This document shows positions 1 through 64,000 of a stretch of 64,000 nt of DNA, piece by piece. The notes below the pieces were generated by a model. That model was not told where the DNA came from. It worked only from the letters and a program-made list of their open reading frames with translations, and did not search any database. The stretch comes from Gammaproteobacteria bacterium (GTDB taxonomy: Bacteria; Pseudomonadota; Gammaproteobacteria; JAJPIJ01). Each line of letters opens with the position of its first letter. Position 1 is the first letter of the stretch. The position numbers and the translations under genes are program-made. The stretch is taken from positions 136,793 to 200,792 of the forward strand of contig JAJVIQ010000019.1 of assembly GCA_022071965.1 (NCBI GenBank), written 5' to 3'.

Positions 1-1755
<1,755 letters not shown>

Positions 1756-2085
1756 GGGGCGCGAATGTTAACAGGCGACGGCCGGGCCTCCCGCCGCGCT
1801 GGCCGGCGGGCGGAAACTCCGATACCGGGATGGCTTCAGATATATGGACATTGCCATCGATTCTTTCACAGGACAACGGCGCTTATCTATAGTGGCCCGT
1901 ACAGTCGACGCTCCCCGGGCGCATGCCGGTGCCGGCGGATTGCCCCCCGCGCAAAGACCCTCTCGCCGGCGCCCGGTGCCGGCGGTCAGGGAAGCGGCCG
2001 GGTGACCGGAGGCATCACCCGGAGCACACTGTCCGGGCAGCCACCAGCCCGGCTTACCGATACGACCAACAAGAGGAGGTGACCC

Positions 2086-2745
2086 ATGGCATTACGCATA
2101 GGCGACGAGGCGCCGGACTTCACGGCGGAGACCACCGAGGGGTCCATACGCTTTCATGAGTGGATCGGGAACGGATGGGCGATCCTGTTCTCGCATCCCA
2201 AGGACTTCACGCCGGTCTGCACGACCGAGCTCGGCTACATGGCGCGGCTGAAGCCCGATTTCGAACGGCGCAACTGCAAGATCATCGGCCTGAGCGTCGA
2301 TCCGGTCAGCGACCACAAGCGCTGGGTCGGCGACATCCAGGAGACCCAGGGCCACGCGGTCAATTATCCGCTGATCGGCGATCCGGAGCTGAAGGTGGCG
2401 AAGCTCTACGACATGCTGCCCGCCGAGACACCGGGCAGCTCGCAGGGCCGCACGCCCGCGGACAACGCCACCGTGCGCTCGGTGTTCATCGTCGGGCCGG
2501 ACAGGAAGATCAAGGCGATGCTCGTCTACCCGATGACCTCGGGCCGCAACTTCGACGAGGTGTTGCGCCTGCTCGACTCGATACAGCTCACGGCCAGGCA
2601 CAAGGTCGCCACCCCGGTGAACTGGAAGCAGGGCGAGGACGTCATCATCGCCGGCTCGGTGAAGGACGAGGAAGCCAAGTCGATGTTCCCGGGCGGGTGG
2701 CGCGCGCCGAAGCCCTACCTGCGCATCGTCTCGCAGCCGAAGTAG
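2086..2745 (+). CDS. 1-Cys peroxiredoxin (Prx6-like)
   Basis: 219 aa. It carries the FTPVCTTE peroxidatic-cysteine motif and the thioredoxin fold pattern of 1-Cys Prx. A GGAGG-like RBS (aagaggagg) precedes the ATG. Confidence 0.85.
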   Translation: MALRIGDEAPDFTAETTEGSIRFHEWIGNGWAILFSHPKDFTPVCTTELGYMARLKPDFERRNCKIIGLSVDPVSDHKRWVGDIQETQGHAVNYPLIGDPELKVAKLYDMLPAETPGSSQGRTPADNATVRSVFIVGPDRKIKAMLVYPMTSGRNFDEVLRLLDSIQLTARHKVATPVNWKQGEDVIIAGSVKDEEAKSMFPGGWRAPKPYLRIVSQPK

Positions 2746-2830
2746 AGTTTCCTCCGCCGTCGTGTGGACAGAGATCTCTTGCCGTGATGCCCGCAACCCC
2801 GGCATCCGGCGGGGGATCGGTACGGTGGTG

Positions 2831-2858
2831 TTGCCGCCTTTGGCCTTCCTTTATACTG
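2831..2858 (+). promoter_or_regulatory. candidate sigma70 promoter for tRNA-Leu (TTGCCG, 16-nt spacer, TATACT)
   Basis: TTGCCG at 2831-2836 and TATACT at 2853-2858, about 20 nt upstream of the tRNA 5' end. Found by eye only. Confidence 0.3.
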
Positions 2859-2877
2859 GCCGCCCTCCCGACATCGC

Positions 2878-2965
2878 GCCGAGATGGCGGAACCGGCAGA
2901 CGCAGCGGACTCAAAATCCGCCGGGGTAACCCCCCGTGAGGGTTCGACTCCCTCTCTCGGCACCA
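2878..2965 (+). tRNA. leuX-like: tRNA-Leu(CAA), class II with long variable arm, CCA encoded
   Basis: GCCGAGATGGCGGAACCGGCAGACGCAGCGGACTCAAAATCCGCC...GGTTCGACTCCCTCTCTCGGCACCA. The acceptor stem GCCGAGA pairs with TCTCGGC, and the anticodon loop CUCAAAA gives anticodon CAA. It closely resembles E. coli leuX. Confidence 0.9.
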
Positions 2966-2966
2966 A
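2953..2966. repeat. attL-like copy of 14-bp direct repeat TCTCTCGGCACCAA (tRNA-Leu 3' end)
   Basis: Exact 14-mer shared with 10763..10776. This copy is the 3' end of the tRNA. Confidence 0.55.
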
Positions 2967-3157
2967 GTCCCCGTCCCCACGCCGCTCCAGCCGTCTCAGT
3001 CCGTCTACGTATCTAGCTGGAACTCAAGGTGTTTTTCGCGGTCTTACGCTCTACGCGTCCAAAATCGTCTCCATGAATCTCGTGTTTCGTGGGGGCATTT
3101 TTGGGGGCACCTGCCCCGCGAAATGGGGGCACATTTTTGCTGGGAGTCGAGTCCGAA

Positions 3158-4030
3158 ATGCCGTTGACAGTAGCCGCGATTAACCACGCCAGACCACGTG
3201 AGAAGGTCTACAAGCTCGCAGATGGTGGAGGCCTGTATCTTGAGGTCCATCCAACGGGCGCACGCTACTGGCGCTTGAAGTATCGCCACGCGAACAAAGA
3301 GCGTCGACTAGCAATTGGCGTATATCCCGATGTAACGCTCGCCGAGGCACGTACGGCGCGAGACAGTGCGCGCAAGCTCATCAAGAGCGGAAATGACCCG
3401 GTCGCGGTGAAGCGCGAGGTGCGCCGCAAAACCGAGTGCGAGGCGGCCAACACGTTCGAAATCATCGCCCGCGAATGGGTCGAGCACCAACGCGCACGCT
3501 GGACACCTGACCACGCAAGCACCGTCCTCCGGACCCTTGAGGCCAACGTGTTCCCAACCTTGGGGGCAAAGCCAATCACCAACATCACGGCGCCCGAACT
3601 GCTGGCGGCCATCCGCTCGGTTGAACGCCGCGATGCGCTGGAGGTTGCCTCCCGTGTGGCTCAGCGCTGCGGCGCGGTGTTCCGTTTCGCAATAGCGACG
3701 GGACCTACAACCCCGCTGCAGACCTTCGTGGCGCATTGAAGACAAGGAAGGTTACCCACCACCCCGCGCTCATGGCCAAGGACCTGCCGGAGTTCCTGGA
3801 TAACCTGGCTGCTTACGATGGCGATGAGCAGACTAAGAACGCCTTGAAACTCCTGATGCTAACCTTCGTCCGCACCGGTGAGCTTCGTGCCGCCGAGTGG
3901 AGCGAGTTCGACCTTGAGGGCGCGACTTGGCGCATACCGGCCGAGCGTATGAAGATGCGCGCACCTCACATCGTGCCGCTGTCGAAGCAGGCCGTCGAGG
4001 TCTTGAAGGCGCAGCAGGCACTTACCGGCC
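3158..4030 (+). pseudogene. int: P4-type tyrosine integrase, frameshifted and C-terminally truncated
   Basis: The N-terminus MPLTVAAINHARPREKVYKLADGGGLYLEVHPTGARYWRLKYR...RLAIGVYPDVTLAEARTARDSARKLIKSGNDP is the classic P4-integrase arm-binding domain. The reading frame breaks near 3712 at ...VFRFAIATG. The protein continues in the next frame (TYNPAADLRGALKTRKV...ELRAAEWSEFDLEGATWRIPAERMKMRAPHIVPLSKQAVEVL). Homology then ends near 4030, before the catalytic R..H..Y region. Confidence 0.75.
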
Positions 4031-4129
4031 TACCCGGGTTTCGAATTGTTGGCGGTTGGAAACCTGACAGCTCGGGAGCCTCCATAGCTAAACGCAAGAC
4101 GAATGGCACCAAGCCACCGCACCATCAAG

Positions 4130-4642
4130 ATGAACCGCGCCCCGGTGCTCACATTGTGGGCGGCCGTAGTGGCCGAGCGCTTGGGCTTCGACTGGGACGA
4201 GGCACTCACCATCGGTCGAGCCCTCGCCGGCCTGAACGCCTACGCCAAGGGCGTCTCCATCGGCCTGTTCCAGCCGACACCGAATGAGGTTAGGGAGCAG
4301 CGCCACAAGCTCCCCCCTGCGGAGACATTCACCGTCGACCTGCTGCATCGTGCGGTCCCGGCCGTCCATACCGGGCAGGGTGTGCGCGCACTGGACGAGG
4401 AGAAGCCCGCCGACCCGGCCAGCGTAAAGCAGTACCTGGAGGGCAAGTTCAAGGACGCCTTACCGGACGTGTACGAGGCTATGAAGACGCTTGCCGACGC
4501 CTACCCGCCAAGGAAACTCGCGGTAGAGGCCTACCACCTGTACGAGCAGTTCCGACCGGCCGTGCCCGCCGGGCAGCGTGGATGGGGTGCTGCCGGCGTA
4601 CTCGACCTCGACGCAATCAGAGGTCTGGCGCGGTTGGCCTAA
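4130..4642 (+). CDS. hypothetical protein (about 170 aa) of unknown function
   Basis: ORF 4103/4130..4642 (MNRAPVLTLWAAVVAERLGFDWDEALTIGRALAGLNAYAKGVSIG...). Its amino-acid composition looks coding. It is GC-rich, unlike the adjacent R-M genes. Its 3' end overlaps the res stop convergently by 26 bp. I recognise no family. Confidence 0.4.
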   Translation: MNRAPVLTLWAAVVAERLGFDWDEALTIGRALAGLNAYAKGVSIGLFQPTPNEVREQRHKLPPAETFTVDLLHRAVPAVHTGQGVRALDEEKPADPASVKQYLEGKFKDALPDVYEAMKTLADAYPPRKLAVEAYHLYEQFRPAVPAGQRGWGAAGVLDLDAIRGLARLA

Positions 4643-7600
4643 CATCCGCCGTTGCTGTCTCGGAGATCTGCGCCCCTACGTCACTTGCACGTTCCGCAAG
4701 CACGTACTGCCAGTAGCCGTAGGTTCCATCAGCATTCACTGCATTGGCCCACCGATGCGCCGCCTGCGCTTTCACGTCTTTCAGCGGGTCATACCCCTTC
4801 GTTTCAAATATCACAAACCGGTTGGATGTACCCTGCAGCCGGATGATGAAGTCGGGTATGTAGTCATGTGCCTGACCATCATGGAGATAAGGAATGGCAA
4901 ACCCGAGGTTGGCGTTCTTTACGAATGCTGAGACGTTGTCGTGAGTATCTATTGCGACAATAGCAGCCTGTTCCAGGCCGGAGTCGGCAACCATGAGGTT
5001 TAAATGACTCTTTTCAACTTGAACCACATTCTTGCTGGTCCAGAAATCGACTTCCGACGTGGTGCCCGGCCCGCGGTGCTTTTCAAACGACGGCAATTCC
5101 GCCGCCTCCCCTTGCATAACGTCCGGTTTAATGGCGGCGGTCAGTCGCTCGATGATCCAACCATAATAGGGGGATAGAAAGGCATCGAAGATGCTCGCGG
5201 GAGACAATGGCTTAACTCGCTCACGTAAATAACGGTCAACAATCTTCGCGATCTGCGGAAAAAGGGCGTGAGCTGGCGCTTCGCAGGAGGGTTGGGCGCA
5301 ATATTCTCGCGTCAGATCGCGCGCCATCTCAAACACCAGTGCCTGTAGGCGCTGGCCCGATCGGTAGGGATTGAGGTTCACGCTGACGATCTTTCCGGGG
5401 CCAAGCAACGAGTAGCGACCTTTGTTGCTTGGCACCCCGGCCTTCATTTCAACTTGTGGCGGGATTCTTACCGGATCCAGATCCAACGTTGCCACAGAGT
5501 TCCAATCAACGACAATACGATTAAGGATTTTTTGCCTGTATCCCATTACGCGAGGAAATTGAATTTCAAACTGCTTTTTCTGCGGAAGTGCATGGACGTG
5601 GAATCGCTTAGCGCGCGGTTGAGTAGGCGCACCCTGATTGGCCTTGAACGGAATGACCTCAAACGGCACTCCAAATATCTTCGCAACTTCCTCGCTGAGT
5701 AGCCCCGTGGTCTCGTCAATTTCGTAACTAGAACGCCGTAGCCCGCGACCCACCACCTGTTCGCACAGCAACTGCGACATGAATGGTCGCAGTCCGACGA
5801 TGTGAGTGACTGTGTTGCAGTCCCACCCTTCCGTCAGCATGCCGACGCTGACGATGCAGCGTATATCCCGACCCGGCGGGTGCGACGGGCGGCCGAGTTC
5901 TTTTGCCAGATCCTCGAAGCCATCGGGGTAAATTGGCCGCCCCGACCGATCGTTTGGCCAATTTACTTTGCCCACGGTGTCAAGCGTCAGCCGCATCCAA
6001 CGCATCTCGTCTGACTTCGCTTCATCGCTGTCTGTCTCGTGCACAACTTTGGTATCGACGCGAATTGTATGCGTCAACACGTCAGTGTTGCGTAGTTGCT
6101 CCAGCCGCGCCGACGCGATACCGGTTGGCGGTTTATCCTCTGCGAGCCACTCGTAGACTACCTTCGCGATTCGGGTGTTCTTGCAGACCAGAATAAACAC
6201 CGGCGGTCTTGGATCGTCAGTATTCCGGAGCCATTCCTTACGGGTCTGCTCCCACAACCCCCCCAACATGACTATCGGTGTGTATGCATACTGCAAGATT
6301 GCATCAGGTCTTGGATTGGCGCGCCGTCCACCACGCTGAGCAGCCGTCAGTTGAGGCAAAATCCAATGCCAGATGTTGAAGTACCCAGGAATCTCCTTGC
6401 CTGCCGTATCTCGCACCGCCAATTGCGGGATTTTCACCAGTCCCGACTCAATCGCGTCCGTCAACCCGAAATCGCTCACCACCCAAGGGAAGGTGCGATT
6501 GGTGTCCTGTCCGACCCGTCCGAGGTAATAGGGTGTCGCCGATAGATCCACACAGAAATTGATTCCTCGCAGCTTGTGAATACGGTCCAACCCGTCAATC
6601 CAGACAGTAGCTTCCTTGAAGAATTCGTCGATTTCCTCTTCATCGAATAAATCTTCCTCGCCCTCATCTGGCTCCGGTTTGCGGATGCGGTAGGCGTGAT
6701 GCGCCTCATCATTCAGCACGAGGATGTTTTTCTTTCCCCCAACCTCGCGCCCGAGTATTCGGTGAACGAGGGCCGTGTCGCTTTCAACGTACTTGCGCGA
6801 TTCGATGATTACTTTCTTCAGATTGCCGTCTATGTCGCACTCTTCCTCGATAATCTCAATCATTCCTGCATTAACCTGCCGCCGTAAATCCTCCAACGTC
6901 AGGTAGCGCGTGCCACGTGCCGTCGTCGACTTTTCTCCGATGGCGATCTTTTCCTTCACCCGTACCGGCTTGCCTGCCTTGGCAACCTTGGCGCTTGTCC
7001 CGCCAACTTGCACGGACTTCGGCTCGAATACGTGCCAGTTTGTGACTAGCACGCGCCCCTGCGTCATGAGCGGCATAAGGTGCTCAGGAATAAGGTCGCG
7101 GGTGCGGTAAAGACTCGCCTCGCCCGCCTCGGGATTCAACTCCGCCAAGCGGTTGCGGATGGTGACGTTGGGACAGACCACCAGCACCACATCGGAGAAC
7201 CGCCCGTCACTGCGATTGTTGAGCTTGTTAAGTATGCTCCACACGACCAACATGCCCATGACGGTCGTCTTGCCACTGCCAGTTGCCATCTTGCAGGCGT
7301 AGCGACGGAAGGCGCGATAGCCCTCGGCTCGGCGTTCCTCACTCATTTCATCCAGTGGCACATCGATACCTTGCAGGAAGTCCGACCGCGCCTCGGTGAG
7401 GAAAATAATCGTCTCCGCGGCTTCAAGCTGCGCGAAAAACAAACGATGCTTGCGTCCGTCGCGTCTCCAGTATTGAAGCAATTCTAATGAGGTGCGACTG
7501 ACACCGGGCCACTGCTGATCTCGCCACTCGCTGATCTGTTTTCGGACCTGATTTACCAACGTTAGATCTTGCCACTGCCCGCGCGCCTCATGTTCGCCAG

Positions 7601-7757
7601 CGTTGGATGTCCCCCGAGGTTCGCGATAGAAGTAACCGGCCGGACGGCGGCCTTTCCGCTCCTCTGGTGGTTCGCCTTCTGATATATACCAATATCGCGC
7701 CGGCTCCTCGTAGGGGCAGTTAAGGATTGGCTGCGGGACCTCGTAAGCCTCAGGCAC
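4617..7757 (-). CDS. res: Type III restriction enzyme Res subunit (SF2 helicase with C-terminal PD-(D/E)xK nuclease)
   Basis: 1046 aa. Walker A is CKMATGSGKTT and the DEAH box is LNDEAHHA. Helicase motif VI-like is QVVGRGLRR. The C-terminal YIPDFIIRL...FVIFETKG is a nuclease motif. It starts 2 bp after the mod stop. The region has visibly lower GC than its flanks. Confidence 0.85.
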   Translation of the reverse strand: MPEAYEVPQPILNCPYEEPARYWYISEGEPPEERKGRRPAGYFYREPRGTSNAGEHEARGQWQDLTLVNQVRKQISEWRDQQWPGVSRTSLELLQYWRRDGRKHRLFFAQLEAAETIIFLTEARSDFLQGIDVPLDEMSEERRAEGYRAFRRYACKMATGSGKTTVMGMLVVWSILNKLNNRSDGRFSDVVLVVCPNVTIRNRLAELNPEAGEASLYRTRDLIPEHLMPLMTQGRVLVTNWHVFEPKSVQVGGTSAKVAKAGKPVRVKEKIAIGEKSTTARGTRYLTLEDLRRQVNAGMIEIIEEECDIDGNLKKVIIESRKYVESDTALVHRILGREVGGKKNILVLNDEAHHAYRIRKPEPDEGEEDLFDEEEIDEFFKEATVWIDGLDRIHKLRGINFCVDLSATPYYLGRVGQDTNRTFPWVVSDFGLTDAIESGLVKIPQLAVRDTAGKEIPGYFNIWHWILPQLTAAQRGGRRANPRPDAILQYAYTPIVMLGGLWEQTRKEWLRNTDDPRPPVFILVCKNTRIAKVVYEWLAEDKPPTGIASARLEQLRNTDVLTHTIRVDTKVVHETDSDEAKSDEMRWMRLTLDTVGKVNWPNDRSGRPIYPDGFEDLAKELGRPSHPPGRDIRCIVSVGMLTEGWDCNTVTHIVGLRPFMSQLLCEQVVGRGLRRSSYEIDETTGLLSEEVAKIFGVPFEVIPFKANQGAPTQPRAKRFHVHALPQKKQFEIQFPRVMGYRQKILNRIVVDWNSVATLDLDPVRIPPQVEMKAGVPSNKGRYSLLGPGKIVSVNLNPYRSGQRLQALVFEMARDLTREYCAQPSCEAPAHALFPQIAKIVDRYLRERVKPLSPASIFDAFLSPYYGWIIERLTAAIKPDVMQGEAAELPSFEKHRGPGTTSEVDFWTSKNVVQVEKSHLNLMVADSGLEQAAIVAIDTHDNVSAFVKNANLGFAIPYLHDGQAHDYIPDFIIRLQGTSNRFVIFETKGYDPLKDVKAQAAHRWANAVNADGTYGYWQYVLAERASDVGAQISETATADVRPTAPDL

Positions 7758-7759
7758 GT

Positions 7760-10537
7760 CTACCGAGCCTCCTTCAGCGACTTCACGACCATTAACTCAT
7801 TGCCGCGGTCGTCGATGACTTTTACCGCCACTTGACCATGCTCGCCAGCTTCGAACGGTGCACTGACACTGCCGGCGAGATGTTCCCACACCGAGTCTTG
7901 GAACTCCCCTTTAAGCGCCCTCTTGAGGGAATCCCAAGCGCCTGTGCGGGGGAAAAATGCCTGGCAGACGTGAAAGCACAGGCCGTTGTAATCGGTGTCG
8001 AGGAACCAGGCCGGCACATCGTCACCTTTTCGCTGGTCCACCTCCATCGTCACGGGATCGAAAACATCCAGACCAAGCAATTTGACGGCATAGCACAATG
8101 GCTCATCCGCGACAGTCTTAACCTTGCTCACCTTGACCTCGGGAAGTCCACAGACGCTAAAGATCTGGCTGGAACGCATGTTCTTGAGCAAATCACCCAT
8201 GAGCAAATCGGGCGTTGCTTGCACGTACGTCGCGGGCACACCTACCGCCGCCTCGCACTTCTCGATCAGTTTTCGTGCGTCAGGCTGAATCGCAAAGCCG
8301 ATTACGTACAAGTAATCATAATGCTTGGCATGTGCCTCACGCGCCGCTTCGTAAACCAGTTTCTCGCTGACGGCACCACCCTCTGGTCCGAATACGATGG
8401 CAACAGGACGGCCGGATAAAGGCAACGTGCTGCTGTTCTCCTCGTCTGCGACCTGCAATGCCTCGTCAATCGATATCGGGCCTGGTATGTGCGCGACCTC
8501 AACAATCGCCTCAGCAGAAAGCGTGAGGGTCTTCGCTGGTGGGCGGACATTGCGCAGGGTGGCCGACTTACCGCCATCGATATGTAGCGCCGGCGAGCGG
8601 CGTAGCACTTCAAGCATGCGGTCGACGAAGCTGCCGTGCGACTCCGCCACGGTGGCGACGCCGGAATCCTCGACGCCGTCTCCCTCCCAGTCTATAGGCG
8701 TGGGGATGGTCGCCTCGACACAGAAGGGACCGGTGACTCTCGTGATTTTGTCATTAGTCTCTGGTCGGTCCACCAGCACCTCTTCAGCGGGCGGTTCGTC
8801 ATTGGCGATACTCCCGAGCGTAATATGCGGCACGATACCGCCGACCTCCTCGCCCTTGCTGTTCTGTCTCCGCTTGTAGACGAAACCGCCGGCAGGGCCG
8901 CGGTCGCACTCCTTCAGTTCGTAGTACGGGAACGTGGCAGTGAGCAGCCGTTGCCTCGCCAAAGCCAGTGGGACTCGGCTTGTATCAACGGTTATCCAGC
9001 GCCGCCCCCACTGTTCGGCGACATAAGCTGTGGTGCCGCTACCGCAAGTCGGATCCACGACAAGATCACCTGGGTCTGTGGTCATCAGCATGCAGCGTTG
9101 TATGACCTTGGCCGTTGTCTGAACCACATATGACTGCTCTTCCGTGAAGCTCCCGGCCCCGCTATCGGTCCATACGTTGTTCAAATACGCCACCGGGAAA
9201 TCATCGAGAAAAGATGCCGCCCGAACGTTATCCCCTACGGGGAAAACACGTCCAAGTTCCGCAAGACGCTGGAGACCACTCATGGTGAACCTCCAATGTT
9301 TGTTGTGCGGAACTCGGTATGAGCGACCCTTAAACTCGAAGACTTCGTCCGAGTTCTTGCTCGCGCCCTGAGCATATAGGGCCATACTCTGAAACAGGCG
9401 AATCCCCTTCGGTACCTTGTCGGGGTGCTGTTGCTCACCCATAGAAACTGTCTTGACGTCGCCAGCCGAATCAAAGTAGTACCGGAATGCTGCCAATCCT
9501 GCAGGCGCCTGATCCCGAGGAAAGAACAACTGCCGATATTTCATCCGCGACGGGTCTTTGGAGTACCAAAGAAGGTAGTCGCACACTGTCGGTAGACGTC
9601 CTGTATCTAACCCTCCCGTTTTCTTGAATGAAATTTGGCTCACGAACGATTCCGCTCCGAAAATTTCATCCATTACCTCGCGAACATGATGCACATTCTC
9701 ATCTGAGATCTGCACGAATATGCTGCCGGACGGTGCAAGTAAGTCGCGGGAGAGCAATATCCGGTCGCGCAAATAGGTGAGATAGGAGTGCAGGCCCAAC
9801 TCCCAGGTGTCGCGGTAGGCCTTAACCATCTCCGGCTCGCGCGTCATGTCCTCGTCGTCATTGTGGGCTACGTCGCGCCTGCGCACGAATGGTTGGAAAT
9901 TACTCCCGAATTTCACCCCGTAGGGCGGGTCCATATATATCATCTGCACCTGCCCTCCCATGCCCTCATAGTGCAGAAGCGAGTTCATCGCTGCGAGCGA
10001 GTCCCCGAGCACCATACGGTTTGTCCAGCCGTTCATGTGCTCGTAGGCGCGGAGCACCTGTTCGTGAATCGGATGCTGCCGGTCCCCGAACAGGTCAAAC
10101 AGGTCGATCTGCCTATCGCGCTTGTGGCCTTTCAGCGTTTCGAGGATGGCGCGGGTGCTTAGTCGTTCATGGATGAACAGCGGCAATGTCGGCACGTCGA
10201 ATGACAGGCGCTCGGCCTTGCCAGCCCAGTTAAGGAAGGGCTTGCTGAAAGCGCGAAGTTTCTCGGCGGCGGCCTTGGCCTCGCCCAAATCCTTGGCTTC
10301 AAGAATCTGGCGAATCAGCGTCTCACCTTGCTCCCTCGTCGGGTTCTGTCCATCCCAATCCAACGCCGGAGACAGTGAAGAATCGAATCGGTATGTTTTT
10401 GGTGGCTTCTTCTTCCTGAACTGTGCCTGTGTGCCGACCTCTGGGCGCAGTAGCAATGAGGCGGTAGGGTGACTGTAATTTTCAGTTTGTTTTCCTGGTT
10501 GGCCAGTAGCTTTCTCTCGGCCCTTTTTCCTCGGCAT
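7760..10537 (-). CDS. mod: Type III R-M Mod subunit (beta-class N6-adenine/N4-cytosine DNA methyltransferase), unusually long
   Basis: Motif IV IYMDPPYGVKFGSNF precedes motif I VVDPTCGSGTTAYVAEQWGRRWITVD, a circular permutation typical of Type III Mod. There are about 400 aa after motif I. The ORF is open to 10612 (alternative starts at 10612 and 10570). The ATG at 10537 (MPRKKGREK) follows a G-rich RBS. Confidence 0.85.
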   Translation of the reverse strand: MPRKKGREKATGQPGKQTENYSHPTASLLLRPEVGTQAQFRKKKPPKTYRFDSSLSPALDWDGQNPTREQGETLIRQILEAKDLGEAKAAAEKLRAFSKPFLNWAGKAERLSFDVPTLPLFIHERLSTRAILETLKGHKRDRQIDLFDLFGDRQHPIHEQVLRAYEHMNGWTNRMVLGDSLAAMNSLLHYEGMGGQVQMIYMDPPYGVKFGSNFQPFVRRRDVAHNDDEDMTREPEMVKAYRDTWELGLHSYLTYLRDRILLSRDLLAPSGSIFVQISDENVHHVREVMDEIFGAESFVSQISFKKTGGLDTGRLPTVCDYLLWYSKDPSRMKYRQLFFPRDQAPAGLAAFRYYFDSAGDVKTVSMGEQQHPDKVPKGIRLFQSMALYAQGASKNSDEVFEFKGRSYRVPHNKHWRFTMSGLQRLAELGRVFPVGDNVRAASFLDDFPVAYLNNVWTDSGAGSFTEEQSYVVQTTAKVIQRCMLMTTDPGDLVVDPTCGSGTTAYVAEQWGRRWITVDTSRVPLALARQRLLTATFPYYELKECDRGPAGGFVYKRRQNSKGEEVGGIVPHITLGSIANDEPPAEEVLVDRPETNDKITRVTGPFCVEATIPTPIDWEGDGVEDSGVATVAESHGSFVDRMLEVLRRSPALHIDGGKSATLRNVRPPAKTLTLSAEAIVEVAHIPGPISIDEALQVADEENSSTLPLSGRPVAIVFGPEGGAVSEKLVYEAAREAHAKHYDYLYVIGFAIQPDARKLIEKCEAAVGVPATYVQATPDLLMGDLLKNMRSSQIFSVCGLPEVKVSKVKTVADEPLCYAVKLLGLDVFDPVTMEVDQRKGDDVPAWFLDTDYNGLCFHVCQAFFPRTGAWDSLKRALKGEFQDSVWEHLAGSVSAPFEAGEHGQVAVKVIDDRGNELMVVKSLKEAR

Positions 10538-10762
10538 AACTACCCCCCAACTGAAGATTTCCTTGTTCATCACCGACGGTCCCCAGTCGGTTGCCAATTG
10601 TTCACGACACATAGAGTACAGGTGACTGCCTCAGATTCCCAAGCTTGGCAGCGAAGTCAATCGCGCCACTTAGGCTTCTGCTGCAACTAGATGCCGACGG
10701 CCACTGTACCGCTCGCCCATCCCGCCCCAAGCTGGTTCAATTTCCGCCCAACGGCGGTTGAG

Positions 10763-10776
10763 TCTCTCGGCACCAA
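10763..10776. repeat. attR-like copy of 14-bp direct repeat TCTCTCGGCACCAA
   Basis: Exact match to the tRNA-Leu 3' end (2953..2966), in the intergenic region just beyond the mod start. A given 14-mer is expected about 5e-4 times by chance in 64 kb. Confidence 0.55.
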
Positions 10777-10996
10777 TTGCTAGCCGGATCGGGTATCATC
10801 ATACTGCGCCGATTTGAAGTGACCAGCTTGCGGGCGCGTAACAAATACAGCTAACGCGGGCAGGAACTCATGAACCCGCCTTGGCTGCCAAGCTGACGCG
10901 GGTCTTCTATTGCACCGCATAGTTAGATAGACAACTTGCCATTGCCACGGTCTATCCGGCCCTCCGTGCCGCGGATGCGCGGCATGATTTCCCCGA

Positions 10997-12042
10997 TCAT
11001 GCGTCGGTGTCCTCTGGCACCAGCATCCACACGCGCTTCAGCGGCAGTTCGGCCTGTATCTCCGCCGGCAGTCGCTCATAAGTCCGGTAAATCGCCTCGA
11101 CGAGATCGCGGCTCTCCCATAACCGCACCGTGAAATGGCCCTGCCGAGCCTCACTCAGCACTGACCCTTTGAAACCGCCCCAACACACGAGCAAGCCTTG
11201 CTCCGCCTTGAAGGTCTGCATCGAGCCCTGCAACGTCCGGTAAATCGTGACGTCAGCGGGACTGTTTTGCGACTTCACCTGCACGCAGAGTCGCGGGACG
11301 TCAAGGCCGAGGGGACCGCGTCCACCTAGGATGTCGACACCTCCATCCGCCCCGGGAGGCGACACTTTTGTTACCCAACCGTCGGCCTGTAGCACCGCAT
11401 CCACGAGGCTCGCTAACGCGTGACCCGCAAACCGTGTCTGGATATGTGCCACGATTTGGTCATGGGCGAGCTGCGCGAGATCGGGAACTTCCTCGGGTTC
11501 GAGTGTGGGTGGGGCCGCGCCCGCCTTTTTCGGCTTGCCGAGCGCTACCGAGGGGCCGGGATCCGGCTTGCCGGCCAGCACCGCTGCGACACGCCGCTCC
11601 GCGTCGTTGCGTGAGATGTTGCAGACCGTCATGAAGGCGCCGAACGAGTGCAGCAGGTCTTGCTCGAACGCGGTGCGCGGCACGTCCGGCCGCAACCATT
11701 CCACCGCTCGGGTATGGCGCAAATCGCTGCCGACCTTCTGGTATCGGTAAGGCCCTTTCACACGCCCGATGGCAATCTGTGATGTCAACTTGCGTGGTAG
11801 CACGACGAGGTCGCCCTCGTTCATCGCAATCACAAATGCCCCGTGATATTGCCGACAGCGCGCGGCTTGGCACCCGGCAGGCTGGCTTCGACGATCTTGA
11901 AGATGGCATCGTAATCCTTCGCCCCCTCCAGTGATGGGATGTGCCGGAAACCGATAATGGCGAGATTACCTTCTAGAGCGGCCTCCTCGTCCTCCCCCAG
12001 CCTGCCCGCTCGCGTCAGATAGACCTTTGGTACCTCACTCAT
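10997..12042 (-). pseudogene. mrr-like: Mrr-like (Type IV) restriction endonuclease, split by a frameshift
   Basis: The upstream 70-aa ORF (MSEVPKVYLTRAGRLGEDEEAALEGNLAIIGF...AKPRAVGNITGHL) matches the N-terminus of Mrr-cat family restriction enzymes. The downstream 278-aa ORF continues the same family (MNEGDLVVLP...) and carries the Mrr catalytic core GGVDILG...LCVQVKSQ. The two ORFs are joined by an ATGA start/stop overlap at 11830-11833. Confidence 0.65.
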
Positions 12043-12169
12043 TGCATTCCTCCGGAAGTTTCAAATAGCAAAGCATAAATAGGTACCAGTTGAAGGAACT
12101 CGGGTGGCGCTTGGAGAGCGGATCGTTTGCGAAGACCAAACCGTGCGCAAGGAGGCTACCCGATGAAAG

Positions 12170-12420
12170 TAAGTGTACTGGAGATGCCGTGGCCCGTCTG
12201 GCGGCAACTGCAGCGCGTGGTGAAGAAGTCGCGAGACGTCGACCATGTATGATGTGCGCCGAGGTTGCTGAGGCTGCACGTACTGGGCGGTAATGTGAGC
12301 GCGGCCGCGCAGGTGTGTGGCGCCTCACGCGGGGCACTGCGGCATTGCCCAACGCTCTACGAGAGCGGCGGTAAGCAGCCCTCGCACCGAAGTGGCGTGG
12401 GCTCAAAAATATTAGCTCAG
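12170..12420 (+). pseudogene. IS630/IS481-like transposase N-terminal HTH remnant
   Basis: Frame-broken peptide ELPWPVWRQLQRVVKKSRDV ... RLLRLHVLGGNVSAAAQVCGASRGALRHCPTLYESGG resembles the N-terminal HTH of IS630/IS481-family transposases. No DDE domain follows. Confidence 0.35.
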
Positions 12421-12425
12421 AGATC

Positions 12426-13112
12426 ATGCGCTACGCCATAGCCACAGGCCGTCGCAAGGACGACCCGGCCGCGGCTTTGAAAGGAGCATTCAAGACCCGA
12501 ACAGCTGAGAATCACCCCCACCTCGAACGCGCCGACCTGGGGCCATTCCTGCGCAAACTCCATGACTACGCTGGTCGGCACGAAACACGGATCGCCGTAC
12601 AACTGCTGATGCTGACTGCCGTTCGGACTGGCGAGCTGCGGGCCGCCAAGTGGACCGAGATAGATTTCAGCGCCAAAGAATGGAGCATCCCGGCGGATCG
12701 GATGAAGATGCGGTCACCGCACGTCGTTCCGCTCTCCCGGCAGGCCATTCGATTGCTGGAAGAACTGAAGACCTACACCGGCTACAGCGAGTACCTGTTC
12801 CCCAACCATGGCAAGCACCCGCACATGAGCGAGAACACGGTCAACAAGGCACTGCACGGCCTCGGTTACAAGGGCGAGCTCGTGGGCCACGGCTTTCGCG
12901 CCACATTCAGCACAATCGCCAATGAATCCGGGAAGTTCAATCCGGATGCCATCGAGCGGTCGCTGGCGCATAAGGACAAGAACCCTGTTCGGGACATATA
13001 CAACCGCGCCAAGTACCTGCCGGAGCGACGGAAGCTGATGCAGTGGTGGGCAGACGATCTCGATGCTGCCCAGAATGGAGCGAAGATTGTGCGCCTCACA
13101 CGACGTGATTAG
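12426..13112 (+). pseudogene. int: P4-type integrase fragment (catalytic domain only, N-terminal half missing)
   Basis: Begins MRYAIATGRRKDDPAAALKGAFKTR..., corresponding to the middle of P4-type integrases. It includes HVVPLSRQAIRLL, HGFRATFST and a C-terminal RD-containing tail. There is no arm-binding domain. Confidence 0.75.
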
Positions 13113-13208
13113 CCGCACAAACGCGGTTTCGGCCTCTTTGACTATTGCCAGACGAGATCCTAAACTTCTACCCGACTACTACCCCGATGGTTTCGACTGT
13201 CGGGCGCG

Positions 13209-13235
13209 GGGCCCCTTCGGGGGCCCTAGCTTTTT
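13209..13235 (+). terminator. Rho-independent terminator (7-bp GC stem, UUCG tetraloop, T5)
   Basis: GGGCCCC-TTCG-GGGGCCC followed by TAGCTTTTT, located between the integrase fragment and the NYN gene. Confidence 0.55.
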
Positions 13236-13250
13236 CTGAGGGCATGGACG

Positions 13251-13889
13251 ATGAATAAGGCGCCCCTCCGCACCTACGTCTATATCGACGGGTTCAATTT
13301 TTACTACGGGCAAGTCAAAGGCACCCCCTGGAAGTGGCTCGATCCCGTCGCCCTGTTTCGGAAAGTCCTCCGCCCTCAAAACGACATTCGCAAGATCAAG
13401 TATTTCACCGCACGAGTCGAACCCACACCCTACGACCCTGACGCGAACGTTCGACAGGACACATACCTCAGGGCACTGACGGCTCACTGCCCAAACGTAG
13501 AGCTACATTTTGGTCACTTTCTCCGTCATCAGATTTTCATGGAGAACGCCAATCCACCGCCTGGCAAGGTCTGCGTTTGGAAGAACGAAGAGAAGGGCTC
13601 CGACGTAAACCTCGCGCTGCACCTGCTGAATGATGCCTGGAGGGATGAGTACGACTGCGCCGTCGTCGTCTCGAATGACTCCGATCTTGCTGAGGCACTT
13701 AGAATGGTTCGCGAACAGAACGGCAAAGTCATCGGTGTGGTTACTCCAGGCGCACCGAAACGGAGAACATCATGCCAACTCGCCAAGTATGCTCACTTCA
13801 TCAGCCCGATAAGAAAGTGGGCTCTGCAGGCCAGTCAGCTACCTTCCCCGATTCCTGGAACGACGATCAGGAAGCCGGATACCTGGTAG
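13251..13889 (+). CDS. NYN-domain (PIN-like) ribonuclease family protein
   Basis: 212 aa. Motifs YIDGFNFYYG, GSDVNLALHL and VVSNDSDL are typical of the NYN/LabA-like nuclease fold. A GAGGG RBS precedes the ATG. Confidence 0.75.
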   Translation: MNKAPLRTYVYIDGFNFYYGQVKGTPWKWLDPVALFRKVLRPQNDIRKIKYFTARVEPTPYDPDANVRQDTYLRALTAHCPNVELHFGHFLRHQIFMENANPPPGKVCVWKNEEKGSDVNLALHLLNDAWRDEYDCAVVVSNDSDLAEALRMVREQNGKVIGVVTPGAPKRRTSCQLAKYAHFISPIRKWALQASQLPSPIPGTTIRKPDTW

Positions 13890-13948
13890 CTTCACAGTTG
13901 CCTCGGTGCAGAGCCTGGGGGTGCGGCCTTGCTGCTCGTGCGCATGCG

Positions 13949-14037
13949 GATTCCGGTCGATGCCGGGCAGTGATTCCGGTCCATGCCGGCACGGATTCCG
14001 GCTGATGCCGGCAGCGATTCCGGCGCATGCCGGCAGG
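13949..14037. repeat. four tandem 22-bp direct repeats (GATTCCGGYNNATGCCGGSASN), consistent with IS21-family multiple terminal repeats
   Basis: Repeats at 13949-13970, 13972-13993, 13994-14015 and 14016-14037, lying 60 bp upstream of the istA fragment. No spacers, so not CRISPR. Confidence 0.7.
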
Positions 14038-14099
14038 TTCGGTGGGACGGGTAACCAACGCTACCGTAGCGCCTTTTCCAACGTGGAGAGGGGGCGACG

Positions 14100-14669
14100 G
14101 TGGCGCAAACGAGGTTACCCATGCGAAAGATCCGCGAGGTATTGCGACTCAGGTATGAGCACGGCCTGAAGGACGGCCAGATCGCCGCGGCCATTGGCTC
14201 GGCGCGCTCCACGGTGCAAGAGTGCGTGCGCCGGGCACAGCAGGCAGGGTTGAGCTGGCCGCTGCCCGAGGGGTTGGACGAGCTGGCGCTGCAGTCGCTG
14301 TTGTATCGGCGCGAGGTGCCGCTGTCGCGCACGCCGGCACCGGATTTCGCCAGGCTGCATGCCGAGCTCAAACGTCCCGGGGTGACACGGCTGCTGCTGC
14401 GGCAGGAGTACAAGGCCGAGCGCCCCGATGGCTGGCAGTACAGCGTGTTCTGCGATCAGTACCGTCGCTGGCTGGCGCGTCAGGATGTGGTGCTGCGCCA
14501 GCAGCACGTGCCCGGCGAGAAGCTGTTCGTGGACTACGCCGGGCAGACGGTGGCGGTCATCGATCGGCACACCGGTGAGAGCCGCCCCGCGCAGATCTTC
14601 GTGGCCGTGCTCGGCGCCTCCAGCCACACCTATGCCACTTGTTCTTCGTGGACGGCGGGGCGGCAATGA
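14100..14669 (+). mobile_element. istA: IS21-family transposase IstA, N-terminal fragment (truncated)
   Basis: MRKIREVLRLRYEHGLKDGQIAAAIGSARSTVQECVRRAQQAGLSWPLPEGLDE... matches the IstA N-terminus. The ORF is interrupted after about 180 aa, where an IS5-family fragment begins on the opposite strand. Confidence 0.75.
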
Positions 14670-15105
14670 TGGTGGCATCGACGATCGTGCCGGTGCCGAT
14701 CTTGACCCCCTGCGCCTCCAGGTGACGATGCACCTGCTGGAACAGCTTCACGCCCAGGTTGTGCTCCTCCAGCAGATGGCGGAAGCGCAGCACCGTGGAT
14801 TCATCCGGCGCCGGCGCATCGGCCAGATCCACCCCGGCGAAGCGGCGCATCGAGGCCGAATCGTACAGCGCCTCTTCCACGCCCGGATCCGAGAGATTGA
14901 ACCATTGCTGCAGGAAGTACACCCGCAGCATCATCTCCAGTTCCTTGGGCGGGCGACCGTCGCCGGCCTTCGGGTATTTCGGCGCAATCAGCCTGCACAG
15001 CTCGGCCCATGGCACGATGCGCTCCATCTCGGCCAGAAACTTCGCCCGCTTCGTCGTCCTGGAGAACTTCTCAAAGCCCGTGCCCAGGGTCAGCTGTTTG
15101 CTCAA
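14557..15105 (-). mobile_element. IS5-family (IS1182/IS5-like) transposase N-terminal fragment
   Basis: MSKQLTLGTGFEKFSRTTKRAKFLAEMERIVPWAELCRLIAPKYPKAGDGRPPKELEMMLRVYFLQQWFNLSD is the hallmark IS5-family N-terminus. The DDE domain is missing. An imperfect inverted repeat at about 15140-15180 may be the IS end. Confidence 0.65.
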
Positions 15106-15251
15106 TGCCGTCTCCGATGTGTTTCGGTGTGCCTACCGATCAGATCGTGGACTTTTGCAGAGGTTCCTTAGACTGCTTCTAGGCAGAACCTCTTCTGGCC
15201 GCATCGATCAGCGGTAAGCAATTCCCGCAAGAAAGAGCGACAGATCGTGCC

Positions 15252-16028
15252 TTACCCTGCTTGCCTCAGGTTCGCGCCGAGGACATCGCTGACCAGTTCG
15301 CCCCCGCCTTCGCGAATGGCATCGTGCAAGATCACTCTTACTTCGCGTAGAAACTCCTCGGAGTGCGCGTCAAGAGCCGGTCCAGGCACAGGCGCGGAAT
15401 TCTCGTAAATCATGCGAATGACGCTAGCGCGGTCATAGGTGGACCCGCGTCCGCGATAGTCAAACGCTCTCATCCAGTCCCTGCGCGGGACGCGCAACAG
15501 CTTCTGTTCCACATAGCCGTGCAACCGAGCGAAAACAGCGCGCTGGACCTGGGACAGCGCGGCGTCGGCTTCCGGCTCGCTCGGCGCACGCGGCTGCCAG
15601 CGGATCGGCTTGTCGAGAAACTTAGTAATCGATTCCGACAGGCGCGCCACGAGATCCGCGACGGGCTTAAGATCCTTGTACTCGCCCTCATTGATGTCGA
15701 GCACCACGCGGCGGTTCATCGCCTTGACTTCTGCCCAATGCGCCTTGCGGACAGTGGACGATCCCGTAAACAGGATGGCGTTCCAGCGCGCATGAAACTC
15801 GGCAGCAGCCGCTTGGATGGCGAGAACGAGTCCAGCCGTATCGTAAACGGGACAGACTTCCGCAACGTCCGCCGGCATGATGGCGGCTTCGCAGAAATCC
15901 ATCAGCTTGAGCAACTCGCTTACGGGTCCGCGCTGCTTCTCTGTCAGGGGGCGGTTGAGGAAACCGAGCATGAAGCAGCGTTCATCAAGCCCGCGTTCAA
16001 TCGCCCGGCGGTGGTGCTCCGAGATCAT
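15252..16028 (-). CDS. hypothetical protein, 258 aa, unknown function
   Basis: The ORF has a balanced, coding-like composition (MISEHHRRAIERGLDERCFMLGFLNRPLTEKQRGPVSELLKLMDFCEAAIMP...). The opposite-strand ORF is Arg-rich junk. I recognise no family. Confidence 0.45.
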   Translation of the reverse strand: MISEHHRRAIERGLDERCFMLGFLNRPLTEKQRGPVSELLKLMDFCEAAIMPADVAEVCPVYDTAGLVLAIQAAAAEFHARWNAILFTGSSTVRKAHWAEVKAMNRRVVLDINEGEYKDLKPVADLVARLSESITKFLDKPIRWQPRAPSEPEADAALSQVQRAVFARLHGYVEQKLLRVPRRDWMRAFDYRGRGSTYDRASVIRMIYENSAPVPGPALDAHSEEFLREVRVILHDAIREGGGELVSDVLGANLRQAG

Positions 16029-16200
16029 GCGCTACGCCATTGCCACCGGCCGGCGTCGCGACGACCCTGCAGCCGCTCTCAAGGGAGCGTTCCGGACACG
16101 CGCGGCCACACACCTCCCCGCCCTGTCACGCACCGAACTCGGTCCCTTCCTGCGGGCGCTGGTCGAATACCCCGGCCGTACCGTGCGGGTGGTAAAGACG
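16027..16200 (+). pseudogene. int: third P4-type integrase remnant (short internal fragment)
   Basis: MRYAIATGRRRDDPAAALKGAFRTRAATHLPALSRTELGPFLRALVEY... begins at the same residue as the fragment at 12426. Homology is lost after about 55 aa. Confidence 0.55.
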
Positions 16201-16311
16201 ATATCCAAGGACCTCGGATCGTCTCATTACGAGCCATATTGGCCGTTGACCCGATCATTCGACGCATGGATACGCGGGAGGACGCCCGAATCGATGGCTC
16301 TGGAAGTTCGT

Positions 16312-18756
16312 TCAAAACGTGGCGCACAAGGTCCGCCACATCACCTCGGCAGGCAGCGGTTCGCTGAACAGATAGCCCTGTGCTATATCGCAGTGGTTGG
16401 CACGCAGGAAATCGCGCTGCAGTTCGTTTTCGACGCCTTCGGCCACCACCTCCAATCGTAGCTGCCGCGCCATTGCCAGGATGGTCTGGACGATGACCAC
16501 GCTGTTGCCGTCCTCGGGCACGTCCTTGATAAAGGAACGATCGATCTTCAGCCTATCTAACGGCAGATGCCTCAGCATGCTTAGAGAGGAATATCCGGTC
16601 CCGAAGTCGTCGATGGCGATCGAAATCCCTAGCTTGCGTAACTCGCGTAGATGACTGGAATCCTGGCCCAATGCTTGCAGCGTACTTTCGGTGATCTCCA
16701 GTTCAAGCAGGTACGGTGGAAGTCCGCTGTCCTGAAGGGCCTCGATGACAATCCGATCGAAGCTACGATTGATGAGCTGTCGTGCCGACACATTGACTGC
16801 CAGTCGCGTCGGAGGCAGGCCATCTCGATGCCACTGCGCTACATCGCGACAGGCCTGGTCGAGCACAAAACGTCCGATCGGATCGATGAGCCCGTTCTCC
16901 TCTGCGATGGGAATGAACCTCACGGGCGGGATGAACCCACCTTGCGGCTGCGGCCAGCGCACCAGAGCCTCGACCGCGGCTACGCGCGCTGTGGCGAACT
17001 CCACCTGCGGCTGATAGTAAACGCGGAACTCCTTCTGTCTTAGCCCTCTGCGGATCCCCTGTTCAAGGGTCACGCGCTCCTTGGCTCGATGTGACATCTC
17101 CGGGGTGTAGAAACAGTATTGATTTCGCCCGATCGATTTTGCCGTATACATCGCGGTATCCGCCGCGCTTAACAGGCCTGCAATCGTCTCGCCGTCATTC
17201 GGATAAACCGACAGGCCCATGCTGGCAGTGATTGTCACTGTTTCGTTGCCCACGTCCATAATCTCCGAGATCGCCTCCTGCAGCTTGCGAGCGATCTTGG
17301 CAACATCCTCGGCGTGCGAAATGGAGTCGAGCAGGATCACGAACTCGTCGCCACCGAGTCTCGCTGCCGTATCGCCGCGCCGCAGGGCCGACTTGACCCT
17401 AACCGTTACCGTCTTAAGGACGGCGTCCCCAGCGGCGTGCCCGAGCGTATCGTTGATGAACTTGAACTCATCCAGATCCAGATAGATGAGACCGAATATC
17501 CCCTTCGCACGAGCCGCGCGCTGAATCGTCTGCTCAAGCCTATCGCTCAACAGCAAGCGGTTCGGCAGACCGGTCAGGGCATCGTGATGAACGAGGAAGT
17601 TGAGTTGCTCCTCTGTCTGGCGGATGGCGCTGATATCGGAGAACGCGATTATGTAGCGCAATACCGCCCCCTGCTTGTCGCGAACAACGGCGGTGCTGCA
17701 CCAGATCGGAAACACGCGATCCCCCTTGTGTCGGCAGAGCATTTCGCCAGACCAGCTGCTCTTCGTGTCGGTGATGACCAGCGGCGACACCCGATCGTCC
17801 GGTGAACGCGTGTGCAGAAGGTCGTGCATTCTTTGTCCGACCACCTCGGTCGCGGTGTATCCCGTGATCCGACTGAAGGCGGGATTGATGGAGAGAATCT
17901 GCTGTGCGGCATCCAGCACGAGAACGCCCTCCGCGATGCCATCATATATGGCTGCCGCCTGTCGCAACTGCTCCTGCGCACTCATGAGCGCGGTAATGTC
18001 ACGAATGACGCCGATCAGCCGCAGAGCGTTCCCGCGATGCTCGAAGCGTACGGACGCCTGAACCTCCAGGTAATGGAGTTCTCTGCCATGCATTCTCCGG
18101 TATACGCGACGCACCGCATGGCCCGCAGCCTTCGCGGCCTCCAATAACTTTCCAACCGGCTCACGATCCTCCGGGTGTAGATCCGCGATGAAGCACTCGC
18201 CGGCAACAGCCTGGACGTACAAAAATCCTCTCTCGGGGATACCGCCTCCGTCATGCACCAAATTGCCGGTTGCAGGATCCCATTCCCACACGCTCATCTC
18301 GGCCGCCGACAGAGCCAGCCGCAGACGCTCTTCGCTCCGCGCACGCGCCGATTCAGCTGCATGTCGCGCCAGGGCCATTTGCAACGTGCCGTGCAATTCA
18401 CGCACCGTACAAGGCTTCACGAGATAGCCGAAAGGGGAGGTGGTCTTGGCCCGCTCAATCGTCTCATTTTCGGCGTAGGCAGTGAGGAAGATTACCGGAG
18501 TGCGGAAGTTCTTCTGGATGTAGTCGGCAGTGTCGATGCCGTCGAGCATGCCCTCCAGATGGATGTCCATGAGTACCAGGTCCGGGTTCCCATTTTCGAT
18601 CTGATGGATCGCCTGCTCGCCGGTAGCCGCCATTCCACTCACAAAATAGCCCAGAGTCTCGAGTTGCTGCTTCAGGTCCAGCGCGACGATACGCTCGTCC
18701 TCCACCAGCAATATGTTCGTCCGCGCATTCATCGATTTTCTCCGCTGATGGGACAC
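16312..18756 (-). CDS. response regulator with REC, PAS, GGDEF and EAL domains (c-di-GMP turnover)
   Basis: 814 aa. The N-terminal REC domain is LLVEDERIVALD...LMDIHLEG. The GGDEF motif RLGGDEFVILL is intact. EAL motifs EALVRW and DDFGTGYSS are present. Confidence 0.85.
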   Translation of the reverse strand: MSHQRRKSMNARTNILLVEDERIVALDLKQQLETLGYFVSGMAATGEQAIHQIENGNPDLVLMDIHLEGMLDGIDTADYIQKNFRTPVIFLTAYAENETIERAKTTSPFGYLVKPCTVRELHGTLQMALARHAAESARARSEERLRLALSAAEMSVWEWDPATGNLVHDGGGIPERGFLYVQAVAGECFIADLHPEDREPVGKLLEAAKAAGHAVRRVYRRMHGRELHYLEVQASVRFEHRGNALRLIGVIRDITALMSAQEQLRQAAAIYDGIAEGVLVLDAAQQILSINPAFSRITGYTATEVVGQRMHDLLHTRSPDDRVSPLVITDTKSSWSGEMLCRHKGDRVFPIWCSTAVVRDKQGAVLRYIIAFSDISAIRQTEEQLNFLVHHDALTGLPNRLLLSDRLEQTIQRAARAKGIFGLIYLDLDEFKFINDTLGHAAGDAVLKTVTVRVKSALRRGDTAARLGGDEFVILLDSISHAEDVAKIARKLQEAISEIMDVGNETVTITASMGLSVYPNDGETIAGLLSAADTAMYTAKSIGRNQYCFYTPEMSHRAKERVTLEQGIRRGLRQKEFRVYYQPQVEFATARVAAVEALVRWPQPQGGFIPPVRFIPIAEENGLIDPIGRFVLDQACRDVAQWHRDGLPPTRLAVNVSARQLINRSFDRIVIEALQDSGLPPYLLELEITESTLQALGQDSSHLRELRKLGISIAIDDFGTGYSSLSMLRHLPLDRLKIDRSFIKDVPEDGNSVVIVQTILAMARQLRLEVVAEGVENELQRDFLRANHCDIAQGYLFSEPLPAEVMWRTLCATF

Positions 18757-20654
18757 ATGAAGTCAATCCGATACGCGGTTCCCTCACCCTCCTGCAGGAC
18801 GATGGCAAGTCTTGCCTGATCGGCCAGCAATGGCACGATCTGCAGACCCAGTGAAGGTGACTTTCCGAGTGCTATGTTCGGCGGCAATCCCACGCCGTCA
18901 TCGGCAATCAACAGGCGCCGCGGCCTGCCGCTCTCGACCTCAAGCCTGATGTGAATGCGGCCGTCCCGATTGCACGGGAATGCATGCTGTAGGGCATTCG
19001 ACAAGAGTTCGTTCACGAGCAGCCCGCAGGGAATCGCGCGCTGCAGCTCCAGGTGGGCCTCAGGCAGAGCCGCGTCGATCACGATGCGCGGTACTGCGGT
19101 GTCGGGCATTGAGCTGCGAAAGACATTCTCAACCAGACGCCGCAGGTATTCGCCGAGATTCACGCGCGAATGTTCCTTGCGCTCGTAGAGCAGCTCATGC
19201 GTCAAGGCCATCGCCGCGATACGGTTGCGCGATTCAGTGAGGGCCGCTTTGACAACTTCGTCCCGGCTGCTGTCCGCCTGCAGGCTGAGCAGACTGGAAA
19301 TCACCTGCAGATTGTTTTTCACGCGGTGATGTATCTCGTCGAGCAGAAGGGTTTTCTCCTTGAGTGCGGCCTCCACGTGCTCTTGCGCCTGCCGGCGCAG
19401 CGTGATGTCCGTGATTGCGGCGAGCACGGCAGGACCGGCACCCGTGTCGATGAGGCTCAGTCCGACCTCCACGGGAAACTCGGTACCGTCCTTGCGGATC
19501 GCGTACACGTCACGGCCGGCTCCCATTTGGCGGGTTACGGGATCGCGGAAGAACTCCGCGCGCAGACCTACATGCTCGCTGCGCGCGCGCTGCGGCACCA
19601 ACATTTCAATCGACTTGCCCAACAGCTCGTCGCGCATATAGCCGAACAGCCGCTCCGCCTGGTTGTTGACTAACAATATGACTCCACTTTGATCGGTTAT
19701 AAGCATGGAGGTGGGTGCCGCAAGCACGGCGTTTCGGAAACGCTCCTCGCTATCACGCAGGGCTTTTTCGGTGCGTTTGAGATCGCTGATGTCGGCGTAG
19801 GTGCCCAGCATTCCGCCGGCCTGGCCGTGCTGATTGAGCAGAGGCACCTTGGAGATGGACAGCCACACCTGAGCGCCTTCGGCGTCGAGCCTTTCTTCGA
19901 CAACATTGAGCATCGGCTTACGAGAGTCGATCACCCGTGCACGGCTGTCGGCAAGAGACTCGGCGATGGAGGCGCGGGCGGGAATGTCGGTGTCGACCAG
20001 TCCAACGACGTTGCTTCTGCGGACATCGCGTCGAAACGCGCGGTTGGCGCCGAGGAAACGGCCGTCGAGGTCCTGCCAAAAGATTGGCTGCGGTATGACG
20101 TCAATTATCGACCGCAACCAGTGCTCCGAAGCGATTGCCCGATCACCCTGTTTGGTCAGTTCATGCATGACGCCGATCTGCTCGGCAGCAAGGGATAATG
20201 CGTCTACGCAGCCACGACAGTCCTGTCGCGGCTCACCATCCAAAACGGCGAGGAAACCCACCGATCTGCCTCTCTCTTCGAGGATGGCGACGCTGGTCAG
20301 AAAGCGCATCGCGCCGTCGCTGCCTTCCGCAAGCTCGCGAAAGCGCGGATCGGCAAGGGTATCTTTGACAATCAAAGGGACATCCGCCTGCGGTGCATGA
20401 CATGCAAGCAGCCGGACTGCGGCAGAGGTCGACGCGACTCCATGACCCGCCTCCAGCCCGCCTAGACCCTCTAGGCCGAGGCGTACGTACGCCCTCGCCA
20501 CGCGGCAGAGCCGCGCCGACAACCGTACAGCACTTTGCAGAAATCGCCGCCGAACCTCGGCGCCGTGCGTTGTTTGGACGAAGGGTTCAGTGCCGTTATC
20601 CGCGACCATGGCTTGCGCCCAATCAGACATATACGATCGCAGCATTTCCACCAA
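18729..20654 (-). CDS. sensor histidine kinase, HisKA_2/HWE-type, with GAF and PAS domains
   Basis: 641 aa. The H-box EIHHRVKNNLQVISSLLSLQ is HisKA_2. A C-terminal HATPase region (LLVNELLSNALQHAF...DDGVGLPP) is present. It overlaps the downstream response-regulator gene by 28 bp. Confidence 0.8.
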   Translation of the reverse strand: MVEMLRSYMSDWAQAMVADNGTEPFVQTTHGAEVRRRFLQSAVRLSARLCRVARAYVRLGLEGLGGLEAGHGVASTSAAVRLLACHAPQADVPLIVKDTLADPRFRELAEGSDGAMRFLTSVAILEERGRSVGFLAVLDGEPRQDCRGCVDALSLAAEQIGVMHELTKQGDRAIASEHWLRSIIDVIPQPIFWQDLDGRFLGANRAFRRDVRRSNVVGLVDTDIPARASIAESLADSRARVIDSRKPMLNVVEERLDAEGAQVWLSISKVPLLNQHGQAGGMLGTYADISDLKRTEKALRDSEERFRNAVLAAPTSMLITDQSGVILLVNNQAERLFGYMRDELLGKSIEMLVPQRARSEHVGLRAEFFRDPVTRQMGAGRDVYAIRKDGTEFPVEVGLSLIDTGAGPAVLAAITDITLRRQAQEHVEAALKEKTLLLDEIHHRVKNNLQVISSLLSLQADSSRDEVVKAALTESRNRIAAMALTHELLYERKEHSRVNLGEYLRRLVENVFRSSMPDTAVPRIVIDAALPEAHLELQRAIPCGLLVNELLSNALQHAFPCNRDGRIHIRLEVESGRPRRLLIADDGVGLPPNIALGKSPSLGLQIVPLLADQARLAIVLQEGEGTAYRIDFMCPISGENR

Positions 20655-21768
20655 TAAGGCAGGAGTTCCGTGATTGGCCTGCCATCAAACCTCTATCATC
20701 AGCATAGAACGATTTGATCTTGATGCAATATCGGGCATCGATCGCACTGCTATTTCAGTGAGTTGCTCGACCACGCCGTTGCGCCGCGGCGGGGTGCCCA
20801 GGTACCGAGAGCAGGAACTGATCCGCGGTTTCGGCCAGCGGCGCGGCACGCCAATGCCGGACGTCAATGCAAACCCCAATGCCGTCGTAGAAAGAATGGG
20901 ACAGGAACTCCTAGTCAACCGGGCTCACGTCAGAAGCCTGTGCCTCCCTACTGTGAGGTGGACACATAGACGTGGGGACCATCGCTGCCGATACTACCTT
21001 GCGTCGCTGTATGAAGAACCGACAGCGCATTGCATCGCAGCCTTGTAGGGGCATTCAGTTGGTGTTTCGGGGCTATTGGCAAGAAGGTCGGCATCGCGCA
21101 GATTGCGCTCGGCAGCGGCGAGCCGCCTCTGCACCTCGTCGCAATCCGGCGGATGCTGTTTCCGTTGCCCAGTCGTCAATAGGTTCTCAGCGCTCATCGA
21201 CTCCGCCGATCAGCATGGGGCTGGGTTCGGCATCACGCTGGAGACGAATCAGTCCTTAGCCTTGCGCTTGCGCGCGATGTCAGTGACGTGGTAGTGCTCC
21301 GGATTACCGATGCGGGCAGTGGTGATCAGGCTCACCTGCTCCATGCGCTTCGTCACTTGGGGGGCGTTGCGGGCACTCACGCCCGTGAGCCGCGCGATCG
21401 CGCGAATGTGAAGGCGCTACTCGCCGTGTATCAGCAACAGCTCCAGCAGGCGTCGGTGGTTGTCGCCAAACAGCGGGACAGCGGGATCGGTGGGGCTTTG
21501 GGTCTGCCTTGCCGCAGGCGCAACGATCGTTGTCCACACGACAACGCCTTGTAAGGCCTGTTTCCCGACTCGCTGTCGCGAGGCTCGTGTGCCGGACGCC
21601 CGGCAGAGGTCGGGAACCGGGCGAGAGGCGGGCGAATCCGGGGCACTCGCGGGGTAACCAACGGCAATGACCGAGCCCTGTTGTTCCGTCTCGATAGGGG
21701 GTGACGTTCGGTTTTCGATTCCCCTCGCTGCCCAGCAATCGCAGACTATGCTCGAAAGCCCCGCACCG

Positions 21769-22686
21769 TCATTGGCGCATCACGGTCAGCAGCACCTCGT
21801 TGCCGCGGCCGCGGTATTCCACGTCGTCGAAGCACATCAGGCGGCTCATCGCGATGCCGCGGCCATGCAGATCGAAGGCGCGCGCCGGATTGAAGTCGAG
21901 GTAGGCCTGCCAGTCGAATCCGGCCCCCTCGTCGAAGATCGTCAGCGTCACACGGTCAGCGAGATTCTCCAGGATGATCCGCGCCTGGCGCCTGGCGAAT
22001 CGCGGCAGGGAGAGGCGCCGCTCGATCTCCGCCTGCCAGGCGCCGTCGCGCAGCAGCGCCGATTTGTCCTCGTAGGTCAGCTCGAGATTGCCGTGCTCGA
22101 CGGCATTCAGCAGGAACTCCGAGACGCCGGTCACCACGCGCTGCGGGTCCGGGAAGAACAGCGCCAGGTGCGCCGCGAGCGTGCTCACCTCCTCCAGCGT
22201 GCGGCATCTGAACTCTGCGAGGTGCAGCATCGCGTTTCCATGCGCCTGGCGGTTGAGACGCGCCTGAAGATCGCGGTGATTCTTGCCATCGCTGACCGCG
22301 GCGGCGACGATCGCGCGCAGCACGTCGCTGTTGAACGGCTTGGCAAGGTAGTAGTAGGCGCCCTTGGCGATCCCCTCGGCCACCTGCCGCGGCTCCGCCA
22401 GGCCGGTCTGGATGATGACGGGCACGTCGCGCAGGCTCGGATCGGACTTGATCCTGCCGAGAAACTGCATGCCATCCTCGCCTGGCATGTTCCGATCCAG
22501 CAGCACGGCGTCGAAGGCGGGCTGCAGCGGCTGCTTCAGCAGTTCCCATGCGCGATCGCTGCTTTCGGCCACGACCACCTCGAATCCCTCCGGCGCGAGG
22601 TACTTGTCGATGAGCTTGAGATAAAAGGCCTCGTCGTCGACCGCGAGGACGCGGGCCGGGCCGGCCGTCGTCGCCGACAGGCTCAT
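21769..22686 (-). CDS. response regulator: REC domain fused to a HATPase (anti-sigma-factor kinase-like) domain
   Basis: REC is VLAVDDEAFYLKL...LLDRNMPGEDG. The C-terminal half carries NAVEHGN, DEGAGFD and GRGIAMS motifs, as in RsbW/SpoIIAB-like HATPases. A strong GGAGGTGG RBS precedes the ATG at 22686. A GTG at 22722 is an alternative start. Confidence 0.75.
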   Translation of the reverse strand: MSLSATTAGPARVLAVDDEAFYLKLIDKYLAPEGFEVVVAESSDRAWELLKQPLQPAFDAVLLDRNMPGEDGMQFLGRIKSDPSLRDVPVIIQTGLAEPRQVAEGIAKGAYYYLAKPFNSDVLRAIVAAAVSDGKNHRDLQARLNRQAHGNAMLHLAEFRCRTLEEVSTLAAHLALFFPDPQRVVTGVSEFLLNAVEHGNLELTYEDKSALLRDGAWQAEIERRLSLPRFARRQARIILENLADRVTLTIFDEGAGFDWQAYLDFNPARAFDLHGRGIAMSRLMCFDDVEYRGRGNEVLLTVMRQ

Positions 22687-22725
22687 GCATCCACCTCCAT
22701 CATCGTTTCTCTCCCGCGCCACGGG

Positions 22726-23946
22726 CTATTCGTCCGCCGGCGGTTGCCAGGCGATGGCCCAGGCGTGGAGATCCGGCGCCGGCAGGGGGCGGCTGACGAG
22801 AAATCCCTGCGCCAGGTGACATCCGCGTGCCTTCAGCCATCGCCACTGCCCGGCAGTCTGCACACCCTCGGCGATCACCTTCATCCCGAGCTGTTTTGCG
22901 AGCTCGATGGAATTCTCGACGATGGCGCGCGCGACCCCGTCGGTCTCCGCCGCCTGCACGAACTGCATGTCGATCTTCAACTCCGTGAACGGCAGGCGGT
23001 GCAGCGACTCCAGCGACGAGTACCCGGTGCCGAAGTCGTCGATCGAGAGGTTGAATCCCTTGATGCGCAGCCGCGCGAGGATGTCGGCGGCCACGGTGGG
23101 CTGGTTGGCCAGCGAGGTCTCGGTGACCTCGAAGACGATGTGACGATGCGTCATCCCGCGCGAGCCGATGCGCGCCATGACGTGCTCGGGCAAGTGCACG
23201 TCGGAGAGTGCGCTGCCCGGTATGTTGACGGCGAGCACGCCGCTGTAGCCGGCGGTTTCGACCATCTCGGAATAACCGGCCAGCGCGAGCTCCAGCACGC
23301 GTTCGGTCACCGGAACGGCGAACTCCCCGGTCTGCGCGACGGGAATGAACTCCGCGGGGTGGATGAGGCCGTAATGCGGATGCTGCCATCGCACCAGCGC
23401 CTCCACGCCGCGCCAGCTTCCGTCCCCGAAATCGACCTGCGGCTGAAAATGCACCACCAGTTCGTCGGCGTCGAGCGCTCGCCGCAGTTCGCCGGCGGTG
23501 ATCTCCGGCCGGACAGTGCTGCGCCCCGGCGCCTGCTGTTCGGCCCGCAGCAGCGCCAGCAGGTCGGTAACGCTGAAGGGCTTCGGAAGCGCGCCCTTGA
23601 GGTTCAATCCCAGGCCGGTCGCGAGACGCGCGGCCGTGTCGAGCACGCGCCGGTCGAAGCCGCTGATGAGGATGAGTCTGGCCTTGCAGCCGGACTGCGC
23701 CAGCTCGCGTATCACCTCGATGCCGTCGACGTCCGGCATCGCAAGATCCAGCGCAATCACGTCCTGGGCCTGCTGCAGGCCGGCGCGCAGTTCCACCGCC
23801 GCACCGGCCTCCTGCACCTCGAAGCCCGCCTGCCGGCCGACGCGCCGCACCAGCGTCCGTATGCCGGCCTCGTCATCGATGACCAGCAGTCGCGGGCGCG
23901 CCGCCGGGGCTTCCTCCGGCATGTTCAATGCTGCGAGACCTGACAT
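22726..23946 (-). CDS. response regulator REC-EAL (c-di-GMP phosphodiesterase)
   Basis: 406 aa. REC is LLVIDDEAGIR...LDLAMPDVDG. EAL motifs are EALVRW, DDFGTGYSSL and EGVQT. Confidence 0.85.
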   Translation of the reverse strand: MSGLAALNMPEEAPAARPRLLVIDDEAGIRTLVRRVGRQAGFEVQEAGAAVELRAGLQQAQDVIALDLAMPDVDGIEVIRELAQSGCKARLILISGFDRRVLDTAARLATGLGLNLKGALPKPFSVTDLLALLRAEQQAPGRSTVRPEITAGELRRALDADELVVHFQPQVDFGDGSWRGVEALVRWQHPHYGLIHPAEFIPVAQTGEFAVPVTERVLELALAGYSEMVETAGYSGVLAVNIPGSALSDVHLPEHVMARIGSRGMTHRHIVFEVTETSLANQPTVAADILARLRIKGFNLSIDDFGTGYSSLESLHRLPFTELKIDMQFVQAAETDGVARAIVENSIELAKQLGMKVIAEGVQTAGQWRWLKARGCHLAQGFLVSRPLPAPDLHAWAIAWQPPADE

Positions 23947-24061
23947 TGCGAATACTCACCTCCCGCCGCCCGGCGCGGGGCGCGGCGGCAGATTTCTGCG
24001 CGCGGGCTCGCCGGGCGGGAGCCCGGTGCCCGCGACGCGCGTGTCGTGTTCATGACATTCC

Positions 24062-27000
24062 TCATGCCGGCTGGGCGTCACGCTGATCGAGCTCGCGGCG
24101 CACGGCGCGGGCGAGCTCATCACGCCGGAACGGCTTTTCCAGCACCGCCCACTGCTGCTTGACGCCACCGAGCGCATCGTCGGCAAAACCGCTCATCAGC
24201 AGCACGCGCGTGCCCGGATGCTGCCGCATGACCGTTCGCGCGAGCACCGCGCCGTCCATCGGGCCGGGCATGACCACGTCGGTCAGCATCAGATCGAAAC
24301 GCTCGGCCTGCAACCGCCTCAATGCCTCCGCGGGCGAGTCCGCGAGCGCCACCCGGTAGCCGGCCCCGACGAGCCATTCCCGGATGATCCTGCGCAGGTC
24401 GAACTCGTCGTCGACCACCAGCACCGTCTCTCCCGCCCGCGCCACCGGCCGATCGCCCGGCGCCGCCACGGCCTCGTCCTGCCGAGCCGGCGTCGCCGCC
24501 ACCGGCAGCACGAGCCTTACGCAGGTCCCTCTACCCACCGTGCTGCGTATGGTCGCGACGCCGCCGGACTGCCGTGCGAAGCCGTAGACCATCGCCAGAC
24601 CAAGCCCGGTGCCCTTGCCGCGCTCCTTGGTGGTGAAGAACGGGTCGAAGGCGCGCTCGATCGCCTCCGGCGGCATGCCGCAGCCGGTGTCCTCGATCCG
24701 CACCTCGATGTAAGTCCCGGGATCGAGGTCCGCGGCGAGGTGGGTGTCGGCGGCATTGATCAATGCGGTGCCGATGCGCAGCTCGCCGCCGGCGGGCATG
24801 GCGTCGCGCGCGTTGATCACCGTGTTGAGAACGGCGTTGTTGAAGCTGCCCGGGTCGACGTAGGCGCACATGCCGGAAACGCCGCGCTCCAGACGAACCT
24901 CGACCCGCTTGCCGGCGGTCTGACGCAACAGCGGTTCCATCTCGGTCAGGGCGGTGTCGATCTCCACGACCTTCGGCGCCAGCGCCTGGCGCCGCGCCAC
25001 CGCCAGCAGCGACTTGGTCACCTCGACCCCTCGATGCGCCGCCGACATCGCGGTGCCGATGAGCTCGCGCGCCTCGGCGTCGGTCTGCTCCAGCGACAGC
25101 AGGTCGAGACTGCCGACGATGATGCCGAGCATGTTGTTGAAGTCGTGCGCCAGGCCGCCGGTGAGCTGACCGATGGCCTCCATGCGCTGCGCCTGCGCCA
25201 GTTGCTGCTCGGCCAGCACACGGCCGCTGATGTCACGAATGAAGCTGGTGAAGCGGCAGCGGCTGCCGATGCGCACCACGCTCACCTGCAGCTCCACCGG
25301 GAACTCCTGCCCGCCCCTGCGCAGCGCGGCCATGCGCATCACCCGACCGATGATGCGCGGCTCGCCGCCGCGCAGGAAGCGGCGCATGCCCTCCACGTGC
25401 AGGTCCCGGTACGCCGGCGGCACGATGGTCTCGTGCAGGGACCGGCCCATGACCTCGCCCGCCGGCCATCCGAAGAGCTGCTCGGCGCGCGGACTCCAGT
25501 CGACGATGCGGCCGTCCTCGTCGACGGCGACGAAGGCGTCCGGCGAAGACTCGATGACGCTGCGATAGAGGATCTCGGTCTTGCGGCGCTCGGTGACGTC
25601 CCGGAATGACCAAACCCGCCCGGCGACCACGCCGTCGCGCAGCAGCGGGCTGGAGTAGCGTGCGATCAGCCGTCCGTCCCCGACCTGCAGCAGGTGATAG
25701 TCCCGCCACTGATCCTGCGGGCGCAGGTCCGCGGTCTTCGCGGGCGGATCGGTGTTGGTGGCGAGCTGCGCCTGCACGTAATCATGCAGCGCGCGATGCC
25801 CACCGGACTCCGGGACGGCGGCGGGGATGTTCCACATGTCCTGGAAGCAGCGATTGGTGACCAGCGCGTTGCCGCTCCTGTCTTCCACCAGTATGCCGTC
25901 GGAGGTCGACTCGATGACGTCGCGCAGGAACTGCTCGGCGTGCCGGCGCTCGGTGTTGTCGCGCACGATGACCAGCGCCGATGGCCGGCCGTTGAACAGC
26001 ATCCGCGAGGCGATGAGCTCGGCCCACATCTCGGTCCCGTCGCGGCGGGAAAGCCTGACCTCGTAACGTCGCGGCGGATCCTCCTCGCTGTTTACCCGGT
26101 GTTCGTAGCGCCCTACGACGAGATCCCGGAAATCCGGCGCCACCACCTCCGCCAGGGGCATCCCGATCAGCTCCTCGCGGCGGTATCCGAGCAGGGCGGC
26201 AAGCGCGGCGTTCACGATCACCAGGCGGTAGTCCTGCACGACCCACACACCGTCGGCCATCTCATCGAGCAGGTTGCGGTATTTCTGCTCGCTCTCGGCC
26301 AGCGCCCGCTCGGTGCGCACGCGCTCGATGGCAATGCCTGCGAGCCGGGATTTCAGCGCGATGAGCGCCAGGTCGGCCTCGCCGGGGCGGCGCGGCGCGG
26401 CGTAATACAGGGCGAACGTGCCGAGCACCACACCGTCACTGCCGAAGATCGGCATGGACCAGCACGCCACGATGCCGGCACGGGCGGCAAGGTCCCGATA
26501 CGGCGCCCAGTAGGGATGCGTCCGCACGTCTTCGACAACCAGGAGTTCGCGGCGATGGGCGGCGGACCCGCAACTGCCGCACTCCGGCCCGATCTCGATG
26601 CCATCGATTGCCTCGGAGTAAAAGGCCGGCAGGCTGGGCGCGGCGCCGTGGAGCAGGCGGCGCCCGGAGTCGTCGAGCAGAAGGATCGAGCACCGCACGT
26701 CGGGGTCCATCTTCTCGACGCTGGACGCGATGCGGTCGAGCACGACCCCCAGCGACTCGCCCCTCGCCACCATCTCGAGGATCGCGGCGCGCGAGCTGTC
26801 CTGCATCTGCAGGTGCCTGCGCTCGGAGATGTCGAGGCACGACCCGATGAAGCCGCACAGCACTCCCTCGGCGGTGTAGCGCGCCCGTCCCGCATCGAGC
26901 ACCCACCGCCAGACGCCATCGTGGCGGCGCCGCCGGTATTCCACGCTGAAGTCCTCGCCCGATCTGAACCCATCGCGATAGCCCGCCTGCGCCGAGTCGA

Positions 27001-28918
27001 GGTCATCGGGATGCATGTCGCGCCGCCAGTCCTCGGCGACCTCCGCCTCCAGGGTGCGCCCGGAGAATTCCAGCCACGCGCGGTTGAAATACGTGCCGTG
27101 TCCGTCGGTGCCCGCCACCCAGATCATCACGGCGGTGGAGTCGGCCAGAGAGCGGAACCGCGCCTCGCTCTCGATCAGCGACAGCTCCGCGAGCCTGCGG
27201 ACCGTGACGTCGCGGGCGACGCCGAGCAGGCCGATCAGGCAGCCGTCCGGGCCACGCATGGGCAGCTTGATGGTCTCCGTGCACAGGCGGCTGCCGTCGG
27301 GGTTTACGAGGTCCTCCTCTCTTCGTGTCGCTTCGCTGCCAGCCATCGCGACCAGGTCATCGCGCCTGAAACCGGCCGCGGTCGCGGCGTCGACCAGCTC
27401 GAAGTCCGTGCGTCCGACTATCTCCTGCTCGGGCCTGCCGAAATAGCGCTCGACGGCCGAATTGCACAGGCGGTACACGCCCGCCTCGTCCTTCAGGAAC
27501 ACGTAATCGGGTATGGCGTTGAGAATCGTCCGCAGCAGATTGTGCTCGGCGGCGAGCGCCTCCTCGGCGATCTTCCTGGCGGAGGTGTCGAGCACGGTGC
27601 CGAAGGCCCGCACGGGCACGCCCCTGGCGTCCTTCACCGTGCGGGCGCGGGCGCGCACCCATCGGACCTGTCCGCCGACGACGATGCGATGCTCGATGTC
27701 GAAGCCTCCCCCCTGCCCCGCCTGCCGCCAGGCCGCGTGGACCCGGGCGCGGTCCGCCGAATGCACGATGCCGTCGAACGCCTCGCGCGAAGCGGGCGTG
27801 GACGGATCGATGCCGAGCAGGCGGTACATGTTCGGCGACCAGCGCACGCCGCCCGTGGCTGCCTCCGCCTCCCAGTGCGCGAGTCCGCTCACCGATTCGG
27901 CCTCCTGCAGCGCCTGCGTGCTGTCCCGCAGCAAGGCCTCGCTGCGCATGCGCCGGCGCAACATGCAGACGAGCGACACCAGCAACACGGCCGCGGCGGT
28001 CCCCGACAGCAGTGCGCGTTGCGCCCACGGCGCGAGATACTCGCGCGTGGCGAGACCGACGGCGATGTACAGCGGGTAGCCGCCGACGCGCCGGAATCCG
28101 TAGATCCTCTCCGCTCCGTCGACCGGCGAGACGTAGCGTTCCACGCCGGCGTACTCGCCCCGCGCGATGCGCCTGTATGACGGCGTCCCCGGCGCCGTCG
28201 CTCCGGGGTCCTGAAACGGCGGCCGCCGCAGCAGCAGGCCGTCGTCGTCCACGCGGCGCAGCACGATGGCGCCCTCCCCGCCCAGATCGACGTCCCGGAA
28301 CAGCCGTTCGAGTTGGCCGGTGTCGAGGATCAGGGCTACCGCACCGTTTACCGCGCCCGCCGTGTCCCTCGTGAGGCGGTAGAAAAGCAATGGCAGTCCG
28401 CCGCCCGCCGGCCCGCGCACCGGGCTGCCGACAATGAGGCCCCCGGCGCCCCCGAAATCGATCTGCTCGGTGATCGCGGGTCCGGCGGGCGTCGTCGCGC
28501 CGCTTGCCGGATCCACGAGGATCCAGCCGCTGCGGTCCGGCGCGACGACGGCAAGCCGCCCGAGATCGGTCTCCGTCAACGCACCCCGGCGAAGGTCCGC
28601 GCTCGCCAACAGGGAGTGCAAATCCGACGGGTCGCGAGACGCCTCGCCGGCCAACATGGCCGCCGCCGCGGCGAGATCGCGGTCGGCGCGTGCCACGGTG
28701 AAGCGCAGCTCGTGCTCGATGACGCGCGCAAGGTTTTCCACGGTGGTGCGGGCCACGCGATGCGCGTCGCGATAGCCTGACCAGATGAAATAGCCGAACA
28801 GCGCCAGCGTCGCCAGCAGGACGACGGCGAACGCCGCCCCCTCCCGGCGAATGTCCGCGGGGATCGCGGCTGTCCCGCCCGTGCAGATCGGATCTCTCGT
28901 TGGTTCGTGACGCATCAT
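24062..28918 (-). CDS. hybrid sensor histidine kinase: two TM helices flanking a periplasmic sensor domain, multiple PAS and GAF domains, HisKA, HATPase and a C-terminal REC
   Basis: About 1600 aa. The H-box is [19 protein letters not shown]. HATPase contains [18 protein letters not shown]. The C-terminal REC is [11 protein letters not shown]...TDVVMPG. The RBS GAGGGAGA sits before ATGATG at about 28918. The ORF is open to 28960. Confidence 0.85.
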
Positions 28919-29256
28919 TCTCCCTCGTCCCGACGCCGCGGTTGCAGCCCCGCTGGCCAATGACGACGGCCGGGCGCAACGTCATTTCGGCGCCCTGGGC
29001 GCCGATACGCTCCCTCTCCAGCCCATTTACAGTCTAAGCCCTGACCCGCAGCCGGCCATGTTGTCTAGCAAGATAGGGACCGTTGTAGCGCATCAGGAGC
29101 CACTGCGCCGGGTGCGGTCGGGATGCGGCCGTGGCGTCCCACGACGAGACCCCACCGCCGCCCGTCCGATCTGGCCCATCCGGCCCATAGAATTTCGGCG
29201 CCGGAATGTGGTCCAATCGCGCACCAACCAGGAGGCCGCCCGGGCGAGAAGGCGAC

Positions 29257-29877
29257 ATGGGAGAGCACTTCCTCTACACAGATCAGAGCAGCGACCGGCT
29301 GCTGTGGCGCCGCCGCCAGTTCCTGCTCTCGCTGCTGGCGGGCGCCGGGGCCGTGGCCACCGGGCGCGCGGTCGCCGACGTCCTGCCCATGGCGCCGGGC
29401 GGCGGCCTGCCCTCGCCGCTCGCCCACGTGCTCGAGGAGGCGCCCTGGCCGCTGCTGGAGGGGGTGCAATCGCACCTGCTGCCCACCGAGGCCGACAGTC
29501 CCGGCGCGGCGCAGGTGAACGCGCTCGCCTATCTGCAGGACGCGCTCGGCCGCGACGACGCCGATGCGATCGAGGATCGAAAATTCATCACGGCCGGCGC
29601 GGTCTTCCTGCGCAAGCGGATCGCGCTCGACTACGGCGGCCGCGTCTTCGAGGAGCTCGGTGAGGAGGAGCGCGAGGCGGCGCTGCGCAAGATGGCCGGG
29701 AGCGCCGACGGCGGCAACTGGATCTCGCTGGTGATGTACTACCTGCTCGAGGCCCTGCTGGCCGACCCGGTCTACGGCGGCAACACCGACGAGGTCGGCT
29801 GGAAGTGGCTGGGATACACGGCCGGATTCCCGCGGCCGCCGATCGGCAAGCGCTATTTCGAGATCAGGCCGGCATGA
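29257..29877 (+). CDS. gluconate 2-dehydrogenase subunit 3-like small subunit with Tat signal
   Basis: A twin-arginine motif WRRRQFLLSLLAGAGA is present, and GAGAAGG is a likely RBS. ATGA overlap with the downstream GMC oxidoreductase. Confidence 0.7.
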   Translation: MGEHFLYTDQSSDRLLWRRRQFLLSLLAGAGAVATGRAVADVLPMAPGGGLPSPLAHVLEEAPWPLLEGVQSHLLPTEADSPGAAQVNALAYLQDALGRDDADAIEDRKFITAGAVFLRKRIALDYGGRVFEELGEEEREAALRKMAGSADGGNWISLVMYYLLEALLADPVYGGNTDEVGWKWLGYTAGFPRPPIGKRYFEIRPA

Positions 29878-31556
29878 AAGACTTCGACGTGTGCGTCATC
29901 GGCAGCGGTGCCGGCGGCGGTCCCATCGCCTGGGAGGCCGCGCGCGCCGGCCGATCGGTCGTCGTCCTGGAGAAGGGGCCGTGGTTCGACGAGCGCGATT
30001 TCTACAAGGACGAGGTCACCTGCAATCATCGCCGCGTGTTCCGTTCCGACTACAAGACCGAGCCGCAGGTGATCGAGGAGCCGGGCGCGGACGGGCAGTG
30101 GTCGGCCCTGCCGACCTCGGATCCGAATTCCGGGCATGACTACTGGAACGGCAACTGCGTGGGCGGGTCGTCGAACTTCATGAGCGGGCACTTCTACCGC
30201 CTGAAACCCGATGACTTCCGGCTGTTGAGCACCTTCGGTCCCATCGCCGGCGCCAACATCGCCGACTGGCCGATCGCCTACGAGGATCTCGAGCCCTACT
30301 ACACCAGGGTGGAGACGGAGATCGGCATCTCCGGCCGCGTGGTGCCGCACAAGTTTCTCGAACCGCGATCCACGCCGGATTTTCCCTACACGCCGACCAC
30401 GGAGCACCTGTTCGCGCAGTGGGTGGACAAGGCGGCGGCGGAGATGGGCTACACGCCGCTGACCGTGGCGCGCGCCATCCTCACCCGGCCGAAGGACGAG
30501 CGGCGCCCCTGCGAATACTCCGGCTTCTGCGGCAGCTTCGGCTGCTCGAGCGGCGCCAAGGGCAGCTCGCGCGTGGCGCTGCTCAACCGCGCGGTGGCCA
30601 CCGGCCGCTGCGAGGTCCGCCCACAGGCGCACGTCTACAGGATCGAGTCCGGCGCCGACGGCCGCGCCACCGGTGCGCTGTACTACGACAAGGACGGGCA
30701 GGCGCAGCGCGTGGACGCCAGGGTGTTCGTGGTCGCCTGCCAGGCCATCGAGTCCTCCCGGCTGCTGCTGCTGTCGAGCGGCCCTAAGCACCCCAACGGC
30801 CTCGGCAACAATCGCGGGCAGGTCGGCCGCAACCTCATCTTCTCCGCCGGCGCCACCGGCGCCGGCCACGTGCTGCTGAAGGACTACGACGAGGCGACGG
30901 TGCGGCGGATTGAACTCCTCGGGCCGTTCGTCAATCGCGGTCTGCAGGATTTCTACCATGTCGATGATCCGGCGTTCGGCGGCCGCGCCAAGGGCGGCAC
31001 CATCGCCTTCGTCGGCAATTCGCCGAGCTTCATCCACCGGGCCATGCCCGAGCGGCGCGACGCGGACGGCGGGCTGGTCTGGGGCCGGGAGTTCAAGCGC
31101 CGCCTGGAATCCGTCTTCTGGAACAACCGGGTCCTGCGGTACGAGATCTTCTGCGACTGGCTGCCGAACGACGACTGCCACGTGGCACTCGACCCGGAGG
31201 TGAAGGACAAGTGGGGGCTGCCGGTCTCGCGCGTGCGCATCGGCCACCATCCGCATGACGACAAGGTGTCGCAGTATCTCGTCGACCGCGCCCGCCCGGT
31301 GATGGAGCGGATGGGGTTCCGCAACGTCATCGCCAATCTCAACGGCGCGCCGACGCCGAATCTGCAGGCAGGCGGCTGCCGCTTCGGTGCCGACCCGGCG
31401 ACCTCCGTGCTCGACGCGGACTGCCGCGTGCACGATTGCGAGAACGTCTACGTCAGCGACGGCAGCTTCATGCCCACCGGCGGCAGCGTGCCGTTCACCT
31501 GGACCATCTACGCCAACGCATATCGGGTGGCCGAGAGGCTGATCGCCAGTCTTTGA
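29874..31556 (+). CDS. GMC-family FAD-dependent oxidoreductase (large subunit)
   Basis: MKDFDVCVIGSGAGGGPIAWEAARAG is an FAD Rossmann motif. A C-terminal GMC signature is present. About 560 aa. Confidence 0.85.
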   Translation: MKDFDVCVIGSGAGGGPIAWEAARAGRSVVVLEKGPWFDERDFYKDEVTCNHRRVFRSDYKTEPQVIEEPGADGQWSALPTSDPNSGHDYWNGNCVGGSSNFMSGHFYRLKPDDFRLLSTFGPIAGANIADWPIAYEDLEPYYTRVETEIGISGRVVPHKFLEPRSTPDFPYTPTTEHLFAQWVDKAAAEMGYTPLTVARAILTRPKDERRPCEYSGFCGSFGCSSGAKGSSRVALLNRAVATGRCEVRPQAHVYRIESGADGRATGALYYDKDGQAQRVDARVFVVACQAIESSRLLLLSSGPKHPNGLGNNRGQVGRNLIFSAGATGAGHVLLKDYDEATVRRIELLGPFVNRGLQDFYHVDDPAFGGRAKGGTIAFVGNSPSFIHRAMPERRDADGGLVWGREFKRRLESVFWNNRVLRYEIFCDWLPNDDCHVALDPEVKDKWGLPVSRVRIGHHPHDDKVSQYLVDRARPVMERMGFRNVIANLNGAPTPNLQAGGCRFGADPATSVLDADCRVHDCENVYVSDGSFMPTGGSVPFTWTIYANAYRVAERLIASL

Positions 31557-31592
31557 TTGGCGGCGCGGGGTACGGCTCGCATCCCGTCGCGG

Positions 31593-32537
31593 CTACTGCG
31601 CGCCGAGCGTCTCGCTGACATCCTGCACCACCCAGCGGCCGTCTTCGCGCAACAGTGTCGCCGTGCCCCTGGAGGTGCCGCCTCCGGCATAGTGTCCGGT
31701 GAAGTCGATCGTCGCCGTCTCGCCGTTGACGCGGCCACCGCCGATCGCCACGGATTGCGCCGCCATGTTCTTCATCATCTCCAGCATCGCCGGGAATTCC
31801 GGCTTGCCGCGATCGGCCAGCATCTGCTCCCTCTGCGCCTGGCTGCTGACGCTCAGCATGGCGTCGAAATCGCCCTCGCGCTGCGCCTTCATGGCCTTCA
31901 GGAACACCACGCCCGGCTCGCCGCCGTCCTGCGGGAGCGGATCGCCGGCCGCCTGCGCCGCGACCGGGCTTTCCTGCCCGCCGCCTGCTTGCGCTTCCGG
32001 AGCACCGGCGGGCGCCGCGCCCATCGGCGCCACGTCGGCGGCGAAGGTCAATGCGATCGTGCGCGGCTTGCCGTTCATGTCGGTGTCATCGAGCCGGAAG
32101 CTGCCCTCGACGCGCTCCGGCGTATTGGCAGTCAGCTCGGCACTGGCCCCGCCGTAGTTGAAGTTGTACCCGGGCGGAACGTAGACATAGAGCTCGGTGT
32201 TGCCGTCCTCATGCAGCCTGAGCTTGGCGAACGCGCCCTCGACCTTCTCCCACAGCACCGAGGTGGTGGAGCCGTTGCCCCGGGCCTGCATGCCGGCGGC
32301 GATCGCGGCCGCGTCGAGCGGCTGCTCGCCGAACACCAGTTCGGTGTACTGGACAGGGTCGTCTTCGTCCGCCACGCGATAGGCGTAGAGATGCTCGAAG
32401 CTCGCCTTCGCGTCCTCGGTGACGTAGCTGCCCGATCCGGCGGACGCGGCCAGGGGCGCCGGGGAATAGTGGGCCGCGGCGAGCAGGCAGGTGCTGAGCA
32501 GCAGGTGGCGGACACGGGCGATTGCGGGCGTGATCAT
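31593..32537 (-). CDS. secreted hypothetical protein (signal peptide)
   Basis: The start MITPAIARVRHLLLSTCLLAAAHYSPAPLAASAG looks like a signal peptide. About 314 aa. No family recognised. The longer ORF open to 32936 is Arg/Pro-rich upstream of this Met and is probably not translated. Confidence 0.5.
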   Translation of the reverse strand: MITPAIARVRHLLLSTCLLAAAHYSPAPLAASAGSGSYVTEDAKASFEHLYAYRVADEDDPVQYTELVFGEQPLDAAAIAAGMQARGNGSTTSVLWEKVEGAFAKLRLHEDGNTELYVYVPPGYNFNYGGASAELTANTPERVEGSFRLDDTDMNGKPRTIALTFAADVAPMGAAPAGAPEAQAGGGQESPVAAQAAGDPLPQDGGEPGVVFLKAMKAQREGDFDAMLSVSSQAQREQMLADRGKPEFPAMLEMMKNMAAQSVAIGGGRVNGETATIDFTGHYAGGGTSRGTATLLREDGRWVVQDVSETLGAQ

Positions 32538-32975
32538 CGCAGGCCTTTCGGTCGCAGGGGATGAAGCGCCATCGCAGTCAAGCCGGTCGCGATCAGGTGG
32601 CTGCCGGGGCACGCGCCGGCTACGTTCGGGGCGACGAAGCGCACGACCCCGGCCGGTGCCGCGAGGAACCGCAGGTGGCCCGGCACCAGCGACTGCGGGT
32701 ACGGCAGACGCAGGCGACGATTGCCGAACCCGGCCACCGGCGAGGCGACGAACGCGAGAAACTGAATATTGTATGCCGCCGCGCCGCCCCTCCCGTTTCG
32801 GCTCGCCGCTCCGGTGATGCAGGCCCGCCGTTGCCCGGGATTCCCCGGTTCGGCGATGATGGGGCGCGCTCCCCGGCAGATTGGCAGGAAGCTTGCCTCG
32901 CGAGGTGCGGGATCGACGAACGATCGCGCACCGCAACGCCCCTTACGGGCGCATGACTCGCATGGAGACGACGCA

Positions 32976-33560
32976 ATGACCACCCTGATCCGCAACCTGC
33001 TGTCGGCCGCCGCCGTATCCCTTTTGACCGGCTGTGTCGTGTGGATGGGGCAGCCGCTTTCGGACACGGGCGTCGCAACCATCGACGAGGCCCTGCTCGG
33101 CGCGTGGGAAAACTCCGATGTCGATGGCGACCACGTCGAGCTCGACGTCACTCGCTCCGGGGAACACCTGGTGCTGATCGCGCTGACGACCGTGAAGCCC
33201 GACGGCGGGCGAAACATCGCGCAGTACAAGGCCCAGACGACGGTCGCGGGCGAGCGCCGCTACCTGAGCGTCATGGACATGAGGCCGGGCCGGCGGGAGA
33301 TCGGCTTCATGATCGTGAAATACGAGGCCGCGCCCGGAGCGCTCGCGATCGCGCTCATCGACGAGGACGCGGTGAAGCGGGCCATACGCGCGGGGGAGAT
33401 CGAAGGCATGGTCGACGCCGGCTCCGAGTTCGCCGACGCGACGATCGAGGCCCCGCCCGGAAAGCTGCTGGCCTTCCTCGCGGGCGGCGATGCGGCGCTG
33501 TTCCCGAAGACGATCACCTTCACGCGCCGCGAGGAGCCGCCGGCCGCGACCACACCCTGA
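32976..33560 (+). CDS. hypothetical lipoprotein
   Basis: MTTLIRNLLSAAAVSLLTGCVVW contains a lipobox (LTGC). About 194 aa. Confidence 0.5.
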   Translation: MTTLIRNLLSAAAVSLLTGCVVWMGQPLSDTGVATIDEALLGAWENSDVDGDHVELDVTRSGEHLVLIALTTVKPDGGRNIAQYKAQTTVAGERRYLSVMDMRPGRREIGFMIVKYEAAPGALAIALIDEDAVKRAIRAGEIEGMVDAGSEFADATIEAPPGKLLAFLAGGDAALFPKTITFTRREEPPAATTP

Positions 33561-33585
33561 CCCGTCGCGGCGGTGCGCCCGCCGA

Positions 33586-34341
33586 TCAGCCTCGCTCGAT
33601 GTCGGCGGCGGCGGCCCCCAGGTCCCGCATCAGCGCGGCCACCTCCGAGGCCGCGCCGTCCAGCCGCGTCTCATCGGTGCCGCGCAACACGATGCTGACG
33701 GCCACCCGGCCCTCCCTGGCAAAGGGGTAGCTGCCGATGGCGATATCCGGATGGCGGCGCTGGATCTCCGAGAGTCCCTCGGCCAGCCGGCTCTCGCCCA
33801 GCGGGGCGGTGAGGCTGCGCGCACGGATCGGCGCACCGTCCTGCAGTTGAGCCAGCAGTGTCTCGAACATCGCCTGCATGATGACCGGCACGCCGGCGAG
33901 CACGAACACGTTGCCCACCCGGAATCCCGGCGCGCCGCTGACGCGGTTGTCGATGAGCACGCTGCCCTCCGGCACCGTAGCCATCTTCAATCGGGGCGCG
34001 GACAACGCGTCGACCCCGTAGTATTTCTTCAGTCTTTCCTCGGCGGCAGGCTCGACGAGGAGCCTGCGCCCGAAGGCACGCGCGATCGCCGCGGTGGTCG
34101 TGTCGTCATGGGTGGGACCGATTCCACCGGTGGTGAAGACATAGGTGTAGCGCTCGCTGAGCGCACGCGCCGCGACGGCGATCTCCTCTTCCTCGTCGCT
34201 GACGACACGGGCCTCGGCCAGGCGTACCCCGCGCGCGGACAGCCTCTGCCCGAGGTAGGCGAGGTTGATGTCCTGCGTCCGCCCGCAGAGCAGCTCGTTG
34301 CCGATCAACAGCACCGCGGCCGTGGCCGCCTTCTGGCTCAT
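33586..34341 (-). CDS. molybdopterin-binding (MoCF_biosynth/CinA-N-like) domain protein
   Basis: MSQKAATAAVLLIGNELLCGRTQDINLAYLGQRL...FTTGGIGPTHDDTT matches the MoaB/MogA/CinA N-terminal domain. About 252 aa. Confidence 0.65.
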   Translation of the reverse strand: MSQKAATAAVLLIGNELLCGRTQDINLAYLGQRLSARGVRLAEARVVSDEEEEIAVAARALSERYTYVFTTGGIGPTHDDTTTAAIARAFGRRLLVEPAAEERLKKYYGVDALSAPRLKMATVPEGSVLIDNRVSGAPGFRVGNVFVLAGVPVIMQAMFETLLAQLQDGAPIRARSLTAPLGESRLAEGLSEIQRRHPDIAIGSYPFAREGRVAVSIVLRGTDETRLDGAASEVAALMRDLGAAAADIERG

Positions 34342-34633
34342 CACCGGCATCCCGCATCGTTGGAGAACGCATATGGTAGCGGCAGCGGTGCCCTCCGGCG
34401 AGCCGTCCGCCGGCAACGGACCACGACGTCCCGCGGGGCGACCACCATCATCCGGGTGCAGAGCGCCACGGCCATCCCCGCCCGCGGCGCCGCCTTCCAA
34501 AAACAAAGGGCAGACAGGTCTCCCCGTCTGCCCCACTCCTCATGAACGTCGTGTTTGTTGTTCGGACCGCCGCGTTTCCGCCGCTTGTTGTCGTTGTGGC
34601 GGCGGGCAACGGCCGATGTTTTCGACGTCAGAT

Positions 34634-36673
34634 CTACAGCAACGGAACGATCAGCAACGCAACGATGTTGATGATCTTGATGAGCGGGTTCACCGCCGGG
34701 CCTGCCGTATCCTTGTACGGATCGCCGACCGTGTCACCCGTCACCGCGGCCTTGTGGGCATCCGAACCCTTGCCGCCGTGGTTCCCCTCCTCGATGTATT
34801 TCTTGGCGTTGTCCCAGGCGCCGCCACCGGTGCACATGGAGATGGCGACGAAGATGCCGGTGACGATGGTCCCCATCAGCAGTCCGCCGACCGCCATGCG
34901 GGCGGCATGCTCGCCCATCGCGACGCGGATGATGAGCGCGAGCACGATGGGGGTCAATACCGGCAGCAGCGACGGGACGACCATCTCCTTGATCGCCGCC
35001 CGGGTGAGCAGGTCCACCGCCCGGCCGTACTCCGGCTTGGCCGTACCCTCCATGATGCCCTTGATCTCGCGGAACTGGCGGCGCACCTCGATCACCACCG
35101 ATCCCGCCGCGCGGCCCACCGCCTCCATCGCCATCGCCCCGAAGAGGTAGGGAATGAGGCCGCCGACGAACAGACCGATGATGACCGCCGGTGTGTCGAG
35201 ATTGAAGTCCACGAGCTTGCCCGCGGATTCCAGGCTGTGAGTGAAGTCCGCGAACAGCACCAGGGCCGCGAGGCCGGCGGACCCGATCGCGTAACCCTTG
35301 GTGACCGCCTTGGTGGTGTTGCCGACCGCGTCGAGCGGATCGGTGATGTTACGGATGTCCGGACCGAGCTCGGCCATCTCGGCGATGCCGCCGGCGTTGT
35401 CGGTGATGGGGCCGTAGGCGTCCAGCGCCACGATGATGCCGGCCATCGACAGCATGGAGGTCGCCGCAATCGCGATGCCGAAGAGACCGGCGAGCGTATA
35501 GGAGGCCCAGATCGCGATGCACACGAAGATGACCGGCCAGGCCGTGGACTTCATCGACACGGCGATGCCGGCGATGATGTTGGTCGCGTGCCCGGTGGTC
35601 GATGCCTGCGCGACGTAGCGCACCGGCTTGAAATCGGTGCCGGTGTAGTACTCGGTGATCCAGACCATCGCCGCGGTCAGCGCCAGGCCGATGAGCGCGC
35701 AGCCGTAGTAGGCGTTGACGCCGTGATCGCCGATGCCGGCCATGAACTTCTGCGTGACCGGGTAGAAGGCGATCGCCGCCAGCACGCCGGCGACGATGAG
35801 GCCGCGGTACAGGGCGTTCATGATCTTCCCGCCGTCGCGGGCCTTGACGAAGAAGGAACCGATCACCGAGGCGATGATGGAGACGCCGCCGATCACCAGC
35901 GGATAGAGCACCGCCCCGTCGGCCTTCAGCAGCAGGCCGCCGAGCAGCATGGTGGCGATCACGGTCACCGCGTAGGTCTCGAACAGGTCGGCGGCCATGC
36001 CGGCACAGTCGCCGACGTTGTCACCGACGTTGTCGGCAATCACCGCCGGGTTGCGCGGGTCGTCCTCCGGGATGCCGGCCTCGACTTTGCCGACGAGATC
36101 GGCGCCCACGTCCGCGCCCTTGGTGAAGATGCCGCCGCCCAGTCGCGCGAAGATGGAGATGAGCGAGGAGCCGAAGGCGAGGCCCACCAGCGGGTGCAGG
36201 TCGACCTCCTGCCCGGCCGGCGTCGCGCTCACCAGGTAGGCGTAGTAGCCGGCGACGCCGAGCAGTCCCAGGCCCACCACCAGCAGGCCGGTGATCGAGC
36301 CGCCGCGGAAGGCAACCTGCAGCGCGGCGTTCAGCCCCTGCCGGGCCGCCTCGGCGGTGCGCAGGTTCGACCGCACGGAGATGTTCATGCCGATGTAACC
36401 GGCCGCGCCCGAGAGCAGCGCGCCGATGAGGAAACCGATCGCCGTCGGCCAGTGCAGCACGAAACCGATGAGGAGGAACAGCACCACGCCGGCGATCGCG
36501 ATGGTGGTGTACTGGCGGTTCAGATAGGCCGAGGCGCCCTGCTGCACGGCCGCGGCGATCTCGCGCATGCGTTCGTTGCCCTGCGCCTGGGCGAGGATCC
36601 ACTTCACCGACCACGCCCCGTAAAGGATCGCCAGCACGCCGCAGGCCAGCGCAAACACGAGTGCTCCAGACAT
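34634..36673 (-). CDS. hppA: membrane-bound proton-translocating pyrophosphatase
   Basis: Signatures [12 protein letters not shown] and [12 protein letters not shown] are present, with many TM segments. AAGGGGGA is the RBS before ATG 36673. Confidence 0.9.
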
Positions 36674-36903
36674 TGAGAAAAATCCCCCTTGTAGTGAGTG
36701 TTGTTCGTAGCGATGCGATCGCGGGCCGCGAAGAGCGTGCACCGGCGCCGGGCCATGGCCGGCCCGGCCGCCAACGGCCAGGGCCGCTGCACGAGGACTG
36801 CTCTTGACCTACCGACGAGACGGTCCGACCACGGACCCGCCGGCACGGGGCCGCCGCAGCGACGGCCCCGGCCCGGCCGACAGCGGCGGGATTCTACCCT
36901 GCA

Positions 36904-38181
36904 TCACTTCAGAGCAAAACCGGTCCTGAGCCTTTTCTTCACAGGCGCGTTCTTCAGACGCACGTACAGCGGCAAGCCGTTCCGGTACGGCGGGTAGTCC
37001 TCGCCCTGGATGAGCGGCGCCAGGTAGCCGCGGCACTTCCGGGTGATGCCCAGGCCGTCCTCGGTGATGAAGTCCCGCGGCATCATCTTCTCCCTGTTGG
37101 CCACGTCCTCGAGCTCGGCCACGCCGACAGCCCACCTGTAGGGGCTGGAGGACTTGCGCACGATGGTCGGCATCACCGAGTTGCGGCCCTTCACGGCCAG
37201 CTCGACGGCGGCCTTGCCGACCGCATAGGCCTGGTTGACGTCGGTCTTCGAGGCGATGTGGCGGGCGGCGCGCTGCAGGTAATCGGCCACCGCCCAGTGG
37301 TATTTCACCTTGAGCTTCTCGCGCACCAGGCTGGCGATGACCGGCGCCACGCCGCCCAGCTGCGCGTGCCCGAAGGCATCGCGCAGGCCCTGATCGGAGA
37401 GGAACTTGCCATCCGGTCCGCGCACCCCCTCGGAGACGACCACCGAGCAGTAACCGTAGCGGGCGACGTTGGCCTCGACCCTGGCCAGGAAACGCTCCTG
37501 ATCGAAGGCGACCTCCGGGAAGAGGATGACGATCGGCAGCTCGAGATCCTTGTCGGAGGCGAGCCCCCCGGCCGCGGCAATCCATCCGGCATGGCGGCCC
37601 ATGACCTCCAGCACGAACACCTTGGTGGAGGTCCTGCACATGCTGGCCACGTCCAGGGAGGCCTCGCGCGTGGAGACGGCCACGTACTTGGCCACCGATC
37701 CGAAGCCCGGGCAGCAGTCGGTGATCGGCAGGTCATTGTCCACCGTCTTGGGCACGTGCACGCAGGTGATGGGGTAGCCCATGGTCTCGGAGAGCTGCGA
37801 GACCTTCAGGCAGGTGTCCGCCGAGTCCCCACCGCCGTTATAGAAGAAATAGCCGATGTCGTGGGCCCTGAAGACCTCGATCAGGCGCTCGTACTCGGCG
37901 CGATTCTGATCCAGCCCCTTGAGCTTGTAGCGGCAGGAGCCGAAGGCCCCGGAGGGCGTGTGGCGCAGTGCCTTCAGCGCCGCGCGGGACTCCTTGCCGG
38001 TGTCGATCAGATCCTCGGTGAGCGCGCCGATGATGCCGTCGCGTCCGGCATAGAGCTTGCCGATCCGGTTCCTGTGCCTGCGCGCAGTCTCGATGATGCC
38101 GGCGGCGCTGGCGTTGATGACGGCGGTGACGCCTCCGGACTGGGCGTAAAGGGCGTTTCGAATTCCGCTGAGCTTTGCCAT
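36904..38181 (-). CDS. pfp: pyrophosphate-dependent 6-phosphofructokinase
   Basis: MAKLSGIRNALYAQSGGVTAVINASAAGIIETARR...GGDGS-like PFK family motifs are present. It has the long PPi-PFK form of about 425 aa. AAGGAG is the RBS. Confidence 0.85.
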   Translation of the reverse strand: MAKLSGIRNALYAQSGGVTAVINASAAGIIETARRHRNRIGKLYAGRDGIIGALTEDLIDTGKESRAALKALRHTPSGAFGSCRYKLKGLDQNRAEYERLIEVFRAHDIGYFFYNGGGDSADTCLKVSQLSETMGYPITCVHVPKTVDNDLPITDCCPGFGSVAKYVAVSTREASLDVASMCRTSTKVFVLEVMGRHAGWIAAAGGLASDKDLELPIVILFPEVAFDQERFLARVEANVARYGYCSVVVSEGVRGPDGKFLSDQGLRDAFGHAQLGGVAPVIASLVREKLKVKYHWAVADYLQRAARHIASKTDVNQAYAVGKAAVELAVKGRNSVMPTIVRKSSSPYRWAVGVAELEDVANREKMMPRDFITEDGLGITRKCRGYLAPLIQGEDYPPYRNGLPLYVRLKNAPVKKRLRTGFALK

Positions 38182-38355
38182 GGTGATCTATAATGCTCCT
38201 TATTGGTGATGGTCGTCGTGAACGGCAACGGCCAGGGTGCGGGGATGTTAGCCCGGCGAGCCGGCCGGCGAGAAGCGAGCAGGCACCATCGGCACGACCC
38301 CATCACGCCCGATTGGAACTCCCCCGTCCCCGGCCGGTCCACCCACATACGTTCC

Positions 38356-39825
38356 ATGTCCCGTAGATCCCCCGTGCGTCGCCTGTTCAGCATCCTGCCG
38401 ATCTGTCTGGCGTCGATCGCCGGGGCCGCCCATTGCGCGGACGACCTTCCGGATTTCGGGGACTCCGCGGGCGCATTCATCTCGCCGGACCAGGAGTACA
38501 GGATCGGACGCGCCTTCGTGCGCGACCTGCGCAGCAAGGGCGTGATCCTCGAGGACCCGGAGTTGGAGGTCTACCTGCAGGGGCTGGGCTCGCGGCTGGC
38601 GAGCCATGCCGACACGCAGGGGAATCCGTTCGATTTTTTCATCGTGCAAAGCCCGGTGCTCAACGCCTTCGCGGTGCCGGGCGGCTTCATCGGCGTGCAC
38701 ACCGGCCTCATCCGCGAGACACAATCCGAGAGTGAGCTGGCCGGCGTCCTGGCGCACGAAATCTCGCACGTCACCCAGCGCCACGCCGCACGCATGTTCG
38801 AGGCCGCGAGCCGGCTCAGCATCCCCTCGGCCGTCGGCATGCTCGGCGCCATACTCCTCGGTGTCGTCTCGCCGCAGGCCGGCCAGGCCGCCATGGCCGC
38901 CGTGGCCGCGGGCCAGCAGCAATACGCGTTGAACTTCACGCGCGCCAACGAGCAGGAGGCCGACCGTATCGGCATCCAGGTCATGGCGCGCTCCGGCTTC
39001 AACCCCCAGGGCATGCCGGACTTCTTCGAGCGCATGCAGACGGCGAACCGCTACAACGACCCGGCGAGCGTACCGGAGTTCCTGCGCACGCACCCGGTGA
39101 CCACCAACCGTATCGCCGAATCGCGTGAGCGCGCCGACGCGATGAAACCGAGCCGCTACGAGGAGAACCCCGATTTCCGCCTCATGCGCGCCAAGGTGAT
39201 CGTGGCCGACACCAGGGAGCCGCGTGACGCGGTCAATTACTACGCCGAATCGTTGCGGGCGGGTCAGTTCAAGGACGAACTGGTCGCCCGTTACGGTTAC
39301 GCGCTGGCGCTGACGGCCGCGGGCGACTACGGCAAGGCCCGCCTGCAGATCGACCGGCTGCTCGAAGCCGAGCCCGAGAACGTGCACTTCCGGCTGGCCT
39401 CGGCGCGGCTGCAGGTCGCACAGCGCGCCTACGAGCCCGCGCTCGCCGTCTATGACGGGATACTGCACGACTACCCGGACTACCGGCCGGCCGTGCTGGG
39501 CAAGGTGGAGACGTTGCTCGCCGCGCGTGAGGGCAGGACCGCGCGCACCGTCCTGCGCGACTACATGACGTTGTACGGTTCCGAGCCGCGCACCTACCGG
39601 CTGCTGGCGGAGGCCGAGGGCATGACGGGATCGAAGATCGAATCGCATATCGCCCAGGCCGAGTATTACTACGGCAGCGGCGAGCTCGGGCTGGCCATCG
39701 AGCAGTTGAAGGTCGCCAAGGACGCCCCCGGCATCACCTATTATCAGAGCGAGCGGGTGCAGGCTCGGCTGGATCAGTTGCAGAAGGAATTCGACGCGGA
39801 GAAAAAGGACAAGGACAAGTTCTGA
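38356..39825 (+). CDS. bepA: M48-family zinc metalloprotease with TPR repeats (BepA/YfgC-like)
   Basis: A signal peptide is present. HEISH is the zinc motif, with NEQEADRIG downstream. The C-terminal half contains TPR repeats. Confidence 0.8.
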   Translation: MSRRSPVRRLFSILPICLASIAGAAHCADDLPDFGDSAGAFISPDQEYRIGRAFVRDLRSKGVILEDPELEVYLQGLGSRLASHADTQGNPFDFFIVQSPVLNAFAVPGGFIGVHTGLIRETQSESELAGVLAHEISHVTQRHAARMFEAASRLSIPSAVGMLGAILLGVVSPQAGQAAMAAVAAGQQQYALNFTRANEQEADRIGIQVMARSGFNPQGMPDFFERMQTANRYNDPASVPEFLRTHPVTTNRIAESRERADAMKPSRYEENPDFRLMRAKVIVADTREPRDAVNYYAESLRAGQFKDELVARYGYALALTAAGDYGKARLQIDRLLEAEPENVHFRLASARLQVAQRAYEPALAVYDGILHDYPDYRPAVLGKVETLLAAREGRTARTVLRDYMTLYGSEPRTYRLLAEAEGMTGSKIESHIAQAEYYYGSGELGLAIEQLKVAKDAPGITYYQSERVQARLDQLQKEFDAEKKDKDKF

Positions 39826-39844
39826 TCCGCGGACTCCGATCGCC

Positions 39845-40327
39845 ATGACCATGCGCCCTCCCGTCAATCGTTCGCGGCGCCGCCTGCTCGCCGCATGGGC
39901 GAGCGGCATGGCCGCGCTGCCCGTCGCGGGCTGGCTGTTCCCGCGGGCGGCGCGCGCGGCGTGGCCGAAGGCCGCGTTCGCGGCCACGACGGCCGAGGGC
40001 GCGCTGAGGGAGCTCTTCGGCGGAGCCGCGATCGAGCCGAGCGACCGCGTCCGCATCACCCTGCCCGACGTCGCCGAGGACGGTGCCGTGGTCCCGCTCA
40101 CCATCGAGACCGATCTCGAGCCGGTGCGGTCGATCGTCGTGGTCTCGGAGAAGAACCCGGTGCCGCTCATCGCGCGCTTCGATTTCGGCGAGGACGCGCT
40201 CGCCGACACGCTGGCCACGCGCATCAAGCTCGCGGAGTCCGAGAACATCATCGTCGTCGTGCAGACCCCCGAACGCCTCTGCACCGCGCGGCGCTACGTG
40301 GAAGTGCTGATCGGCGGCTGCAGCTGA
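39845..40327 (+). CDS. soxY: thiosulfate-oxidation carrier protein SoxY-like (Tat signal), atypical C-terminus
   Basis: A Tat motif SRRRLLAAWASG is present. The SoxY-like beta-sandwich region includes ITLPDVAEDGAVVPL. The protein ends ...VEVLIGGCS rather than the canonical GGCGG. Confidence 0.7.
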   Translation: MTMRPPVNRSRRRLLAAWASGMAALPVAGWLFPRAARAAWPKAAFAATTAEGALRELFGGAAIEPSDRVRITLPDVAEDGAVVPLTIETDLEPVRSIVVVSEKNPVPLIARFDFGEDALADTLATRIKLAESENIIVVVQTPERLCTARRYVEVLIGGCS

Positions 40328-40333
40328 GAGCTC

Positions 40334-40657
40334 ATGACCGACACGCCCTCCACCACCAGGGTGCGCACGAGCATCGCCGATGGGATCTGCACCGTGCGCG
40401 CGATGATGCGGCACGTCATGGAGACCGGCAACCGCAGGGACAAGCTGACCGGAGCCCTCATCCCCGCGCACCACATCACCGAGGTGGCCTGCGAGCACAA
40501 CGGCCGCGTGGTGATGTCCTGCGCGTGGGGCACCGGCATCGCGCGCAATCCGCTGCTGTCGTTCCGATTCCGGGGTGCACGCCCGGGCGATGTCCTGACG
40601 CTGCGCTGGGTCGACAACCGCGGCGCCACCGACGTCACGCACGTCACCATCGAATGA
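40334..40657 (+). CDS. soxZ: SoxZ sulfur-carrier partner
   Basis: 107 aa. MRHVMETGNRRDKLTGALIPAHHITEVACEHNGRVVMSCAWGTGIARNPLLSFRF matches SoxZ. It lies 6 bp after soxY. Confidence 0.7.
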   Translation: MTDTPSTTRVRTSIADGICTVRAMMRHVMETGNRRDKLTGALIPAHHITEVACEHNGRVVMSCAWGTGIARNPLLSFRFRGARPGDVLTLRWVDNRGATDVTHVTIE

Positions 40658-40900
40658 CCGGGGCCGGGCAGGCCGACGCATCCGGCCGGAGGCCCGACCG
40701 TGGTGCCCATCATGGCGGCGGTTCGGGCCGGGGGCCGCTGGTCGGTCTGCCACAGGTTTGGCCGCGACGCGCCGCCGGCCACCGGGGAGCGGCGCGCGCC
40801 GCGCGGCAGGCGTCTTCTTGCTCGGGATCATCCGGCCGCAACCGTCGCGGGGGTACGCTGCCCCTGTCGCTGCCGGCCCCCGGGACGCCAACGATCCGCC

Positions 40901-42091
40901 ATGTTCGAGAGCATCGTCCGCATCTTCGGCAGCGACCTGCCCAGCCTGCCGCGGGCCAGCCTCACACGACGCGAGCAGCTCTGGCTCCTCGACGCCCGCG
41001 ACCACGATCCCCTGCTGCGCACCCGGCGTGCAGGGATGGTGGCGGCCCGCGCACGGCTGCTGGCCGGGCTGTTCCTCGCGCTGACGCCGGTGTGGATGCT
41101 CGTGGAATACCTCACCCTGCCGCGCAGTCTGTGGCTGGCCGTGGGCATCGCGCGCCTGGGGATCATCGTGCCCTTCCTGGCGATGCTCTGGGCGCTGCGC
41201 GCCCGCGCCCGCCACCGCCGCGTCGTGATCATCGCGCTCTTCGCGCTGTTCGCCGTGCCCGCCGTCTTCTATGTCTGGACCATGAAGATCCTGGGCGCCG
41301 GCAGCGGGACCGGGGTGGCACAGGCCGTGGTGGCCACGCACACATTCTTCCCCCTGCTGCTGGTGGCGGGCCTGGGCCTGTTTCCGCTGACGGTGACGGA
41401 ATCGCTGGCCCTGTCGCTGCCCATTTTTCTCGCGCGCGGCTGGGTCCTCTGGCAGGTGCTCGCACCCGGCAACGTCTACGCCCTGCTGGGCGCCCTCTGG
41501 TTCCTGCTGCTCGTGGCGGCCGCGGGCGCGCTCGCGGCAGGCAGCCAGCTCGCCCTGCTCATCGCGCTGCTGCGCCAGTCGATCCGCGATCCGCTGACCG
41601 GCGCCTTCTCGCGCGCCAGCGGCGAGGAGCTGCTCGCGCTGGAGACGACGATCGCGCAGCGCGGCGACAAGCCCTTCGCCCTCGCCTTCATCGACCTGGA
41701 TCGGTTCAAAGACGTGAACGATCGCCACGGGCACGATGCCGGCGATCGCGTGCTCGCGGCCGCCGCGGCCAGCATCGCCGGCAGCCTGCGCACCACCGAC
41801 GCGCTGCTGCGCTGGGGGGGCGAGGAATTCGTCGTGCTCATGCCGAACACCGACTGCGTGCAGGCCATGATCGGCCTGGAGCGGTTGCGTGTGCGAGGTT
41901 TCGGCCTGCGCCCGGACGGGCAGCGGCAGACGGCCAGCATCGGCGTGGCGGAACGCCTCGCCGACGGGCGGGTGGACGCCGCGAAGCTCGTCGAGCTCGC
42001 CGACCGGCGCATGTACGAGGCCAAACGCGCCGGCCGCGACCGGCTGATCGGCTGCCGGCCCCCTGCGGGCGACAGGCAGCCGCGTTCTTGA
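40901..42091 (+). CDS. membrane-anchored diguanylate cyclase (GGDEF)
   Basis: Multiple N-terminal TM helices are present. The active-site motif RWGGEEFVVLMP is intact, and DRFKDVNDRHGHDAGD is also present. Confidence 0.8.
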   Translation: MFESIVRIFGSDLPSLPRASLTRREQLWLLDARDHDPLLRTRRAGMVAARARLLAGLFLALTPVWMLVEYLTLPRSLWLAVGIARLGIIVPFLAMLWALRARARHRRVVIIALFALFAVPAVFYVWTMKILGAGSGTGVAQAVVATHTFFPLLLVAGLGLFPLTVTESLALSLPIFLARGWVLWQVLAPGNVYALLGALWFLLLVAAAGALAAGSQLALLIALLRQSIRDPLTGAFSRASGEELLALETTIAQRGDKPFALAFIDLDRFKDVNDRHGHDAGDRVLAAAAASIAGSLRTTDALLRWGGEEFVVLMPNTDCVQAMIGLERLRVRGFGLRPDGQRQTASIGVAERLADGRVDAAKLVELADRRMYEAKRAGRDRLIGCRPPAGDRQPRS

Positions 42092-42152
42092 TGCGTGAGG
42101 TCATGAGCTCCACCGTGGTGCCCGACCGCAGTCGTTCGATTATTCTGTCTCC

Positions 42153-45100
42153 ATGACCGGGCAACGCGAGTATCCGGCCGGGGCTGCGGCCAGCGGGCGG
42201 CATGAGGCGATGACGAATCACACCGGGGGCGTCCTCCGCGTCGTCCTCTACTACGCCGCGTTCGCCAGCCTGTGGATCCTGGTTTCCGACAAGGTGCTGG
42301 AGACGCTTGTCCGGGACGGTGCGGCCTATGCGCAGTGGTCGATATACAAGGGCTGGGCCTTCGTCGTCATCACCAGCGCGCTGCTGGCGGTCGTTCTGCG
42401 CGGCGAGTTGCGGCAGCGGGAGCGCGCCGGGGCGGCACTGCGGGACAGCCGCGAGGAGACACGGCGTTACGAGACGCTGCTCGAGCACGTCAGCGAGGGT
42501 ACACCCGATGCCGTCTACGTGAAGGACACCGACGGCCGCTACCTGCTGTTCAACACCGGGGCCTGCCACATCGTCGGTCGCCCGCGCGCGGAGGTGCTCG
42601 GCCGGGATGACACCGCCCTCCTGCAGCCGGAGGAGGCCCGGGCGGTCATGGCGAAGGATGGTCATATCATGGCCACGGGAACCACGGACACCTTCGAAGA
42701 GACCGTCACGCTCGGCGGCAAGGCGCGCACGTTCCTGACCACGAAAGGCCCGGTGCGCGACGCGCACGGCGGCATCGTCGGCCTGTTCGGCATCGCCCGG
42801 GACATCACCGAGCGCCGACGGGCCCAGGTGGCCCTCGCCGAGGCCAACCGGCTGCGGGAGCTCATCCTCGAGTCGGTCGGCGACGGCATACACGGCATCG
42901 ACCTCGCCGGAAGGATCGCCTTCGAAAATGCTACGGCACTGACGATGTTCGGCCGGGAGGCGCAGGAGATGATCGGCCAGGAGGCCCACGCGCTCACCCA
43001 CCATCATCACCCCGACGGCAGCGTCTATCCGGCCGAGGACTGTCCCATTAACCGAACCCTGCGCGACGGGAAGACGCGCCATGTCGAGAACGAGGTGTAC
43101 TTCCGCCGGGACGGCACGAGCTTTCCCGTCGAGTACACCTGCTGCGCGATGAGGAACGAGGCCGGTGTCATATCCGGCGCAGTGATCGTCTTCCGTGACG
43201 CGACCGAGCGGCGGCGCGCCGAGGCGGAGATCCAGAAGGAGCGGCTGCTGTCCGACTCGATACTGAGGAGCCTGCCCGGCATCTTCTACCTGTTCGACGA
43301 GCAGGGACGCTACCTGCGCTGGAATCAGAATCTCGTGCGCCTGAGCGGCTACTCGGAGGAGGAGTTCCGGCAGCGTCATCCCCTGGAATTCTTCACCGGC
43401 GAGGAGAAGACGTTGATCCGTGAACGCATCGGGCGTGTCTTCACCGAAGGCATGGCGGACGCCGAGGCGCACTTCACGGCCCGCGACGGGACACTCACGC
43501 CGTTTTATTTCACCGGCGTGCGGCTCGAACTGGACGGACGGCCGCACCTGGCGGGCGTGGGCATCGAGCTCACCGAGCGCAACCGTGCCGAGGCCGAGTC
43601 GCGCCTGCTGCAGGCCATCGCATCCGGCATCGCCGAGGCGGCCGACCTCAACGACGCGCTGGCGTTCGTGCTGAGGAAGGTCTGCGACGAGACCGGATGG
43701 GCCATGGGCGAGGTGTGGCTGCCAACCCGCGACCGGGCGCGGCTGGAGTGCCACCCGGTGTGGCACAGCCGGGCCCCGGGGCTGGAGCCGTTCCGGCAGG
43801 TGAGCCGCAGCAGCACCTTCGCACCCGGCGAGGGCCTGCCGGGGCTCGTATGGAGCACCGGGCGGACGGCATGGATCGAGGATGTGCGGAGATGGTCCCC
43901 CTTCAGGCGCATGCAGGCAGCGGAGGCGGCAGGGCTCAAGGCAGCGGTCGGCCTGCCGGTGCTCGCGCGCGAACAGGTCGTGCTCGTGATGGACTTCTTC
44001 CTGTTGGAGAAGGGTGCGCAGGATCGGCGGATGACGGGCCTGGTCGCGGCCGTCGCGGCGCAGATCGGGCTGCTCATCGAGCGCAGGCTGGCCGAGTCGC
44101 GCGTGCAGCACCTCGCCCGCCTGTACGCCGCACTGACCGACGTGAACCAGATCATCGTGCGTGTGAAGAGTCGCGACGAGCTGTTCGCGGGCATCTGCCG
44201 CGTGGCGGTGGAGCGCGGCGGCATGGCGCTGGCATGGATAGGCCTGCTCGATCACGACGCCGGCGTGCTGACGCCCGTCTGCGCCCACGGCGCCGATCGC
44301 GATCGTCTGCCGCGCCGGGGGATCGACGTCACGGGGCCGGCTTTCGGCGCAAGCTCCATGGCCGTGGCCATCGCCTCGGGGCGCGTGACCTACAACCGTG
44401 ACATGCGGTCGGACCCGGCCATGCAGCACTGGGAGGGGCCGGAGGTCCCCCCGGACTTCCTGGCGACCGCCTCCGTGCCCATACGCCTGAGCCGCCAGGT
44501 CGTCGGCCTTCTGAACCTGTACACGAAGGACCCGGACCTCGTCGCCGACCCCGACCAGCAGCGACTGCTGGAGGAGATGGCGGAGGACGTGTCCTTCGCG
44601 CTCGACGCGCTGCATCGCGAGGCCAGGCGCCGGCTGGCGGAAGACGGGCTGCGCGAGAGCGAGACGCGGCTGCGACTGGCGTTGGACGCCGCGCGCATGG
44701 GTACCTTCGAGTGGGACATGCCGGGGAAGCGGATGACCTGGTCAGGCAGGCACGAGGAGCTCTGGGGCTACGCGCCGGGGGAGTTCGACGGAACCTATGA
44801 CGCCTTCGCGCAGCGTGTACATCCGGAGGACCTGGCAGGCCTCGAGGCGGAGATCGACCGCTGCACGGCCACGAAGGTGCCCTTCAGGCGTGAGTACCGC
44901 GTCGTGTGGCCGGACGGCAGCGTGCACTGGGTACTGGGACAGGGAGAGGCCGCTTTTGACGATCCGGACCGGCCCGGGCTGCTGCGCGGCACGGTGATGG
45001 AGATCACCCCTCGCAAGCAGGCGGAGCAGCAGCTGCACCTGCAGAGCACCGCGCTGGCCTCATCGGCCAACGCCATCATGATCACGGACACCGGCGGCAC

Positions 45101-47222
45101 GATCCTGTGGGTGAACGACGCGTACTGCGCCCTCACCGGATACGGCATGGGCGAGGTCGTGGGCCGCAACCCCCGCGAGCTGGTCAAGTCCGGGCGGCAG
45201 GACGAGGCCTATTACCGTAGGCTGTGGGACACCATCCTCGCCGGCGACGTCTGGCACGACGAGATTGTCAATCGCCGCAAGGACGGCAGCCTCTACACCG
45301 AGGACCAGACCATCACCCCGGTGCGTAACGAGCAGGGCGAGATCACGCATTTCGTCGCCGTCAAGGTCGACGTCACCGAACGGAAGGAGGCGCAGGACAG
45401 GATCCTCAGGCTGAATCGCGTCTACAAGATGCTGAGCGCGATCAACGCCCTGATCGTGCATATCCGCGACCGCGAGGAGCTGCTGCGGGAGGCCTGCCGC
45501 ATCGCGGTGGAGGACGGCGGCTTCCGCATGGCCTGGATCGGCACCGTGCCGGAGGGCGGGAAGACCATCACTCCCCGCTCCTGGGCGGGGCCGGTGGAGG
45601 GATACCTGGAGCACGTCCACCTCTCCCTGGACGGCGGGATGCCGGAGAAGGACTGCGTGTGCAGCCGGGCGGCGCGAACCGGGCAGCCGGCGGTCCTCAA
45701 CAACCTCGCGACGGCCGGCAGCGCCGACGCTGCCTGGCTCGAGGCGGCGCGGTCACGGGGCTTCCGCGCCGCCGCCGCCCTGCCGCTCAATGTCGGGCGC
45801 GCGCTCGAGGGCGTGCTCGCCCTCTATGCCTCCGAGACGGACCTCTTCGATGCCGAGGAGATGAGGCTGCTCGTCGAGCTGGCCGAGGACATTTCCTACG
45901 CGCTGGAGAACATCGCCAGATCCGAGCAGCTCGAATACCTGTCGTCCTACGACGCGCTCACGGGGCTCGCAAACCGCACACTCTTCAATGCCCACCTGAA
46001 TGCCGTGCTGGACAGGGCCCGCCAGTCCCGCAAGCAGGTCGCGCTGCTGGTCTGCGATCCGAAGAACTTCCGCCATGTCAACAACGTCTACGGTGAGAAG
46101 TCCGGTGACCTGATCCTCAGGACGACGGCCGAGAGGCTGCGCCATCTGGCGGGCGATCCGGTGAACCTCGGACGCATCACCGGGGATTACTTCGCGATGA
46201 TCCTGCATGACGTCCGTGATGCGACCGGCATCGGCTACATGTTCGCGAACTCGCTGTTCCCCGCGCTGTGCGAACCGGTCTCGCTGGGCGAGGAGGAGGT
46301 GCAGGTCGGCTTCCACGGCGGTATCGCCGTGTACCCCACGGACGGCGAGGATGCGGATGCCCTGTACCGCAACGCGGAGGCGGCGCTCAAGAAGGCCAAG
46401 GCCGGCGGCGAGCGGTACCTGTTCTATCGGCCCGAGATGACCGCGAGGATCGCCGAGAATCTGCAGCTCGAACGCCGCTTGCGGGTGGCGCTGGCCAACG
46501 GGCAGTTCGTCCTCCATTACCAGCCCAAGGTCGACGCCGTCACGCAACGCGTCACGGGCGTGGAGGCGCTGATACGATGGCAGGATCCCGACACGGGGCT
46601 CGTGCCGCCGGGAAAGTTCATCCCCATCCTCGAGGAAACCGGTCTCATCCTGGAGGTGGGCCTGTGGGCCCTGGACCGCGCCGCCCGCGACTACCGGGTC
46701 TGGCGCAGGGAACTCGGCGAGGCGCCGCGGATCGCGGTGAACGTCTCCGCAATACAGCTGCAGCGGCACGATTTCGCGGAGAGCGTGATGGAGGCGATAC
46801 AGCGCAGCGGCGATCCGGTGCCTCTCGATCTGGAGATCACCGAGTCGATGATCATGGTGGACATCGAGCAGAACATCGCCAAGCTCGGCAGCCTGCGCGC
46901 GGCCGGCATGGGCGTGGCGATCGATGACTTCGGCACGGGCTACTCGTCCCTGAGCTACATTTCGAGGCTGCCGGTCGATGCGCTGAAGATCGATCGTTCC
47001 TTCGTGATGAACATGACGGGCCACCGGGAGAGCATGACGATCGTCTCCTCGGTGATCACCCTGGCGCATTCCCTGAATCTCAAGGTGATCGCCGAGGGGG
47101 TCGAGACGGAGGAACAGGCGAAATTCCTCGCGCTGCTGAAGTGTGACCAGATGCAGGGATATCTCTTCGGCAGGCCCGTGCCGCCGGAGACGATACTCGA
47201 GCGTCTGCGCGCCCATCCATGA
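42153..47222 (+). CDS. giant membrane-anchored multi-PAS/GAF signalling protein with degenerate GGDEF and an EAL domain
   Basis: 1689 aa. The N-terminal TM region is followed by at least six PAS and about three GAF segments. The GGDEF position reads RITGDYFAMIL, which is degenerate. EAL motifs EALIRW, DDFGTGYSS and EGVETE are present. Confidence 0.85.
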   Translation: MTGQREYPAGAAASGRHEAMTNHTGGVLRVVLYYAAFASLWILVSDKVLETLVRDGAAYAQWSIYKGWAFVVITSALLAVVLRGELRQRERAGAALRDSREETRRYETLLEHVSEGTPDAVYVKDTDGRYLLFNTGACHIVGRPRAEVLGRDDTALLQPEEARAVMAKDGHIMATGTTDTFEETVTLGGKARTFLTTKGPVRDAHGGIVGLFGIARDITERRRAQVALAEANRLRELILESVGDGIHGIDLAGRIAFENATALTMFGREAQEMIGQEAHALTHHHHPDGSVYPAEDCPINRTLRDGKTRHVENEVYFRRDGTSFPVEYTCCAMRNEAGVISGAVIVFRDATERRRAEAEIQKERLLSDSILRSLPGIFYLFDEQGRYLRWNQNLVRLSGYSEEEFRQRHPLEFFTGEEKTLIRERIGRVFTEGMADAEAHFTARDGTLTPFYFTGVRLELDGRPHLAGVGIELTERNRAEAESRLLQAIASGIAEAADLNDALAFVLRKVCDETGWAMGEVWLPTRDRARLECHPVWHSRAPGLEPFRQVSRSSTFAPGEGLPGLVWSTGRTAWIEDVRRWSPFRRMQAAEAAGLKAAVGLPVLAREQVVLVMDFFLLEKGAQDRRMTGLVAAVAAQIGLLIERRLAESRVQHLARLYAALTDVNQIIVRVKSRDELFAGICRVAVERGGMALAWIGLLDHDAGVLTPVCAHGADRDRLPRRGIDVTGPAFGASSMAVAIASGRVTYNRDMRSDPAMQHWEGPEVPPDFLATASVPIRLSRQVVGLLNLYTKDPDLVADPDQQRLLEEMAEDVSFALDALHREARRRLAEDGLRESETRLRLALDAARMGTFEWDMPGKRMTWSGRHEELWGYAPGEFDGTYDAFAQRVHPEDLAGLEAEIDRCTATKVPFRREYRVVWPDGSVHWVLGQGEAAFDDPDRPGLLRGTVMEITPRKQAEQQLHLQSTALASSANAIMITDTGGTILWVNDAYCALTGYGMGEVVGRNPRELVKSGRQDEAYYRRLWDTILAGDVWHDEIVNRRKDGSLYTEDQTITPVRNEQGEITHFVAVKVDVTERKEAQDRILRLNRVYKMLSAINALIVHIRDREELLREACRIAVEDGGFRMAWIGTVPEGGKTITPRSWAGPVEGYLEHVHLSLDGGMPEKDCVCSRAARTGQPAVLNNLATAGSADAAWLEAARSRGFRAAAALPLNVGRALEGVLALYASETDLFDAEEMRLLVELAEDISYALENIARSEQLEYLSSYDALTGLANRTLFNAHLNAVLDRARQSRKQVALLVCDPKNFRHVNNVYGEKSGDLILRTTAERLRHLAGDPVNLGRITGDYFAMILHDVRDATGIGYMFANSLFPALCEPVSLGEEEVQVGFHGGIAVYPTDGEDADALYRNAEAALKKAKAGGERYLFYRPEMTARIAENLQLERRLRVALANGQFVLHYQPKVDAVTQRVTGVEALIRWQDPDTGLVPPGKFIPILEETGLILEVGLWALDRAARDYRVWRRELGEAPRIAVNVSAIQLQRHDFAESVMEAIQRSGDPVPLDLEITESMIMVDIEQNIAKLGSLRAAGMGVAIDDFGTGYSSLSYISRLPVDALKIDRSFVMNMTGHRESMTIVSSVITLAHSLNLKVIAEGVETEEQAKFLALLKCDQMQGYLFGRPVPPETILERLRAHP

Positions 47223-47391
47223 CCGTGATTCGCCCGTGGCGGGCGCCTGGCGCCGAGACACCGTCGGCATCGTCTTCCACGACGCCCGGTGACCGATGGC
47301 CGCGATGGCATTCCACTGCGGGCACCGGAGTTCCGCGGCGAGCGACGGCGCCCGGGGCGCCGCGCATCATCCACCATCGGAAGACACGTAC

Positions 47392-48354
47392 ATGAGCAGG
47401 AGAGCAGAGAAGAGCGCCGGCGAGGCTGCGCCGACGCTCCTTTCGTGCGCGGTCGCCCTGCCGCGGCGTTACCGTAATGACGGCGTCCTCGCGTACCACC
47501 GGCGCGACGCGCAGCAGCTTTCCGAGCGGGTGAGCGGGCGGTCGCTTGAAAAGGCCTTCGTCTGGCGGAGTCTGCCGGCCTGCCTGTCCATCCGTTTCGA
47601 GCGTGATCGCGCGCGCGCCGAACTGGCGATCGACGGCGCTGTCGCGTGGAAACCACGAGCCGAGTTCGAGGCGATGATACGGCGCATGCTCGGCCTCGAT
47701 CAGCCGATCGAGCAGTTCGAGCGCAGGTACGGCCGTCACCCGGAACTCGGTCCGCTGGTCGCACGGCAGCGTGGATTGCGCGTGCCGGTCGCGGCAACAC
47801 CGTTCGAGGCCCTGAGCTGGGCGATCACCGGTCAGCAGATCAGCGTCGCAGCCGCGGTGACGTTGCGACGCCGACTGATCAGCGCCGCAGGCGTGCGGCA
47901 TTCCAGCGGCCTGCTGTGTTACCCGCAGGCCGATCAAGTCGCCGCCTTGTCCGAGCAGCGTCTGCGCGAGGCGGGCTATACACGGGCGAAGGCAGCGACC
48001 CTGTTCGCCTTGTCAAAACGCATCGTCGCGCGGGAGCTGCCGCTCGACACATGGCTCGATACGCTTCCCGTCGAGGAGATGACGGAGACGCTCGGAAGCG
48101 TGCGCGGAATCGGTCCCTGGACCATCCACTACACGTTGCTGCGCGGGTTCGGCTGGCTCGACGGCTCGTTGCACGGCGATGTTGCCGCCCGTCGCGGCTT
48201 GGCCATCCTGCTGCGCAGGCCCGATCGCATCGAGGCGAAGGACACCTGCGAATGGCTGGCGCAATTCTCGCCGTGGCGCGCCCTGGTCGCGGCGCATCTG
48301 TGGGCCATGCAGTCATCGGCGAGACACCGCGGGCGCGGCGTTCCGGATTGCTGA
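47392..48354 (+). CDS. alkA: DNA-3-methyladenine glycosylase II (HhH-GPD family)
   Basis: The AlkA N-terminal domain is followed by the HhH-GPD region LGSVRGIGPWTIHYTLLRGFGWLD. About 320 aa. Confidence 0.75.
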   Translation: MSRRAEKSAGEAAPTLLSCAVALPRRYRNDGVLAYHRRDAQQLSERVSGRSLEKAFVWRSLPACLSIRFERDRARAELAIDGAVAWKPRAEFEAMIRRMLGLDQPIEQFERRYGRHPELGPLVARQRGLRVPVAATPFEALSWAITGQQISVAAAVTLRRRLISAAGVRHSSGLLCYPQADQVAALSEQRLREAGYTRAKAATLFALSKRIVARELPLDTWLDTLPVEEMTETLGSVRGIGPWTIHYTLLRGFGWLDGSLHGDVAARRGLAILLRRPDRIEAKDTCEWLAQFSPWRALVAAHLWAMQSSARHRGRGVPDC

Positions 48355-49143
48355 TGCACCGGACGGCGTCCGGCAATCCCGGGAACCGGAGGACTCGCGT
48401 CCCCGGGGGTCCTGATGCGATCGCCTGCGACGTACCGCGCACGGGCCGGTTTCCCGGCGGGAGCAGCCCGAGCTGTTGCAGCGCCGTCAATGCGCCCTCC
48501 TCGCCGATCTCCCCGGCGGTCTTTCCGTTGACGACACCAGATACCCTCGTGCCGGCGAATTTCATCTGGCGCCCCGGGCCGGCAGGAAGCGCGCCGACCG
48601 GCTGATCCTCGAACGCCGGCGCGTTATGCGTACCGCCTCCGTCCTGGCGTCCGACGATGAAGTCGCCCTCGGCAATCAATCCGCCCGCCCCCGGAAGTTC
48701 AAATCGGGGGAAGCCGCGCGCAACTCCGCCATCGTCCTCCTGCCGTTTCCCCTGCCCCGGAATGGACCGCGCATCGGACGGTGCACGGGCGGGTCCGGAG
48801 TACCCGGCCGATCGACAATGCAGGTGTCCGCCCGGCAACCCCGGGATCTGCGGAGATGGCTTCAGGAGACAGCCGCGTCCATGAACGACAGATGCGGAGC
48901 TATCTCGTGCAAAAGGGCATCCTCGGCCGCGTCCCGCCGAATGGGAACATCGGAAATGAATAGCGGCAGCCCGGGAATTCGCCGATGTTAGGGGTCCATG
49001 CGTGCAATCGACGAGGTCGCAGGGTTCTTCTCCTGTCCGCAGGGCTCCCCCGCGGCCGCTTCGCATCCCGCTGCTGAACCGCCACCAACGGCATGCCAGC
49101 CACGTGGAACGATGAGAACTGCGATAAACGATCGCTTTTCGAT

Positions 49144-49219
49144 GGTGGGCCGTGCAGGAGTCGAACCTGCGACCAACGGATTAAAAGTCCGCTGCTCTAC
49201 CGACTGAGCTAACGGCCCG
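49144..49219 (-). tRNA. tRNA-Lys(TTT)
   Basis: Reverse complement GGGCCGTTAGCTCAGTCGGTAGAGCAGCGGACTTTTAATCCGTTGGTCGCAGGTTCGACTCCTGCACGGCCCACCA. It is near-identical in form to E. coli tRNA-Lys. Confidence 0.9.
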
Positions 49220-49414
49220 AGCTTGACTGCCAGGACGAGATCCGCGGTACGCTGCAAAGGGCGGCGATGATACCGCGGCGCCCGGGCGCTGGGAAGCACG
49301 CGCGGCGCCGGGATCCGGACGCGCGCATGGCCTTGATTTTTTTGTGTCAGCCCCTATTTTGCCGGTACCCGGATTGCGACTGCATGTCGCTGCCACGAAT
49401 AACGGGAGATGCGA

Positions 49415-49762
49415 ATGCCGATTTACGAGTACGCCTGTACGAGCTGCGGTCACCACCTCGAGGTCATGCAATCGATCAAGGATCCGCCGCTGACCGAATG
49501 CCCCAAGTGCAGGAAGAGGAAACTTCGGAAGCTGGTCTCGGCGGCCGGTTTCCAGCTCAAGGGCACCGGCTGGTACGTGACGGACTTTCGCGACAAGGGC
49601 AAGCCGGCTGCCGAGAAGAAAAAGGAAGGCGAGGAAGGCGCCGCCGGGAAGTCCGCGGAGGCCAAGGAGGCAGGCTCCAAGCCGGAAGCGGCCAGCGAAC
49701 CCGCCAAACCCGCCGCGAAGGGTGAGAAGAAAAAAAAGAAGGCCGCGGGCGACGGCGCCTGA
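49415..49762 (+). CDS. FmdB-family zinc-ribbon protein with K/E/A-rich C-terminal tail
   Basis: MPIYEYACTSCGHHLEVMQSIKDPPLTECPKCRKRKLRKLVS carries CxxC...CxxC. Conserved position upstream of aspS. GGGAGA is the RBS. Confidence 0.7.
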   Translation: MPIYEYACTSCGHHLEVMQSIKDPPLTECPKCRKRKLRKLVSAAGFQLKGTGWYVTDFRDKGKPAAEKKKEGEEGAAGKSAEAKEAGSKPEAASEPAKPAAKGEKKKKKAAGDGA

Positions 49763-50055
49763 CCGGCGCGCGCCGTTCGACGGCCAGCGCCTGACCGCCC
49801 CGGTCGCAGGCGCCGGGGCCGCTGCGCTCCGGAGCGCCGCCGCGTTGCGTTGCCGCAGCGCTGCCCGTACCATTCCCGGGCTTTCGACCCGGTCGCCACG
49901 CGCGCCGTGGCGAAGGCCCGGCCCCGCACGTCGTCGCGGGCCGGGTGGAAGGAAAATCGGACCACGATCCCGCCGTGCGCCGAGCAACCTCCTCTCCAGT
50001 GCCTCGCCCCGCCGGGCCGGGGCGGAAATACCGAATTCGAACCGCTGAGGTCCCT

Positions 50056-51843
<1,788 letters not shown>

Positions 51844-51872
51844 TCACGCGTTTCAGTGCCGCACGCGCACCC

Positions 51873-51892
51873 TGCATGCGAGTGCGCATGCA
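51873..51892 (+). terminator. candidate hairpin after aspS (8-bp stem TGCATGCG/CGCATGCA, loop AGTG), no U-tract
   Basis: Perfect inverted repeat 30 bp after the aspS stop. Weak as an intrinsic terminator. Confidence 0.3.
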
Positions 51893-52183
51893 AACTGCAG
51901 CCTGCCGTCATGTCGGCATCGACTGATCCCGGTACTGCCATCGGCCGCCTTGGCACGCCATGACCTCGCGTGGTGGCCACCTCCGCCCGTGTGCCGGACA
52001 CCGTGCCGTGCCTGCCGTTGGCGCTGCGCACTGTCCGCGTGGATGTAGCGTCGATCGGAGGGCGCCGCGAGCGGCTTCGGCTTCCGCCGAACCGGCCGGT
52101 CGTGCCCGCCGCACGCGAGCTGCCCTGGCCGGCGCGGGCGCCAGCGCCTGCCGATCGCCCGCGCCGATCCCTATAATCGGGGC

Positions 52184-52804
52184 ATGCCGTACGTCTACGA
52201 ATATCCGCACCCGGCGGTCACCACCGACGCGGTGCTGTTCACCGTCCGCGACGGCCGGCTCGAGGTCCTGCTCATCCAGCGCCGGCACGAACCCTACGCA
52301 GGCCGCTGGGCGTTTCCCGGCGGCTTCCTCGACTACGAGGAGGACCTGCTGGACTGCGCGCTGCGCGAGCTCGAGGAGGAGACCGGGGTGAGCGGCGTGG
52401 AGCTCGAGCAGTTCCACGCCGCCGGCACGCCGGGGCGCGACCCGCGCGAGCGCAACATCTCCATCCTGCACATGGGGCTGGTGCGTCCGGACGAGGTGAA
52501 CCCGGTCGCCGACGATGATGCCGGTGAGGTCGGCTGGTTCGACGCTCGCCGACCACCGCCGCTCGCCTTCGATCACGGGGAGCTTCTGCCGCTGGCGGTC
52601 CGCCATCTCACCGCGCGCATCATGCACTCGGATGCCGCGCTTCGGTTCCTGCCGCCGCGCTTCACGCTGACGGAACTTCAGGGCGTCTACGAGGCCGTAT
52701 TGAGCAAGCCCATCGGGCGCGGTGACTTCCGCCGCGTGATCCGCGCGCTGGACTGGCTGCAGCCGACCGGCGAATATGCGCGCGCGGGGCGCACCCGCGA
52801 GTAG
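52184..52804 (+). CDS. nrtR: NrtR-family Nudix-related transcriptional regulator
   Basis: The Nudix box GGFLDYEEDLLDCALRELEEETGV is present. The C-terminal winged HTH reads FTLTELQGVYEAVLSKPIGRGDFRRVI, characteristic of NrtR. nadA lies immediately downstream. Confidence 0.75.
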   Translation: MPYVYEYPHPAVTTDAVLFTVRDGRLEVLLIQRRHEPYAGRWAFPGGFLDYEEDLLDCALRELEEETGVSGVELEQFHAAGTPGRDPRERNISILHMGLVRPDEVNPVADDDAGEVGWFDARRPPPLAFDHGELLPLAVRHLTARIMHSDAALRFLPPRFTLTELQGVYEAVLSKPIGRGDFRRVIRALDWLQPTGEYARAGRTRE

Positions 52805-52929
52805 CTGTTCCAGTCCGCGAGGAGCGGGACGACGCCGCAGGCGCCGCGGCGGACAGCCCGCGACGCGACTGACATCGCCGCGCGCCGGCACCGAACGAAC
52901 AAGAATCCATCAGACCGCGAAAGGCGACC

Positions 52930-54003
52930 ATGAGCAGCATCCCGAAGATCATCATCCCCAGGACGCCGAAGTTCGAAGTGCCGCCGACGATCTCCGAGTC
53001 GCTGGAGCCAGGGGAGCGCGAGCCGCTTCGCGCCCGCATCAGGGATCTGCTGCGCGAGAAGGACGCGGTGCTCATCGCGCACTACTACACCGACCCCGAC
53101 ATCCAGCTGCTGGCCGAGGAGACCGGCGGCTACGTCTCCGATTCGCTGGACATGGCGCGCTTCGGCCATGAGCACGAGGCCACGACGCTGGTGGTCGCGG
53201 GCGTGCGCTTCATGGGCGAGACGGCCAAGATCCTCAATCCGGAGAAGCGCGTGCTGATGCCGGAGCTGCAGGCCGAGTGCTCGCTCGATCTGGGCTGCCC
53301 ACCCAAGGAGTTCGCGGAATTCTGCGACCGGCACCCCGATCGCACCGTCGTGGTCTATGCCAACACGAGCGCGGCGGTGAAGGCGCGCGCGGACTGGATG
53401 GTGACCTCCAGCGTGGCCGTCGACATCGTGAGATTCCTGCACGAGCGCGGCGAGAAGATCCTGTGGGCGCCCGACAAGTATCTCGGCGACTACGTCCAGC
53501 GCCAGAGCGGCGCCGACATGATCCTCTGGAACGGCTCGTGCATCGTGCACGAGGAGTTCAAGAGCCTGGAGCTCGAGGACATGCGCCGGCGGTACCCGGA
53601 CGCGAAGATCCTGGTGCACCCGGAGTCGCCCGAGGCGGTCATACGCCAGGCCGACGTGGTCGGATCGACGACCCAGCTCATCAAGGCGGCGCAAGCGCTG
53701 GACGCCCGGCGATTCATCGTCGCCACCGACAAGGGCATCTTCCACAAGATGCAGAAGGCGGCGCCCGGGAAGGAGTTCATCGAGGCGCCGACCGCGGGCC
53801 GCGGCGCGACCTGCCGCTCCTGCGCGCACTGCCCGTGGATGGCGATGAACGGCCTGCGCAACCTCGAGCACGCGCTCGTCACCGGCAGCGGCGAGGTCTT
53901 CGTCGACGAGGACATCCGGGTGCAGGCCGTGGTGCCGATACAGCGCATGCTCGAGTTCGCGATGACCCGCAAGAAGCAGGTGCTCGGCGCCAGCGACGCC
54001 TGA
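52930..54003 (+). CDS. nadA: quinolinate synthase A
   Basis: 357 aa, a long-form NadA. Conserved motifs include [29 protein letters not shown] and the C-terminal [13 protein letters not shown]. Confidence 0.9.
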
Positions 54004-54023
54004 GTCTCGTCCATCCGCAGGTT

Positions 54024-54557
54024 TCAGGATAGCCGCGTCGGCGTGATTGCCGCGCCACAGAGCGGCGAGCGCGTGATCTCCAGCGTCCGCGCGTAGGTCA
54101 TCTGCAGCACGCGCGCTTCGAGGCTGGCGCGATGGCGCGCACAGGCGAGCTCGGTGGCCACCCGCTCCTTCACCGGATCCCAGATCGCGGCCTGATCCTC
54201 GGAGAGCAGCGCCCGCAGGGACTTCACGCGAAAGCGCCTCTTCGATCGCGCGCTGCCGAACAGCAGTGCGAGCCAGCCGCCCTCCTCGGTCCAGGCCTCG
54301 CTGTAGACGGTCTTGTCGCGCAGGATCTCGTTCAGTTGCCGCGCCAACTCGGGCGCCTTGCGCCCGTACATATAAAGCGCCTCGCGGCGTATCCCATGCG
54401 CGCGCTCGGCATCGGTGTCCCAGCGATCCCATTCCGGCTGCGGATGTATCAGCGAACAAAACGGCGTTCCGCACGGAAGCACCAGACCGACCTCTATCGG
54501 GTAGCTGCCCGGGCCGAAGCCGCAGGCTTCAACATCTATAATGGCGGGCATGTCCAT
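54024..54557 (-). CDS. DnaQ-like 3'-5' exonuclease family protein
   Basis: MDMPAIIDVEACGFGPGSYPIEVGLV... resembles the Exo I motif of DEDD exonucleases. About 177 aa. The longer open frame upstream is Arg-rich and implausible. Confidence 0.5.
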   Translation of the reverse strand: MDMPAIIDVEACGFGPGSYPIEVGLVLPCGTPFCSLIHPQPEWDRWDTDAERAHGIRREALYMYGRKAPELARQLNEILRDKTVYSEAWTEEGGWLALLFGSARSKRRFRVKSLRALLSEDQAAIWDPVKERVATELACARHRASLEARVLQMTYARTLEITRSPLCGAAITPTRLS

Positions 54558-54671
54558 GGGGCGGGAACGGCGTCCGGGTCGATCGACGACGGCAATGACT
54601 CGTCTGAGTGTAGTCCCGGCGTGCGCGCGCTGCCCAGCCCTTGGCGCCGGACAGACCGGCAGGAGAGATCG

Positions 54672-55313
54672 ATGACTCCCGGGACCCGGCCAACCGTCGT
54701 GCTCGTCCACGGGCTGTTCCTGCACGGGACGGCCATGCTGCCGATGGCGGCACAGCTTCGCCATGCCGGATTCGCGACGCGCAACTTCTCCTATCCGACA
54801 CGGGAGCAGTCGCCGCGCGACAACGCCTATGCGCTGAAGCGGCTGTGCGAGGACATCGACGCGCCCGTCGTGCATTTCGTCGGCCACAGCCTCGGCGGCC
54901 TGGTGCTGCGCCATTTCTTCGCGGCGTTCCCGCAGCGGCGACCGGGCCGCGTGGTCACGCTGGGCACGCCGCACCGCTACAGCCAGGCCGCCCGTGTGCT
55001 GGCGCGCTTCGAGTTGGCGCGCAGGTTTCTCAACAAGAGTCTGGAGCACGGACTGCTGGGCGGCGTGCCGCCCTGGGACGGGGCCCACGAGCTCGGCTCG
55101 ATCGCGGGGACCCTGCCGGTCGGACTCGGACGGGTCGTCGGCGGGCTCCCCGCGCCCAACGACGGCACGGTGGCGGTCGAGGAGACGCGCATGGACGGCA
55201 TGAGCGATCACATCTGTCTGCCGATCTCCCACCTGGCGCTGATGTTCGCGCCACCGGCCGCCTATCAGACCGCGTACTTCCTGCGCCACGGCCGCTTCCG
55301 GCATGAACCGTGA
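54672..55313 (+). CDS. alpha/beta-hydrolase fold protein
   Basis: VVLVHGLF is followed by the nucleophile elbow GHSLGG. AGGAGAG is the RBS. About 213 aa. Confidence 0.7.
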   Translation: MTPGTRPTVVLVHGLFLHGTAMLPMAAQLRHAGFATRNFSYPTREQSPRDNAYALKRLCEDIDAPVVHFVGHSLGGLVLRHFFAAFPQRRPGRVVTLGTPHRYSQAARVLARFELARRFLNKSLEHGLLGGVPPWDGAHELGSIAGTLPVGLGRVVGGLPAPNDGTVAVEETRMDGMSDHICLPISHLALMFAPPAAYQTAYFLRHGRFRHEP

Positions 55314-55373
55314 ACAGGCGTGATGGTACACTTCCTCGCATCGGGATCAGGGCATTCACAAGGGCATTCAGAC

Positions 55374-56120
55374 ATGGCCGGCCACAGCAAATGGGCCAAC
55401 ATTCAACACCGCAAGAACACGCAGGACGCCAGGCGCGGCAAGCTGTTCACCAAGCTCATCCGTGAGATCACCGTCGCCGCGCGCATGGGCGGCGGCGACT
55501 CCGGCTCCAACCCGCGCCTGCGCGCGGCGATCGACGCGGCCCTGTCGGCCAACATGACCAAGGACACCGTCGAGCGCGCGATCAGACGCGGCACCGGCGA
55601 GACGGGCGCGGAGAACTACGAGGAGGTGCGTTACGAGGGCTACGGACCGGGCGGGGTAGCGGTGATGGTCGACTGCATGACCGACAACCGCAACCGCACG
55701 GTCGGCGAGATACGGCACGCCTTCAGCAAGCACGGCGGCAACCTCGGCAGTGACGGCTCGGTCGCCTTCATGTTCACCAAGAGCGGCGTCCTGAGCTTTC
55801 TCCCCGGCGCCTCCGAGGATCGCATCCTGGAGGTGGCGCTGGACGGCGGTGCGCAGGACGTCGTCACCAACGACGACGGCAGCATCGATGTCCTGACCGC
55901 GCCGGAGGATTTCGGCGCGGTGAAGGATGCACTGGAGGCGGCCGGGCTGATGCCGGAAGCCGCGGAGGTGACCATGCGCGCCGCCAACAGCGTCGCCATC
56001 GACGGCGAGAACGCCGAGAGGATGATGAGGCTGCTCGACGTGCTGGAGGACCTCGACGACGTGCAGAAGGTGTACTCCAACGCCGACATCAGCGACGAGG
56101 TGCTGGCGAAGCTCGCCTGA
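55374..56120 (+). CDS. yebC: YebC/PmpR family DNA-binding transcriptional regulator
   Basis: [37 protein letters not shown] is the canonical YebC N-terminus. It lies upstream of ruvCAB. Confidence 0.9.
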
Positions 56121-56145
56121 CGATGCGATACCGCCCCTCCACCGC

Positions 56146-56691
56146 ATGCGCATACTGGGCATAGACCCTGGATCACGGATCACCGGCTACGGCGTCATCA
56201 GCCTGGAGCGCGGGCAGGCACGCCACATCGCCAACGGCTGCATCCGCACTCCCGATGGCGAGATGGCCGAGCGCCTGCGCGCGATCTACGAGGGCGTGCG
56301 CGCGGTGATCGCCGCGTATGAGCCGCGCGAGATGGCCATCGAGAAGGTATTCGTGAACCGCAACGTCGACTCCGCGCTGAAGCTCGGGCAGGCGCGCGGC
56401 GCGGCGATCGTCGCCGGCGCGAGCCACGGCCTGCGCGTCTTCGAGTTCTCGCCCGCGGAGGTCAAGCAGGCGATCGTCGGCCATGGTCGCGCCGAGAAGG
56501 CGCAGATCCAGCACATGATCAAGGTGCTGCTGAAGCTCGCGGAGTGCGCCGGGAGCGATGCCGCCGATGCGCTCGCCGTGGCGATCTGCCATGGCCACGG
56601 CCGCGAGGCGATGCAGCGGATGACCGCGCCGGCGGAGCTGCTCGCAGGCATGCGCACCGGACGCCGCCGCGCCGGGGGCCTGCGCCGATGA
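56146..56691 (+). CDS. ruvC: crossover junction endodeoxyribonuclease RuvC
   Basis: MRILGIDPGSRITGYGVI...KQAIVGHGRAEKAQIQHMIK. Confidence 0.9.
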   Translation: MRILGIDPGSRITGYGVISLERGQARHIANGCIRTPDGEMAERLRAIYEGVRAVIAAYEPREMAIEKVFVNRNVDSALKLGQARGAAIVAGASHGLRVFEFSPAEVKQAIVGHGRAEKAQIQHMIKVLLKLAECAGSDAADALAVAICHGHGREAMQRMTAPAELLAGMRTGRRRAGGLRR

Positions 56692-57299
56692 TCGGACGGT
56701 TGCGCGGCATCATCGTGGAAAAACGCCCGCCGTTCCTGCTCATCGACGTGCACGGCGTGGGCTACGAGCTCGAGGCGCCGATGACCACGTTCTACCGGCT
56801 GCCGGAGGTCAATCGCGAGACCGCACTGCACACGCACCTGGTCGTGCGCGAGGACGCGCAGCTGCTCTTTGGTTTCGGCACCGAGGACGAACGCCGGCTG
56901 TTCCGCGACCTGCTCAAGGTGAGCGGGATCGGACCGAAGGTCGCGCTCGCGATCCTCTCGGGCATCGAGACCGAGCAGTTCGCCGCCTGCGTGCAGCAGG
57001 GCGACGTGACGCGGCTGACGCGCCTGCCGGGCGTCGGCAAGAAGACCGCCGAGCGCCTCATCGTCGAGATGCGCGATCGCCTGCACGACTGGCGGCAGCA
57101 GCCCGCCATCGCCGCGGCTCCCGGTCAGCCCCCCGCGGCGCCCGGCGATCCGGTGGCCGACGCCGTCAGCGCGCTCATCGCGCTCGGCTACAGGCCCAAC
57201 GAGGCCAGCCGCTACGTCCACGGCGTGGCCGCCGCGGGCATGACGAGCGAGGCGATCATCCGCGAGGCGCTGCGCAATGTCGCGCGCGCGGGCGGCTAG
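56688..57299 (+). CDS. ruvA: Holliday junction DNA helicase RuvA
   Basis: MIGRLRGIIVEKRPPFLLIDVHGVGYELEAP...LTRLPGVGKKTAERLIVEM. It overlaps the ruvC stop by 4 bp. Confidence 0.9.
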   Translation: MIGRLRGIIVEKRPPFLLIDVHGVGYELEAPMTTFYRLPEVNRETALHTHLVVREDAQLLFGFGTEDERRLFRDLLKVSGIGPKVALAILSGIETEQFAACVQQGDVTRLTRLPGVGKKTAERLIVEMRDRLHDWRQQPAIAAAPGQPPAAPGDPVADAVSALIALGYRPNEASRYVHGVAAAGMTSEAIIREALRNVARAGG

Positions 57300-57315
57300 A
57301 GGTTGACGGGAAGAC

Positions 57316-58359
<1,044 letters not shown>

Positions 58360-58409
58360 TGGCGGGACGCACTGACGCGGTCCGTGCGGGACAGGGAGCC
58401 ACGACGCCG

Positions 58410-58952
58410 GCCACGACACGCCGTGAATACATCCATTTACGCTCCGCGGCCGCGCCCCTGCAGAAGAGGAACCTCGGAGGCGCGGCGACTTGCGGTTCAC
58501 GTGCCACGCCGGGGGCCGTGACGCCCGCCGCGACACGCTGTGAATACATCCATGTACGCTCCGCGGCCGCATCCCTGCGGCCGAGGGTCGTGGCGCGCAT
58601 CACGGCCCCCTGCCCGAACGTCCTCGATCGCGTTGAGCCCACTTGCGGCAGGGCTGCGGCGATCGTGTGCGGACGGGACTCCTCATCTGCTCCGAGAGCG
58701 CTGACGCGGTCGCTGACCGGTTTCGACGGTGCCGGGCCGAGGGGCCTGCGGAGTGCGGCGACCCTCGGCCGCAGGGATGCGGCCGCGGAGCCTACAGGGA
58801 CGTATCTACGGCGTGTCGCGGCAGTCCGCAGGCCCCTCGGCTCTCGACTTGCGCGACGAGCTCGGCGGTTGGGGGTGCGAGCGGAGACGACCCTATGCGG
58901 CAGGGATGCCGCATTCGAGCGTGCATGGACGTATTCACAGCGTGGCGTCGCC
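58410..58952. repeat. cluster of four roughly 65-bp REP/MITE-like repeats in the arrangement + + - -
   Basis: Copies at about 58410-58463 and 58526-58590 (direct), and 58759-58822 and 58888-58952 (inverted). The shared core is ACGC(T/C)GTGAATACATCCATGTACGCTCCGCGGCCGCATCCCTGCGGCCGAGGGTCG. The ORFs called across this region are spurious. Confidence 0.7.
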
Positions 58953-58993
58953 GTTCGTACCTCCACCCGCTGCCGGAGCCTCCCGTGAGCGGC

Positions 58994-59431
58994 AGGCGCG
59001 CGGCGGCGGGCGCCGCGGATTTCGTCTGGCCGGTGCGCGTCTACTACGAGGACACCGACGCCGGCGGCGTGGTCTACCACGCCAACTACCTGAAATTCAT
59101 GGAAAGAGCGCGGACCGAGTGGCTGCGCTCCCTGGGCTGGCAGCAGGACCGCCTGCTCGCGGAGGAGCGCGTGGTGTTCGCCGTGCGGCACCTGGCGGTC
59201 GACTATCTCAGGCCGGCACGGTTTAATGACGCGCTGAATGTACGCTCGCGCGTGGGGAGGCTCGGTTCAGCGAGCATTGAATTCGAACAGGACATCGTGC
59301 GCGCCGACTGCGACCTGCTGTGCCGCGGCGTCGTGGTCGTGGCCTGCATCGATACCGATGCATTCCGGCCTCGCGCCATTCCGGATCCGATGTACGACGC
59401 CATGAAGAGGTTCCGAAAACATGCAGACTGA
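58994..59431 (+). CDS. ybgC: Tol-Pal-associated acyl-CoA thioesterase
   Basis: The GTG start gives ...FVWPVRVYYEDTDAGGVVYHANYLKFMERARTEWL (4HBT fold). It is first in the ybgC-tolQRAB-pal order. Confidence 0.8.
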   Translation, partial: RRAAAGAADFVWPVRVYYEDTDAGGVVYHANYLKFMERARTEWLRSLGWQQDRLLAEERVVFAVRHLAVDYLRPARFNDALNVRSRVGRLGSASIEFEQDIVRADCDLLCRGVVVVACIDTDAFRPRAIPDPMYDAMKRFRKHAD

Positions 59432-60095
59432 TTTATCGGTTGCAAGTCTGATCCTGCACGCAAGCTGGCTGGTGAAGTTCGTCATGCTGGTGCTGGTGCT
59501 GGCGTCGCTTGCCTCCTGGACGATCATCTTCTCCAAGCGCAGCATGATGAAGCGCGCGCGGCGGGGCGCGGAGGACTTCGAGAACCGCTTCTGGAACTCC
59601 GAGGATCTCGCGACGCTGTACTCGCGGCTGAACGCCGGCGGCCGCGAGGCGCGCGGCATGGAGAAGATCTTCGAGGCCGGGTTCAAGGAGTTCGCGCGCT
59701 TGCGCAAGCGCGAGGGCATCGAACCCATGGCGGTGCTGGAGGGCGCGCAGCGCGCCATGCGCGTGGCCATCAGCCGGGAGATCGAGGATCTCGAGGCGAG
59801 CCTGCCGTTTCTCGCGACCGTCGGATCCGTGAGCCCCTATATAGGCCTGTTCGGCACCGTCTGGGGCATCATGAATTCCTTCCAGGCGCTGCAGAACGTG
59901 CACCAGGCGACGCTGGCGATGGTGGCGCCCGGCATCTCGGAGGCACTGATCGCCACCGCGATGGGCCTGTTCGCCGCCATCCCGGCCTTCGTCGCCTACA
60001 ATCGCTACTCCAGCGACATCGATCGTCTCTACAACCGCTACGACATCTTCCTGGAGGAGTTCTCCTCCATCCTGCAGCGGCAGGCGCACAGTTGA
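59421..60095 (+). CDS. tolQ: Tol-Pal system protein TolQ
   Basis: Three TM helices. MotA/TolQ/ExbB signature ...LFGTVWGIMNSFQAL.... Confidence 0.9.
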   Translation: MQTDLSVASLILHASWLVKFVMLVLVLASLASWTIIFSKRSMMKRARRGAEDFENRFWNSEDLATLYSRLNAGGREARGMEKIFEAGFKEFARLRKREGIEPMAVLEGAQRAMRVAISREIEDLEASLPFLATVGSVSPYIGLFGTVWGIMNSFQALQNVHQATLAMVAPGISEALIATAMGLFAAIPAFVAYNRYSSDIDRLYNRYDIFLEEFSSILQRQAHS

Positions 60096-60150
60096 TGAAC
60101 CCCGTCACGCACATGACCGGAGTCTATCCCCCGGCCGGGACACAGCGACC

Positions 60151-60585
60151 ATGGAGCCGATGAAATCGGGCCGCCGCGGGCGGCGCAGGAAGCTGGTGGC
60201 GGAGATGAACGTGGTGCCGTACATCGACGTCATGCTGGTGCTGCTCATCATCTTCATGGCCACCGCGCCGCTGGTGACGCAAGGCGTGCGGGTGGAGCTG
60301 CCCAAGGCGGTCTCCGAGCCGGTGGAATCGGATTCGCAGCCGCACGTGATCACCGTCAACGCCGCCGGCGAGTACTTCATCGGCTGGGACGAGAACGATG
60401 AGAAACCCGTCGATCTCGAGACCGTGGCCGCCAAGATCCTGGCCGTGCGCAGCACGAGTCCGGACGAACCCGTGTTCATCAAGGGCGACAGGAATGCCGC
60501 CTACGGGAAGATCGTGCACCTGCTCGCGAGTCTGAGCGCCGCGGGGGTCACCGGCGTGGGCCTGCTCACCGAACCCGAGGGTTGA
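60151..60585 (+). CDS. tolR: Tol-Pal system protein TolR
   Basis: NVVPYIDVMLVLLIIFM is the ExbD/TolR TM region with the conserved Asp. Confidence 0.85.
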   Translation: MEPMKSGRRGRRRKLVAEMNVVPYIDVMLVLLIIFMATAPLVTQGVRVELPKAVSEPVESDSQPHVITVNAAGEYFIGWDENDEKPVDLETVAAKILAVRSTSPDEPVFIKGDRNAAYGKIVHLLASLSAAGVTGVGLLTEPEG

Positions 60586-60618
60586 CCCCGCGAACCCCTC
60601 GTCCGCGTTCTACTGACC

Positions 60619-61767
60619 GTGCCACTCAACCGCGCGCAGAAATTCCAGGCGTTCCTGTTCGCCGTGGCGATCCACTTGGCGGCGCTGTTCCTGCTGCTGT
60701 TCAGTATCGACTTCAGCGAGCCGCCGTCGCTCACGCCGCCAACCACCGCGCCGATCGTGGAGGCGGTAGCCGTGGATCAGACGCAGATCGAGGCCGAGGT
60801 GAAGAAGCTGCGCGAGGCCGAACGCAGGAAGCGCGAGGCCGAGGAGCAGCGGCAGCAGGAGCTCGAAAGCAAGGCCGAGGAGGCGCGCAGGCAGCGTGAG
60901 GCCGAGGAGCAGCGCCTGAGGCAGGTGCGGGAAGAGCAGAGACTGGCCGAGGAGACCCGCAAGGAGACCGAGGAGGCGCGCAAGCGCGCCGAGCTCGAGA
61001 AACAGGTGCAGGAAGACGAGCGCCGCAAGGCCGAGGAGCAGAAGCGGCTGGCGATCGAGGAAACGCAGAAGGCCGAGGAGGAGCGGCTGAAGGCCGAGGC
61101 GGAGAAGAAGAAGCTCGAGAACGAAAAGCGCCTCGTCCTGGCGGAGAAACAGAAGGCCGAGGAGGAGCGCAAGCGCGTCGAAGAGGAGAAACGGCGCATC
61201 GAGGAGGAGAAGCGCCAGCGCGAGGAGGAAAGGAAACGGGCCGAGGAAGAACGGCAGAAGGCCGAAGAGGAGAAGAAGAGGGTCGAGGAGGAGCGGCAGA
61301 AGGCCGAGGCGGAGAAAAAGCGCATCGAGGAGGAGAAACAGAAGGCGCTGGAAGAGAGGCAGCGGCAGGAGGAGGCGGCGCGCAAGGCGCGCGAGGAGGC
61401 CGAGGAGGCGCGGCGCCAGAGGGAACTCCAGGCAGCGATGCTGGCCGAAGAGGAGGCGCAGCGGCTCAACAACCTGATCCGTGACGCGCTCAGCGAGTAC
61501 ACGGCGATATGGCAGAGCAGAATTACGTCCAACTTCACCAACCCGCGCCCGGGCGGCGGCCTGCGCTGCACCCTGAAGGTGAAGCTGACCACCAACGGCG
61601 AGGTGACGGACGTACGCGTGGATCCATCCAGCGGCGATCCGGCCTTCGACCGCCAGGCTGAACTGGCCGTGCTGAAGTCCTCGCCGCTGCCGGTCCCGAC
61701 CGATCCGCAGGTTCAGAAGGGCCTGGCCGGCAAGATACTTTCCATCACTTTCAAACCCGAGGGGTAA
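60619..61767 (+). CDS. tolA: Tol-Pal system protein TolA (repetitive K/E/R/A-rich helical domain II)
   Basis: An N-terminal TM helix is followed by about 230 aa of EEERK/KAEEE repeats and a C-terminal TolA-III-like domain. The start codon is uncertain. Confidence 0.8.
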   Translation: MPLNRAQKFQAFLFAVAIHLAALFLLLFSIDFSEPPSLTPPTTAPIVEAVAVDQTQIEAEVKKLREAERRKREAEEQRQQELESKAEEARRQREAEEQRLRQVREEQRLAEETRKETEEARKRAELEKQVQEDERRKAEEQKRLAIEETQKAEEERLKAEAEKKKLENEKRLVLAEKQKAEEERKRVEEEKRRIEEEKRQREEERKRAEEERQKAEEEKKRVEEERQKAEAEKKRIEEEKQKALEERQRQEEAARKAREEAEEARRQRELQAAMLAEEEAQRLNNLIRDALSEYTAIWQSRITSNFTNPRPGGGLRCTLKVKLTTNGEVTDVRVDPSSGDPAFDRQAELAVLKSSPLPVPTDPQVQKGLAGKILSITFKPEG

Positions 61768-61773
61768 GTCACG

Positions 61774-63090
61774 ATGCAATCCAGACGCACTGTGATGTCG
61801 TTACTGCTTTGTGGACTGGCGCTGCTGCCGGGTATGTCGCAGTCGCTCCGGGCCCAGGAGGAGATCTCGATCGATATCACCCAGGGCGCCGACAACCCGC
61901 TGCCGATCGCGGTGGTGCCCTTCCGCACCGCCGGCGCGCTGCCCGAGGATGTCGCGGCGGTGATCTCCGCGGATCTCCGGCGCAGCGGCCGATTCGACAC
62001 CATGACTACCGATCGCATGCCGGGCCGGCCCGCCGCGCTGCCGGAGATCGACCTCCCGGCGTGGAAGTCGCTGGGCATGGAGAACATGGTGGTCGGCACC
62101 GTCACGCCGTCGGCCAGCGGCTACAACGTGGAGTTCACCCTGGTCGACGTCTTCAAGGGCCAGAAGCTCTATGCCTTTCGCGGCGCCACCACCGAGGCCA
62201 ACCTGCGCTACACCGCGCATCAGATCGCCGACATCGTCTACGAGCAATTGACCGGCGAGAAGGGGGCGTTCGCCACGCGCATCGCCTATGTCACCGTTCG
62301 CGGCAGCGGCGCCGGCCGCAAGATCTACACGCTGCAGGTCTCCGACAGCGACGGTTACAACCCGCATACGGTGCTGGAGTCGCCGGCGGAGATCTTCTCC
62401 CCGGCCTGGTCGCCGGACGGCCGCCAGATCGCCTACGCCTCGCTCGAGGGACGGACCTCGGCGGTCTACGTGCAGGACATCGCCACCGGTCAGCGTCGCG
62501 CGGTGGCCAAGGGACAGGGCATCAACAGCGCACCGGATTTCTCGCCCGACGGCACCAAGCTCGCGCTGCGCCGCTCCGTGGACGGCAATCCGGAGATCTA
62601 CGTGCTGTACCTGGACAGCGGCCTGTTCCAGCGCCTGACCAGCGATCCGGCTATCGACACCGAGCCGACCTGGTCCCCGGACGGCCAGCGCATCGCCTTC
62701 ACCTCCGACCGCGCCGGCGGGCCGCAGATCTACGAGGTGAGCCTGTTCAACCCCACGGCGAAACGTATCACTTTCAATCTAGGGCCTTATAATGCGAGGC
62801 CAAGATACTCACCGGACGGCAAGTATCTGGCAGTGGTGAACGGCGGCAGCGGCGGGTACCGCATAGGCGTGCTCAACCTGCGCGATGGCGGGTTTCGCAT
62901 CGTCAGCGATTCCAGCCAGGCGGAGTCGCCGAGCTTCGCGCCCAACGGCACCATGCTGCTGTACTCCACGGCGGGCAGCGGCGGCACCGCACTCGCCGCC
63001 GTGTCGGTCGACGGCCGAGTGCGCCAGCGCATCGACCTGCCCGGCGGGGCGCAGGTGCGCGAACCGGCGTGGGGTCCGTTCAGAAGATAA
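61774..63090 (+). CDS. tolB: Tol-Pal system beta-propeller protein TolB
   Basis: A signal peptide is followed by the N-terminal TolB domain and WD-like propeller repeats (SPDG...IA/ SPDG...LA). Confidence 0.9.
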   Translation: MQSRRTVMSLLLCGLALLPGMSQSLRAQEEISIDITQGADNPLPIAVVPFRTAGALPEDVAAVISADLRRSGRFDTMTTDRMPGRPAALPEIDLPAWKSLGMENMVVGTVTPSASGYNVEFTLVDVFKGQKLYAFRGATTEANLRYTAHQIADIVYEQLTGEKGAFATRIAYVTVRGSGAGRKIYTLQVSDSDGYNPHTVLESPAEIFSPAWSPDGRQIAYASLEGRTSAVYVQDIATGQRRAVAKGQGINSAPDFSPDGTKLALRRSVDGNPEIYVLYLDSGLFQRLTSDPAIDTEPTWSPDGQRIAFTSDRAGGPQIYEVSLFNPTAKRITFNLGPYNARPRYSPDGKYLAVVNGGSGGYRIGVLNLRDGGFRIVSDSSQAESPSFAPNGTMLLYSTAGSGGTALAAVSVDGRVRQRIDLPGGAQVREPAWGPFRR

Positions 63091-63190
63091 ACCGGGCGGG
63101 CCCCCGGTGGCCCGAAACGACGGGAACGTGTATCACCAAGGCTGCCGCCGCGAGTCGCGACAGCCGTGAAACCAAGACAGGAGAAGGCCC

Positions 63191-63730
63191 ATGTACAAGC
63201 GAGTGTTGCAGGTATTGGTTCTCGTCGTCGCCGGCAGTCTCGTCTATGGCTGCTCCAAGAACACCAAGGAGGACGCCTCCTCGACCGAACAGGGACTGAG
63301 CCCCGAGGAACTGGCCGCGCAGACTCAGGGCACCGCCGAATCGCAGGGCCTGGAGGGCGGCGCGGTGAACGAGGGCACGGGCACGGATCTGACCGGCGCC
63401 GTCGGTTCCGACCGCATCATCTATTTCGACTACGACAGCAGCGAGGTTCGCGAGGAATTCCGCCCCATCATCGAGGCGGCGGTGAGCCACGTGGCGGCAA
63501 ACCCCGGCGCCGTGGTCTCGCTCGAGGGCCATACCGACGAGCGCGGCTCGCGTGAATACAACCTCGCCCTCGGCGAGCGCCGCGCGCAGGCGGTGCAGCG
63601 GCAGATGGTGCTGCTCGGCGCCGCCGGCACGCAGATCCGCACCATGAGCTACGGCGAGGAGCGGCCGCGGGATCCGGGTCACGACGAGGCCGCCTACGCC
63701 CAGAATCGCCGCGTGGAGGTCGCCTACTAG
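63191..63730 (+). CDS. pal: peptidoglycan-associated lipoprotein Pal
   Basis: The lipobox is SLVYGCS. The OmpA-like C-terminus reads IYFDYDSSEV...LEGHTDERGSREYNLALGERRAQAV. Confidence 0.9.
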   Translation: MYKRVLQVLVLVVAGSLVYGCSKNTKEDASSTEQGLSPEELAAQTQGTAESQGLEGGAVNEGTGTDLTGAVGSDRIIYFDYDSSEVREEFRPIIEAAVSHVAANPGAVVSLEGHTDERGSREYNLALGERRAQAVQRQMVLLGAAGTQIRTMSYGEERPRDPGHDEAAYAQNRRVEVAY

Positions 63731-63732
63731 TC

Positions 63733-64000
63733 ATGCGTCCCATGGTCGCGATGCGACGCGCTCGCCCGGGCGCACTCCGATTGCCCGCCCTGGCGGCTGC
63801 CATCGCCGCGATGCTGCACGTGCCCGGCGCCCCCGCCCAGGACGTGCCGGTGGTCGAGGCCGGCTACGGCGAGAACGTCGAGGCCCGGCTGCAGAAGCTC
63901 GAGCAATCGCTGCAGGGCCAGGGGCTGCTCGACCTGGCCAACCAGGTGGAGGCGCTGCAGCGCCAGGTGCGGCAGCTGCGCGGGCAGGTCGAGCAGCAGC
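63733..64000 (+). CDS. cpoB: CpoB/YbgF (cell division coordinator), 3' end runs off the window
   Basis: A signal peptide is followed by a coiled-coil N-terminus (LQKLEQSLQGQGLLDLANQVEALQRQVRQLRGQVEQQ). It lies immediately after pal. Confidence 0.8.
   Translation, partial: MRPMVAMRRARPGALRLPALAAAIAAMLHVPGAPAQDVPVVEAGYGENVEARLQKLEQSLQGQGLLDLANQVEALQRQVRQLRGQVEQQ

Follow-up and report, generated by a model that had tools for sequence, protein, structure and literature searches.

The locus described here was analysed within a 64-kb stretch of DNA (the window) from an uncultured gammaproteobacterium of about 68% GC, the host of the 18.8-kb island discussed below. At its left lies a gene for tRNA-Leu(CAA) (positions 2878-2965, plus strand; ARAGORN), the counterpart of enterobacterial leuX, which has a cloverleaf fold with a perfect acceptor stem and is the integration target. 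The tRNA sequence alone reads identical in two relatives (L082 and L089), and the tRNA and Prx stretch is 91-93% identical to these two and 88% identical to a third (L090). The sequence TCTCTCGGCACCAA was found in exactly two copies in the window, both on the plus strand, at the tRNA 3' end and beyond the mod start, as had been claimed from the sequence. The left copy (2953-2966), the attL core, comprises the 3' strand of the acceptor stem, ACCA and one A; the right copy occupies positions 10763-10776. No third copy was detected in the 64-kb window with up to one mismatch allowed, and 0.03 chance matches were expected from shuffles under the same settings (both strands). When the last 49 nt of the tRNA served as a blastn-short query, the second copy was the sole match (E 0.008). 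The repeat corresponds exactly to the acceptor 3' strand plus ACCA, has the same orientation at both sites and ends precisely at the tRNA 3' terminus. Across 1.6 Mb of fetched loci, 12-14-mer sites were located at tRNA 3' ends (the tRNA-Leu of relatives and, in phage tRNA arrays, several tRNA species), in identical island copies (n=4) and at four tRNA-less sites, which were retrieved because they contain the 16-mer query. The 14-mer is an uncommon word, and this wider search disposes of the earlier concern that it might be a common one. Immediately upstream of the right repeat, GGTTGAG may be a decayed T-loop (GGTTCGA), a resemblance that is suggestive only.

The first gene downstream of the tRNA is int1 (3158-4027, plus strand), a remnant of a P4/CP4-57-type tyrosine integrase gene recognized by Pfam, by tblastn against the L082 integrase and by sequence reading. 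It contains the Arm-DNA-bind_3 and Phage_int_M domains and positions 3-82 of 172 of Phage_integrase, which correspond to the first half of the catalytic domain. One frameshift lies near 3700, and the gene breaks off near 4027, after about residue 300, so that the catalytic His-x-x-Arg and Tyr are lacking; the integrase is indeed dead, as first described, and no intact integrase is present anywhere in the region. Its closest full-length relatives are CP4-like integrases (60-65% identical). Three TGGGGGCA repeats on the plus strand just upstream of int1 (3090-3097, 3102-3109 and 3124-3131; span 3090-3131), noted by sequence reading and from the positions of GGGGGCAC, are putative arm-type integrase binding sites. 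In a different host (L118), an integrase 82% identical to int1 is encoded directly downstream of tRNA-Leu(CAA), and the same three GGGGGCA arm-like repeats are conserved in number and spacing. This counterpart and the match of the repeat to the acceptor 3' strand plus ACCA both bear out the proposed integration into the tRNA 3' end by a P4-type integrase.

The one unknown open reading frame reported between the repeat copies is ORF179 (4103-4642, plus strand; 179 aa, GC 66%, GC3 0.81), for which no family match was found in Pfam, NCBIfam, PADLOC or PHROG. Its homologues (47-59% identity) are located on Azospirillum, Roseomonas and Rhodovastum plasmids next to genes for ParB, a strawberry-notch-like NTPase and zeta toxin, and among the neighbourhoods examined they were never seen beside a restriction-modification (R-M) pair of the kind described below. 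Judged by these homologues, ORF179 is a gene of mobile-element backbone type that is elsewhere unlinked to the R-M pair.

The rest of the interval is occupied by the res/mod pair, both genes of which are present at full length, as originally reported. The res gene (4617-7757, minus strand; 1046 aa; NCBIfam NF046055, Pfam ResIII) converges on ORF179 with a 26-nt overlap and encodes a restriction endonuclease of the BPTD_3080 family (1033 bits against a cut-off of 800; positions 2-968 of 970 covered). It possesses the SF2 helicase motifs GSGKT160, DEAH350, SAT406, TEGWD642 and QxxGRxxR667, followed by a C-terminal PD-ExK site (D969, E985 and K987) that is invariant in 28 homologues; the helicase motifs, too, do not vary within the family, and by its motifs res appears intact; the AlphaFold model of Res (pLDDT 53.5) was too poor for use. 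Located 2 nt upstream, mod (7760-10612, minus strand; Pfam N6_N4_Mtase) encodes a beta-class N6/N4 DNA methyltransferase of 936-950 aa, 936 aa from the start used by gene callers (MNKEIF), which matches PADLOC MTase_III (PDLC03632) with 481 bits. Its motif order, DPPY at residue 228 and then the FxGxG-type DPTCGSGTT at 520, is the beta order, and a C-terminal extension of about 350 aa follows; matches to the Mod subunits in PDB (6k0w and 4zcf) are weak, with E 1.7e-9 for EcoP15I Mod (4zcf). The pair resembles the Type III systems EcoP15I and EcoP1I in the order of mod and res 2 nt apart, in a beta-class Mod whose DPPY precedes the FxGxG-type motif, and in a Res that has its SF2 DEAH helicase at the N terminus and its PD-ExK nuclease at the C terminus. 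It differs in that Res falls into NF046055 ("BPTD_3080 family") and reaches just 27.9 bits with the canonical Type III Res model, far short of its cut-off of 564, in that Mod is about 300 aa longer than that of EcoP15I, and in that mod and res are separated by one or two embedded genes in some relatives. A search of PDB sequences with the family profile of res did not find EcoP15I Res. The preliminary designation as Type III R-M is thus approximate: it stands for architecture and motifs, but not for the family of res. No simple-sequence repeat suggesting phase variation was detected. As a conserved unit, mod-res recurs in numerous unrelated contexts, including plasmids and other defence islands that lack the int1 integrase.

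To the right of the second repeat lies an Mrr-type restriction endonuclease pseudogene (10997-12045, minus strand; Pfam Mrr_cat), the PADLOC candidate PDC-S02 (PDLC04815), with one frameshift near 11836-11848; it matches model positions 72-344 of 346, or 2-344 when frame-corrected (422 bits). It is followed by int2 (12414-13112, plus strand), which retains the 3' two-thirds of another integrase gene (residues 178-396) and is 66% identical to the L082 tRNA-Leu integrase, and by a full-length NYN-domain gene (13251-13889, plus strand) that matches the PADLOC candidate HEC-09; HEC-09 conferred no phage protection when tested (bioRxiv 10.1101/2024.01.29.577857). A region of IS debris (13947-15105) contains an IS21-family end with four 22-nt repeats (13947-14036), an IS21 istA fragment (14100-14669, plus strand; NF033546 positions 1-154 of 294) and, overlapping its 3' end, an IS5-family transposase fragment with DUF772 (14557-15105, minus strand; NF033581 positions 1-136 of 285). 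A 58-codon scrap of a third integrase gene, int3 (16006-16179, plus strand; residues 175-232), is 72% identical to the L082 integrase. All three integrase remnants are on the plus strand, and they shrink away from the tRNA (about 300, 219 and 58 codons). Two signalling genes on the minus strand (16312-20654; GC3 0.70-0.71), encoding an RR-PAS-GGDEF-EAL protein (16312-18756) and a PAS-HisKA_2 kinase (18729-20654), are absent from the same locus in relatives. A decayed distal stretch (20655-21758), in which no tRNA-like repeat was found, extends to the right junction with conserved DNA.

The extent of the foreign DNA was established by comparison with relatives. Two related metagenome contigs (L089 and L090) have an empty site, where 2.6 kb of core-GC genes separate tRNA-Leu from the homologue of the window from 21759 onwards, whereas a related MAG (L082, GCA_041395385.1) has a different, satellite-like island at the same tRNA; this tRNA gene is therefore an integration hotspot. 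Relative to L089 and L090 the variable region spans 2973-21758 (18.8 kb), with homology resuming at 21759, so the right repeat is internal and does not border core DNA. The empty site predicted for relatives was thus found, but the vacant interval reaches past the Mrr remnant to 21758, and the proposal of an islet bounded by the repeat fails, since further integrase remnants, defence genes and IS debris lie to the right. No relative examined carries an intact module 1, as we term the interval from the tRNA to the second repeat; the island is present in identical form in four other metagenome assemblies.

Base composition agrees with these boundaries: GC3 ranges from 0.64 to 0.84 over 2967-21758, compared with 0.85-0.92 for the core genes to either side, and the genes beyond the right repeat (GC3 0.65-0.84) are all compositionally foreign. 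The GC contents of res and mod are 55.7% and 56.6% (GC3 0.64 and 0.66), with a minimum of 52% in 500-nt windows, rather than the value near 50% estimated by eye. Flanks in the mid-60s were likewise proposed; the left flank has 67%, and from the second repeat to 21758 the mean is 60.6% and not core-like. A single 7.8-kb insert of int1, ORF179, res and mod in a native locus, with both repeats bordering core DNA, is very unlikely. The repeat does bracket exactly these four genes, and the GC minimum falls inside them; however, the restart of conserved DNA at 21759 and not at 10777 in L089 and L090 already contradicts such an insert, and beyond the right repeat the DNA has a foreign GC3 and contains two further integrase remnants, IS and defence genes. 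The right repeat coincides with a step from 56% GC in the R-M pair to 63% in the Mrr gene. An accidental second 14-mer, which would make the 18.8 kb one mosaic island or a set of unrelated insertions with no internal att site, is improbable: although the repeat is short, other module boundaries have no copy and the adjoining sequence is not a canonical island end, the expectation of 0.03 and the BLAST E of 0.008, the common orientation, the stop exactly at the tRNA 3' terminus and the composition step speak against coincidence.

We interpret 2973-21758, with a probability of about 0.7, as a composite, now immobile island built by repeated P4/CP4-57-type integration at the tRNA-Leu(CAA) 3' end, in which the R-M module is the newest. 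The interval 2966-10776 is taken as the most recent module because it is tRNA-proximal, and the right repeat is best read as a displaced tRNA 3' fragment, the attR of module 1. In the proposed history, older islands with int2, int3 and the cargo now remaining would already have occupied the site. Recombination by the int1 integrase between the chromosomal gene and a tRNA 3' end carried on the element would then have regenerated the tRNA (left repeat) and moved the old 3' fragment to the far side (10763-10776). A frameshift and a deletion would have removed the catalytic half of int1 and probably also the remaining element backbone; int2 and int3 would later have lost their 5' parts, the Mrr/PDC-S02 gene would have been frameshifted during decay, and IS elements would have arrived and then been fragmented. 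The distal island end was presumably lost along with two core genes, for an epimerase and an aminotransferase, which come after the tRNA in relatives. Tandem island arrays are known at tRNA and tmRNA genes from the Islander catalogue (PMC4383910) and the Dehalococcoides ssrA islands (PMC3146451). The present locus shares with them several same-orientation integrase genes downstream of one tDNA, a displaced tDNA fragment between modules and the newest insert closest to the intact gene; it differs in retaining only a single displaced fragment, in the 5' truncation of both older integrases and in the extensive rearrangement of the older modules by IS elements. The tandem model has costs. The repeat is short (14 bp) and the T-loop remnant is weak evidence. 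Neither the stretch separating int2 from int3 nor the distal end was found to hold a repeat copy; with a single internal copy, the model requires deletions there. Directly right of the repeat there is not an integrase at once but a 1.65-kb Mrr segment and then an integrase without its 5' third, so a further replacement event is needed.

The composition within module 1 steps at about 4620-4750, from 62% GC in int1 and 66% in ORF179 to 56% in the R-M pair, so the pair may not have come with int1. It is possible, although doubtful, that the repeats and int1, and perhaps ORF179 as well, come from an older integrated element, into which mod-res entered later by illegitimate or homologous recombination rather than by an integrase, deleting the 3' half of int1 and the original cargo. 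The end of int1 about 75-100 nt upstream of ORF179, the convergent overlap of ORF179 and res, the travel of mod-res as a self-contained unit on plasmids and in defence islands without this integrase, and the absence of such a pair beside ORF179 homologues would fit such a replacement. Against it, the cassette ends have neither repeats nor a transposase, mosaic GC is common inside single islands, and a simple internal deletion accounts just as well for the truncated integrase.

The 7.8-kb interval is a genuine but dead integrase-borne island with an intact R-M gene pair, and it forms just the first module of a pile-up of 18.8 kb, where decayed mobile elements and defence genes have gathered at tRNA-Leu(CAA). 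Its suggested recent acquisition is valid in a relative sense only: the R-M genes are intact and compositionally unameliorated, but int1 is already without its catalytic half and the island is identical in four other assemblies. Compared with the L082 P4-like satellite island, it has the same tRNA-Leu(CAA) 3' end, and the L082 integrase is 66-72% identical to int2 and int3 but just 47-50% identical to int1; L082 has a full-length integrase gene and encodes AlpA, RepB and D5 primases and a terminase small subunit, with no R-M system.

The leuX-associated islands of Enterobacteriaceae, such as PAI II of E. coli 536, carry P4/CP4-57-type integrases. In these islands the integrase gene follows tRNA-Leu(CAA) directly, the far side is marked by a short direct repeat of the 3' end of the tRNA, and the GC content is foreign; decay of the integrase is frequent and leaves the island fixed at its site. 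The same tRNA species, integrase position, 3'-end repeat, foreign GC and decayed integrase are found here; unlike them, this island is in an uncultured gammaproteobacterium of about 68% GC, carries defence rather than virulence cargo, has a 14-bp repeat, and has lost the distal end of its array along with neighbouring core genes. The pile-up is an ordinary genomic island of a kind already known. The surviving functional cargo of module 1, as predicted from its motifs, is a two-gene Type III-like R-M system, in which the beta-class Mod would methylate host DNA and Res (a BPTD_3080-family helicase-nuclease) would cut unmethylated incoming DNA in an ATP-dependent manner; the pair may also stabilise the island through post-segregational killing. 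If the tandem-module interpretation is true, the att core of int1-type elements would be expected to include TCTCTCGGCACCA.

Exactly two copies of the 14-mer TCTCTCGGCACCAA occur in the window, at 2953-2966 and 10763-10776, both on the plus strand. The first lies at the 3' end of a tRNA-Leu(CAA) gene predicted by ARAGORN at 2878-2965 (plus strand), and the repeat runs from the acceptor 3' strand through the discriminator base and CCA to one base beyond. No further copy was found in the window at one mismatch, and 0.03 copies were expected by chance from dinucleotide shuffles. When the terminal 49 nt of the tRNA were compared with the window by short-word BLAST, the second copy was the only match (E 0.008), with nothing else above 11 nt and no degenerate extra copies of the tRNA end. 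Across other fetched sequence totalling 1.6 Mb, the 12-14-mer was confined to tRNA 3' ends (tRNA-Leu of relatives and several tRNA species of phage tRNA arrays), identical copies of the island, and four tRNA-less sites on viral contigs, none of which had a related integrase nearby; the viral loci in this set were fetched with the tRNA 3' 16-mer and carry the word by construction. As evidence in itself, that viral-contig search was rejected as uninformative, its matches being mostly phage tRNA arrays. The 14-mer is not a common genomic word. The copy at 10763 is best read as a displaced tRNA fragment, and a possible decayed T-loop, GGTTGAG, immediately precedes it. Separately, three Logan contigs assembled from SRR8427163 and SRR10609167 (L001, L096 and L097) end within the tRNA, at window positions 2962, 2936 and 2934, which is consistent with an assembly-graph branch at shared tRNA sequence and possibly reflects population heterogeneity at the site.

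The first of three P4/CP4-57-type integrase remnants, int1, begins 193 nt past the tRNA and extends on the plus strand from 3158 to about 4027, with three TGGGGGCA arm-like repeats directly upstream of its start codon. It matches Pfam Arm-DNA-bind_3, Phage_int_M and positions 3-82 of 172 of Phage_integrase, as well as NCBIfam PRK09692. The gene carries one frameshift near 3700, and its homology stops after "...AQQALTG", near residue 300, before the catalytic His-x-x-Arg and Tyr. With these residues gone int1 is dead, in agreement with the preliminary description. A related integrase, 82% identical to int1, lies directly after a tRNA-Leu(CAA) gene (63-148) on another Logan contig, L118, where the three GGGGGCA repeats have the same spacing as in the window. 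The last 32 nt of the L118 tRNA are identical to those in the window; the host is a different one, given the divergent 5' half and variable arm. These features support site-specific integration by elements of the int1 lineage. Its acceptor stem is bulged (5' GCCGGAG versus 3' CTCTCGGC), an imperfection that is suggestive of a 3' strand supplied by the element or island. A Ralstonia integrase 62% identical to int1 is located at tRNA-Thr(TGT), so target choice is conserved only among close relatives; given this identity and the different tRNA, the Ralstonia protein was discarded as a guide to the int1 target.

Between int1 and the restriction-modification genes lies ORF179 (4103-4642, plus strand), which has no match in Pfam, NCBIfam, PADLOC or PHROG. 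Hypothetical proteins encoded on alphaproteobacterial plasmids are its homologues (47-59% identity); there they neighbor genes for ParB, a strawberry-notch-like NTPase and zeta toxin, and they never adjoin a restriction-modification pair.

The cargo described between the two repeats is present as an intact, full-length mod-res pair on the minus strand: mod (methyltransferase, 7760-10612) lies upstream of res (restriction endonuclease, 4617-7757), with 2 nt between the mod stop codon (7760-7762) and the res start codon (7755-7757). The same pairing is seen in homologous loci. Mod scores 481 bits against the PADLOC model MTase_III, has the motif order of the beta class (DPPY at residue 228 before DPTCGSGTT at 520), and shows weak similarity to Mod subunits of known structure (6k0w and 4zcf); mod contains no simple-sequence repeat tract. 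Upstream of mod, a single sequence resembles a sigma-70 promoter (10798-10825, minus strand, directed at mod); it is a consensus match and lies outside the second repeat copy, within the neighboring module.

Res consists of an N-terminal SF2 helicase (GSGKT160, DEAH350, SAT406, TEGWD642, QxxGRxxR667) and a C-terminal PD-(D/E)xK nuclease, whose residues D969, E985 and K987 (D969...E985-x-K987) are invariant among 28 homologues. In Pfam, ResIII scored above its cut-off and RE_endonuc slightly under (20.5 versus 23.4). The pair thus has in common with Type III systems the mod-res order, a beta-class Mod, and a helicase plus PD-(D/E)xK nuclease in Res, whereas on sequence score Res falls outside the canonical Type III Res family: it reached 27.9 bits against PRK15483, far under the cut-off of 564, and at most 29.5 bits against the PADLOC REase_III models, with one helicase motif covered. 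Instead, it belongs to NF046055, "BPTD_3080 family restriction endonuclease" (1033.2 bits, cut-off 800, model positions 2-968 of 970), a name also borne by its homologues in RefSeq plasmid annotations. The strict Type III label given earlier is accordingly withdrawn; judged from profile scores and motifs, the pair is Type III-like in architecture, with Res in a named, apparently uncharacterised family. This family is large (7481 matches at E<=1e-100), with members 67-75% identical across Burkholderiales, Brocadia, Moorella, Nitrospirae and Syntrophus, and in every examined context a methyltransferase of about 900-1150 aa precedes Res, at times separated from it by one or two embedded genes. 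A literature search for the name "BPTD_3080" gave no result, and among PDB sequences no solved Res structure was detectable by sequence or family profile, EcoP15I Res included. An AlphaFold2 model of Res built with 28 homologues of about 70% identity was too poor to use (pLDDT 53.5, pTM 0.33). The intact motifs suggest that the pair is active, which would make it the only clearly functional cargo of the island, and on the same grounds it may help to keep the island in place through post-segregational killing.

The preliminary description had the island bounded by the repeat pair (2966-10776), with flanks in the mid-60s percent GC. Neither composition nor comparison with relatives agrees with these limits. 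The GC content of res and mod is 55.7% (GC3 0.64) and 56.6% (GC3 0.66), rather than the roughly 50% first estimated, while int1 is at 61-62% and ORF179 at 66%. The left core has 67% GC and GC3 of 0.85-0.92, whereas the DNA right of the second repeat averages 60.6% GC with gene GC3 of 0.65-0.84, and not until about 21.76 kb does the composition become core-like again.

Relatives were sought by QueA homology plus gene context, and by an exact 30-mer upstream of the tRNA in JGI metagenomes. QueA places the host among uncultured Gammaproteobacteria, with best matches 90-92% identical and the next group at about 72%. The 1-Cys peroxiredoxin beside the tRNA was tried for the same purpose and abandoned as too conserved (best matches 74-80% identical, in many phyla, none a relative), and exact-protein look-ups of mod, the Mrr gene and the EAL regulator gave no match, probably owing to start-codon choice. 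A gammaproteobacterial MAG at NCBI encodes a protein, NFCOHLIN_02247, with 100% identity to Res, and window 2218-10846 is 100% identical in four Logan contigs from other runs, which indicates that the island is fixed in that population.

In two JGI contigs, L089 and L090, the tRNA is followed by genes for an NAD-epimerase and a class I/II aminotransferase and then by a homologue of window 21759-23187. The epimerase-aminotransferase stretch, which in these contigs separates tRNA-Leu from an RR-HATPase gene, is core-like (2.6 kb, 67.4% GC; L089 1427-4033, L090 1003-3609), and with no integrase at the tRNA-Leu locus of either contig the site is empty. The nearest MAG relative, L082 (GCA_041395385.1), carries at the same tRNA-Leu(CAA) an island of different gene content (L082 1-6646, 56% GC), a P4-like satellite type with a full-length 414-aa integrase ORF, AlpA, RepB and D5 primases, and a terminase small subunit. 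Within the L082 integrase, about 25 aa (residues about 300-325) are locally divergent in a manner resembling compensating frameshifts. Since the site is empty in two relatives and differently occupied in a third, the tRNA is a hotspot and the variable region of the window spans 2973-21758, with the second repeat copy internal to it. Together with the exact 14-mer pair and int1 adjoining the tRNA, this occupancy bears out the proposed integration at the tRNA 3' end. The window lacks the epimerase and aminotransferase genes, which implies that flanking core DNA was deleted along with the distal end of the island. On the other side of the tRNA, window 1756-2085 lacks the genes for a phosphate-selective porin and a DUF2292 protein that lie between QueA and the peroxiredoxin in L082 (7525-10000); DUF2292 also adjoins QueA in L085 and L086.

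Searching the window with the L082 integrase by tblastn revealed three remnants, all on the plus strand: int1 (residues 12-311, 47-50% identity), int2 at 12414-13073 (residues 178-396, 66%) and int3 at 16006-16179 (residues 175-232, 72%). Tandem arrays are recognised by at least two co-oriented integrase genes downstream of one tRNA, as is the case here. With int1 frameshifted and cut off, and int2 and int3 without their 5' parts, the island is a fixed relic; none of the three is a functional integrase (Arg-His-Arg-Tyr) able to excise it.

Beyond the second repeat comes a gene for an Mrr-type endonuclease (10997-12045, minus strand). It is interrupted by one frameshift, located in a run of G near 11836-11848, and is otherwise complete; the frameshift could be either a real pseudogene lesion or a MAG assembly error, and the corrected protein of 348 aa matches positions 2-344 of 346 of the PADLOC candidate defence system PDC-S02. 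Directly downstream of int2 is a full-length NYN-domain gene (13251-13889, plus strand) matching phrog_7929 and HEC-09, a PADLOC candidate that gave no phage protection when tested (bioRxiv 10.1101/2024.01.29.577857). Two insertion-sequence remnants occupy 13947-15105: the end of an IS21-family element, comprising four 22-nt repeats and a truncated istA, and a truncated IS5-family transposase fragment that overlaps the istA 3' end on the opposite strand. An ORF of no assigned function (15252-16028, minus strand) is followed beyond int3 by genes for an RR-PAS-GGDEF-EAL protein and a PAS-HisKA_2 kinase (16312-20654, minus strand), which are foreign in composition (GC3 0.70-0.71) and absent from this locus in relatives. 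Next to these signalling genes, at 21769-28960, c-di-GMP and two-component genes of similar kind form a native cluster. The variable region closes with about 1.1 kb of debris. In this decayed distal stretch, a small frame with an in-frame stop (21249-21539, minus strand) looks helix-turn-helix-like by eye; neither half matches a Pfam family, nor does the C-terminal half match a PHROG family, and a 67-aa ORF lies beside it at 20994-21197.

Tandem accretion at tRNA-Leu(CAA) is the best reading of this arrangement. Each incoming element would recombine with the intact tRNA 3' end, regenerate the gene and push older inserts outward, and module 1 (int1, ORF179 and mod-res) would therefore be the newest, a position that fits the fall in remnant length with distance from the tRNA (about 300, 219 and 58 codons). 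Both int2 and int3 would have lost their 5' parts to later deletions, which would also have taken the catalytic half of int1 and the remaining module boundaries, as well as the distal end with the two core genes kept in L089 and L090. BLAST with the tRNA end found no repeat copy near int3 or at the distal junction, 21758, so that the copy at 10763 is the sole displaced tDNA fragment rather than one of a set marking every module boundary; deletions can explain the absence of the others. Within module 1, GC content changes stepwise at about 4.6 kb, and the mod-res pair spreads in modular fashion; both points favor a history in which this pair did not arrive with int1 and may have been swapped in later, but a plain internal deletion fits equally well.

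The truncation points of int2 and int3 (12414-12430 and 16006-16030) fall at a shared GAGATCATGCGCTACGCCAT, no more than about 12 nt from the same codon (residues 175-179), and the sequences preceding them are unrelated to one another. In int1 the frameshift is some 30 nt farther on in the gene (about 3690-3736). Two cuts so close would arise by chance with a probability of roughly 2%. If chance is not the cause, the cut point in P4-type integrase genes could be a specific breakage or insertion hotspot that captures defence cassettes such as the adjacent Mrr/PDC-S02 gene and disarms the resident island, a proposal we regard as highly improbable, together with the separate one that the BPTD_3080 systems may work unlike classical Type III enzymes.

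The whole is a decayed composite tDNA island of a well-known kind, and the value of the analysis lies mostly in annotation: this defence-rich island from an uncultured gammaproteobacterium really extends over 18.8 kb and has a layered history. The analysis also cautions that a direct-repeat pair at a tRNA may mark one module of a tandem array and not the whole island. Beyond this, tRNA-Leu(CAA) is an integration hotspot outside enterobacteria too, and an intact member of the widespread, seemingly uncharacterised BPTD_3080 family of Type III-like restriction-modification systems is brought to notice.

Follow-up and report, generated by a model that had tools for sequence, protein, structure and literature searches.

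A probable decaying tandem array of defence islands at a tRNA-Leu(CAA) gene, with three disrupted P4-type integrases

The 64-kb stretch of DNA analysed here (the window) contains a tRNA-Leu(CAA) gene followed by three remnants of P4-type integrase genes, which are divergent, share one orientation and have a foreign base composition. Integrase decay grows with distance from the tRNA. We consider it probable that defence islands have accumulated in tandem at this locus and are now decaying, and that the loose clustering of the integrase lesions is probably due to chance. Each island would once have brought its own P4-type tyrosine integrase, and new islands would have inserted at the tRNA, pushing the older ones downstream. 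The newest integrase, int1, would have been disabled by a 7-nt deletion together with the loss of its 3' end, and the older int2 and int3 would have lost the att site, the arm sites and their 5' halves through illegitimate deletions across island boundaries, one joining an internally cut IS630-like gene to codon 169 of int2 and the other joining a 5'-cut neighbouring gene to codon 165 of int3. We infer both the order of acquisition and deletion, as opposed to some other rearrangement, as the origin of the junctions. The piling up and decay of islands at a tRNA gene is already known and ordinary biology, of which this locus, with its defence islands, is a clear example. The features are collected in Table 1.

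Table 1. Features of the composite island and its tRNA target, in window coordinates.
Feature	Position	Strand	Basis or remark
tRNA-Leu(CAA), integration target (attL side)	2878..2965	+	ARAGORN
Three copies of TGGGGGCA(C/T), between tRNA and int1	3087..3140	+	read from sequence
int1 5' segment, codons 1-180, Arm-DNA-bind_3 and Phage_int_M	3158..3702	+	Pfam, tblastn
int1 second segment (TYNPAADLRGALK...QQALTG)	3703..4041	+	-1 frame relative to first segment
Cargo of newest island	4103..10612	mostly -	Pfam, PADLOC
179-aa ORF without family match	4103-4642	+	
Type III restriction subunit	4617-7757	-	Pfam ResIII, PADLOC REase_III
Type III methyltransferase	7760-10612	-	Pfam N6_N4_Mtase, PADLOC MTase_III 1.3e-144
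TCTCTCGGCACCAA, 14-nt direct repeat of tRNA-Leu 3' terminus (= 2953-2966)	10763..10776	+	blastn-short, exact
Mrr-like candidate defence gene (PADLOC PDC-S02), two ORFs, 10997-11833 and 11830-12042	10997..12042	-	
IS630-like transposase N-terminal fragment (winged helix-turn-helix), in-frame TGA	12164..12414	+	
int2, codons 169-398 of P4-type integrase	12415..13112	+	blastn to L001/L002, tblastn, Pfam
NYN-domain gene, defence candidate HEC-09 match	13251..13889	+	Pfam NYN; PADLOC HEC-09 3.8e-45
IS debris	13947..15105	mixed	repeat search, Pfam
22-nt tandem repeats	13947-14035		repeat search, families D3 and D5
IS21 istA-like 5' fragment (putative)	14100-14669	+	read from sequence
IS5-type DUF772 transposase fragment	14557-15105	-	Pfam DUF772 1.3e-23
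5'-truncated gene, ~400-aa family without assigned function	15252..16007	-	BLASTP
int3, codons 165-223 only	16002..16179	+	blastn, tblastn, BLASTP of neighbour
Low-GC tail of composite island	16312..21646	-	composition profile, Pfam
Response-regulator/PAS/GGDEF/EAL gene	16312-18756	-	Pfam
PAS histidine kinase	18729-20654	-	Pfam

From about 3.0 to 21.6 kb the window has a GC content of 55-63%, against about 68% in the flanks. The last 30 nt of its tRNA-Leu recur without mismatch as the opening 30 nt of two database contigs, L001 and L002 (blastn, 30/30), which carry relatives of int2 and int3 adjoining this identical tRNA-Leu 3' end and which provided our full-length reference integrases (that of L001 being P0001, 399 aa). 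The start of int1 lies 193 nt past the tRNA, placing the gene directly 3' of its target. The short repeats in the intervening DNA have similar counterparts 5' of the integrase in L001 and, judging from this sequence, may be arm-type integrase binding sites. A single exact copy of the tRNA 3' terminus (E 0.014 over the whole window with blastn-short) lies in the intergenic DNA that separates the methyltransferase gene from the Mrr-like one, and is probably the attR of island 1, marking the end of the newest island. For the older elements no tRNA 3'-end repeat, and hence no attR of islands 2 and 3, was found at up to 3 mismatches, and the boundaries of these two islands are presumed ones. The far boundary of the composite island appears to lie at 21646, as suggested by GC content and by the end of contig L146 at this very position. 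The earlier note's proposal that islands had been acquired serially at the tRNA, each leaving an older integrase behind, is supported by the divergent, co-oriented remnants, by their progressive decay away from the tRNA, by the tRNA-Leu end beside the relatives of int2 and int3, and by this tRNA repeat.

The genes carried between the integrase remnants match restriction-modification and defence-candidate families in PADLOC. The Mrr-like gene, for instance, recovers PDLC04815 in two parts (profile positions 72-344 with an E-value of 3e-113, positions 2-65 with 1.8e-10) as well as Pfam Mrr_cat. The signalling genes of the tail, where the GC content is 58-61% versus about 68% in the flanks, are possibly the cargo of the oldest island. 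Exact look-ups of the flanking peroxiredoxin and of the truncated 258-aa ORF beside int3 (the latter via P0121) led to no contig other than those matching the window at 100%, which come from the same population, and an exact look-up of the GGDEF-EAL protein returned no match; none of the three recovered an independent strain.

In E. coli, phage P4 inserts itself at leuX, a tRNA-Leu gene. The integrases of the window have the same domain order as those of P4 and CP4-type elements (DUF4102, Arm-DNA-bind_3), namely Arm-DNA-bind_3, Phage_int_M and Phage_integrase, and int likewise stands immediately 3' of tRNA-Leu(CAA), reading away from it, with repeats in between. In contrast to those elements, all three copies here are broken, and the islands carry restriction-modification and defence candidates rather than satellite-phage functions.

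According to tblastn, the window contains three pieces of P4-type integrase and no more, each of them on the + strand. The 5' segment of int1 aligns to P0001 aa 1-180 and yields Pfam matches to Arm-DNA-bind_3 (1.4e-27) and Phage_int_M (1.8e-30). It stops at the GG of the glycine codon in AIATG, and the N-terminal frame is lost immediately past ...FRFAIATG, where the earlier note had placed the loss. The second segment covers aa 183-295 (tblastn), with its 3' end cut at about codon 295, and matches only positions 3-82 of the 172 in Pfam Phage_integrase. Where the two meet, at 3702/3703 after codon 180, 7 nt have been deleted, namely the Arg-Ala codons plus one base: the closest relative of int1, P0166 (82% identity), reads AIATGRATYNPAGDLRGALKTRKVTHHPALMAKDLPEF at this site, and the G-to-P spacing is 5 aa in 94 of 94 relatives. 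The two halves of int1 match P0166 equally well and flank a gap of exactly R-A plus 1 nt. Given that both are equally close to P0166, int1 is not a chimera, and its lesion is a simple 7-nt deletion.

The remaining two copies are truncated from the 5' side and lack the Arm-DNA-bind_3 and central domains. Homology of int2 begins at 12415, corresponding to L001 nt 692 in codon 169, where it meets unrelated DNA at 12414/12415; it aligns to P0001 aa 169-398 with 72% identity (tblastn). Its catalytic domain is intact (Pfam Phage_integrase 2.9e-25), and an open frame of 228 codons, running from an internal methionine at 12426, retains in translation the catalytic arginine (TGELR), the histidine and arginine of HGFR, the histidine of LAH and the tyrosine. 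Homology of int3 begins at 16002, corresponding to L001 nt 678 in codon 165, and unrelated DNA abuts it at both ends; its 59 codons include none of the catalytic residues, and it shares 95% amino-acid and 87% nucleotide identity with P0001/L001. Upstream of 12415 and of 16002, identity to the relatives falls to random level. As all three copies are disrupted, none is expected to be active in recombination.

On the other side of both junctions the partner is itself a truncated gene. The IS630-like pseudogene, whose family assignment is tentative (Pfam HTH_29, E 3e-4, under the curated cut-off), is cut after about 84 codons at its meeting point with int2. The gene abutting int3 lacks its 5' part, with query aa 8-251 aligning to aa 165-408 of the 408-aa P0123 at 73% identity (BLASTP). 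It is overlapped by int3 by up to 6 nt (GCCCGG, 16002-16007), and the ORF as called reaches 16028, its first codons being antisense to int3. Such truncation of both partners is a mark of illegitimate deletion.

The earlier note had described three integrase remnants sharing one break point. The three remnants are real and independent, but their junctions fall at codons 165, 169 and 180. The 5' junctions of int2 and int3 lie 13 nt apart, and the int1 deletion, a lesion of another kind, lies 34-48 nt downstream of them, so that all three lesions span 48 nt of a gene of ~1.2 kb. That the break points seem to be shared comes largely from the way the open frames read. The ATGs at 12426 and 16027 do open ORFs reading MRYAIATGRR, as reported before, and correspond to the internal Met173 of the full-length integrase; because this methionine lies within the conserved block W-C-S-E-I-M-R-Y-A-I-A-T-G-R, the ORFs of the two older fragments begin alike. 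Integrase homology does not end at these apparent starts, since it runs a further 11 nt upstream of the ATG in int2 and 25 nt in int3, an extension that the earlier note had named as grounds for rejecting its reading. Likewise, the shared short motif, CTCNGAGATCATGCGCTACGCC, is ordinary integrase coding sequence (C-S-E-I-M-R-Y-A) from the part of the gene that is best conserved in this integrase clade; GAGATCATGCGCTACGCC has exactly 2 occurrences in the window against 0.22 expected. ORFs that seem to start at one conserved motif may thus hide different real junctions, which calls for caution in similar cases.

The earlier note judged a coincidence of break points unlikely to arise by chance. 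In a naive Monte Carlo simulation with a uniform model, two 5' ends fall within 13 nt of each other with a probability of 0.022 and three lesions fall within 50 nt with a probability of 0.005; when any three of the five lesions present are allowed to fall within 50 nt, the naive figure rises to 0.046. These naive values, about 0.005-0.05, speak against the preferred reading. The break points are close without being identical, and chance most likely explains what proximity the real junctions have (13 nt between two of them, 48 nt across all three).

The clustering of the three lesions could alternatively reflect a real recombination or deletion hot spot, as the earlier note had proposed, situated at the conserved block of codons ~165-181 in this integrase clade, where recombination between a resident island and an incoming one would tend to end within a near-identical stretch of ~45 nt. 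All three lesions lie near the block, which is the most recognisable part of the gene and, among tRNA-Leu(CAA)-specific integrases, its most conserved DNA: nucleotide identity between L001 and L002 peaks at 93% over codons 166-180, compared with 67% overall. Moreover, an unrelated metagenomic remnant, L060, is cut at the same codon (~165), and another remnant, L058, starts near codons 175-187, although both loci were chosen for their short ORFs and are to that extent biased cases. If true, a hot spot would point to a specific way in which an arriving island disables the one already in place, and would supply a sequence signature with which to date successive acquisitions. Against it, the junctions are found at three different codons (165, 169 and 180) and are not of one kind, and the partners are unrelated, internally cut genes, whereas homologous exchange would yield chimeric full-length integrases. 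No unusual DNA fold was detected at the junction region (z from -0.46 to +0.62), and a search for inverted or direct repeats at the junction site gave none. We see no indication of a special recombination hot spot, which we regard as unlikely; the more specific proposal, that the W-C-S-E-I-M-R-Y-A-I-A-T-G-R block is a preferred end point of deletion or replacement that leaves old islands with a catalytic-domain-only stub, is likewise unlikely.

Integrase lesions outside the window, which are scattered, also argue against a hot spot. On database contigs, the integrase is frameshifted at aa 86/87 in L002 and at aa ~150 in L142, interrupted by an IS at aa ~131 in L059, truncated at aa ~165 in L060 and broken at aa ~175-187 in L058. 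Remnants on plasmids start at ~146 (flanked by IS2), ~250, 291 and 314, or end at 81, 153 and 302. Together these lesions range from codon ~81 to codon ~314 (5 database loci and about 8 plasmid remnant classes), in a sample that is small and partly biased. The best 80 metagenome matches to an alignment of 30 integrases were all full-length, and the metagenome search contributed one extra fragment, L078 (aa 357-387). A search of the genome collection with GAGATYATGCGCTAYGCCAT returned 52 loci in unrelated phyla, with no integrase encoded at any of them. Four short database proteins were considered as independent short integrases and set aside, P0100 owing to an IS insertion at aa ~131, P0017 owing to a frameshift at aa ~150, and P0103 and P0111 owing to contig edges.

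Selection might also account for the similar 5' ends, if catalytic-domain remnants behind Met173 were kept as useful, for example by interfering with incoming related islands. The open 228-codon frame of int2, with its retained catalytic residues, is consistent with this, as are several database ORFs of 220-236 aa that begin near the same MRYAIATG motif. However, DNA of ~60% GC commonly contains open frames this long, and most of the short database integrase ORFs proved to begin where a gene caller had placed a start 3' of some other lesion, or to be contig edges. In addition, int3 has the same kind of 5' end yet, with its 59 codons, cannot function, and selection would not require the junctions to fall as close as 4 codons. 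We therefore think this explanation improbable.

The SSV-type archaeal integrase gene is split by integration because its attP lies inside int, and in that system, as here, a partial integrase gene is found beside an integrated element. A comparable site-specific event, using an attP within int or a secondary att-like site, would account for the closeness of the junctions, which is its sole support, and we judge it very improbable. Neither junction has a tRNA or att-like sequence; in the int genes the best match to the tRNA 3' end does not exceed what shuffled sequence gives, and it is located away from the break. Unlike the SSV-type arrangement, the break has no att core, the 64-kb window holds no complementary N-terminal int fragments, and what adjoins int at the junctions is in each case a truncated gene unrelated to it.

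It is scarcely credible that int2 and int3 arose from a single, already truncated ancestor through segmental duplication, even though they share an identical 18-nt motif in the same orientation. The earlier note had named a simple recent duplication as a finding that would overturn its reading, and no such duplication is seen: the DNA of int2 and int3 is 73% identical over 139 nt, and their nearest full-length relatives differ, int3 being far closer to L001 (87%) than to int2, and int2 matching L002 at 77%. Their 5' ends are moreover 13 nt apart and the flanks unrelated.

The preferred reading, a tandem array of islands in decay, has counterparts in known elements; the grounding of prophages and the inactivation of their integrases have been reviewed (PMC6379469). 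In common with tandem accretion and grounding, the locus has divergent same-target integrases in one orientation downstream of a single tRNA, a tRNA-derived repeat separating the newest element from the rest, decay that increases with distance from the tRNA, and IS fragments at the boundaries; the IS21 assignment is a putative one, made from the sequence. It differs in that only one internal direct repeat is left and in that the 5' halves of the two older int genes were lost at points separated by 13 nt, nearer to each other than expected though not identical.

The defence islands beside tRNA-Leu(CAA) form a decaying tandem array, a phenomenon of an already known kind, with three independently damaged P4-type integrase genes (int1 to int3, numbered by distance from the tRNA). 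A tblastn search of the 64-kb window with the 399-residue full-length relative P0001 recovered exactly three integrase pieces, all on the forward strand, and their P4-type architecture is apparent from the Pfam domains Arm-DNA-bind_3 and Phage_int_M in int1 and the catalytic Phage_integrase domain in int2. int2 and int3 share only 73% identity across 139 nt and each is nearer a different full-length gene: int3 to that of contig L001, which encodes P0001 (87% identity), and int2 to that of contig L002 (77%). They are thus independent remnants, and the recent duplication that the earlier note had named as a refuting outcome of nucleotide alignment is ruled out. Both of these contigs begin with a 30-nt tRNA-Leu 3' end identical to that of the window, so all three integrases come from elements targeting this tRNA. 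No integrase fragment was detected by tblastn near the second tRNA gene of the window, tRNA-Lys(TTT).

Features of the integrase array and other elements of the window
Feature	Position	Strand	Remarks
tRNA-Leu(CAA)	2878-2965
Repeats upstream of int1	3087-3140		three copies of TGGGGGCA(C/T)
int1	3158-4041	+	aa 1-180, then aa ~183-295 in another frame (tblastn vs P0001)
179-aa ORF	4103-4642	+	between int1 cut end and type III restriction gene
Repeat of tRNA terminus	10763-10776		exact, 14 nt (TCTCTCGGCACCAA)
Mrr-like gene (PADLOC candidate PDC-S02)	10997-12042	-	two ORFs, profile positions 2-65 and 72-344
IS630-like helix-turn-helix pseudogene	12164-12414		junction 2, upstream partner of int2
int2	12415-13112	+	aa 169-398 (tblastn vs P0001)
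NYN-domain gene	13251-13889	+	directly after int2 stub
Tandem units	13947-14035		four to five copies of a 22-23-nt unit (CGGATTCCGGNNNATGCCGG)
Truncated gene at junction 3	15252-16028 (called ORF); 15252-16007 (homology)	-	5'-truncated member of ~400-aa family
int3	16002-16179	+	aa 165-223 (tblastn vs P0001)
GGDEF-EAL response regulator and PAS histidine kinase	16312-21646		GC 58-61%, flanks about 68%
tRNA-Lys(TTT)	49143-49218	-

The earlier note held that the three genes are broken at the same position. Its description of the reading frames is accurate: int1 loses frame after FRFAIATG, the ATGs at 12426 and 16027 open ORFs reading MRYAIATGRR, and the 18-mer GAGATCATGCGCTACGCC occurs exactly twice in the window (0.22 expected). 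However, the break points themselves do not coincide. In an alignment in register with L001 and L002, integrase homology reaches 11 nt (int2) and 25 nt (int3) upstream of these ATGs, starting at window 12415 in int2 (L001 nt 692) and 16002 in int3 (L001 nt 678), 13 nt apart in the L001 register, with random-level identity upstream of both starts; the int1 lesion is of another kind. Both ORFs open at what is, in the full-length protein, the internal Met173 (...RRWCSEIMRYAIATGRR...), and the shared 18-mer is ordinary integrase coding sequence. Nucleotide conservation between L001 and L002 peaks at codons 166-180 (93% vs 67% overall); hence the near identity of the initial 26 nt of int2 and int3, which does not extend into the remainder. 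The apparent coincidence is therefore three different lesions over 48 nt, beside or inside the block where the gene is most conserved.

In int1, AIATG is followed in the next frame by TYNPAADLRGALKTRKVTHHPALMAKDLPEF, whereas P0166, the relative closest to it (82% identity), has AIATGRATYNPAGDLRGALKTRKVTHHPALMAKDLPEF, and in 94 of 94 relatives the AIATG glycine is spaced five residues from the following proline. The P0166 reading and this constant spacing show that a 7-nt deletion at the 3702/3703 boundary has removed the Arg-Ala codons and one base. A chimeric origin of int1 was rejected because both halves are equally close to P0166. The gene is also cut at codon ~295 (4041).

At junctions 2 and 3 a cut integrase is fused to an unrelated, internally truncated gene, and these junctions accordingly match the product of illegitimate deletion; transposition, site-specific recombination or homologous exchange would be recognisable by signatures of their own. 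The reading frame of the IS630-like partner of int2 contains a stop, and this gene breaks off internally after about 84 codons. In the partner of int3, homology to the 408-residue protein P0123 begins at residue 165 of the latter, no higher than window nt 16007; the ORF as called opens with codons that are antisense of int3, and at most 6 nt (GCCCGG) are assignable to both genes. The ~400-aa family of this partner (P0122-P0134) has well-conserved members in metagenomes (identities of up to 77%) and yielded no Pfam or PADLOC match. The exact protein of the truncated partner itself (P0121) also occurs in a MAG at NCBI with the label "Gammaproteobacteria bacterium". The int1 N-terminal ORF with its frameshift (P0173, 99% identity) and the window-identical contigs L057, L146 and L147 (each 100%) came exclusively from publicly available Logan assemblies of sequencing runs. 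These carriers are the same population as the window, and hence give no information on junction age.

The earlier note further proposed a recombination hot spot within int. Under a uniform model, three lesions fall inside 50 nt with P = 0.005, two 5' ends lie within 13 nt of each other with P = 0.022, and, with all five observed lesions considered, any three fall inside 50 nt with P = 0.046; these values are suggestive at most, since the pattern was spotted after the fact via a conspicuous conserved motif. Against a hot spot, the junction region contains no inverted or direct repeat and no unusual single-strand DNA fold (z -0.46 to +0.62 for relatives and all three copies), and no att-core-like sequence in the int genes surpassed shuffled controls, the best matches lying away from the break. 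For those database matches in which a short integrase ORF lies on a long contig, we also mapped the lesions in the DNA: an IS insertion at aa ~131 (L059), frameshifts at aa ~150 (L142) and aa 86/87 (L002, also cut 3' by an IS), a true truncation at aa ~165 (L060) and a break near aa 175-187 (L058), with L143 and L144 representing contig edges only. Several short database ORFs "start" at the AIATG motif though their lesion is elsewhere, because the conserved (M/V/F)-R-Y-A provides the first start codon past it. Likewise, a tblastn survey of 72,556 plasmids recovered remnant classes starting at aa ~146 (abutting IS2), ~249-252, 291 and 314, and ending at aa 81, 153 and 302. Lesions thus occur at scattered points in the gene, and a hot spot is unsupported and improbable; the sample is small and partly selected, leaving room for a weak local preference.

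The L059 integrase (2506-4699) is P4-type, adjoins tRNA-Ala and is interrupted by an IS with a DDE_Tnp_1 transposase; its sample and one containing the window's organism share an SRA accession series. Separately, the 20-mer GAGATYATGCGCTAYGCCAT occurs in 52 genomes (L005-L056; many Acidimicrobiia, other Actinomycetota, Flavobacteriales), against a rough estimate of about 4 under uniform base composition. Since no integrase is encoded at any of these loci, the sequence may be part of another conserved gene.

The serial acquisition of islands at the tRNA suggested by the earlier note is supported. In the gap that separates the type III methyltransferase gene from its Mrr-like neighbour, the 14-nt tRNA-terminus repeat is most simply read as the attR of the newest island, whose contents are int1, the 179-aa ORF and the type III pair res and mod. 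Beyond it lie, in order, the split Mrr-like candidate; the IS630-like fragment and int2; the NYN-domain gene; IS21-like and IS5-like debris; the truncated ~400-aa-family gene and int3; and two signalling genes. GC is 55-63% over about 3.0-21.6 kb and about 68% to either side, and decay is greater farther from the tRNA. Together with the tRNA-targeting relatives, these features argue for serial acquisition followed by decay.

The repeats directly upstream of int1 resemble GGGGCAC-type repeats upstream of the L001 integrase (~140-185), the proteins being only about 52% identical, and those before the L002 integrase (~145-190) differ (GGGGTAAC); all look like putative arm-type integrase binding sites. 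The 179-aa ORF shares 26 nt with the 3' end of the type III restriction gene and has no Pfam or PADLOC match. The Mrr-like gene is probably frameshifted and inactive, and the match of the NYN-domain protein to HEC-09 (3.8e-45), a defence-candidate family, is full-length. The tandem units, just before an IS21 istA-like 5' fragment, may be multiple terminal repeats of an IS21-family end. Given their island-like low GC, the two signalling genes may have been brought in horizontally as cargo of the oldest element; the independent assembly contig L146 stops at 21646, the point where GC climbs again.

What the first reader, a model, noticed from the sequence alone, without database searches (positions are those of the whole stretch)
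7760..10612. Unusually long Type III Mod subunit (about 925-950 aa) with roughly 400 aa after motif I
Typical Type III Mod proteins are about 550-700 aa, with around 200 aa after the FxGxG motif. Here DPPY (motif IV) and DPTCGSGTT (motif I) are in the normal beta-class order. A further stretch of about 400 aa follows, and it is not obviously a methyltransferase. This could be an extra DNA-recognition, regulatory or partner-interaction domain. It would make this a variant Type III (or Type III-like) system.
Basis: partly seen in the sequence, partly recalled or inferred. Interest (0 to 1): 0.55.

Follow-up and report, generated by a model that had tools for sequence, protein, structure and literature searches.

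The report
Long Mod of catalogued Type III-like system
The long DNA methyltransferase gene is real, but its extra C-terminal 390 residues are a normal, highly conserved feature of a very large and already catalogued (though biochemically unstudied) Type III-like restriction-modification family, and they probably dock the partner helicase-nuclease rather than read DNA sequence.

Summary
ORF 7760-10612 (-) encodes a beta-class DNA methyltransferase of 950 codons, probably 925 aa from ATG 10537. DPPY is at aa 228-231 and DPTCGSGTT at aa 520-528, with 422 aa after motif I. No Pfam or PDB sequence match covers that tail.

The protein is not an oddity. At least 474 species genomes and 2,195 50%-identity clusters carry the same C-terminal module. 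PADLOC has a 983-position "Type III MTase" model that is co-linear with it. In 72 of 73 informative loci the gene sits with a helicase-nuclease of NCBIfam's "BPTD_3080 family restriction endonuclease". In this window that gene is 4617-7757, starting 2 nt after the mod stop.

The variable, specificity-type region is central (aa 326-494, column identity 0.38). The tail is as conserved as the catalytic core (0.74-0.83), so it is not a target recognition domain.

The parts
7760..10612 (-). mod gene, maximal ORF of 950 codons plus TAG stop. The probable real start is ATG 10537 (M26), giving 925 aa.
   Evidence: An identical 936-aa protein (P0001) is deposited from a Gammaproteobacteria MAG. Homologues begin at the position of M26.
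10025..10477 (-). Conserved N-terminal region (aa 46-196) upstream of the methyltransferase core. It has no Pfam family and is longer than the EcoP15I NTD (aa 14-60).
   Evidence: Column identity 0.76, peaking at 0.96 for aa 126-150. No Pfam hit. No PADLOC model matched this region when it was scanned on its own; in the whole-protein scan the PDLC03632 match begins at aa 117.
9638..10024 (-). Methyltransferase N-half (aa 197-325, motifs IV-VIII), with DPPY at 9920-9931.
   Evidence: PF01555. PDB Type III Mods 6k0w, 4zcf and 7dsu match aa 193-356. Column identity 0.89.
9131..9637 (-). Variable central insert (aa 326-494), the presumed target recognition domain. It sits in the same position as the EcoP15I TRD.
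   Evidence: Column identity 0.38 against 0.74-0.89 for the flanking regions. EcoP15I domain map from PMC4490356.
8933..9130 (-). Methyltransferase C-half (aa 495-560, motifs X and I-III), with DPTCGSGTT at 9029-9055.
   Evidence: Column identity 0.87.
8648..8932 (-). C1 (aa 561-655): conserved connector carrying the motifs VPHITL.SIA and L.D.P...RV.GPF.VE. Distant relatives have 40-200 aa helical insertions here.
   Evidence: Low model confidence.
8135..8647 (-). C2 (aa 656-826): predicted restriction-endonuclease-like alpha/beta domain. Conserved features are hAE(A/G) (E701, nt 8510-8512), FGP (aa 741-743, nt 8384-8392), GF(A/S), an invariant D802 and LLK (808-810). A variable insert lies at aa 705-733. 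There is no canonical D...(D/E)xK.
7763..8134 (-). C3 (aa 827-950): beta-rich terminal domain, probably an Fn3/Ig-like sandwich, ending in the invariant AVKVID.RGNE motif.
4617..7757 (-). res gene (1046 aa), an SF2 ATPase with a C-terminal PD-(D/E)XK nuclease. The GTG start lies 2 nt after the mod stop, behind a GAAGGAGG ribosome-binding site. Walker A is at 7266-7280, DEAH at 6699-6710 and PD...ETK at 4797-4856.
   Evidence: NCBIfam NF046055 'BPTD_3080 family restriction endonuclease', 1033 bits against a cut-off of 800, end to end. Pfam ResIII plus RE_endonuc. Motifs conserved in 35 homologues. Junction sequence.
10997..11833 (-). Upstream neighbour on the same strand: an Mrr_cat nuclease ORF (PADLOC candidate PDC-S02). 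It is not part of the conserved mod-res unit, since it is absent from all 82 related loci.

Best explanation
Nucleotides 4617-10612 (-) are a two-gene, Type III-like restriction-modification operon of the 'long Mod / BPTD_3080-family Res' lineage, carried on a low-GC defence island next to tRNA-Leu.

Mod is a beta-class amino-methyltransferase. Its sequence specificity most likely lies in the variable central insert (aa 326-494), as in EcoP15I.

The ~390-aa C-terminal extension is a fixed, family-wide module. It has a connector (C1), a restriction-endonuclease-like but probably catalytically dead alpha/beta domain (C2) and a beta-sandwich (C3). I propose it is an enlarged functional counterpart of the EcoP15I Mod CTD. 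In that role it would hold the Res helicase-nuclease on the Mod dimer and perhaps position or gate its nuclease domain, or clamp non-specific DNA. Res would then supply ATP-driven communication and cleavage through its own intact PD...ExK site.

Shown here: gene structure, family membership, the conservation pattern, mod-res linkage and the predicted fold. Inferred: Res docking, lack of nuclease activity in C2, Mod2Res1 stoichiometry, and the methylated base and motif.
For: 1. Operon. The mod stop and res start are 2 nt apart, with a strong ribosome-binding site.
2. Linkage. Res lies downstream on the same strand in 72 of 73 informative related loci from many phyla. Linkage persists in a distant subfamily (27-32% identity in the tail) where the gene order is reversed: PCC 7002 pAQ5 and a P. 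amygdali plasmid.
4. Res. It has conserved GSGKT, DEAH, SAT, TEGWD, QxxGRGxR and a C-terminal PD...ETK. Its nuclease domain hits the Type III Res model PRK15483 and Pfam RE_endonuc.
5. Variability. It is confined to aa 326-494 (0.38). The tail scores 0.74-0.83, and its most conserved stretch (aa 801-825, 0.95) is poorly modelled in the monomer, as interface segments often are.
6. Fold. C2 gives restriction-endonuclease-fold hits in two independent models and with Foldseek.
7. Active site. The position where Mrr-type enzymes carry (E/Q)xK is occupied by a near-invariant F-G-P (G 22/22, P 21/22). The following residue is not conserved.
8. Precedent. In EcoP15I the Mod CTD (aa 539-644) is the element that makes extensive contacts with Res (PMC4490356).
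Against: - No interaction data or multimer model exists, so Res docking rests on analogy and on co-occurrence.
- The C2 fold assignment depends on AlphaFold models of only moderate quality (mean pLDDT 65 and 57). No sequence-profile support was found: hmmsearch against the PDB, hhalign against the neighbouring Mrr ORF and against the Res nuclease domain, and Pfam scans of 22 diverse members were all negative.
- C2 keeps several near-invariant charged residues (E701 18/22, D802 22/22, K810 20/22). A non-canonical active site cannot be excluded.
- The tail did not superpose on the EcoP15I CTD. Only 268 residues of 4zcf_B aligned, and 4zcf was absent from the top 60 hits of the tail-only search. 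'Counterpart of the CTD' is therefore a functional analogy, not homology.
- Res shows no sequence similarity to EcoP15I Res beyond generic helicase and nuclease motifs, so the mechanism could differ from classical Type III.
Confidence: 0.55

Rival explanations
1. The C2 domain is an active, or co-active, nuclease. Mod would contribute a second catalytic centre, or complete a composite one with the Res nuclease. A single complex could then cut both strands, unlike classical Type III enzymes, which need two converging complexes.
For: Restriction-endonuclease-like fold in two models. Among the hits are the BspD6I large and small subunits, which work as a heterodimeric nuclease. E701, D802 and K810 are near-invariant across members only 23-60% identical. 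The tail is under very strong purifying selection.
Against: The canonical D...(D/E)xK is missing. The beta-strand that should carry (D/E)xK carries F-G-P instead. D802 and K810 lie after the last core strand, in a helix that Mrr-like domains also end with. The E668 position is E or D in only 14 of 22 members. No nuclease family is detected by sequence. Res already has a complete, conserved PD...ETK site.
Confidence: 0.12
2. The tail is an additional DNA-binding module. It would act as a non-specific clamp, or as a reader of DNA ends or of modification status, helping the complex stay on DNA or sense methylation. It would not primarily bind Res.
For: Inactive restriction-endonuclease-fold domains and Ig/Fn3-like sandwiches often bind DNA (established knowledge, not tested here). 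Structural hits include the modification-dependent enzymes AspBHI and MspJI. High conservation is compatible with binding a sequence-independent feature.
Against: No DNA-binding family is detected by sequence. The AspBHI and MspJI similarity most plausibly involves their nuclease domains. The tail co-occurs strictly with one Res family even when gene order changes. That argues for a protein partner, although the two roles are not mutually exclusive.
Confidence: 0.2
3. The extension is the specificity (TRD-like) domain, or a second one.
For: It lies outside the methyltransferase core and is large enough to form a TRD.
Against: It is among the most conserved parts of the protein (0.74-0.83). The central insert at the canonical beta-class TRD position is the only hypervariable region, at 0.38. 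A domain that is ~70% identical from Nitrospira to Moorella to Gammaproteobacteria cannot account for diverse specificities.
Confidence: 0.03
4. Artefact: two adjacent genes fused by a sequencing or assembly error, or an over-extended ORF.
For: The first 25 codons of the maximal ORF are probably not translated.
Against: Single ORFs of 852-1139 aa with the same end-to-end architecture occur in the listed homologues and in complete plasmids of cultured bacteria: M. avium, Planktothrix, Synechocystis, Shinella, Agrobacterium and PCC 7002.
Confidence: 0.01

Closest known systems
Long Mod / 'BPTD_3080 family restriction endonuclease' systems (NCBIfam NF046055 for Res; PADLOC PDLC03632 'MTase_III' for Mod)
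   Same: Res scores 1033 bits end to end against NF046055, whose cut-off is 800. Mod matches PDLC03632 at E 1e-144 and co-linearly: aa 117-605 to profile 73-586, and aa 738-943 to profile 765-980 of 983. The same mod-res pairing is annotated on M. avium pS2b, Planktothrix p3, PCC 7002 pAQ5 and P. amygdali plasmids.
   Different: Nothing essential differs; this is the family the locus belongs to. Here res abuts mod directly, as in 16 of 72 relatives. Most relatives carry an extra gene or genes between the two. I found no experimental paper on the family: no text hit for BPTD_3080, and no solved structure by sequence search.
Classical Type III R-M (EcoP15I/EcoP1I, Mbo45V, H. pylori Mod; Mod2Res1)
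   Different: Mod is ~925 aa against 567-644. It has a longer conserved N-terminus and a ~390-aa tail in place of the ~105-aa alpha/beta CTD, with no detected structural match to that CTD. Res has no phmmer-detectable similarity to EcoP15I Res and falls far below the cut-off of the Type III Res model PRK15483 (27.9 bits against 564). Biochemistry is untested.
Type ISP enzymes (LlaBIII/LlaGI)
   Different: Type ISP is a single chain with an active N-terminal nuclease, a motor, a gamma-class methyltransferase and a TRD. Here the nuclease-like domain is C-terminal to a beta-class methyltransferase and lacks the catalytic motif. The motor and the real nuclease are on a separate Res protein.
m4C Type III systems with accessory ATPase (Murray et al. 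2021, PMC8259958)
   Same: They show that Type III systems are structurally diverse, can need Res for methylation, and can carry a third ATPase gene. Many relatives of this locus carry an ABC-type ATPase too.
   Different: In those systems the ATPase lies 5' of mod, and the paper says nothing about a long tail on Mod. In this family the ATPase, when present, lies between mod and res. The window locus has none.

Membership tests
Type III restriction-modification system | Adjacent, co-oriented mod and res genes forming one operon | tested here: met
   The mod TAG (7760-7762) and the res GTG (7757) are 2 nt apart, with a GAAGGAGG ribosome-binding site. Linkage holds in 72 of 73 informative loci.
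Type III restriction-modification system | Mod is a beta-class N6A/N4C methyltransferase (motif IV before motif I) with the TRD inserted between the two halves | tested here: met
Type III restriction-modification system | Res is an SF2 helicase-like ATPase with a C-terminal PD-(D/E)XK nuclease | tested here: met
   GSGKT 160, DEAH 350, motif VI at 667, PD 968-969 and ETK 985-987, all conserved in 35 homologues. Pfam ResIII and RE_endonuc.
Type III restriction-modification system | Res recognisable as a Type III Res by curated models or solved relatives | tested here: not met
   PRK15483 scores 27.9 bits against a cut-off of 564, and only over the nuclease domain. PADLOC REase_III models give E 5e-8 or weaker over ~45 residues. 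phmmer finds no match to EcoP15I Res in the PDB.
Type III restriction-modification system | Mod of ~550-700 aa with a short alpha/beta CTD | tested here: not met
Type III restriction-modification system | Short asymmetric site, methylation of one strand, ATP-dependent cleavage that needs two inverted sites, Mod2Res1 stoichiometry | not testable with these tools
   Needs methylome data and biochemistry.
BPTD_3080 family restriction endonuclease (NCBIfam NF046055, equivalog) | Whole-protein score above the curated cut-off of 800 bits, with end-to-end alignment | tested here: met
   1033.2 bits; aa 8-1033 against profile 2-968 of 970.
PADLOC MTase_III cluster PDLC03632 (983-position profile) | Co-linear match that includes the C-terminal module | tested here: met
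   E 1.3e-144 with two stretches: aa 117-605 to profile 73-586, and aa 738-943 to profile 765-980. The middle of the tail (aa ~606-737) is not aligned.
PD-(D/E)XK (restriction-endonuclease-like) superfamily, for domain C2 | alpha-beta-beta-beta-alpha-beta core fold | tested here: inconclusive
PD-(D/E)XK (restriction-endonuclease-like) superfamily, for domain C2 | Catalytic D...(D/E)xK signature on strands beta2 and beta3 | tested here: not met
   The expected positions carry hAE(A/G) and F-G-P, with no Lys, and residue 744 is not conserved.
RAMA or other known methyltransferase-associated reader domains | Pfam match in the tail | tested here: not met
   No Pfam family at E<=10 for aa 561-950, nor for 22 diverse C2 sequences.

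The most novel reading that the evidence does not exclude
The long-Mod / BPTD_3080 lineage is a mechanistically distinct branch of ATP-dependent R-M. In it the methyltransferase carries a conserved pseudo-nuclease (or cryptically active nuclease) domain. That domain would pair with the Res nuclease to form a heterodimeric cleavage module, or would gate its activation. DNA cutting would then not depend on the collision of two Res subunits as in EcoP15I.
Probability: 0.15. Interest if true: 0.6.

Novelty: new member of a known kind. Interest (0 to 1): 0.3.

Why it matters
For this window, the finding reduces to an ordinary member of a widespread, database-catalogued R-M family, sitting in a defence island.

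The family itself is worth a look. It occurs in hundreds of species across more than ten phyla and on plasmids of model organisms. It is unusually conserved outside its specificity region. More than 500 of its Mod residues have no Pfam domain or solved structure, and it seems never to have been studied biochemically.

If the predicted nuclease-like domain of Mod contacts or regulates the Res nuclease, that would be a new way of coupling methylation and cleavage in Type III-like enzymes. Practically, these systems are likely transformation barriers in Nitrospira, Moorella, Planktothrix and Synechococcus PCC 7002. They may also explain orphan asymmetric methylation motifs.

Tried and rejected
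- Pfam, NCBIfam and PDB sequence searches of the tail alone and of the N-terminal 166-191 aa found nothing.
- A profile of 22 diverse C2 sequences against PDB sequences gave no hit at E<=10.
- hhalign of that profile against the neighbouring Mrr_cat ORF (probability 0.1) and against the Res nuclease-domain alignment (probability 0.5) gave no support.
- A Pfam scan of every C2 member returned only noise.
- The afdb50 fold library was unavailable.
- Literature: no hit for 'BPTD_3080'. Searches on Type III Mod C-terminal domains, B. pertussis methylomes, cryo-EM of Type III systems and a 2025 R-M review turned up nothing on this family. The m4C Type III paper (PMC8259958) and the adenine-methyltransferase classification (PMC4738411) do not describe this architecture.
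- The PADLOC paper cites REBASE, but I could not verify how model PDLC03632 was built.
- There is no homologue of the tail in 50,697 phage records.
- A 102-aa 'hypothetical protein' on PCC 7002 pAQ7 that matches C2 looks like a gene remnant and was not informative.
- No tRNA-derived att repeat bounding the island was found.
- Rejected ideas: that the tail is a TRD (conservation pattern), a gene-fusion artefact (hundreds of intact orthologues), or a RAMA-type reader (no Pfam match).
Full report
**Observation**

The minus-strand ORF 10612-7760 is intact, with 950 codons and a TAG stop. DPPY is at aa 228-231 (nt 9920-9931). DPTCGSGTT is at aa 520-528 (nt 9029-9055). The order is the beta-class one, and 422 residues follow motif I.

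Pfam sees a single domain, PF01555 N6_N4_Mtase, spanning aa 222-545. The last 390 aa hit no Pfam family even at E<=10 and no PDB sequence. Homologues begin at the position of M26, and ATG 10537 is preceded by a G-run. The real product is therefore probably 925 aa. Solved Type III Mod chains are 567-644 aa.

**What surrounds it**

Two nucleotides after the mod stop, behind a GAAGGAGG ribosome-binding site, starts a 1046-aa ORF at 7757-4617. It matches NCBIfam NF046055 'BPTD_3080 family restriction endonuclease' end to end, at 1033 bits against a cut-off of 800.

This protein has Walker A (GSGKT 160), DEAH (350), SAT, TEGWD and QVVGRGLRR, plus a C-terminal PD(968-969)...ETK(985-987). All are conserved in 35 homologues. 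Pfam ResIII and RE_endonuc give weak hits, as does the Type III Res model PRK15483 on the nuclease domain only. phmmer finds no similarity to EcoP15I Res.

The pair lies in a 4-22 kb stretch of 56-63% GC, within a window that is otherwise 66-72% GC. It sits next to tRNA-Leu, between integrase remnants, with an Mrr-type nuclease (PADLOC PDC-S02) and a NYN protein (HEC-09) nearby. This is a defence island.

**Is the long Mod unusual?**

No.
- The best 120 homologues are 852-1139 aa and 63-100% identical, over 94-99% of the query in all but one (a 1139-aa protein covering 70%). Those that carry a source name come from Gammaproteobacteria, Nitrospira and Nitrospiraceae, Acidobacteriota, Ignavibacteriales and Proteobacteria.
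- A filter-free search with the tail alone finds 2,195 clusters at 50% identity, 282 of them at E<=1e-30. Of ten full-length representatives checked, eight carry PF01555. The other two are fragments that start inside an intein-like Hint/DUF559 insert.
They include Spirochaetota, Planctomycetota, Bacteroidota, Moorella and Actinomycetota.
- Forty plasmids of cultured bacteria carry the tail.
- PADLOC has a 983-position 'MTase_III' model, PDLC03632. It matches Mod at E 1e-144, and its positions 765-980 align with aa 738-943.

Only the last ~210 aa of the tail align to the PADLOC model, and REBASE itself was not available to check.

**Anatomy**

Column identity over 76 homologues was measured region by region (alignment).

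| Region | Residues | Column identity |
|---|---|---|
| N-terminal region | 46-196 | 0.76 |
| Methyltransferase N-half | 197-325 | 0.89 |
| Central insert | 326-494 | 0.38 |
| Methyltransferase C-half | 495-560 | 0.87 |
| C1 | 561-655 | 0.78 |
| C2 | 656-826 | 0.77-0.83 |
| Loop within C2 | 705-733 | 0.47 |
| C3 | 827-950 | 0.74 |

The only hypervariable part is the central insert. It lies exactly where EcoP15I has its TRD (aa 263-384, between the methyltransferase halves; PMC4490356). The tail is therefore not a specificity domain.

**Fold of the tail**

Foldseek puts RPB5 first (probability 0.94-0.98) and also lists AspBHI. From my own knowledge, the RPB5 N-terminal domain is classed as restriction-endonuclease-like.

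Across 22 members only 23-60% identical to the window protein, C2 conserves the following:
- hAE(A/G), with E701 in 18 of 22
- F-G-P, with G742 in 22 of 22 and P743 in 21 of 22
- GF(A/S)
- D802, in 22 of 22
- LLK, with K810 in 20 of 22

By secondary-structure order, E701 sits where PD-(D/E)XK enzymes have the first Asp, and F-G-P sits where they have (D/E)xK. There is no Lys there, and residue 744 varies. That placement is my inference. The domain is thus most likely a catalytically dead nuclease fold.

This rests on predicted structure only. hmmsearch against the PDB, hhalign against the neighbouring Mrr ORF and against the Res nuclease domain, and Pfam scans of all members gave nothing. The invariant D802 and K810 leave a small chance of a non-canonical active site.

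**Partnership with Res**

Res lies downstream on the same strand in 72 of 73 informative loci. In a distant subfamily, with tails only 27-32% identical, the order is res-(small genes)-mod, yet the partner is still annotated as BPTD_3080 family. Examples are PCC 7002 pAQ5 and a P. amygdali plasmid.

This persistent co-occurrence makes Res docking or assembly the best-supported function. Two further points agree with it. In EcoP15I it is the Mod CTD that contacts Res. The most conserved tail segment (aa 801-825, identity 0.95) is poorly modelled in the monomer. I give this explanation a probability of about 0.55. Rivals are DNA clamping or sensing (0.2), an active or co-active nuclease (0.12), a TRD (0.03) and an artefact (0.01).

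**Comparison and novelty**

The locus works like a Type III system. It meets the genetic and domain-order criteria. It fails two membership tests: Res is not recognisable by curated Type III Res models, and Mod size and CTD differ. Biochemical criteria are untestable here.

It is a clear member of the catalogued long-Mod / BPTD_3080 family. I found no experimental or structural paper on that family. Verdict: new member of a known kind, interest 0.3. The most novel reading still open is that Mod's pseudo-nuclease domain partners or gates the Res nuclease (probability ~0.15).

**Things seen in passing**

- Most relatives carry 'cargo' between mod and res: an ABC/OLD-like ATPase in 22 loci, an MNT-HEPN pair in 5-6, and other genes in 27.
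- Some relatives have an intein with a DUF559 homing endonuclease inserted just before the Cys of motif I.
- The cassette is flanked by integrase remnants.

Noticed in passing
L003-L082, L001, L002 (e.g. L007:9182-10831; L027:3936-4638; L002:8721-9785); window 7757-7762 for comparison: The mod-res junction of this family is a cargo slot. Only 16 of 72 loci have res abutting mod as in the window. Twenty-two carry a ~550-aa AAA_15/AAA_21 ABC-type ATPase (PADLOC NsnB/AriA/GajA/PtuA-like). Five or six carry an MNT (NTP_transf_2) plus HEPN toxin-antitoxin pair. Twenty-seven carry other genes. In PCC 7002 pAQ5 (L083) a UPF0175/DUF3368 pair sits between res and mod. This recalls accessory defence genes embedded in Type I operons.
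   Followed up: partly
P0233, P0263 (relatives); corresponds to window nt ~9046-9049, before C523 of DPTCGSGTT: Some family members carry an intein-like insert (Hint plus a DUF559/Vsr-like homing endonuclease). It ends '...AIHN' immediately before the Cys of methyltransferase motif I. The unusual Cys in DPT-C-GSGTT could serve as the +1 extein residue.
   Followed up: partly
window 2878-4287 and 12426-13112; repeat 12415-12553 / 16016-16154: tRNA-Leu(CAA) is followed by an integrase split into two ORFs (3089-3739 and 3736-4287), whose catalytic domain stops at profile position 82. A second, 5'-truncated integrase lies on the other side of the R-M cassette (12426-13112). A 139-nt direct repeat (73% identity) is at 12415 and 16016. 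The layout suggests nested or decayed islands. No att repeat was found.
   Followed up: partly
window 10997-11833 (-) and 13251-13889 (+): Other defence-type genes flank the R-M. An Mrr_cat nuclease matches PADLOC candidate PDC-S02 (E 3e-113) from profile position 72 onward, so it may be N-terminally truncated or mis-started. A NYN-domain protein matches PADLOC HEC-09 (E 4e-45).
   Followed up: partly
window 4000-22000 versus the rest: GC content is 0.56-0.63 across about 4-22 kb, against 0.66-0.72 across the rest of the window. This fits horizontal acquisition. The low-GC block also holds a response-regulator GGDEF-EAL protein (16312-18756) and a PAS histidine kinase (18729-20654).
   Followed up: no
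window 10163-10237 (aa 126-150 of Mod): The N-terminal segment FLNWAGKAERLSFDVPTLPLFIHER is the most conserved stretch of the whole protein (column identity 0.96). It lies outside any known domain and is poorly modelled. It may be a second interface motif.
   Followed up: no
L083 (PCC 7002 pAQ5, mod at 5129-7942); L085:4998-5306 (pAQ7): The model cyanobacterium PCC 7002 carries a distant member of this family on pAQ5. A 2025 methylome study (PMC12362590) reports three methylated motifs with no assigned enzyme. A 102-aa ORF on pAQ7 and on NC_010478.1, next to an integrase on pAQ7, matches the C2 domain and looks like a mod remnant.
   Followed up: partly

Follow-up and report, generated by a model that had tools for sequence, protein, structure and literature searches.

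Modification-dependent (Type IV-like) restriction enzymes have a standard design in which a PUA-type reader is fused to a nuclease (reviewed in PMC12707154). MspJI and AspBHI, which combine an SRA-like reader with a PD-(D/E)xK nuclease, are the closest described enzymes to the gene discussed here in terms of whole-protein fold, a likeness drawn from the predicted structure of an intact relative. Escherichia coli Mrr, a Type IV enzyme, shares the PD-(D/E)xK domain Mrr_cat with this gene, but the N-terminus here is PUA-like where Mrr has the Mrr_N winged helix. Other points of comparison are VcaM4I and further EVE/YTH-nuclease fusions, as well as the YTH-like N-domain of Thermococcus gammatolerans McrB, from which the gene differs in that its nuclease is Mrr_cat and not HNH or McrBC. 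Two-subunit Type IV enzymes also exist, such as GmrS/GmrD (PMC4437046).

The family to which the gene belongs is PDC-S02, whose members are proteins of about 351 aa with an N-terminal DUF8426 domain and a C-terminal Mrr_cat domain. PDC candidates were nominated for being embedded in BREX, DISARM, or Type I restriction-modification (R-M) loci (bioRxiv 10.1101/2024.01.29.577857). One PDC-S02 representative, when assayed in E. coli B, gave no protection against T7, T5, or T4 (bioRxiv 10.1101/2024.09.26.614923). PDC-S02 is thus a candidate defense family, and modification-dependent cleavage by its members is putative.

The window analyzed here is a stretch of 64,000 nt from a Gammaproteobacteria bacterium (GCA_022071965.1, JAJVIQ010000019.1:136793-200792), the source being a metagenome-assembled genome. 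Its minus strand carries two short overlapping ORFs, deposited in GenBank as hypothetical proteins, with the following layout.

11830..12042, minus strand: ORF of the 5' fragment, 70 aa with an ATG start (GenBank MCG3202368.1)
10997..11833, minus strand: ORF of the 3' fragment, 278 aa from the GTG at 11833
from ATG 11824, minus strand: GenBank version of the 3' fragment, 275 aa (MCG3202367.1)
12049..12053, minus strand: GGAGG Shine-Dalgarno sequence, 6 nt 5' of the ATG of the 5' fragment
11830..11833, minus strand: GTGA stop/start overlap, TGA 11832..11830 over GTG 11833..11831
11837..11841, minus strand: site of a 10-nt deletion, with one GGGCA kept
11573..12042, minus strand: interrupted DUF8426 reader domain region, predicted from intact relatives to fold as a YTH/EVE-like PUA domain
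11093..11431, minus strand: Mrr_cat (PF04471) PD-(D/E)xK nuclease domain, with its D...QxK motif (GGVD...CVQVK) intact

Judged by profile and homolog comparisons, the two ORFs are one gene of the PDC-S02 family (Pfam DUF8426 plus Mrr_cat). Mrr_cat occupies residues 135-247 of the 278-aa piece (PF04471, E 6.3e-18 in Pfam), and the catalytic motif agrees with invariant columns of the family. The two pieces together span nearly all of the 346-position PADLOC model PDLC04815, at positions 2-65 for the 70-aa piece (E 1.8e-10) and at 72-344 for the 278-aa piece (E 3e-113), which is far beyond chance. When the intact homolog P0004 was compared with the window by tblastn, its residues 1-70 fell on 12042..11833 and its residues 72-350 on 11839..11003 in another frame (joint E 3e-169), leaving W71 alone unaccounted for. 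A conceptual fusion of both pieces matches 2566 relatives. Among the best 120 of these 2566, all but one are single proteins of 342-361 aa with DUF8426 and Mrr_cat (119 proteins, 70-88% identity), the sole short entry being the 275-aa annotation of the window itself; DUF8426 (PF28530) was assigned through precomputed domain matches on the relatives together with alignment. The suggestion of an earlier note that a single restriction-type gene with an Mrr-type core lies in two ORFs, at 11830..12042 and 10997..11833, is therefore borne out by the Mrr_cat, PDLC04815, and tblastn matches, coordinates included. Members of the family have an uninterrupted N-terminal DUF8426 in one ORF of about 350 aa, which the window copy, split at residue 70/71, does not have. 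The locus is thus a pseudogene of the PDC-S02 family and not an intact member, and the annotation of MCG3202367 and MCG3202368 as hypothetical proteins should be corrected to one broken gene.

The same note described a single frameshift with an ATGA junction. On inspection, the overlap is GTGA and the lesion is a 10-nt deletion, which appears as one clean gap in a DNA alignment with four intact homologs (window GGGGCA----------TTTGTG versus GGTCAGCTGTGGGCATTCGCC). In a longer view, the window reads ..ACGGGGCA----------TTTGTGATTGCGATG.. where a relative reads, for example, ..GCGGGTCAGCTGTGGGCATTCGCCGTCGCAATG.., and the length of the gene, 1046 nt in the window versus 1056 nt in 351-aa relatives, agrees with a loss of 10 nt. 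The junction now reads ACG GGG CAT TTG TGA (uninterrupted deletion allele GGGGCATTTGTG). The CA and TTTG brought together by the deletion read His-Leu, a chance mimic of the ancestral Gln-Leu, and are followed directly by the TGA, which is in frame solely owing to the deletion. The 5' fragment accordingly holds ancestral residues 1-68 and then a His-Leu-stop made by the junction, and the 3' fragment holds ancestral residues 74-351, comprising the linker and the Mrr_cat nuclease as well as what remains of the reader domain. The native codons Ala72-Phe73-Val74-Ile75-Ala76-Met77 are still present in the downstream frame; the GTG of the junction is the native Val74 codon, and the first ATG in the 3' ORF (11824..11822), three codons past the GTG and used as the start by the depositor, is native Met77. 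A G-rich stretch (GGGG) lies 5 nt 5' of the overlapping GTG and may allow the 3' piece to be translated to some degree.

Relatives read GG(G/T)CA-GxTGT-GGGCx at the site, and the deletion could be placed at more than one position within the repeat. The ancestral junction, reconstructed from the DNA of more distant relatives and the protein sequence of a paralog, is ACG GGG CAG xTG TGG GCA TTT, in which GGGCA occurs twice, 10 nt apart. One copy is left in the window, which is the expected footprint of a slipped-strand deletion, and the deletion probably arose by replication slippage between the two GGGCA repeats. A metagenome scan with a degenerate pattern for junction alleles (FVIAMNEGDL) gave no match, nor did blastn of a plasmid collection with the gene.

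The paralog is intact. It is a 351-aa protein (MCG3201226.1, NFCOHLIN_01092; P0121 among the relatives) encoded on a separate 148.8-kb contig that is placed in the same genome by its shared locus-tag prefix, and it is the only other member of the 90%-identity cluster of the window's 275-aa protein. This protein matches positions 3-344 of the PDLC04815 model (E 6e-132). It reads ..GNFTGQLWAFVIAMNEGDL.. / ..PRAIGNFTGQLWAFVIAMNEGDLIV.. (TGQLWAFVIAM) through the junction and so matches the reconstruction exactly. Overall it is 96% identical to the window copy. Only 5 of 280 residues differ 3' of the junction, indicating that the 3' part is without further decay and that the deletion is recent; 5' of the junction 9 of 70 differ, one of which is the junction-made Q69H. 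The intact paralog can supply the function lost with the window copy.

Taken together, these results favor genuine inactivation, one of three alternatives raised in the earlier note, and it is likely that the locus is a real, recently inactivated pseudogene of a single-gene, approximately 351-aa putative Type IV-like enzyme. Slippage between the GGGCA repeats would have removed the codons around W71 and shifted the frame, with a TGA two codons later, and the downstream frame would by coincidence open at the GTG of native Val74. The GTGA overlap and the tidy division into 70 and 278 aa would then be by-products of the deletion and not a matter of design. A caveat to this reading is that both fragments are otherwise undamaged and that the catalytic motif is intact.

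Homologs that occur naturally as a pair of genes divided at this boundary would speak against inactivation. No such form was found among the best 120 of the 2566 proteins, in 45 related loci (44 of them from species-representative genomes), or among sampled matches to the 70-aa piece. Complete copies in the 45 loci are single ORFs, apart from four that are broken at other positions. Three of the four have frameshifts, near residue 293 (L025), residue 275 (L040), and residue 180 (L041). The fourth, L037 (6579..8939), has an IS630-like insertion near residues 45-50, with a transposase that is itself in two ORFs, and a later frameshift; it was considered as a split near residue 69 and rejected, being the product of the insertion and further damage and not a natural two-gene form. 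In L025, hsdM and hsdR are split as well as the DUF8426 gene, which suggests either indel errors from long reads or an operon that is decaying as a whole. A HMMER scan with the 70-aa piece matched 116 cluster representatives, many of them short proteins. In those inspected, the conserved N-terminus gives way to an out-of-frame tail after differing residues (e.g., 68, 71, 73, 77, and 78). From their sequences, these short proteins are read as other broken or error-containing copies that have no common boundary.

The broken gene lies in a low-GC region of about 18 kb (~3.0-21.5 kb), with a GC content of 0.55-0.63 compared to 0.69 in the core that makes up the rest of the window. The features of this region, other than the gene itself, are as follows.

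2878..2965: tRNA-Leu(CAA), at the start of the low-GC region
3089..3739: ORF with the Arm-binding and central domains of a first P4-type integrase, frameshift at ~3715-3730
3736..4287: ORF with the remainder of the first integrase, catalytic-domain positions 3-82 of 172, unrelated sequence from ~4040
4103..4642: 179-aa ORF between the integrase remnant and the Res gene, of coding type (GC3 0.82)
4617..7757, minus strand: BPTD_3080-family restriction endonuclease, a Res-like helicase-nuclease, 1046 aa, full length
7760..10612, minus strand: Type III-like DNA methyltransferase (Mod), N6/N4, 950 aa, MTase_III E 1e-144
12426..13112, plus strand: second P4-type integrase, 5'-truncated, positions 182-403 of 413 of PRK09692 (NCBIfam)
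13251..13889: NYN-domain protein, 212 aa, full-length match to the PADLOC candidate HEC-09 (E 4e-45)
14100..14669: N-terminal fragment of an IS21-family transposase, profile positions 1-154 of 294, GC 0.675
~16000..16150: scrap of a third integrase, Phage_int_M positions 68-96

The first integrase is both frameshifted and 3'-truncated, and the second is without its first ~180 residues. The pieces beginning at 3089 (profile positions 6-189) and at 12426 (182-403) were considered as one integrase split by the R-M block; this was rejected because the first integrase runs into the catalytic domain and because the two are just 54% identical in amino acid sequence where they overlap. The BPTD_3080-family gene scores 1033 bits against its NCBIfam equivalog (profile positions 2-968 of 970), and from their sequences it and the Mod gene apparently form an intact two-gene R-M system at 4617..10612. 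The 179-aa ORF has no match in Pfam, NCBIfam, or PADLOC. HEC-09, to which the NYN-domain protein corresponds, gave no phage protection in its defining paper (bioRxiv 10.1101/2024.01.29.577857). The remainder of the IS21 element was not found, and the GC content of the fragment is higher than that of the surrounding island. The segment 16016..16154 is a 139-nt repeat with 73% identity to 12415..12553, and this repeat and the integrase remnants suggest several tandem or nested island remnants. Further along, 16312..20654 encodes a response-regulator/PAS/GGDEF/EAL protein (814 aa) and a PAS/HisKA_2 histidine kinase (641 aa) at a GC content of 0.59-0.61, and these signaling genes appear to be part of the acquired region. 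No direct repeat of the tRNA-Leu 3' end of at least 16 nt delimits the island. The broken gene is one of several damaged genes in this mosaic, decaying island, and the locus is of little importance alone, being another pseudogenized defense gene.

The state of the neighborhood also bears on the possibility that the gene is intact in the organism and that the 10-nt gap arose during assembly or polishing of the bin, for example through confusion with the paralog. The source is a metagenome bin, and a paralog of about 96% identity could confuse the placement of reads. Frameshifted fragments of the PDC-S02 family are common in metagenome protein sets, and some long-read bins have several frameshifts in one operon, such as L025 with its split hsdM, DUF8426 gene, and hsdR. 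Consensus indel errors, however, are typically of 1-2 nt and lie in homopolymers, whereas the loss here is of 10 nt and is bordered by a 5-nt direct repeat that can be reconstructed, the signature of biological slippage. The 42-kb core contains no split genes outside the island; it includes intact ORFs of 1632 and 1689 aa (about 5 kb each), and ten adjacent same-strand ORFs in it match different families, mostly with near-complete profile coverage. In addition, the other broken genes in the window are all mobile-element genes of the island, and several of them are truncated rather than frameshifted. An artefact of sequencing or assembly is therefore considered improbable, and a recent inactivating deletion is the preferred reading.

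Within the inactivation reading, the cause of the loss may be considered. About 30 of the 45 loci have the DUF8426 plus Mrr_cat gene within a Type I R-M operon, flanked by hsdM and hsdS, and about 13 of the 45 are orphans. The embedded copies often share 4-nt stop/start overlaps with their neighbors. The relatives' predominant location inside Type I operons is in keeping with the way PDC candidates were nominated, by "guilt by embedding" (bioRxiv 10.1101/2024.01.29.577857). An example is L045 (4052..11512), in which an AAA_21/DUF4276 pair follows hsdR and a PIN toxin precedes hsdM; the gene is also embedded in L046 and in many of L001-L038. In contrast to these relatives, the window copy carries the 10-nt deletion and has no Type I genes near it: neither hsdM, hsdS, or hsdR nor remnants of a Type I system flank the gene in the window, making the copy an orphan, and a short ORF that overlaps the stop of the gene by ATGA has no detectable similarity to hsdS. 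A tblastx comparison of the window island with the homolog loci showed no meaningful synteny outside the gene, and the Res and Mod pair next to a DUF8426 gene is absent from all homolog loci compared. The copy lies outside the usual operon of its family, in a low-GC tRNA-Leu island full of broken mobile-element genes.

The presence of Mod invites the proposal, made in the earlier note, that the gene was lost because the enzyme attacked DNA methylated by a newly arrived Type III system. An apparently intact Mod and BPTD_3080-family endonuclease lie directly downstream, the predicted reader fold resembles m6A-binding YTH domains, and the GC content of Mod and Res (0.56 versus 0.63 in the broken gene) is compatible with separate arrivals. 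If the loss was indeed selected against Mod, the YTH-like reader would sense adenine methylation. However, an intact paralog of 96% identity persists in the same bin, and residence beside an m6A methyltransferase is normal for the family, as the approximately 30 of 45 loci inside Type I operons indicate. Given that decay affects the island as a whole, neutral loss is enough to explain the broken gene. The tie between the inactivation and Type III methylation is unsupported, and selected loss is an unlikely form of the inactivation that is otherwise favored.

The predicted architecture of the protein shows where the break falls. In the AlphaFold model of the closest relative, P0001, an N-domain extends from residue 1 to about 160, followed by a disordered linker (169-188) and Mrr_cat (192-345). 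Modeled alone, the N-domain has a pLDDT of 86 and a pTM of 0.81, and in fold comparison it matches YTH/EVE-like members of the PUA superfamily; the whole intact protein matches the modification-dependent enzymes AspBHI and MspJI. A search of PDB sequences with the family profile gave no match. DUF8426 is thus predicted to be a PUA-superfamily reader of modified bases, as the predicted structure of the family has the N-terminal reader fold of that superfamily (SRA/EVE/YTH/ASCH), which makes the intact protein a putative modification-dependent (Type IV-like) restriction endonuclease. By analogy to MspJI, AspBHI, and VcaM4I, recognition would involve binding or flipping of a modified base by the reader, and the nuclease would cut close to it. 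The label of Type IV, in the sense of modification-dependent, gains support from the predicted PUA-like reader joined to Mrr_cat and from the fold matches to AspBHI and MspJI. The description "Mrr-like" in the earlier note fits the catalytic domain (PF04471) but not the N-terminus, since a Pfam search finds no Mrr_N in the window pieces or in the first 200 residues of P0001. Mrr_cat is the sole Pfam domain found in P0001 and the window pieces, which differs from the Mrr_N plus Mrr_cat arrangement of the E. coli Mrr type.

The 70-aa piece, which had been taken for the conserved N-terminus of the family, is that in terms of sequence (positions 2-65 of PDLC04815) but is not a self-contained module. 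It encodes the opening strands and helices of the PUA-like domain and makes up the first ~40% of a domain of about 160 residues. The break at residue 70/71 falls in the middle of a helix (residues 60-76) of the compact reader domain, where the confidence of the model is 83-95, and it is away from the linker. A boundary inside a helix of the reader domain is no natural module boundary. All aligned relatives have Q69 and F73, which are thus invariant, and at least 90% of 23 aligned N-domains keep W71. When the locus is read as two ORFs, Q69 is changed to His, and W71, A72, and F73 are in neither product. With these conserved residues (Q69, W71, and F73) lost and the helix broken, a working reader domain formed from the two pieces is unlikely on the predicted structure. 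With helix 60-76 cut and Q69, W71, A72, and F73 in neither ORF, even translation of the 3' piece by re-initiation would not be expected to preserve modification-dependent targeting.

It is against this structure that a functional two-piece enzyme must be judged, in which the GTGA would couple translation of the two ORFs and their products would reassemble, or the 278-aa product alone would serve as a nuclease with altered targeting. The stop and start overlap by 4 nt and have a G-rich stretch 5 nt to their 5' side, neither ORF is damaged in any other way, the D...QxK motif is kept, and the two-subunit GmrS/GmrD (PMC4437046) is a precedent. The boundary, however, is not shared by any homolog examined and interrupts a helix halfway along within a compact domain, and invariant Q69 and F73 and near-invariant W71 are missing from both products. 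Furthermore, the boundary was made by a deletion relative to the intact paralog, which leaves no time for adaptation to a split, and no sign of such adaptation is seen. The translationally coupled enzyme that the earlier note had offered is thus very unlikely. Even when all non-neutral interpretations of the deletion are pooled, namely a GTGA-coupled 278-aa product acting as a split enzyme with the 70-aa peptide or as a re-targeted nuclease, and selected loss against Mod, a non-neutral deletion is quite improbable. Restoration of the full-length protein by programmed -1 ribosomal frameshifting or phase variation has a negligible probability: the downstream ORF is in the -1 frame of the upstream ORF and overlaps it, but no X XXY YYZ slippery heptamer precedes the stop (ACG GGG CAT TTG TGA), no simple-sequence tract for reversible variation is present, a read-through product would still miss three residues and carry substitutions in the conserved helix, and aligned relatives are in a single frame at the junction.

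The most useful by-product of the comparison is the structural prediction for PDC-S02/DUF8426, a YTH/EVE-like reader joined to an Mrr-type nuclease. It is of modest value and provides a testable hypothesis, modification-dependent restriction, for a widespread candidate defense gene. Divergence between the broken gene and its paralog is uneven, with differences at 8 of the 69 comparable residues of the 5' fragment versus 5 of 280 in the 3' part (Fisher p ~0.001). Possible reasons are that the N-terminus generally evolves faster in the family, or that the two paralogs have recombined or undergone gene conversion.

Follow-up and report, generated by a model that had tools for sequence, protein, structure and literature searches.

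A 258-residue open reading frame in a tRNA-linked genomic island is most likely a functionless remnant of a dynamin-like GTPase gene

The 258-aa open reading frame (ORF) examined here, which lies in a 64-kb window (the whole stretch of 64,000 nucleotides that was analysed), is most likely a recently truncated and functionless remnant of a gene for a stand-alone dynamin-like GTPase of ~770 aa; we put the probability of this reading at about 85%. About the last third of the parent protein (residues ~519-776) is retained, together with the native 3' end and stop codon of the gene. The parent family is widespread and uncharacterised, is without a Pfam, NCBIfam or PADLOC model, and represents a distinct, previously undescribed architectural variant of the dynamin superfamily.

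Coding status and surroundings of the ORF

A sequence-only reading of the window had described the ORF as an intact and clearly coding gene, without a recognisable family, inside a mosaic of defence and mobile genes. The ATG-initiated minus-strand frame is confirmed (Table 1). Its start codon (16028-16026) shares 2 bp with the ATG of a plus-strand integrase-like stub (16027-16029), as had been noted, and IS debris is indeed found on its other side in the form of a DUF772/IS5-type fragment. Restriction-modification (R-M), Mrr, NYN, integrase and IS pieces surround the ORF, which agrees with the mosaic setting that had been proposed.

The description as coding also holds. ORF residues 8-250 align with residues 519-762 of the 776-aa family member P0049 at 73% identity (E = 1e-130), and the conserved residues of the stalk region are kept. 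On a profile of the family C-terminal region the ORF scores 296 bits, ranking 36th in a comparison with 100 intact members that had been left out of the profile (median 294, range 263-308 bits). No internal stops and no frameshifts are present across the 250 codons of the remnant. Judged by this conservation, the ORF is evidently a true, conserved coding sequence. An identical database entry from the same organism is listed as a hypothetical protein of a Gammaproteobacteria MAG, and the best of the other relatives among the 45 found in the first search reach up to 77% identity. The sequence-only reading had held that a lack of conservation in other genomes, combined with no expression support, would point to a spurious ORF; homologs are in fact widespread. 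A search of plasmids with region 13900-16320 gave no match.

Searches of Pfam, NCBIfam and PADLOC with the 258-aa ORF returned no family match, and the PHROGs search returned a single insignificant one (E 0.24). The claim that the ORF belongs to no family is thus correct for these collections. Structurally it is not, since the ORF, as modelled, is a dynamin-type stalk domain (see below).

Signals that could support expression were also sought. No promoter-like site was found in 15000-16500, and inspection by eye of the bases 5' of the ATG showed no GGAGG-like Shine-Dalgarno sequence. One weak terminator-like hairpin is located at 16219-16203 and does not rise above chance expectation. The GGDEF/EAL gene immediately upstream is the only plausible source of read-through transcription into the remnant.

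Table 1 Features of the window around the remnant and across the island.
Feature	Position	Strand	Basis or remark
tRNA-Leu(CAA)	2878-2965		site of the island
Integrase A	3158-3703 + 3709-4029		frameshifted, 3'-truncated
Unassigned 179-aa ORF	4103-4642	plus	no Pfam match
Type III-like res/mod pair	4617-7757 and 7760-10612		
Mrr-family nuclease	10997-11833		
Integrase fragment B	12417-13103	plus	aa 170-398 of P0316 type, 72% identity
NYN-domain gene	13251-13889		
IS5-type transposase fragment, DUF772 domain	14557-15105	minus	3' side of remnant; PF05598, E 1e-23
258-aa ORF, as called in the sequence-only reading	15252-16028	minus	ORF list and sequence; stop codon 15252-15254, ATG 16026-16028
Family-derived part of the ORF, 3' remnant of the ~770-aa GTPase gene	15252-16007	minus	P0049 residues 519-776 (stalk-like helical domain)
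Rearrangement junction, 5 nt 'gcccg'	16003-16007		fits both parents
First 7 codons, MISEHHR, including the ATG	16008-16028	minus	fortuitous; antisense of integrase-derived DNA
Integrase stub C, internal 59-codon piece of a P4-type tyrosine integrase	16003-16179	plus	tblastn; Phage_int_M, E 6e-7
Response-regulator/PAS/GGDEF/EAL gene	16312-18756	minus	Pfam; immediately upstream of remnant
HWE-type histidine kinase gene	18729-20654	minus	Pfam

Truncation and rearrangement junction

Full-length members of the family consist of an N-terminal domain, a G domain and a stalk over ~740-790 aa, an architecture that the ORF does not have. Motifs G1-G4 all lie upstream of residue 519 and are therefore absent, so that no dynamin GTPase domain is present in the ORF. 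Searches of the 64-kb window by tblastn with N-terminal parts of the family and with full-length P0049 found no other piece; the N-terminal part has been lost from the window. The ORF is therefore not intact, covering only residues ~519-776 and taking its start from the antisense strand of an integrase.

Family similarity begins at ORF residue 8 and ends abruptly at nt 16007 (…RAIERGLDERCF). The MISEHHR codons that precede it are unrelated to the parent family. The plus strand opposite them encodes the integrase residues ARRWCSEIM, and the ATG of the ORF is the antisense of the integrase codons …E-I-M…; an in-frame stop stands two codons 5' of this ATG (upstream translation '...VAMA*RMISEHHRRAIER'). 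Stub C encodes ARRWCSEIMRYAIATGRRRDDP…EYPGR, with 95% identity to aa 165-223 of the 399-aa integrase P0316 in tblastn, and is cut at both ends. A full P4-type tyrosine integrase has arm-binding, central and catalytic domains (~395 aa), but what is recognised in stub C is confined to the end of the Phage_int_M domain, and the stub is a fragment and not a gene.

Because family homology reaches 16007 and integrase homology starts at 16003, the junction is placed at the 5 nt in between, whose compatibility with both parents reflects either microhomology or chance. Across the junction, two Logan contigs from different runs (L007 and L008, short-read assemblies) agree with the window at 100% identity. 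Both end at window position 15144, at the IS fragment, which was taken as a repeat boundary. Since the two contigs were assembled independently, the junction is not an assembly chimera.

The island mosaic

Beyond the NYN gene, the island continues with IS fragments, the remnant, stub C, the GGDEF/EAL gene and the HWE-type kinase gene. GC content is 54-63% over roughly 3-22 kb and 66-72% in the rest of the window, and the GGDEF/EAL and HWE-kinase genes, which lie past the last integrase stub, still belong to this low-GC tract. At 10763-10776, in the interval that separates the Type III-like mod gene from the Mrr gene, the 3' end of tRNA-Leu(CAA) recurs as an exact 14-nt copy, which may be an attR remnant that bounds the first island (integrase A and R-M) of a tandem array. 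It is the only match; no such copy was found near the ORF (~16 kb). Upstream of a peroxiredoxin gene and the tRNA-Leu, a 486-aa ORF (622-2082, plus) has no Pfam match at E<=1e-3 and is overlapped by a 347-aa antisense ORF.

Breakage of the integrase genes follows a similar pattern throughout the island. All three are broken nearly alike, B being present from aa 170 and C from aa 165, with the frameshift of A at aa ~180-185. Fragment B is 5'-truncated within 5 codons of the stub C breakpoint. Fragments B and C have an identical 20-nt stretch, GAGATCATGCGCTACGCCAT, at 12420-12439 and 16021-16040, and are only ~73% identical downstream of it. A metagenome scan with this 20-nt sequence was uninformative because its matches were almost all EF-G-type genes with the same peptide, SEIMRYAI. 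The shared breakpoint region could be due to chance or to a recombination-prone site in P4-type integrase genes.

Two further ORFs of the mosaic border on integrase pieces. A 130-aa ORF (12035-12427, minus) starts with 'MISE…' because its ATG is the antisense of integrase fragment B; it has no Pfam match, is low-complexity and Arg/Ala-rich, and is probably fortuitous. The unassigned ORF at 4103-4642 starts just past the end of integrase A homology (~4029) and so may also be junction-derived.

Discovery and spread of the parent family

A first word-indexed search with the 258-aa query recovered just 45 relatives, all fragmentary or frameshifted, and missed the thousands of ~770-aa proteins to which the query is ~70% identical; taken alone it would have suggested a small orphan family. 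Many of these relatives are 310-417 aa long and extend at least 170 residues further N-terminally, with the motifs LVLLDGEGLGH and FTHFD. In the metagenomic loci L001 and L002/L003, an upstream ORF with the Walker A motif MVGTTGAGKTSLL runs into the homologs via frameshifts whose positions differ. The full-length family was found with a frameshift-corrected 778-aa protein that was rebuilt from L002 and used as the query. This search returned >3,800 proteins, the best 120 of which are almost all 716-807 aa long and without a Pfam domain. An exhaustive HMMER search of 1.84 billion cluster representatives yielded 1,202 clusters at E<=1e-3 (390 at E<=1e-30), typically of 740-780 aa, which puts the size of the family at 1,200 clusters at least, at 50% identity.

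A scan of one genome per species located 69 loci in many phyla, cultured strains included, and with few exceptions the genes there have their full length. Alpha-, Beta- and Gammaproteobacteria, Acidobacteriota, Nitrospirota, Planctomycetota, Chloroflexota, Cyanobacteria, Firmicutes, Actinobacteria and Verrucomicrobiota are represented, among others, and the distribution is patchy across >10 phyla. Intact members occur, for example, in Rhizobium leguminosarum USDA 2370, Methylocystis sp. H62, Sphingorhabdus arenilitoris and Paenibacillus sp. SAF-068. A few source annotations read "predicted GTPase", and a literature search found no paper describing a ~770-aa P0049-like family. The sequence-only reading had suggested that the window might hide something undescribed. 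This is true of the parent family, an undescribed dynamin-like GTPase that is often near defence genes, but not of the copy in the window.

Homologs without the N-terminal ~100 residues were observed in Rhodococcus and Dietzia (L070, L072 and L075). Their synteny is conserved, with adjoining GlfT2-type galactofuranosyltransferase genes, whereas the context of the family is hypervariable elsewhere; these actinobacterial homologs may be a chromosomal, housekeeping-like subfamily.

Architecture and dynamin affiliation

An alignment of 91 full-length members reveals invariant columns at G123, G128 and K129 (G1), T155 (G2) and D414/G417 (G3). A G4-like motif, which reads T-H-x-D, is nearly invariant (T477, H478 and D480 in >=90% of these members). 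The proteins begin with a small beta-beta-beta-alpha domain of ~65 residues. The G domain that follows is interrupted between G2 (T155) and G3 (D414) by an insert of ~260 mostly helical residues, and the C-terminus is a helical stalk with variable tails of low confidence. No hydrophobic or transmembrane-like segment was found in the family, the maximum Kyte-Doolittle value in a 19-residue window being 1.15.

Sequence models do not place the family in the dynamin superfamily, by either a Dynamin_N match or a significant profile match to a solved dynamin. Matches to Roc, MMR_HSR1 and Dynamin_N all fall below the curated thresholds (11.7 bits for Dynamin_N, PF00350, against a cut-off of 27), and NCBIfam small_GTP gives 15 bits on full-length members against a cut-off of 42.5. 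When the family profile was compared with PDB sequences, only generic GTPases (Der, 8.7e-6) and EHD4 (1.6e-3) were recovered. The affiliation is instead apparent at the level of structure: the whole protein has fold similarity to solved dynamin-family structures, and a helical stalk/bundle domain of the kind found in the superfamily is present. The stalk is modelled confidently on its own, and the top structural matches of this predicted structure are the SynDLP and MxB stalk structures.

The N-terminal domain was examined separately. Comparison of the ~65-aa profile with PDB sequences gave no support for a DNA-binding fold. An integrase-type arm/AP2-like DNA-binding domain was considered and gained no support from hhalign against the arm domain of the window integrase either (probability 0.15%). 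Nucleic-acid binding by the N-terminal domain is a guess, made from its beta-beta-beta-alpha topology alone.

Genomic context of intact members

Conservation of the neighbourhood, which the sequence-only reading had proposed as a check, was assessed around intact family genes. Clustering of the flanking ORFs within 6 kb at 66 loci detected no neighbour family in more than 4 loci, and the nearest sizeable neighbours fall into 118 different Pfam families; a conserved partner gene is thereby ruled out. The recurrent neighbours include AbiEi (5), SMC_N/AAA_23 ATPases (4), HTH proteins, PDDEXK nucleases, helicases, AbiEii-type AAA_21, ResIII and methylases. In a qualitative sampling of defence neighbourhoods, family genes often stand beside R-M, Abi, Shedu-like and HEPN/Toprim genes and integrases. 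In L005/L006 the copy follows guaA and is accompanied by a 416-aa ORF, an MmeI-type methyltransferase and a PIN gene; in L004 it adjoins a 1,298-aa methyltransferase, AlpA and ArdC. The copy of L002/L003 is found a short distance downstream of a co-directional integrase and precedes a 701-aa ORF and the gene of a HEPN_Toprim_N protein. Behind the copy of L001 come a fragment of a Shedu-like SduA_C gene and a ResIII helicase. The copy of L012 is a lone insertion among housekeeping genes.

Since the neighbours are diverse and none is conserved, the family is a stand-alone and horizontally mobile gene, located frequently, although not always, beside defence or mobile genes. The family may conceivably be an undescribed single-gene dynamin-like immune or anti-mobile-element module, with an N-terminal domain that possibly binds nucleic acid and with the window copy as a relic, but we consider this doubtful and propose it only tentatively.

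Interrupted copies and other remnants

Some copies are interrupted. The genes of L001 and L002 are otherwise full length and are frameshifted at different positions (~1090-1150 and ~5760-5800, respectively). L002 and L003, from two JGI samples, have identical split calls (385 aa + 334 aa), which points to a shared frameshift. The gene of L013 can be aligned over its whole length in a single frame, although the gene caller divided it into two ORFs (486 + 204 aa). These interruptions reflect either sequencing error or real pseudogenisation.

Other remnants begin, like the one in the window (residue 519), near the start of the stalk. That of L009/L010 (about 7874-8672) starts at aa ~512-526 and abuts an IS5 transposase, with a frameshift near its start in L009 and two 223-aa stalk-remnant ORFs in L010. 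The remnant of L014 (5708-6358) begins at aa 563 and directly adjoins a different integrase fragment, which lies next to a tRNA. These remnants have the lowest C-terminal profile scores of the set.

Origin and function of the remnant

An illegitimate rearrangement fused the GTPase gene at codon ~519, head-to-head, with the middle of a P4-type integrase gene. A single inversion with breakpoints in an adjacent integrase gene and at codon ~519 could have produced this head-to-head junction, a geometry suggested by the intact gene of L002/L003 because it is located downstream of a co-directional integrase. Later deletions would then have removed the reciprocal inversion product. With the N-terminal domain and the whole GTPase domain upstream of codon 519 lost from the window, the residual stalk coding sequence is extended by the 7 accidental codons and their accidental ATG.

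Without a G domain, the remnant would be incapable of the nucleotide-dependent functions of the family. The lack of sequence decay indicates that the event is evolutionarily recent or that the piece is still under constraint. We favour a recent event and a non-functional product, because the start is accidental, neither a promoter nor a Shine-Dalgarno sequence was seen and the G domain is absent, and also because comparable remnants differ in breakpoints and partners and look more decayed. It is unlikely, in our view, that a stalk-only product is instead expressed (by read-through or from an unrecognised promoter) and is functional, for example in modulating or poisoning a full-length dynamin-like protein. 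Such a product would fit the undecayed sequence with its mid-range profile score among intact members, the preserved ATG-initiated frame, and the apparently intact two-component/c-di-GMP operon upstream on the same strand, from which only a chance-level hairpin separates it. Stalks form the oligomerisation interface in dynamin-family proteins, and this one is modelled confidently by itself; the remnants of other genomes, which also begin close to this domain boundary, could be a hint that a stalk on its own is tolerated or useful. However, the ATG and first seven codons are an accident of integrase antisense DNA, no promoter-like site or GGAGG-like sequence was seen, and no full-length partner is encoded within the 64-kb window, although a paralogue of full length may lie elsewhere in the genome. 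The other remnants, moreover, have different breakpoints and partners, a frameshift in L009 and the lowest scores, as expected for decay. Even more speculative is the idea that stalk-only relics persist by interfering with full-length dynamin-like proteins.

The sequence-only reading had named the ORF a prime candidate, noting that orphan ORFs in such islands are frequently novel genes of anti-phage or toxin-like kind. An intact, self-contained 258-aa gene of this kind would suit an island with Type III R-M, an Mrr-family nuclease, a NYN-domain gene, integrases and IS fragments, and would agree with the absence of a curated family match. It is nevertheless very improbable: every well-assembled relative is ~770 aa long, with the ORF matching only the last third, the shorter relatives that the first search recovered derive from the long gene by frameshift or truncation, and the homology boundary coincides with the rearrangement junction. 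What had been taken for a candidate is the 3' third of a longer gene, with an accidental start and the entire GTPase domain missing. Least probable is that the ORF is spurious or stems from an assembly chimera. GC-rich DNA (here ~60%) commonly contains long accidental ORFs, and many overlapping ORFs were listed for the window, but the similarity to homologs at E = 1e-130 with conserved residues kept, the profile score, and the identical junction in the two independently assembled read sets (L007/L008) refute both.

As an ordinary truncated cargo gene in a decaying tRNA-linked island, the remnant is a false lead and a low priority when genes are chosen for assays of phage defence or toxicity. 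It has value indirectly, as tracing it uncovered a large and uniform dynamin-fold GTPase family for which Pfam, NCBIfam and PADLOC hold no model.

Comparison with known dynamin-type systems

The island resembles other decaying tRNA-linked islands: it is located at tRNA-Leu, its three integrase genes are all broken, and it contains IS fragments and further truncated genes, to which the ORF adds one more piece of truncated cargo. In contrast to the usual remnants of such islands, the one described here is undecayed, with its open frame kept through an accidental ATG.

The closest known systems include the stalk domains of Mx/MxB, Drp1 and Mgm1. BDLP (Nostoc), SynDLP, Campylobacter DynA/DynB, IniA and mitofusin/Fzo1 have only 10-16% sequence identity to the family. 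Compared with these bacterial and mitofusin-class dynamin-like proteins (DLPs), the family adds the ~260-residue insertion between G2 and G3, the ~65-aa N-terminal domain and the T-H-x-D form of G4, and no hydrophobic segment resembling a membrane anchor was found in it; the window copy differs further in being without a G domain altogether. To our knowledge, the G domain is required in every dynamin-type activity that has been studied.

Dynamin-like proteins are tied to antiviral defence in animals, as exemplified by Mx. In bacteria, the dynamin-like protein DynA of B. subtilis has been linked to phage defence (mBio 2022, PMC8844932). [quoted passage not shown] 2022, bioRxiv 10.1101/2022.05.11.491447). 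The PADLOC models for LeoA and LeoBC do not match the window ORF. LeoA matches full-length members weakly over short stretches (E 1e-4 to 6e-3, 14-19 bits) and one N-terminal half weakly and partially over a short stretch (E 4e-6, 24 bits), and the other PADLOC matches of full-length members (LeoBC, mad3 and mad8) are marginal. Unlike the multi-gene Leo-type operon, the parent family is encoded by a single gene without a conserved neighbour in 66 loci. Since dynamin-like proteins of the Mx, DynA and Leo types are all tied to antiviral defence, this single-gene variant would be a reasonable candidate to test, using an intact member and not the fragment.
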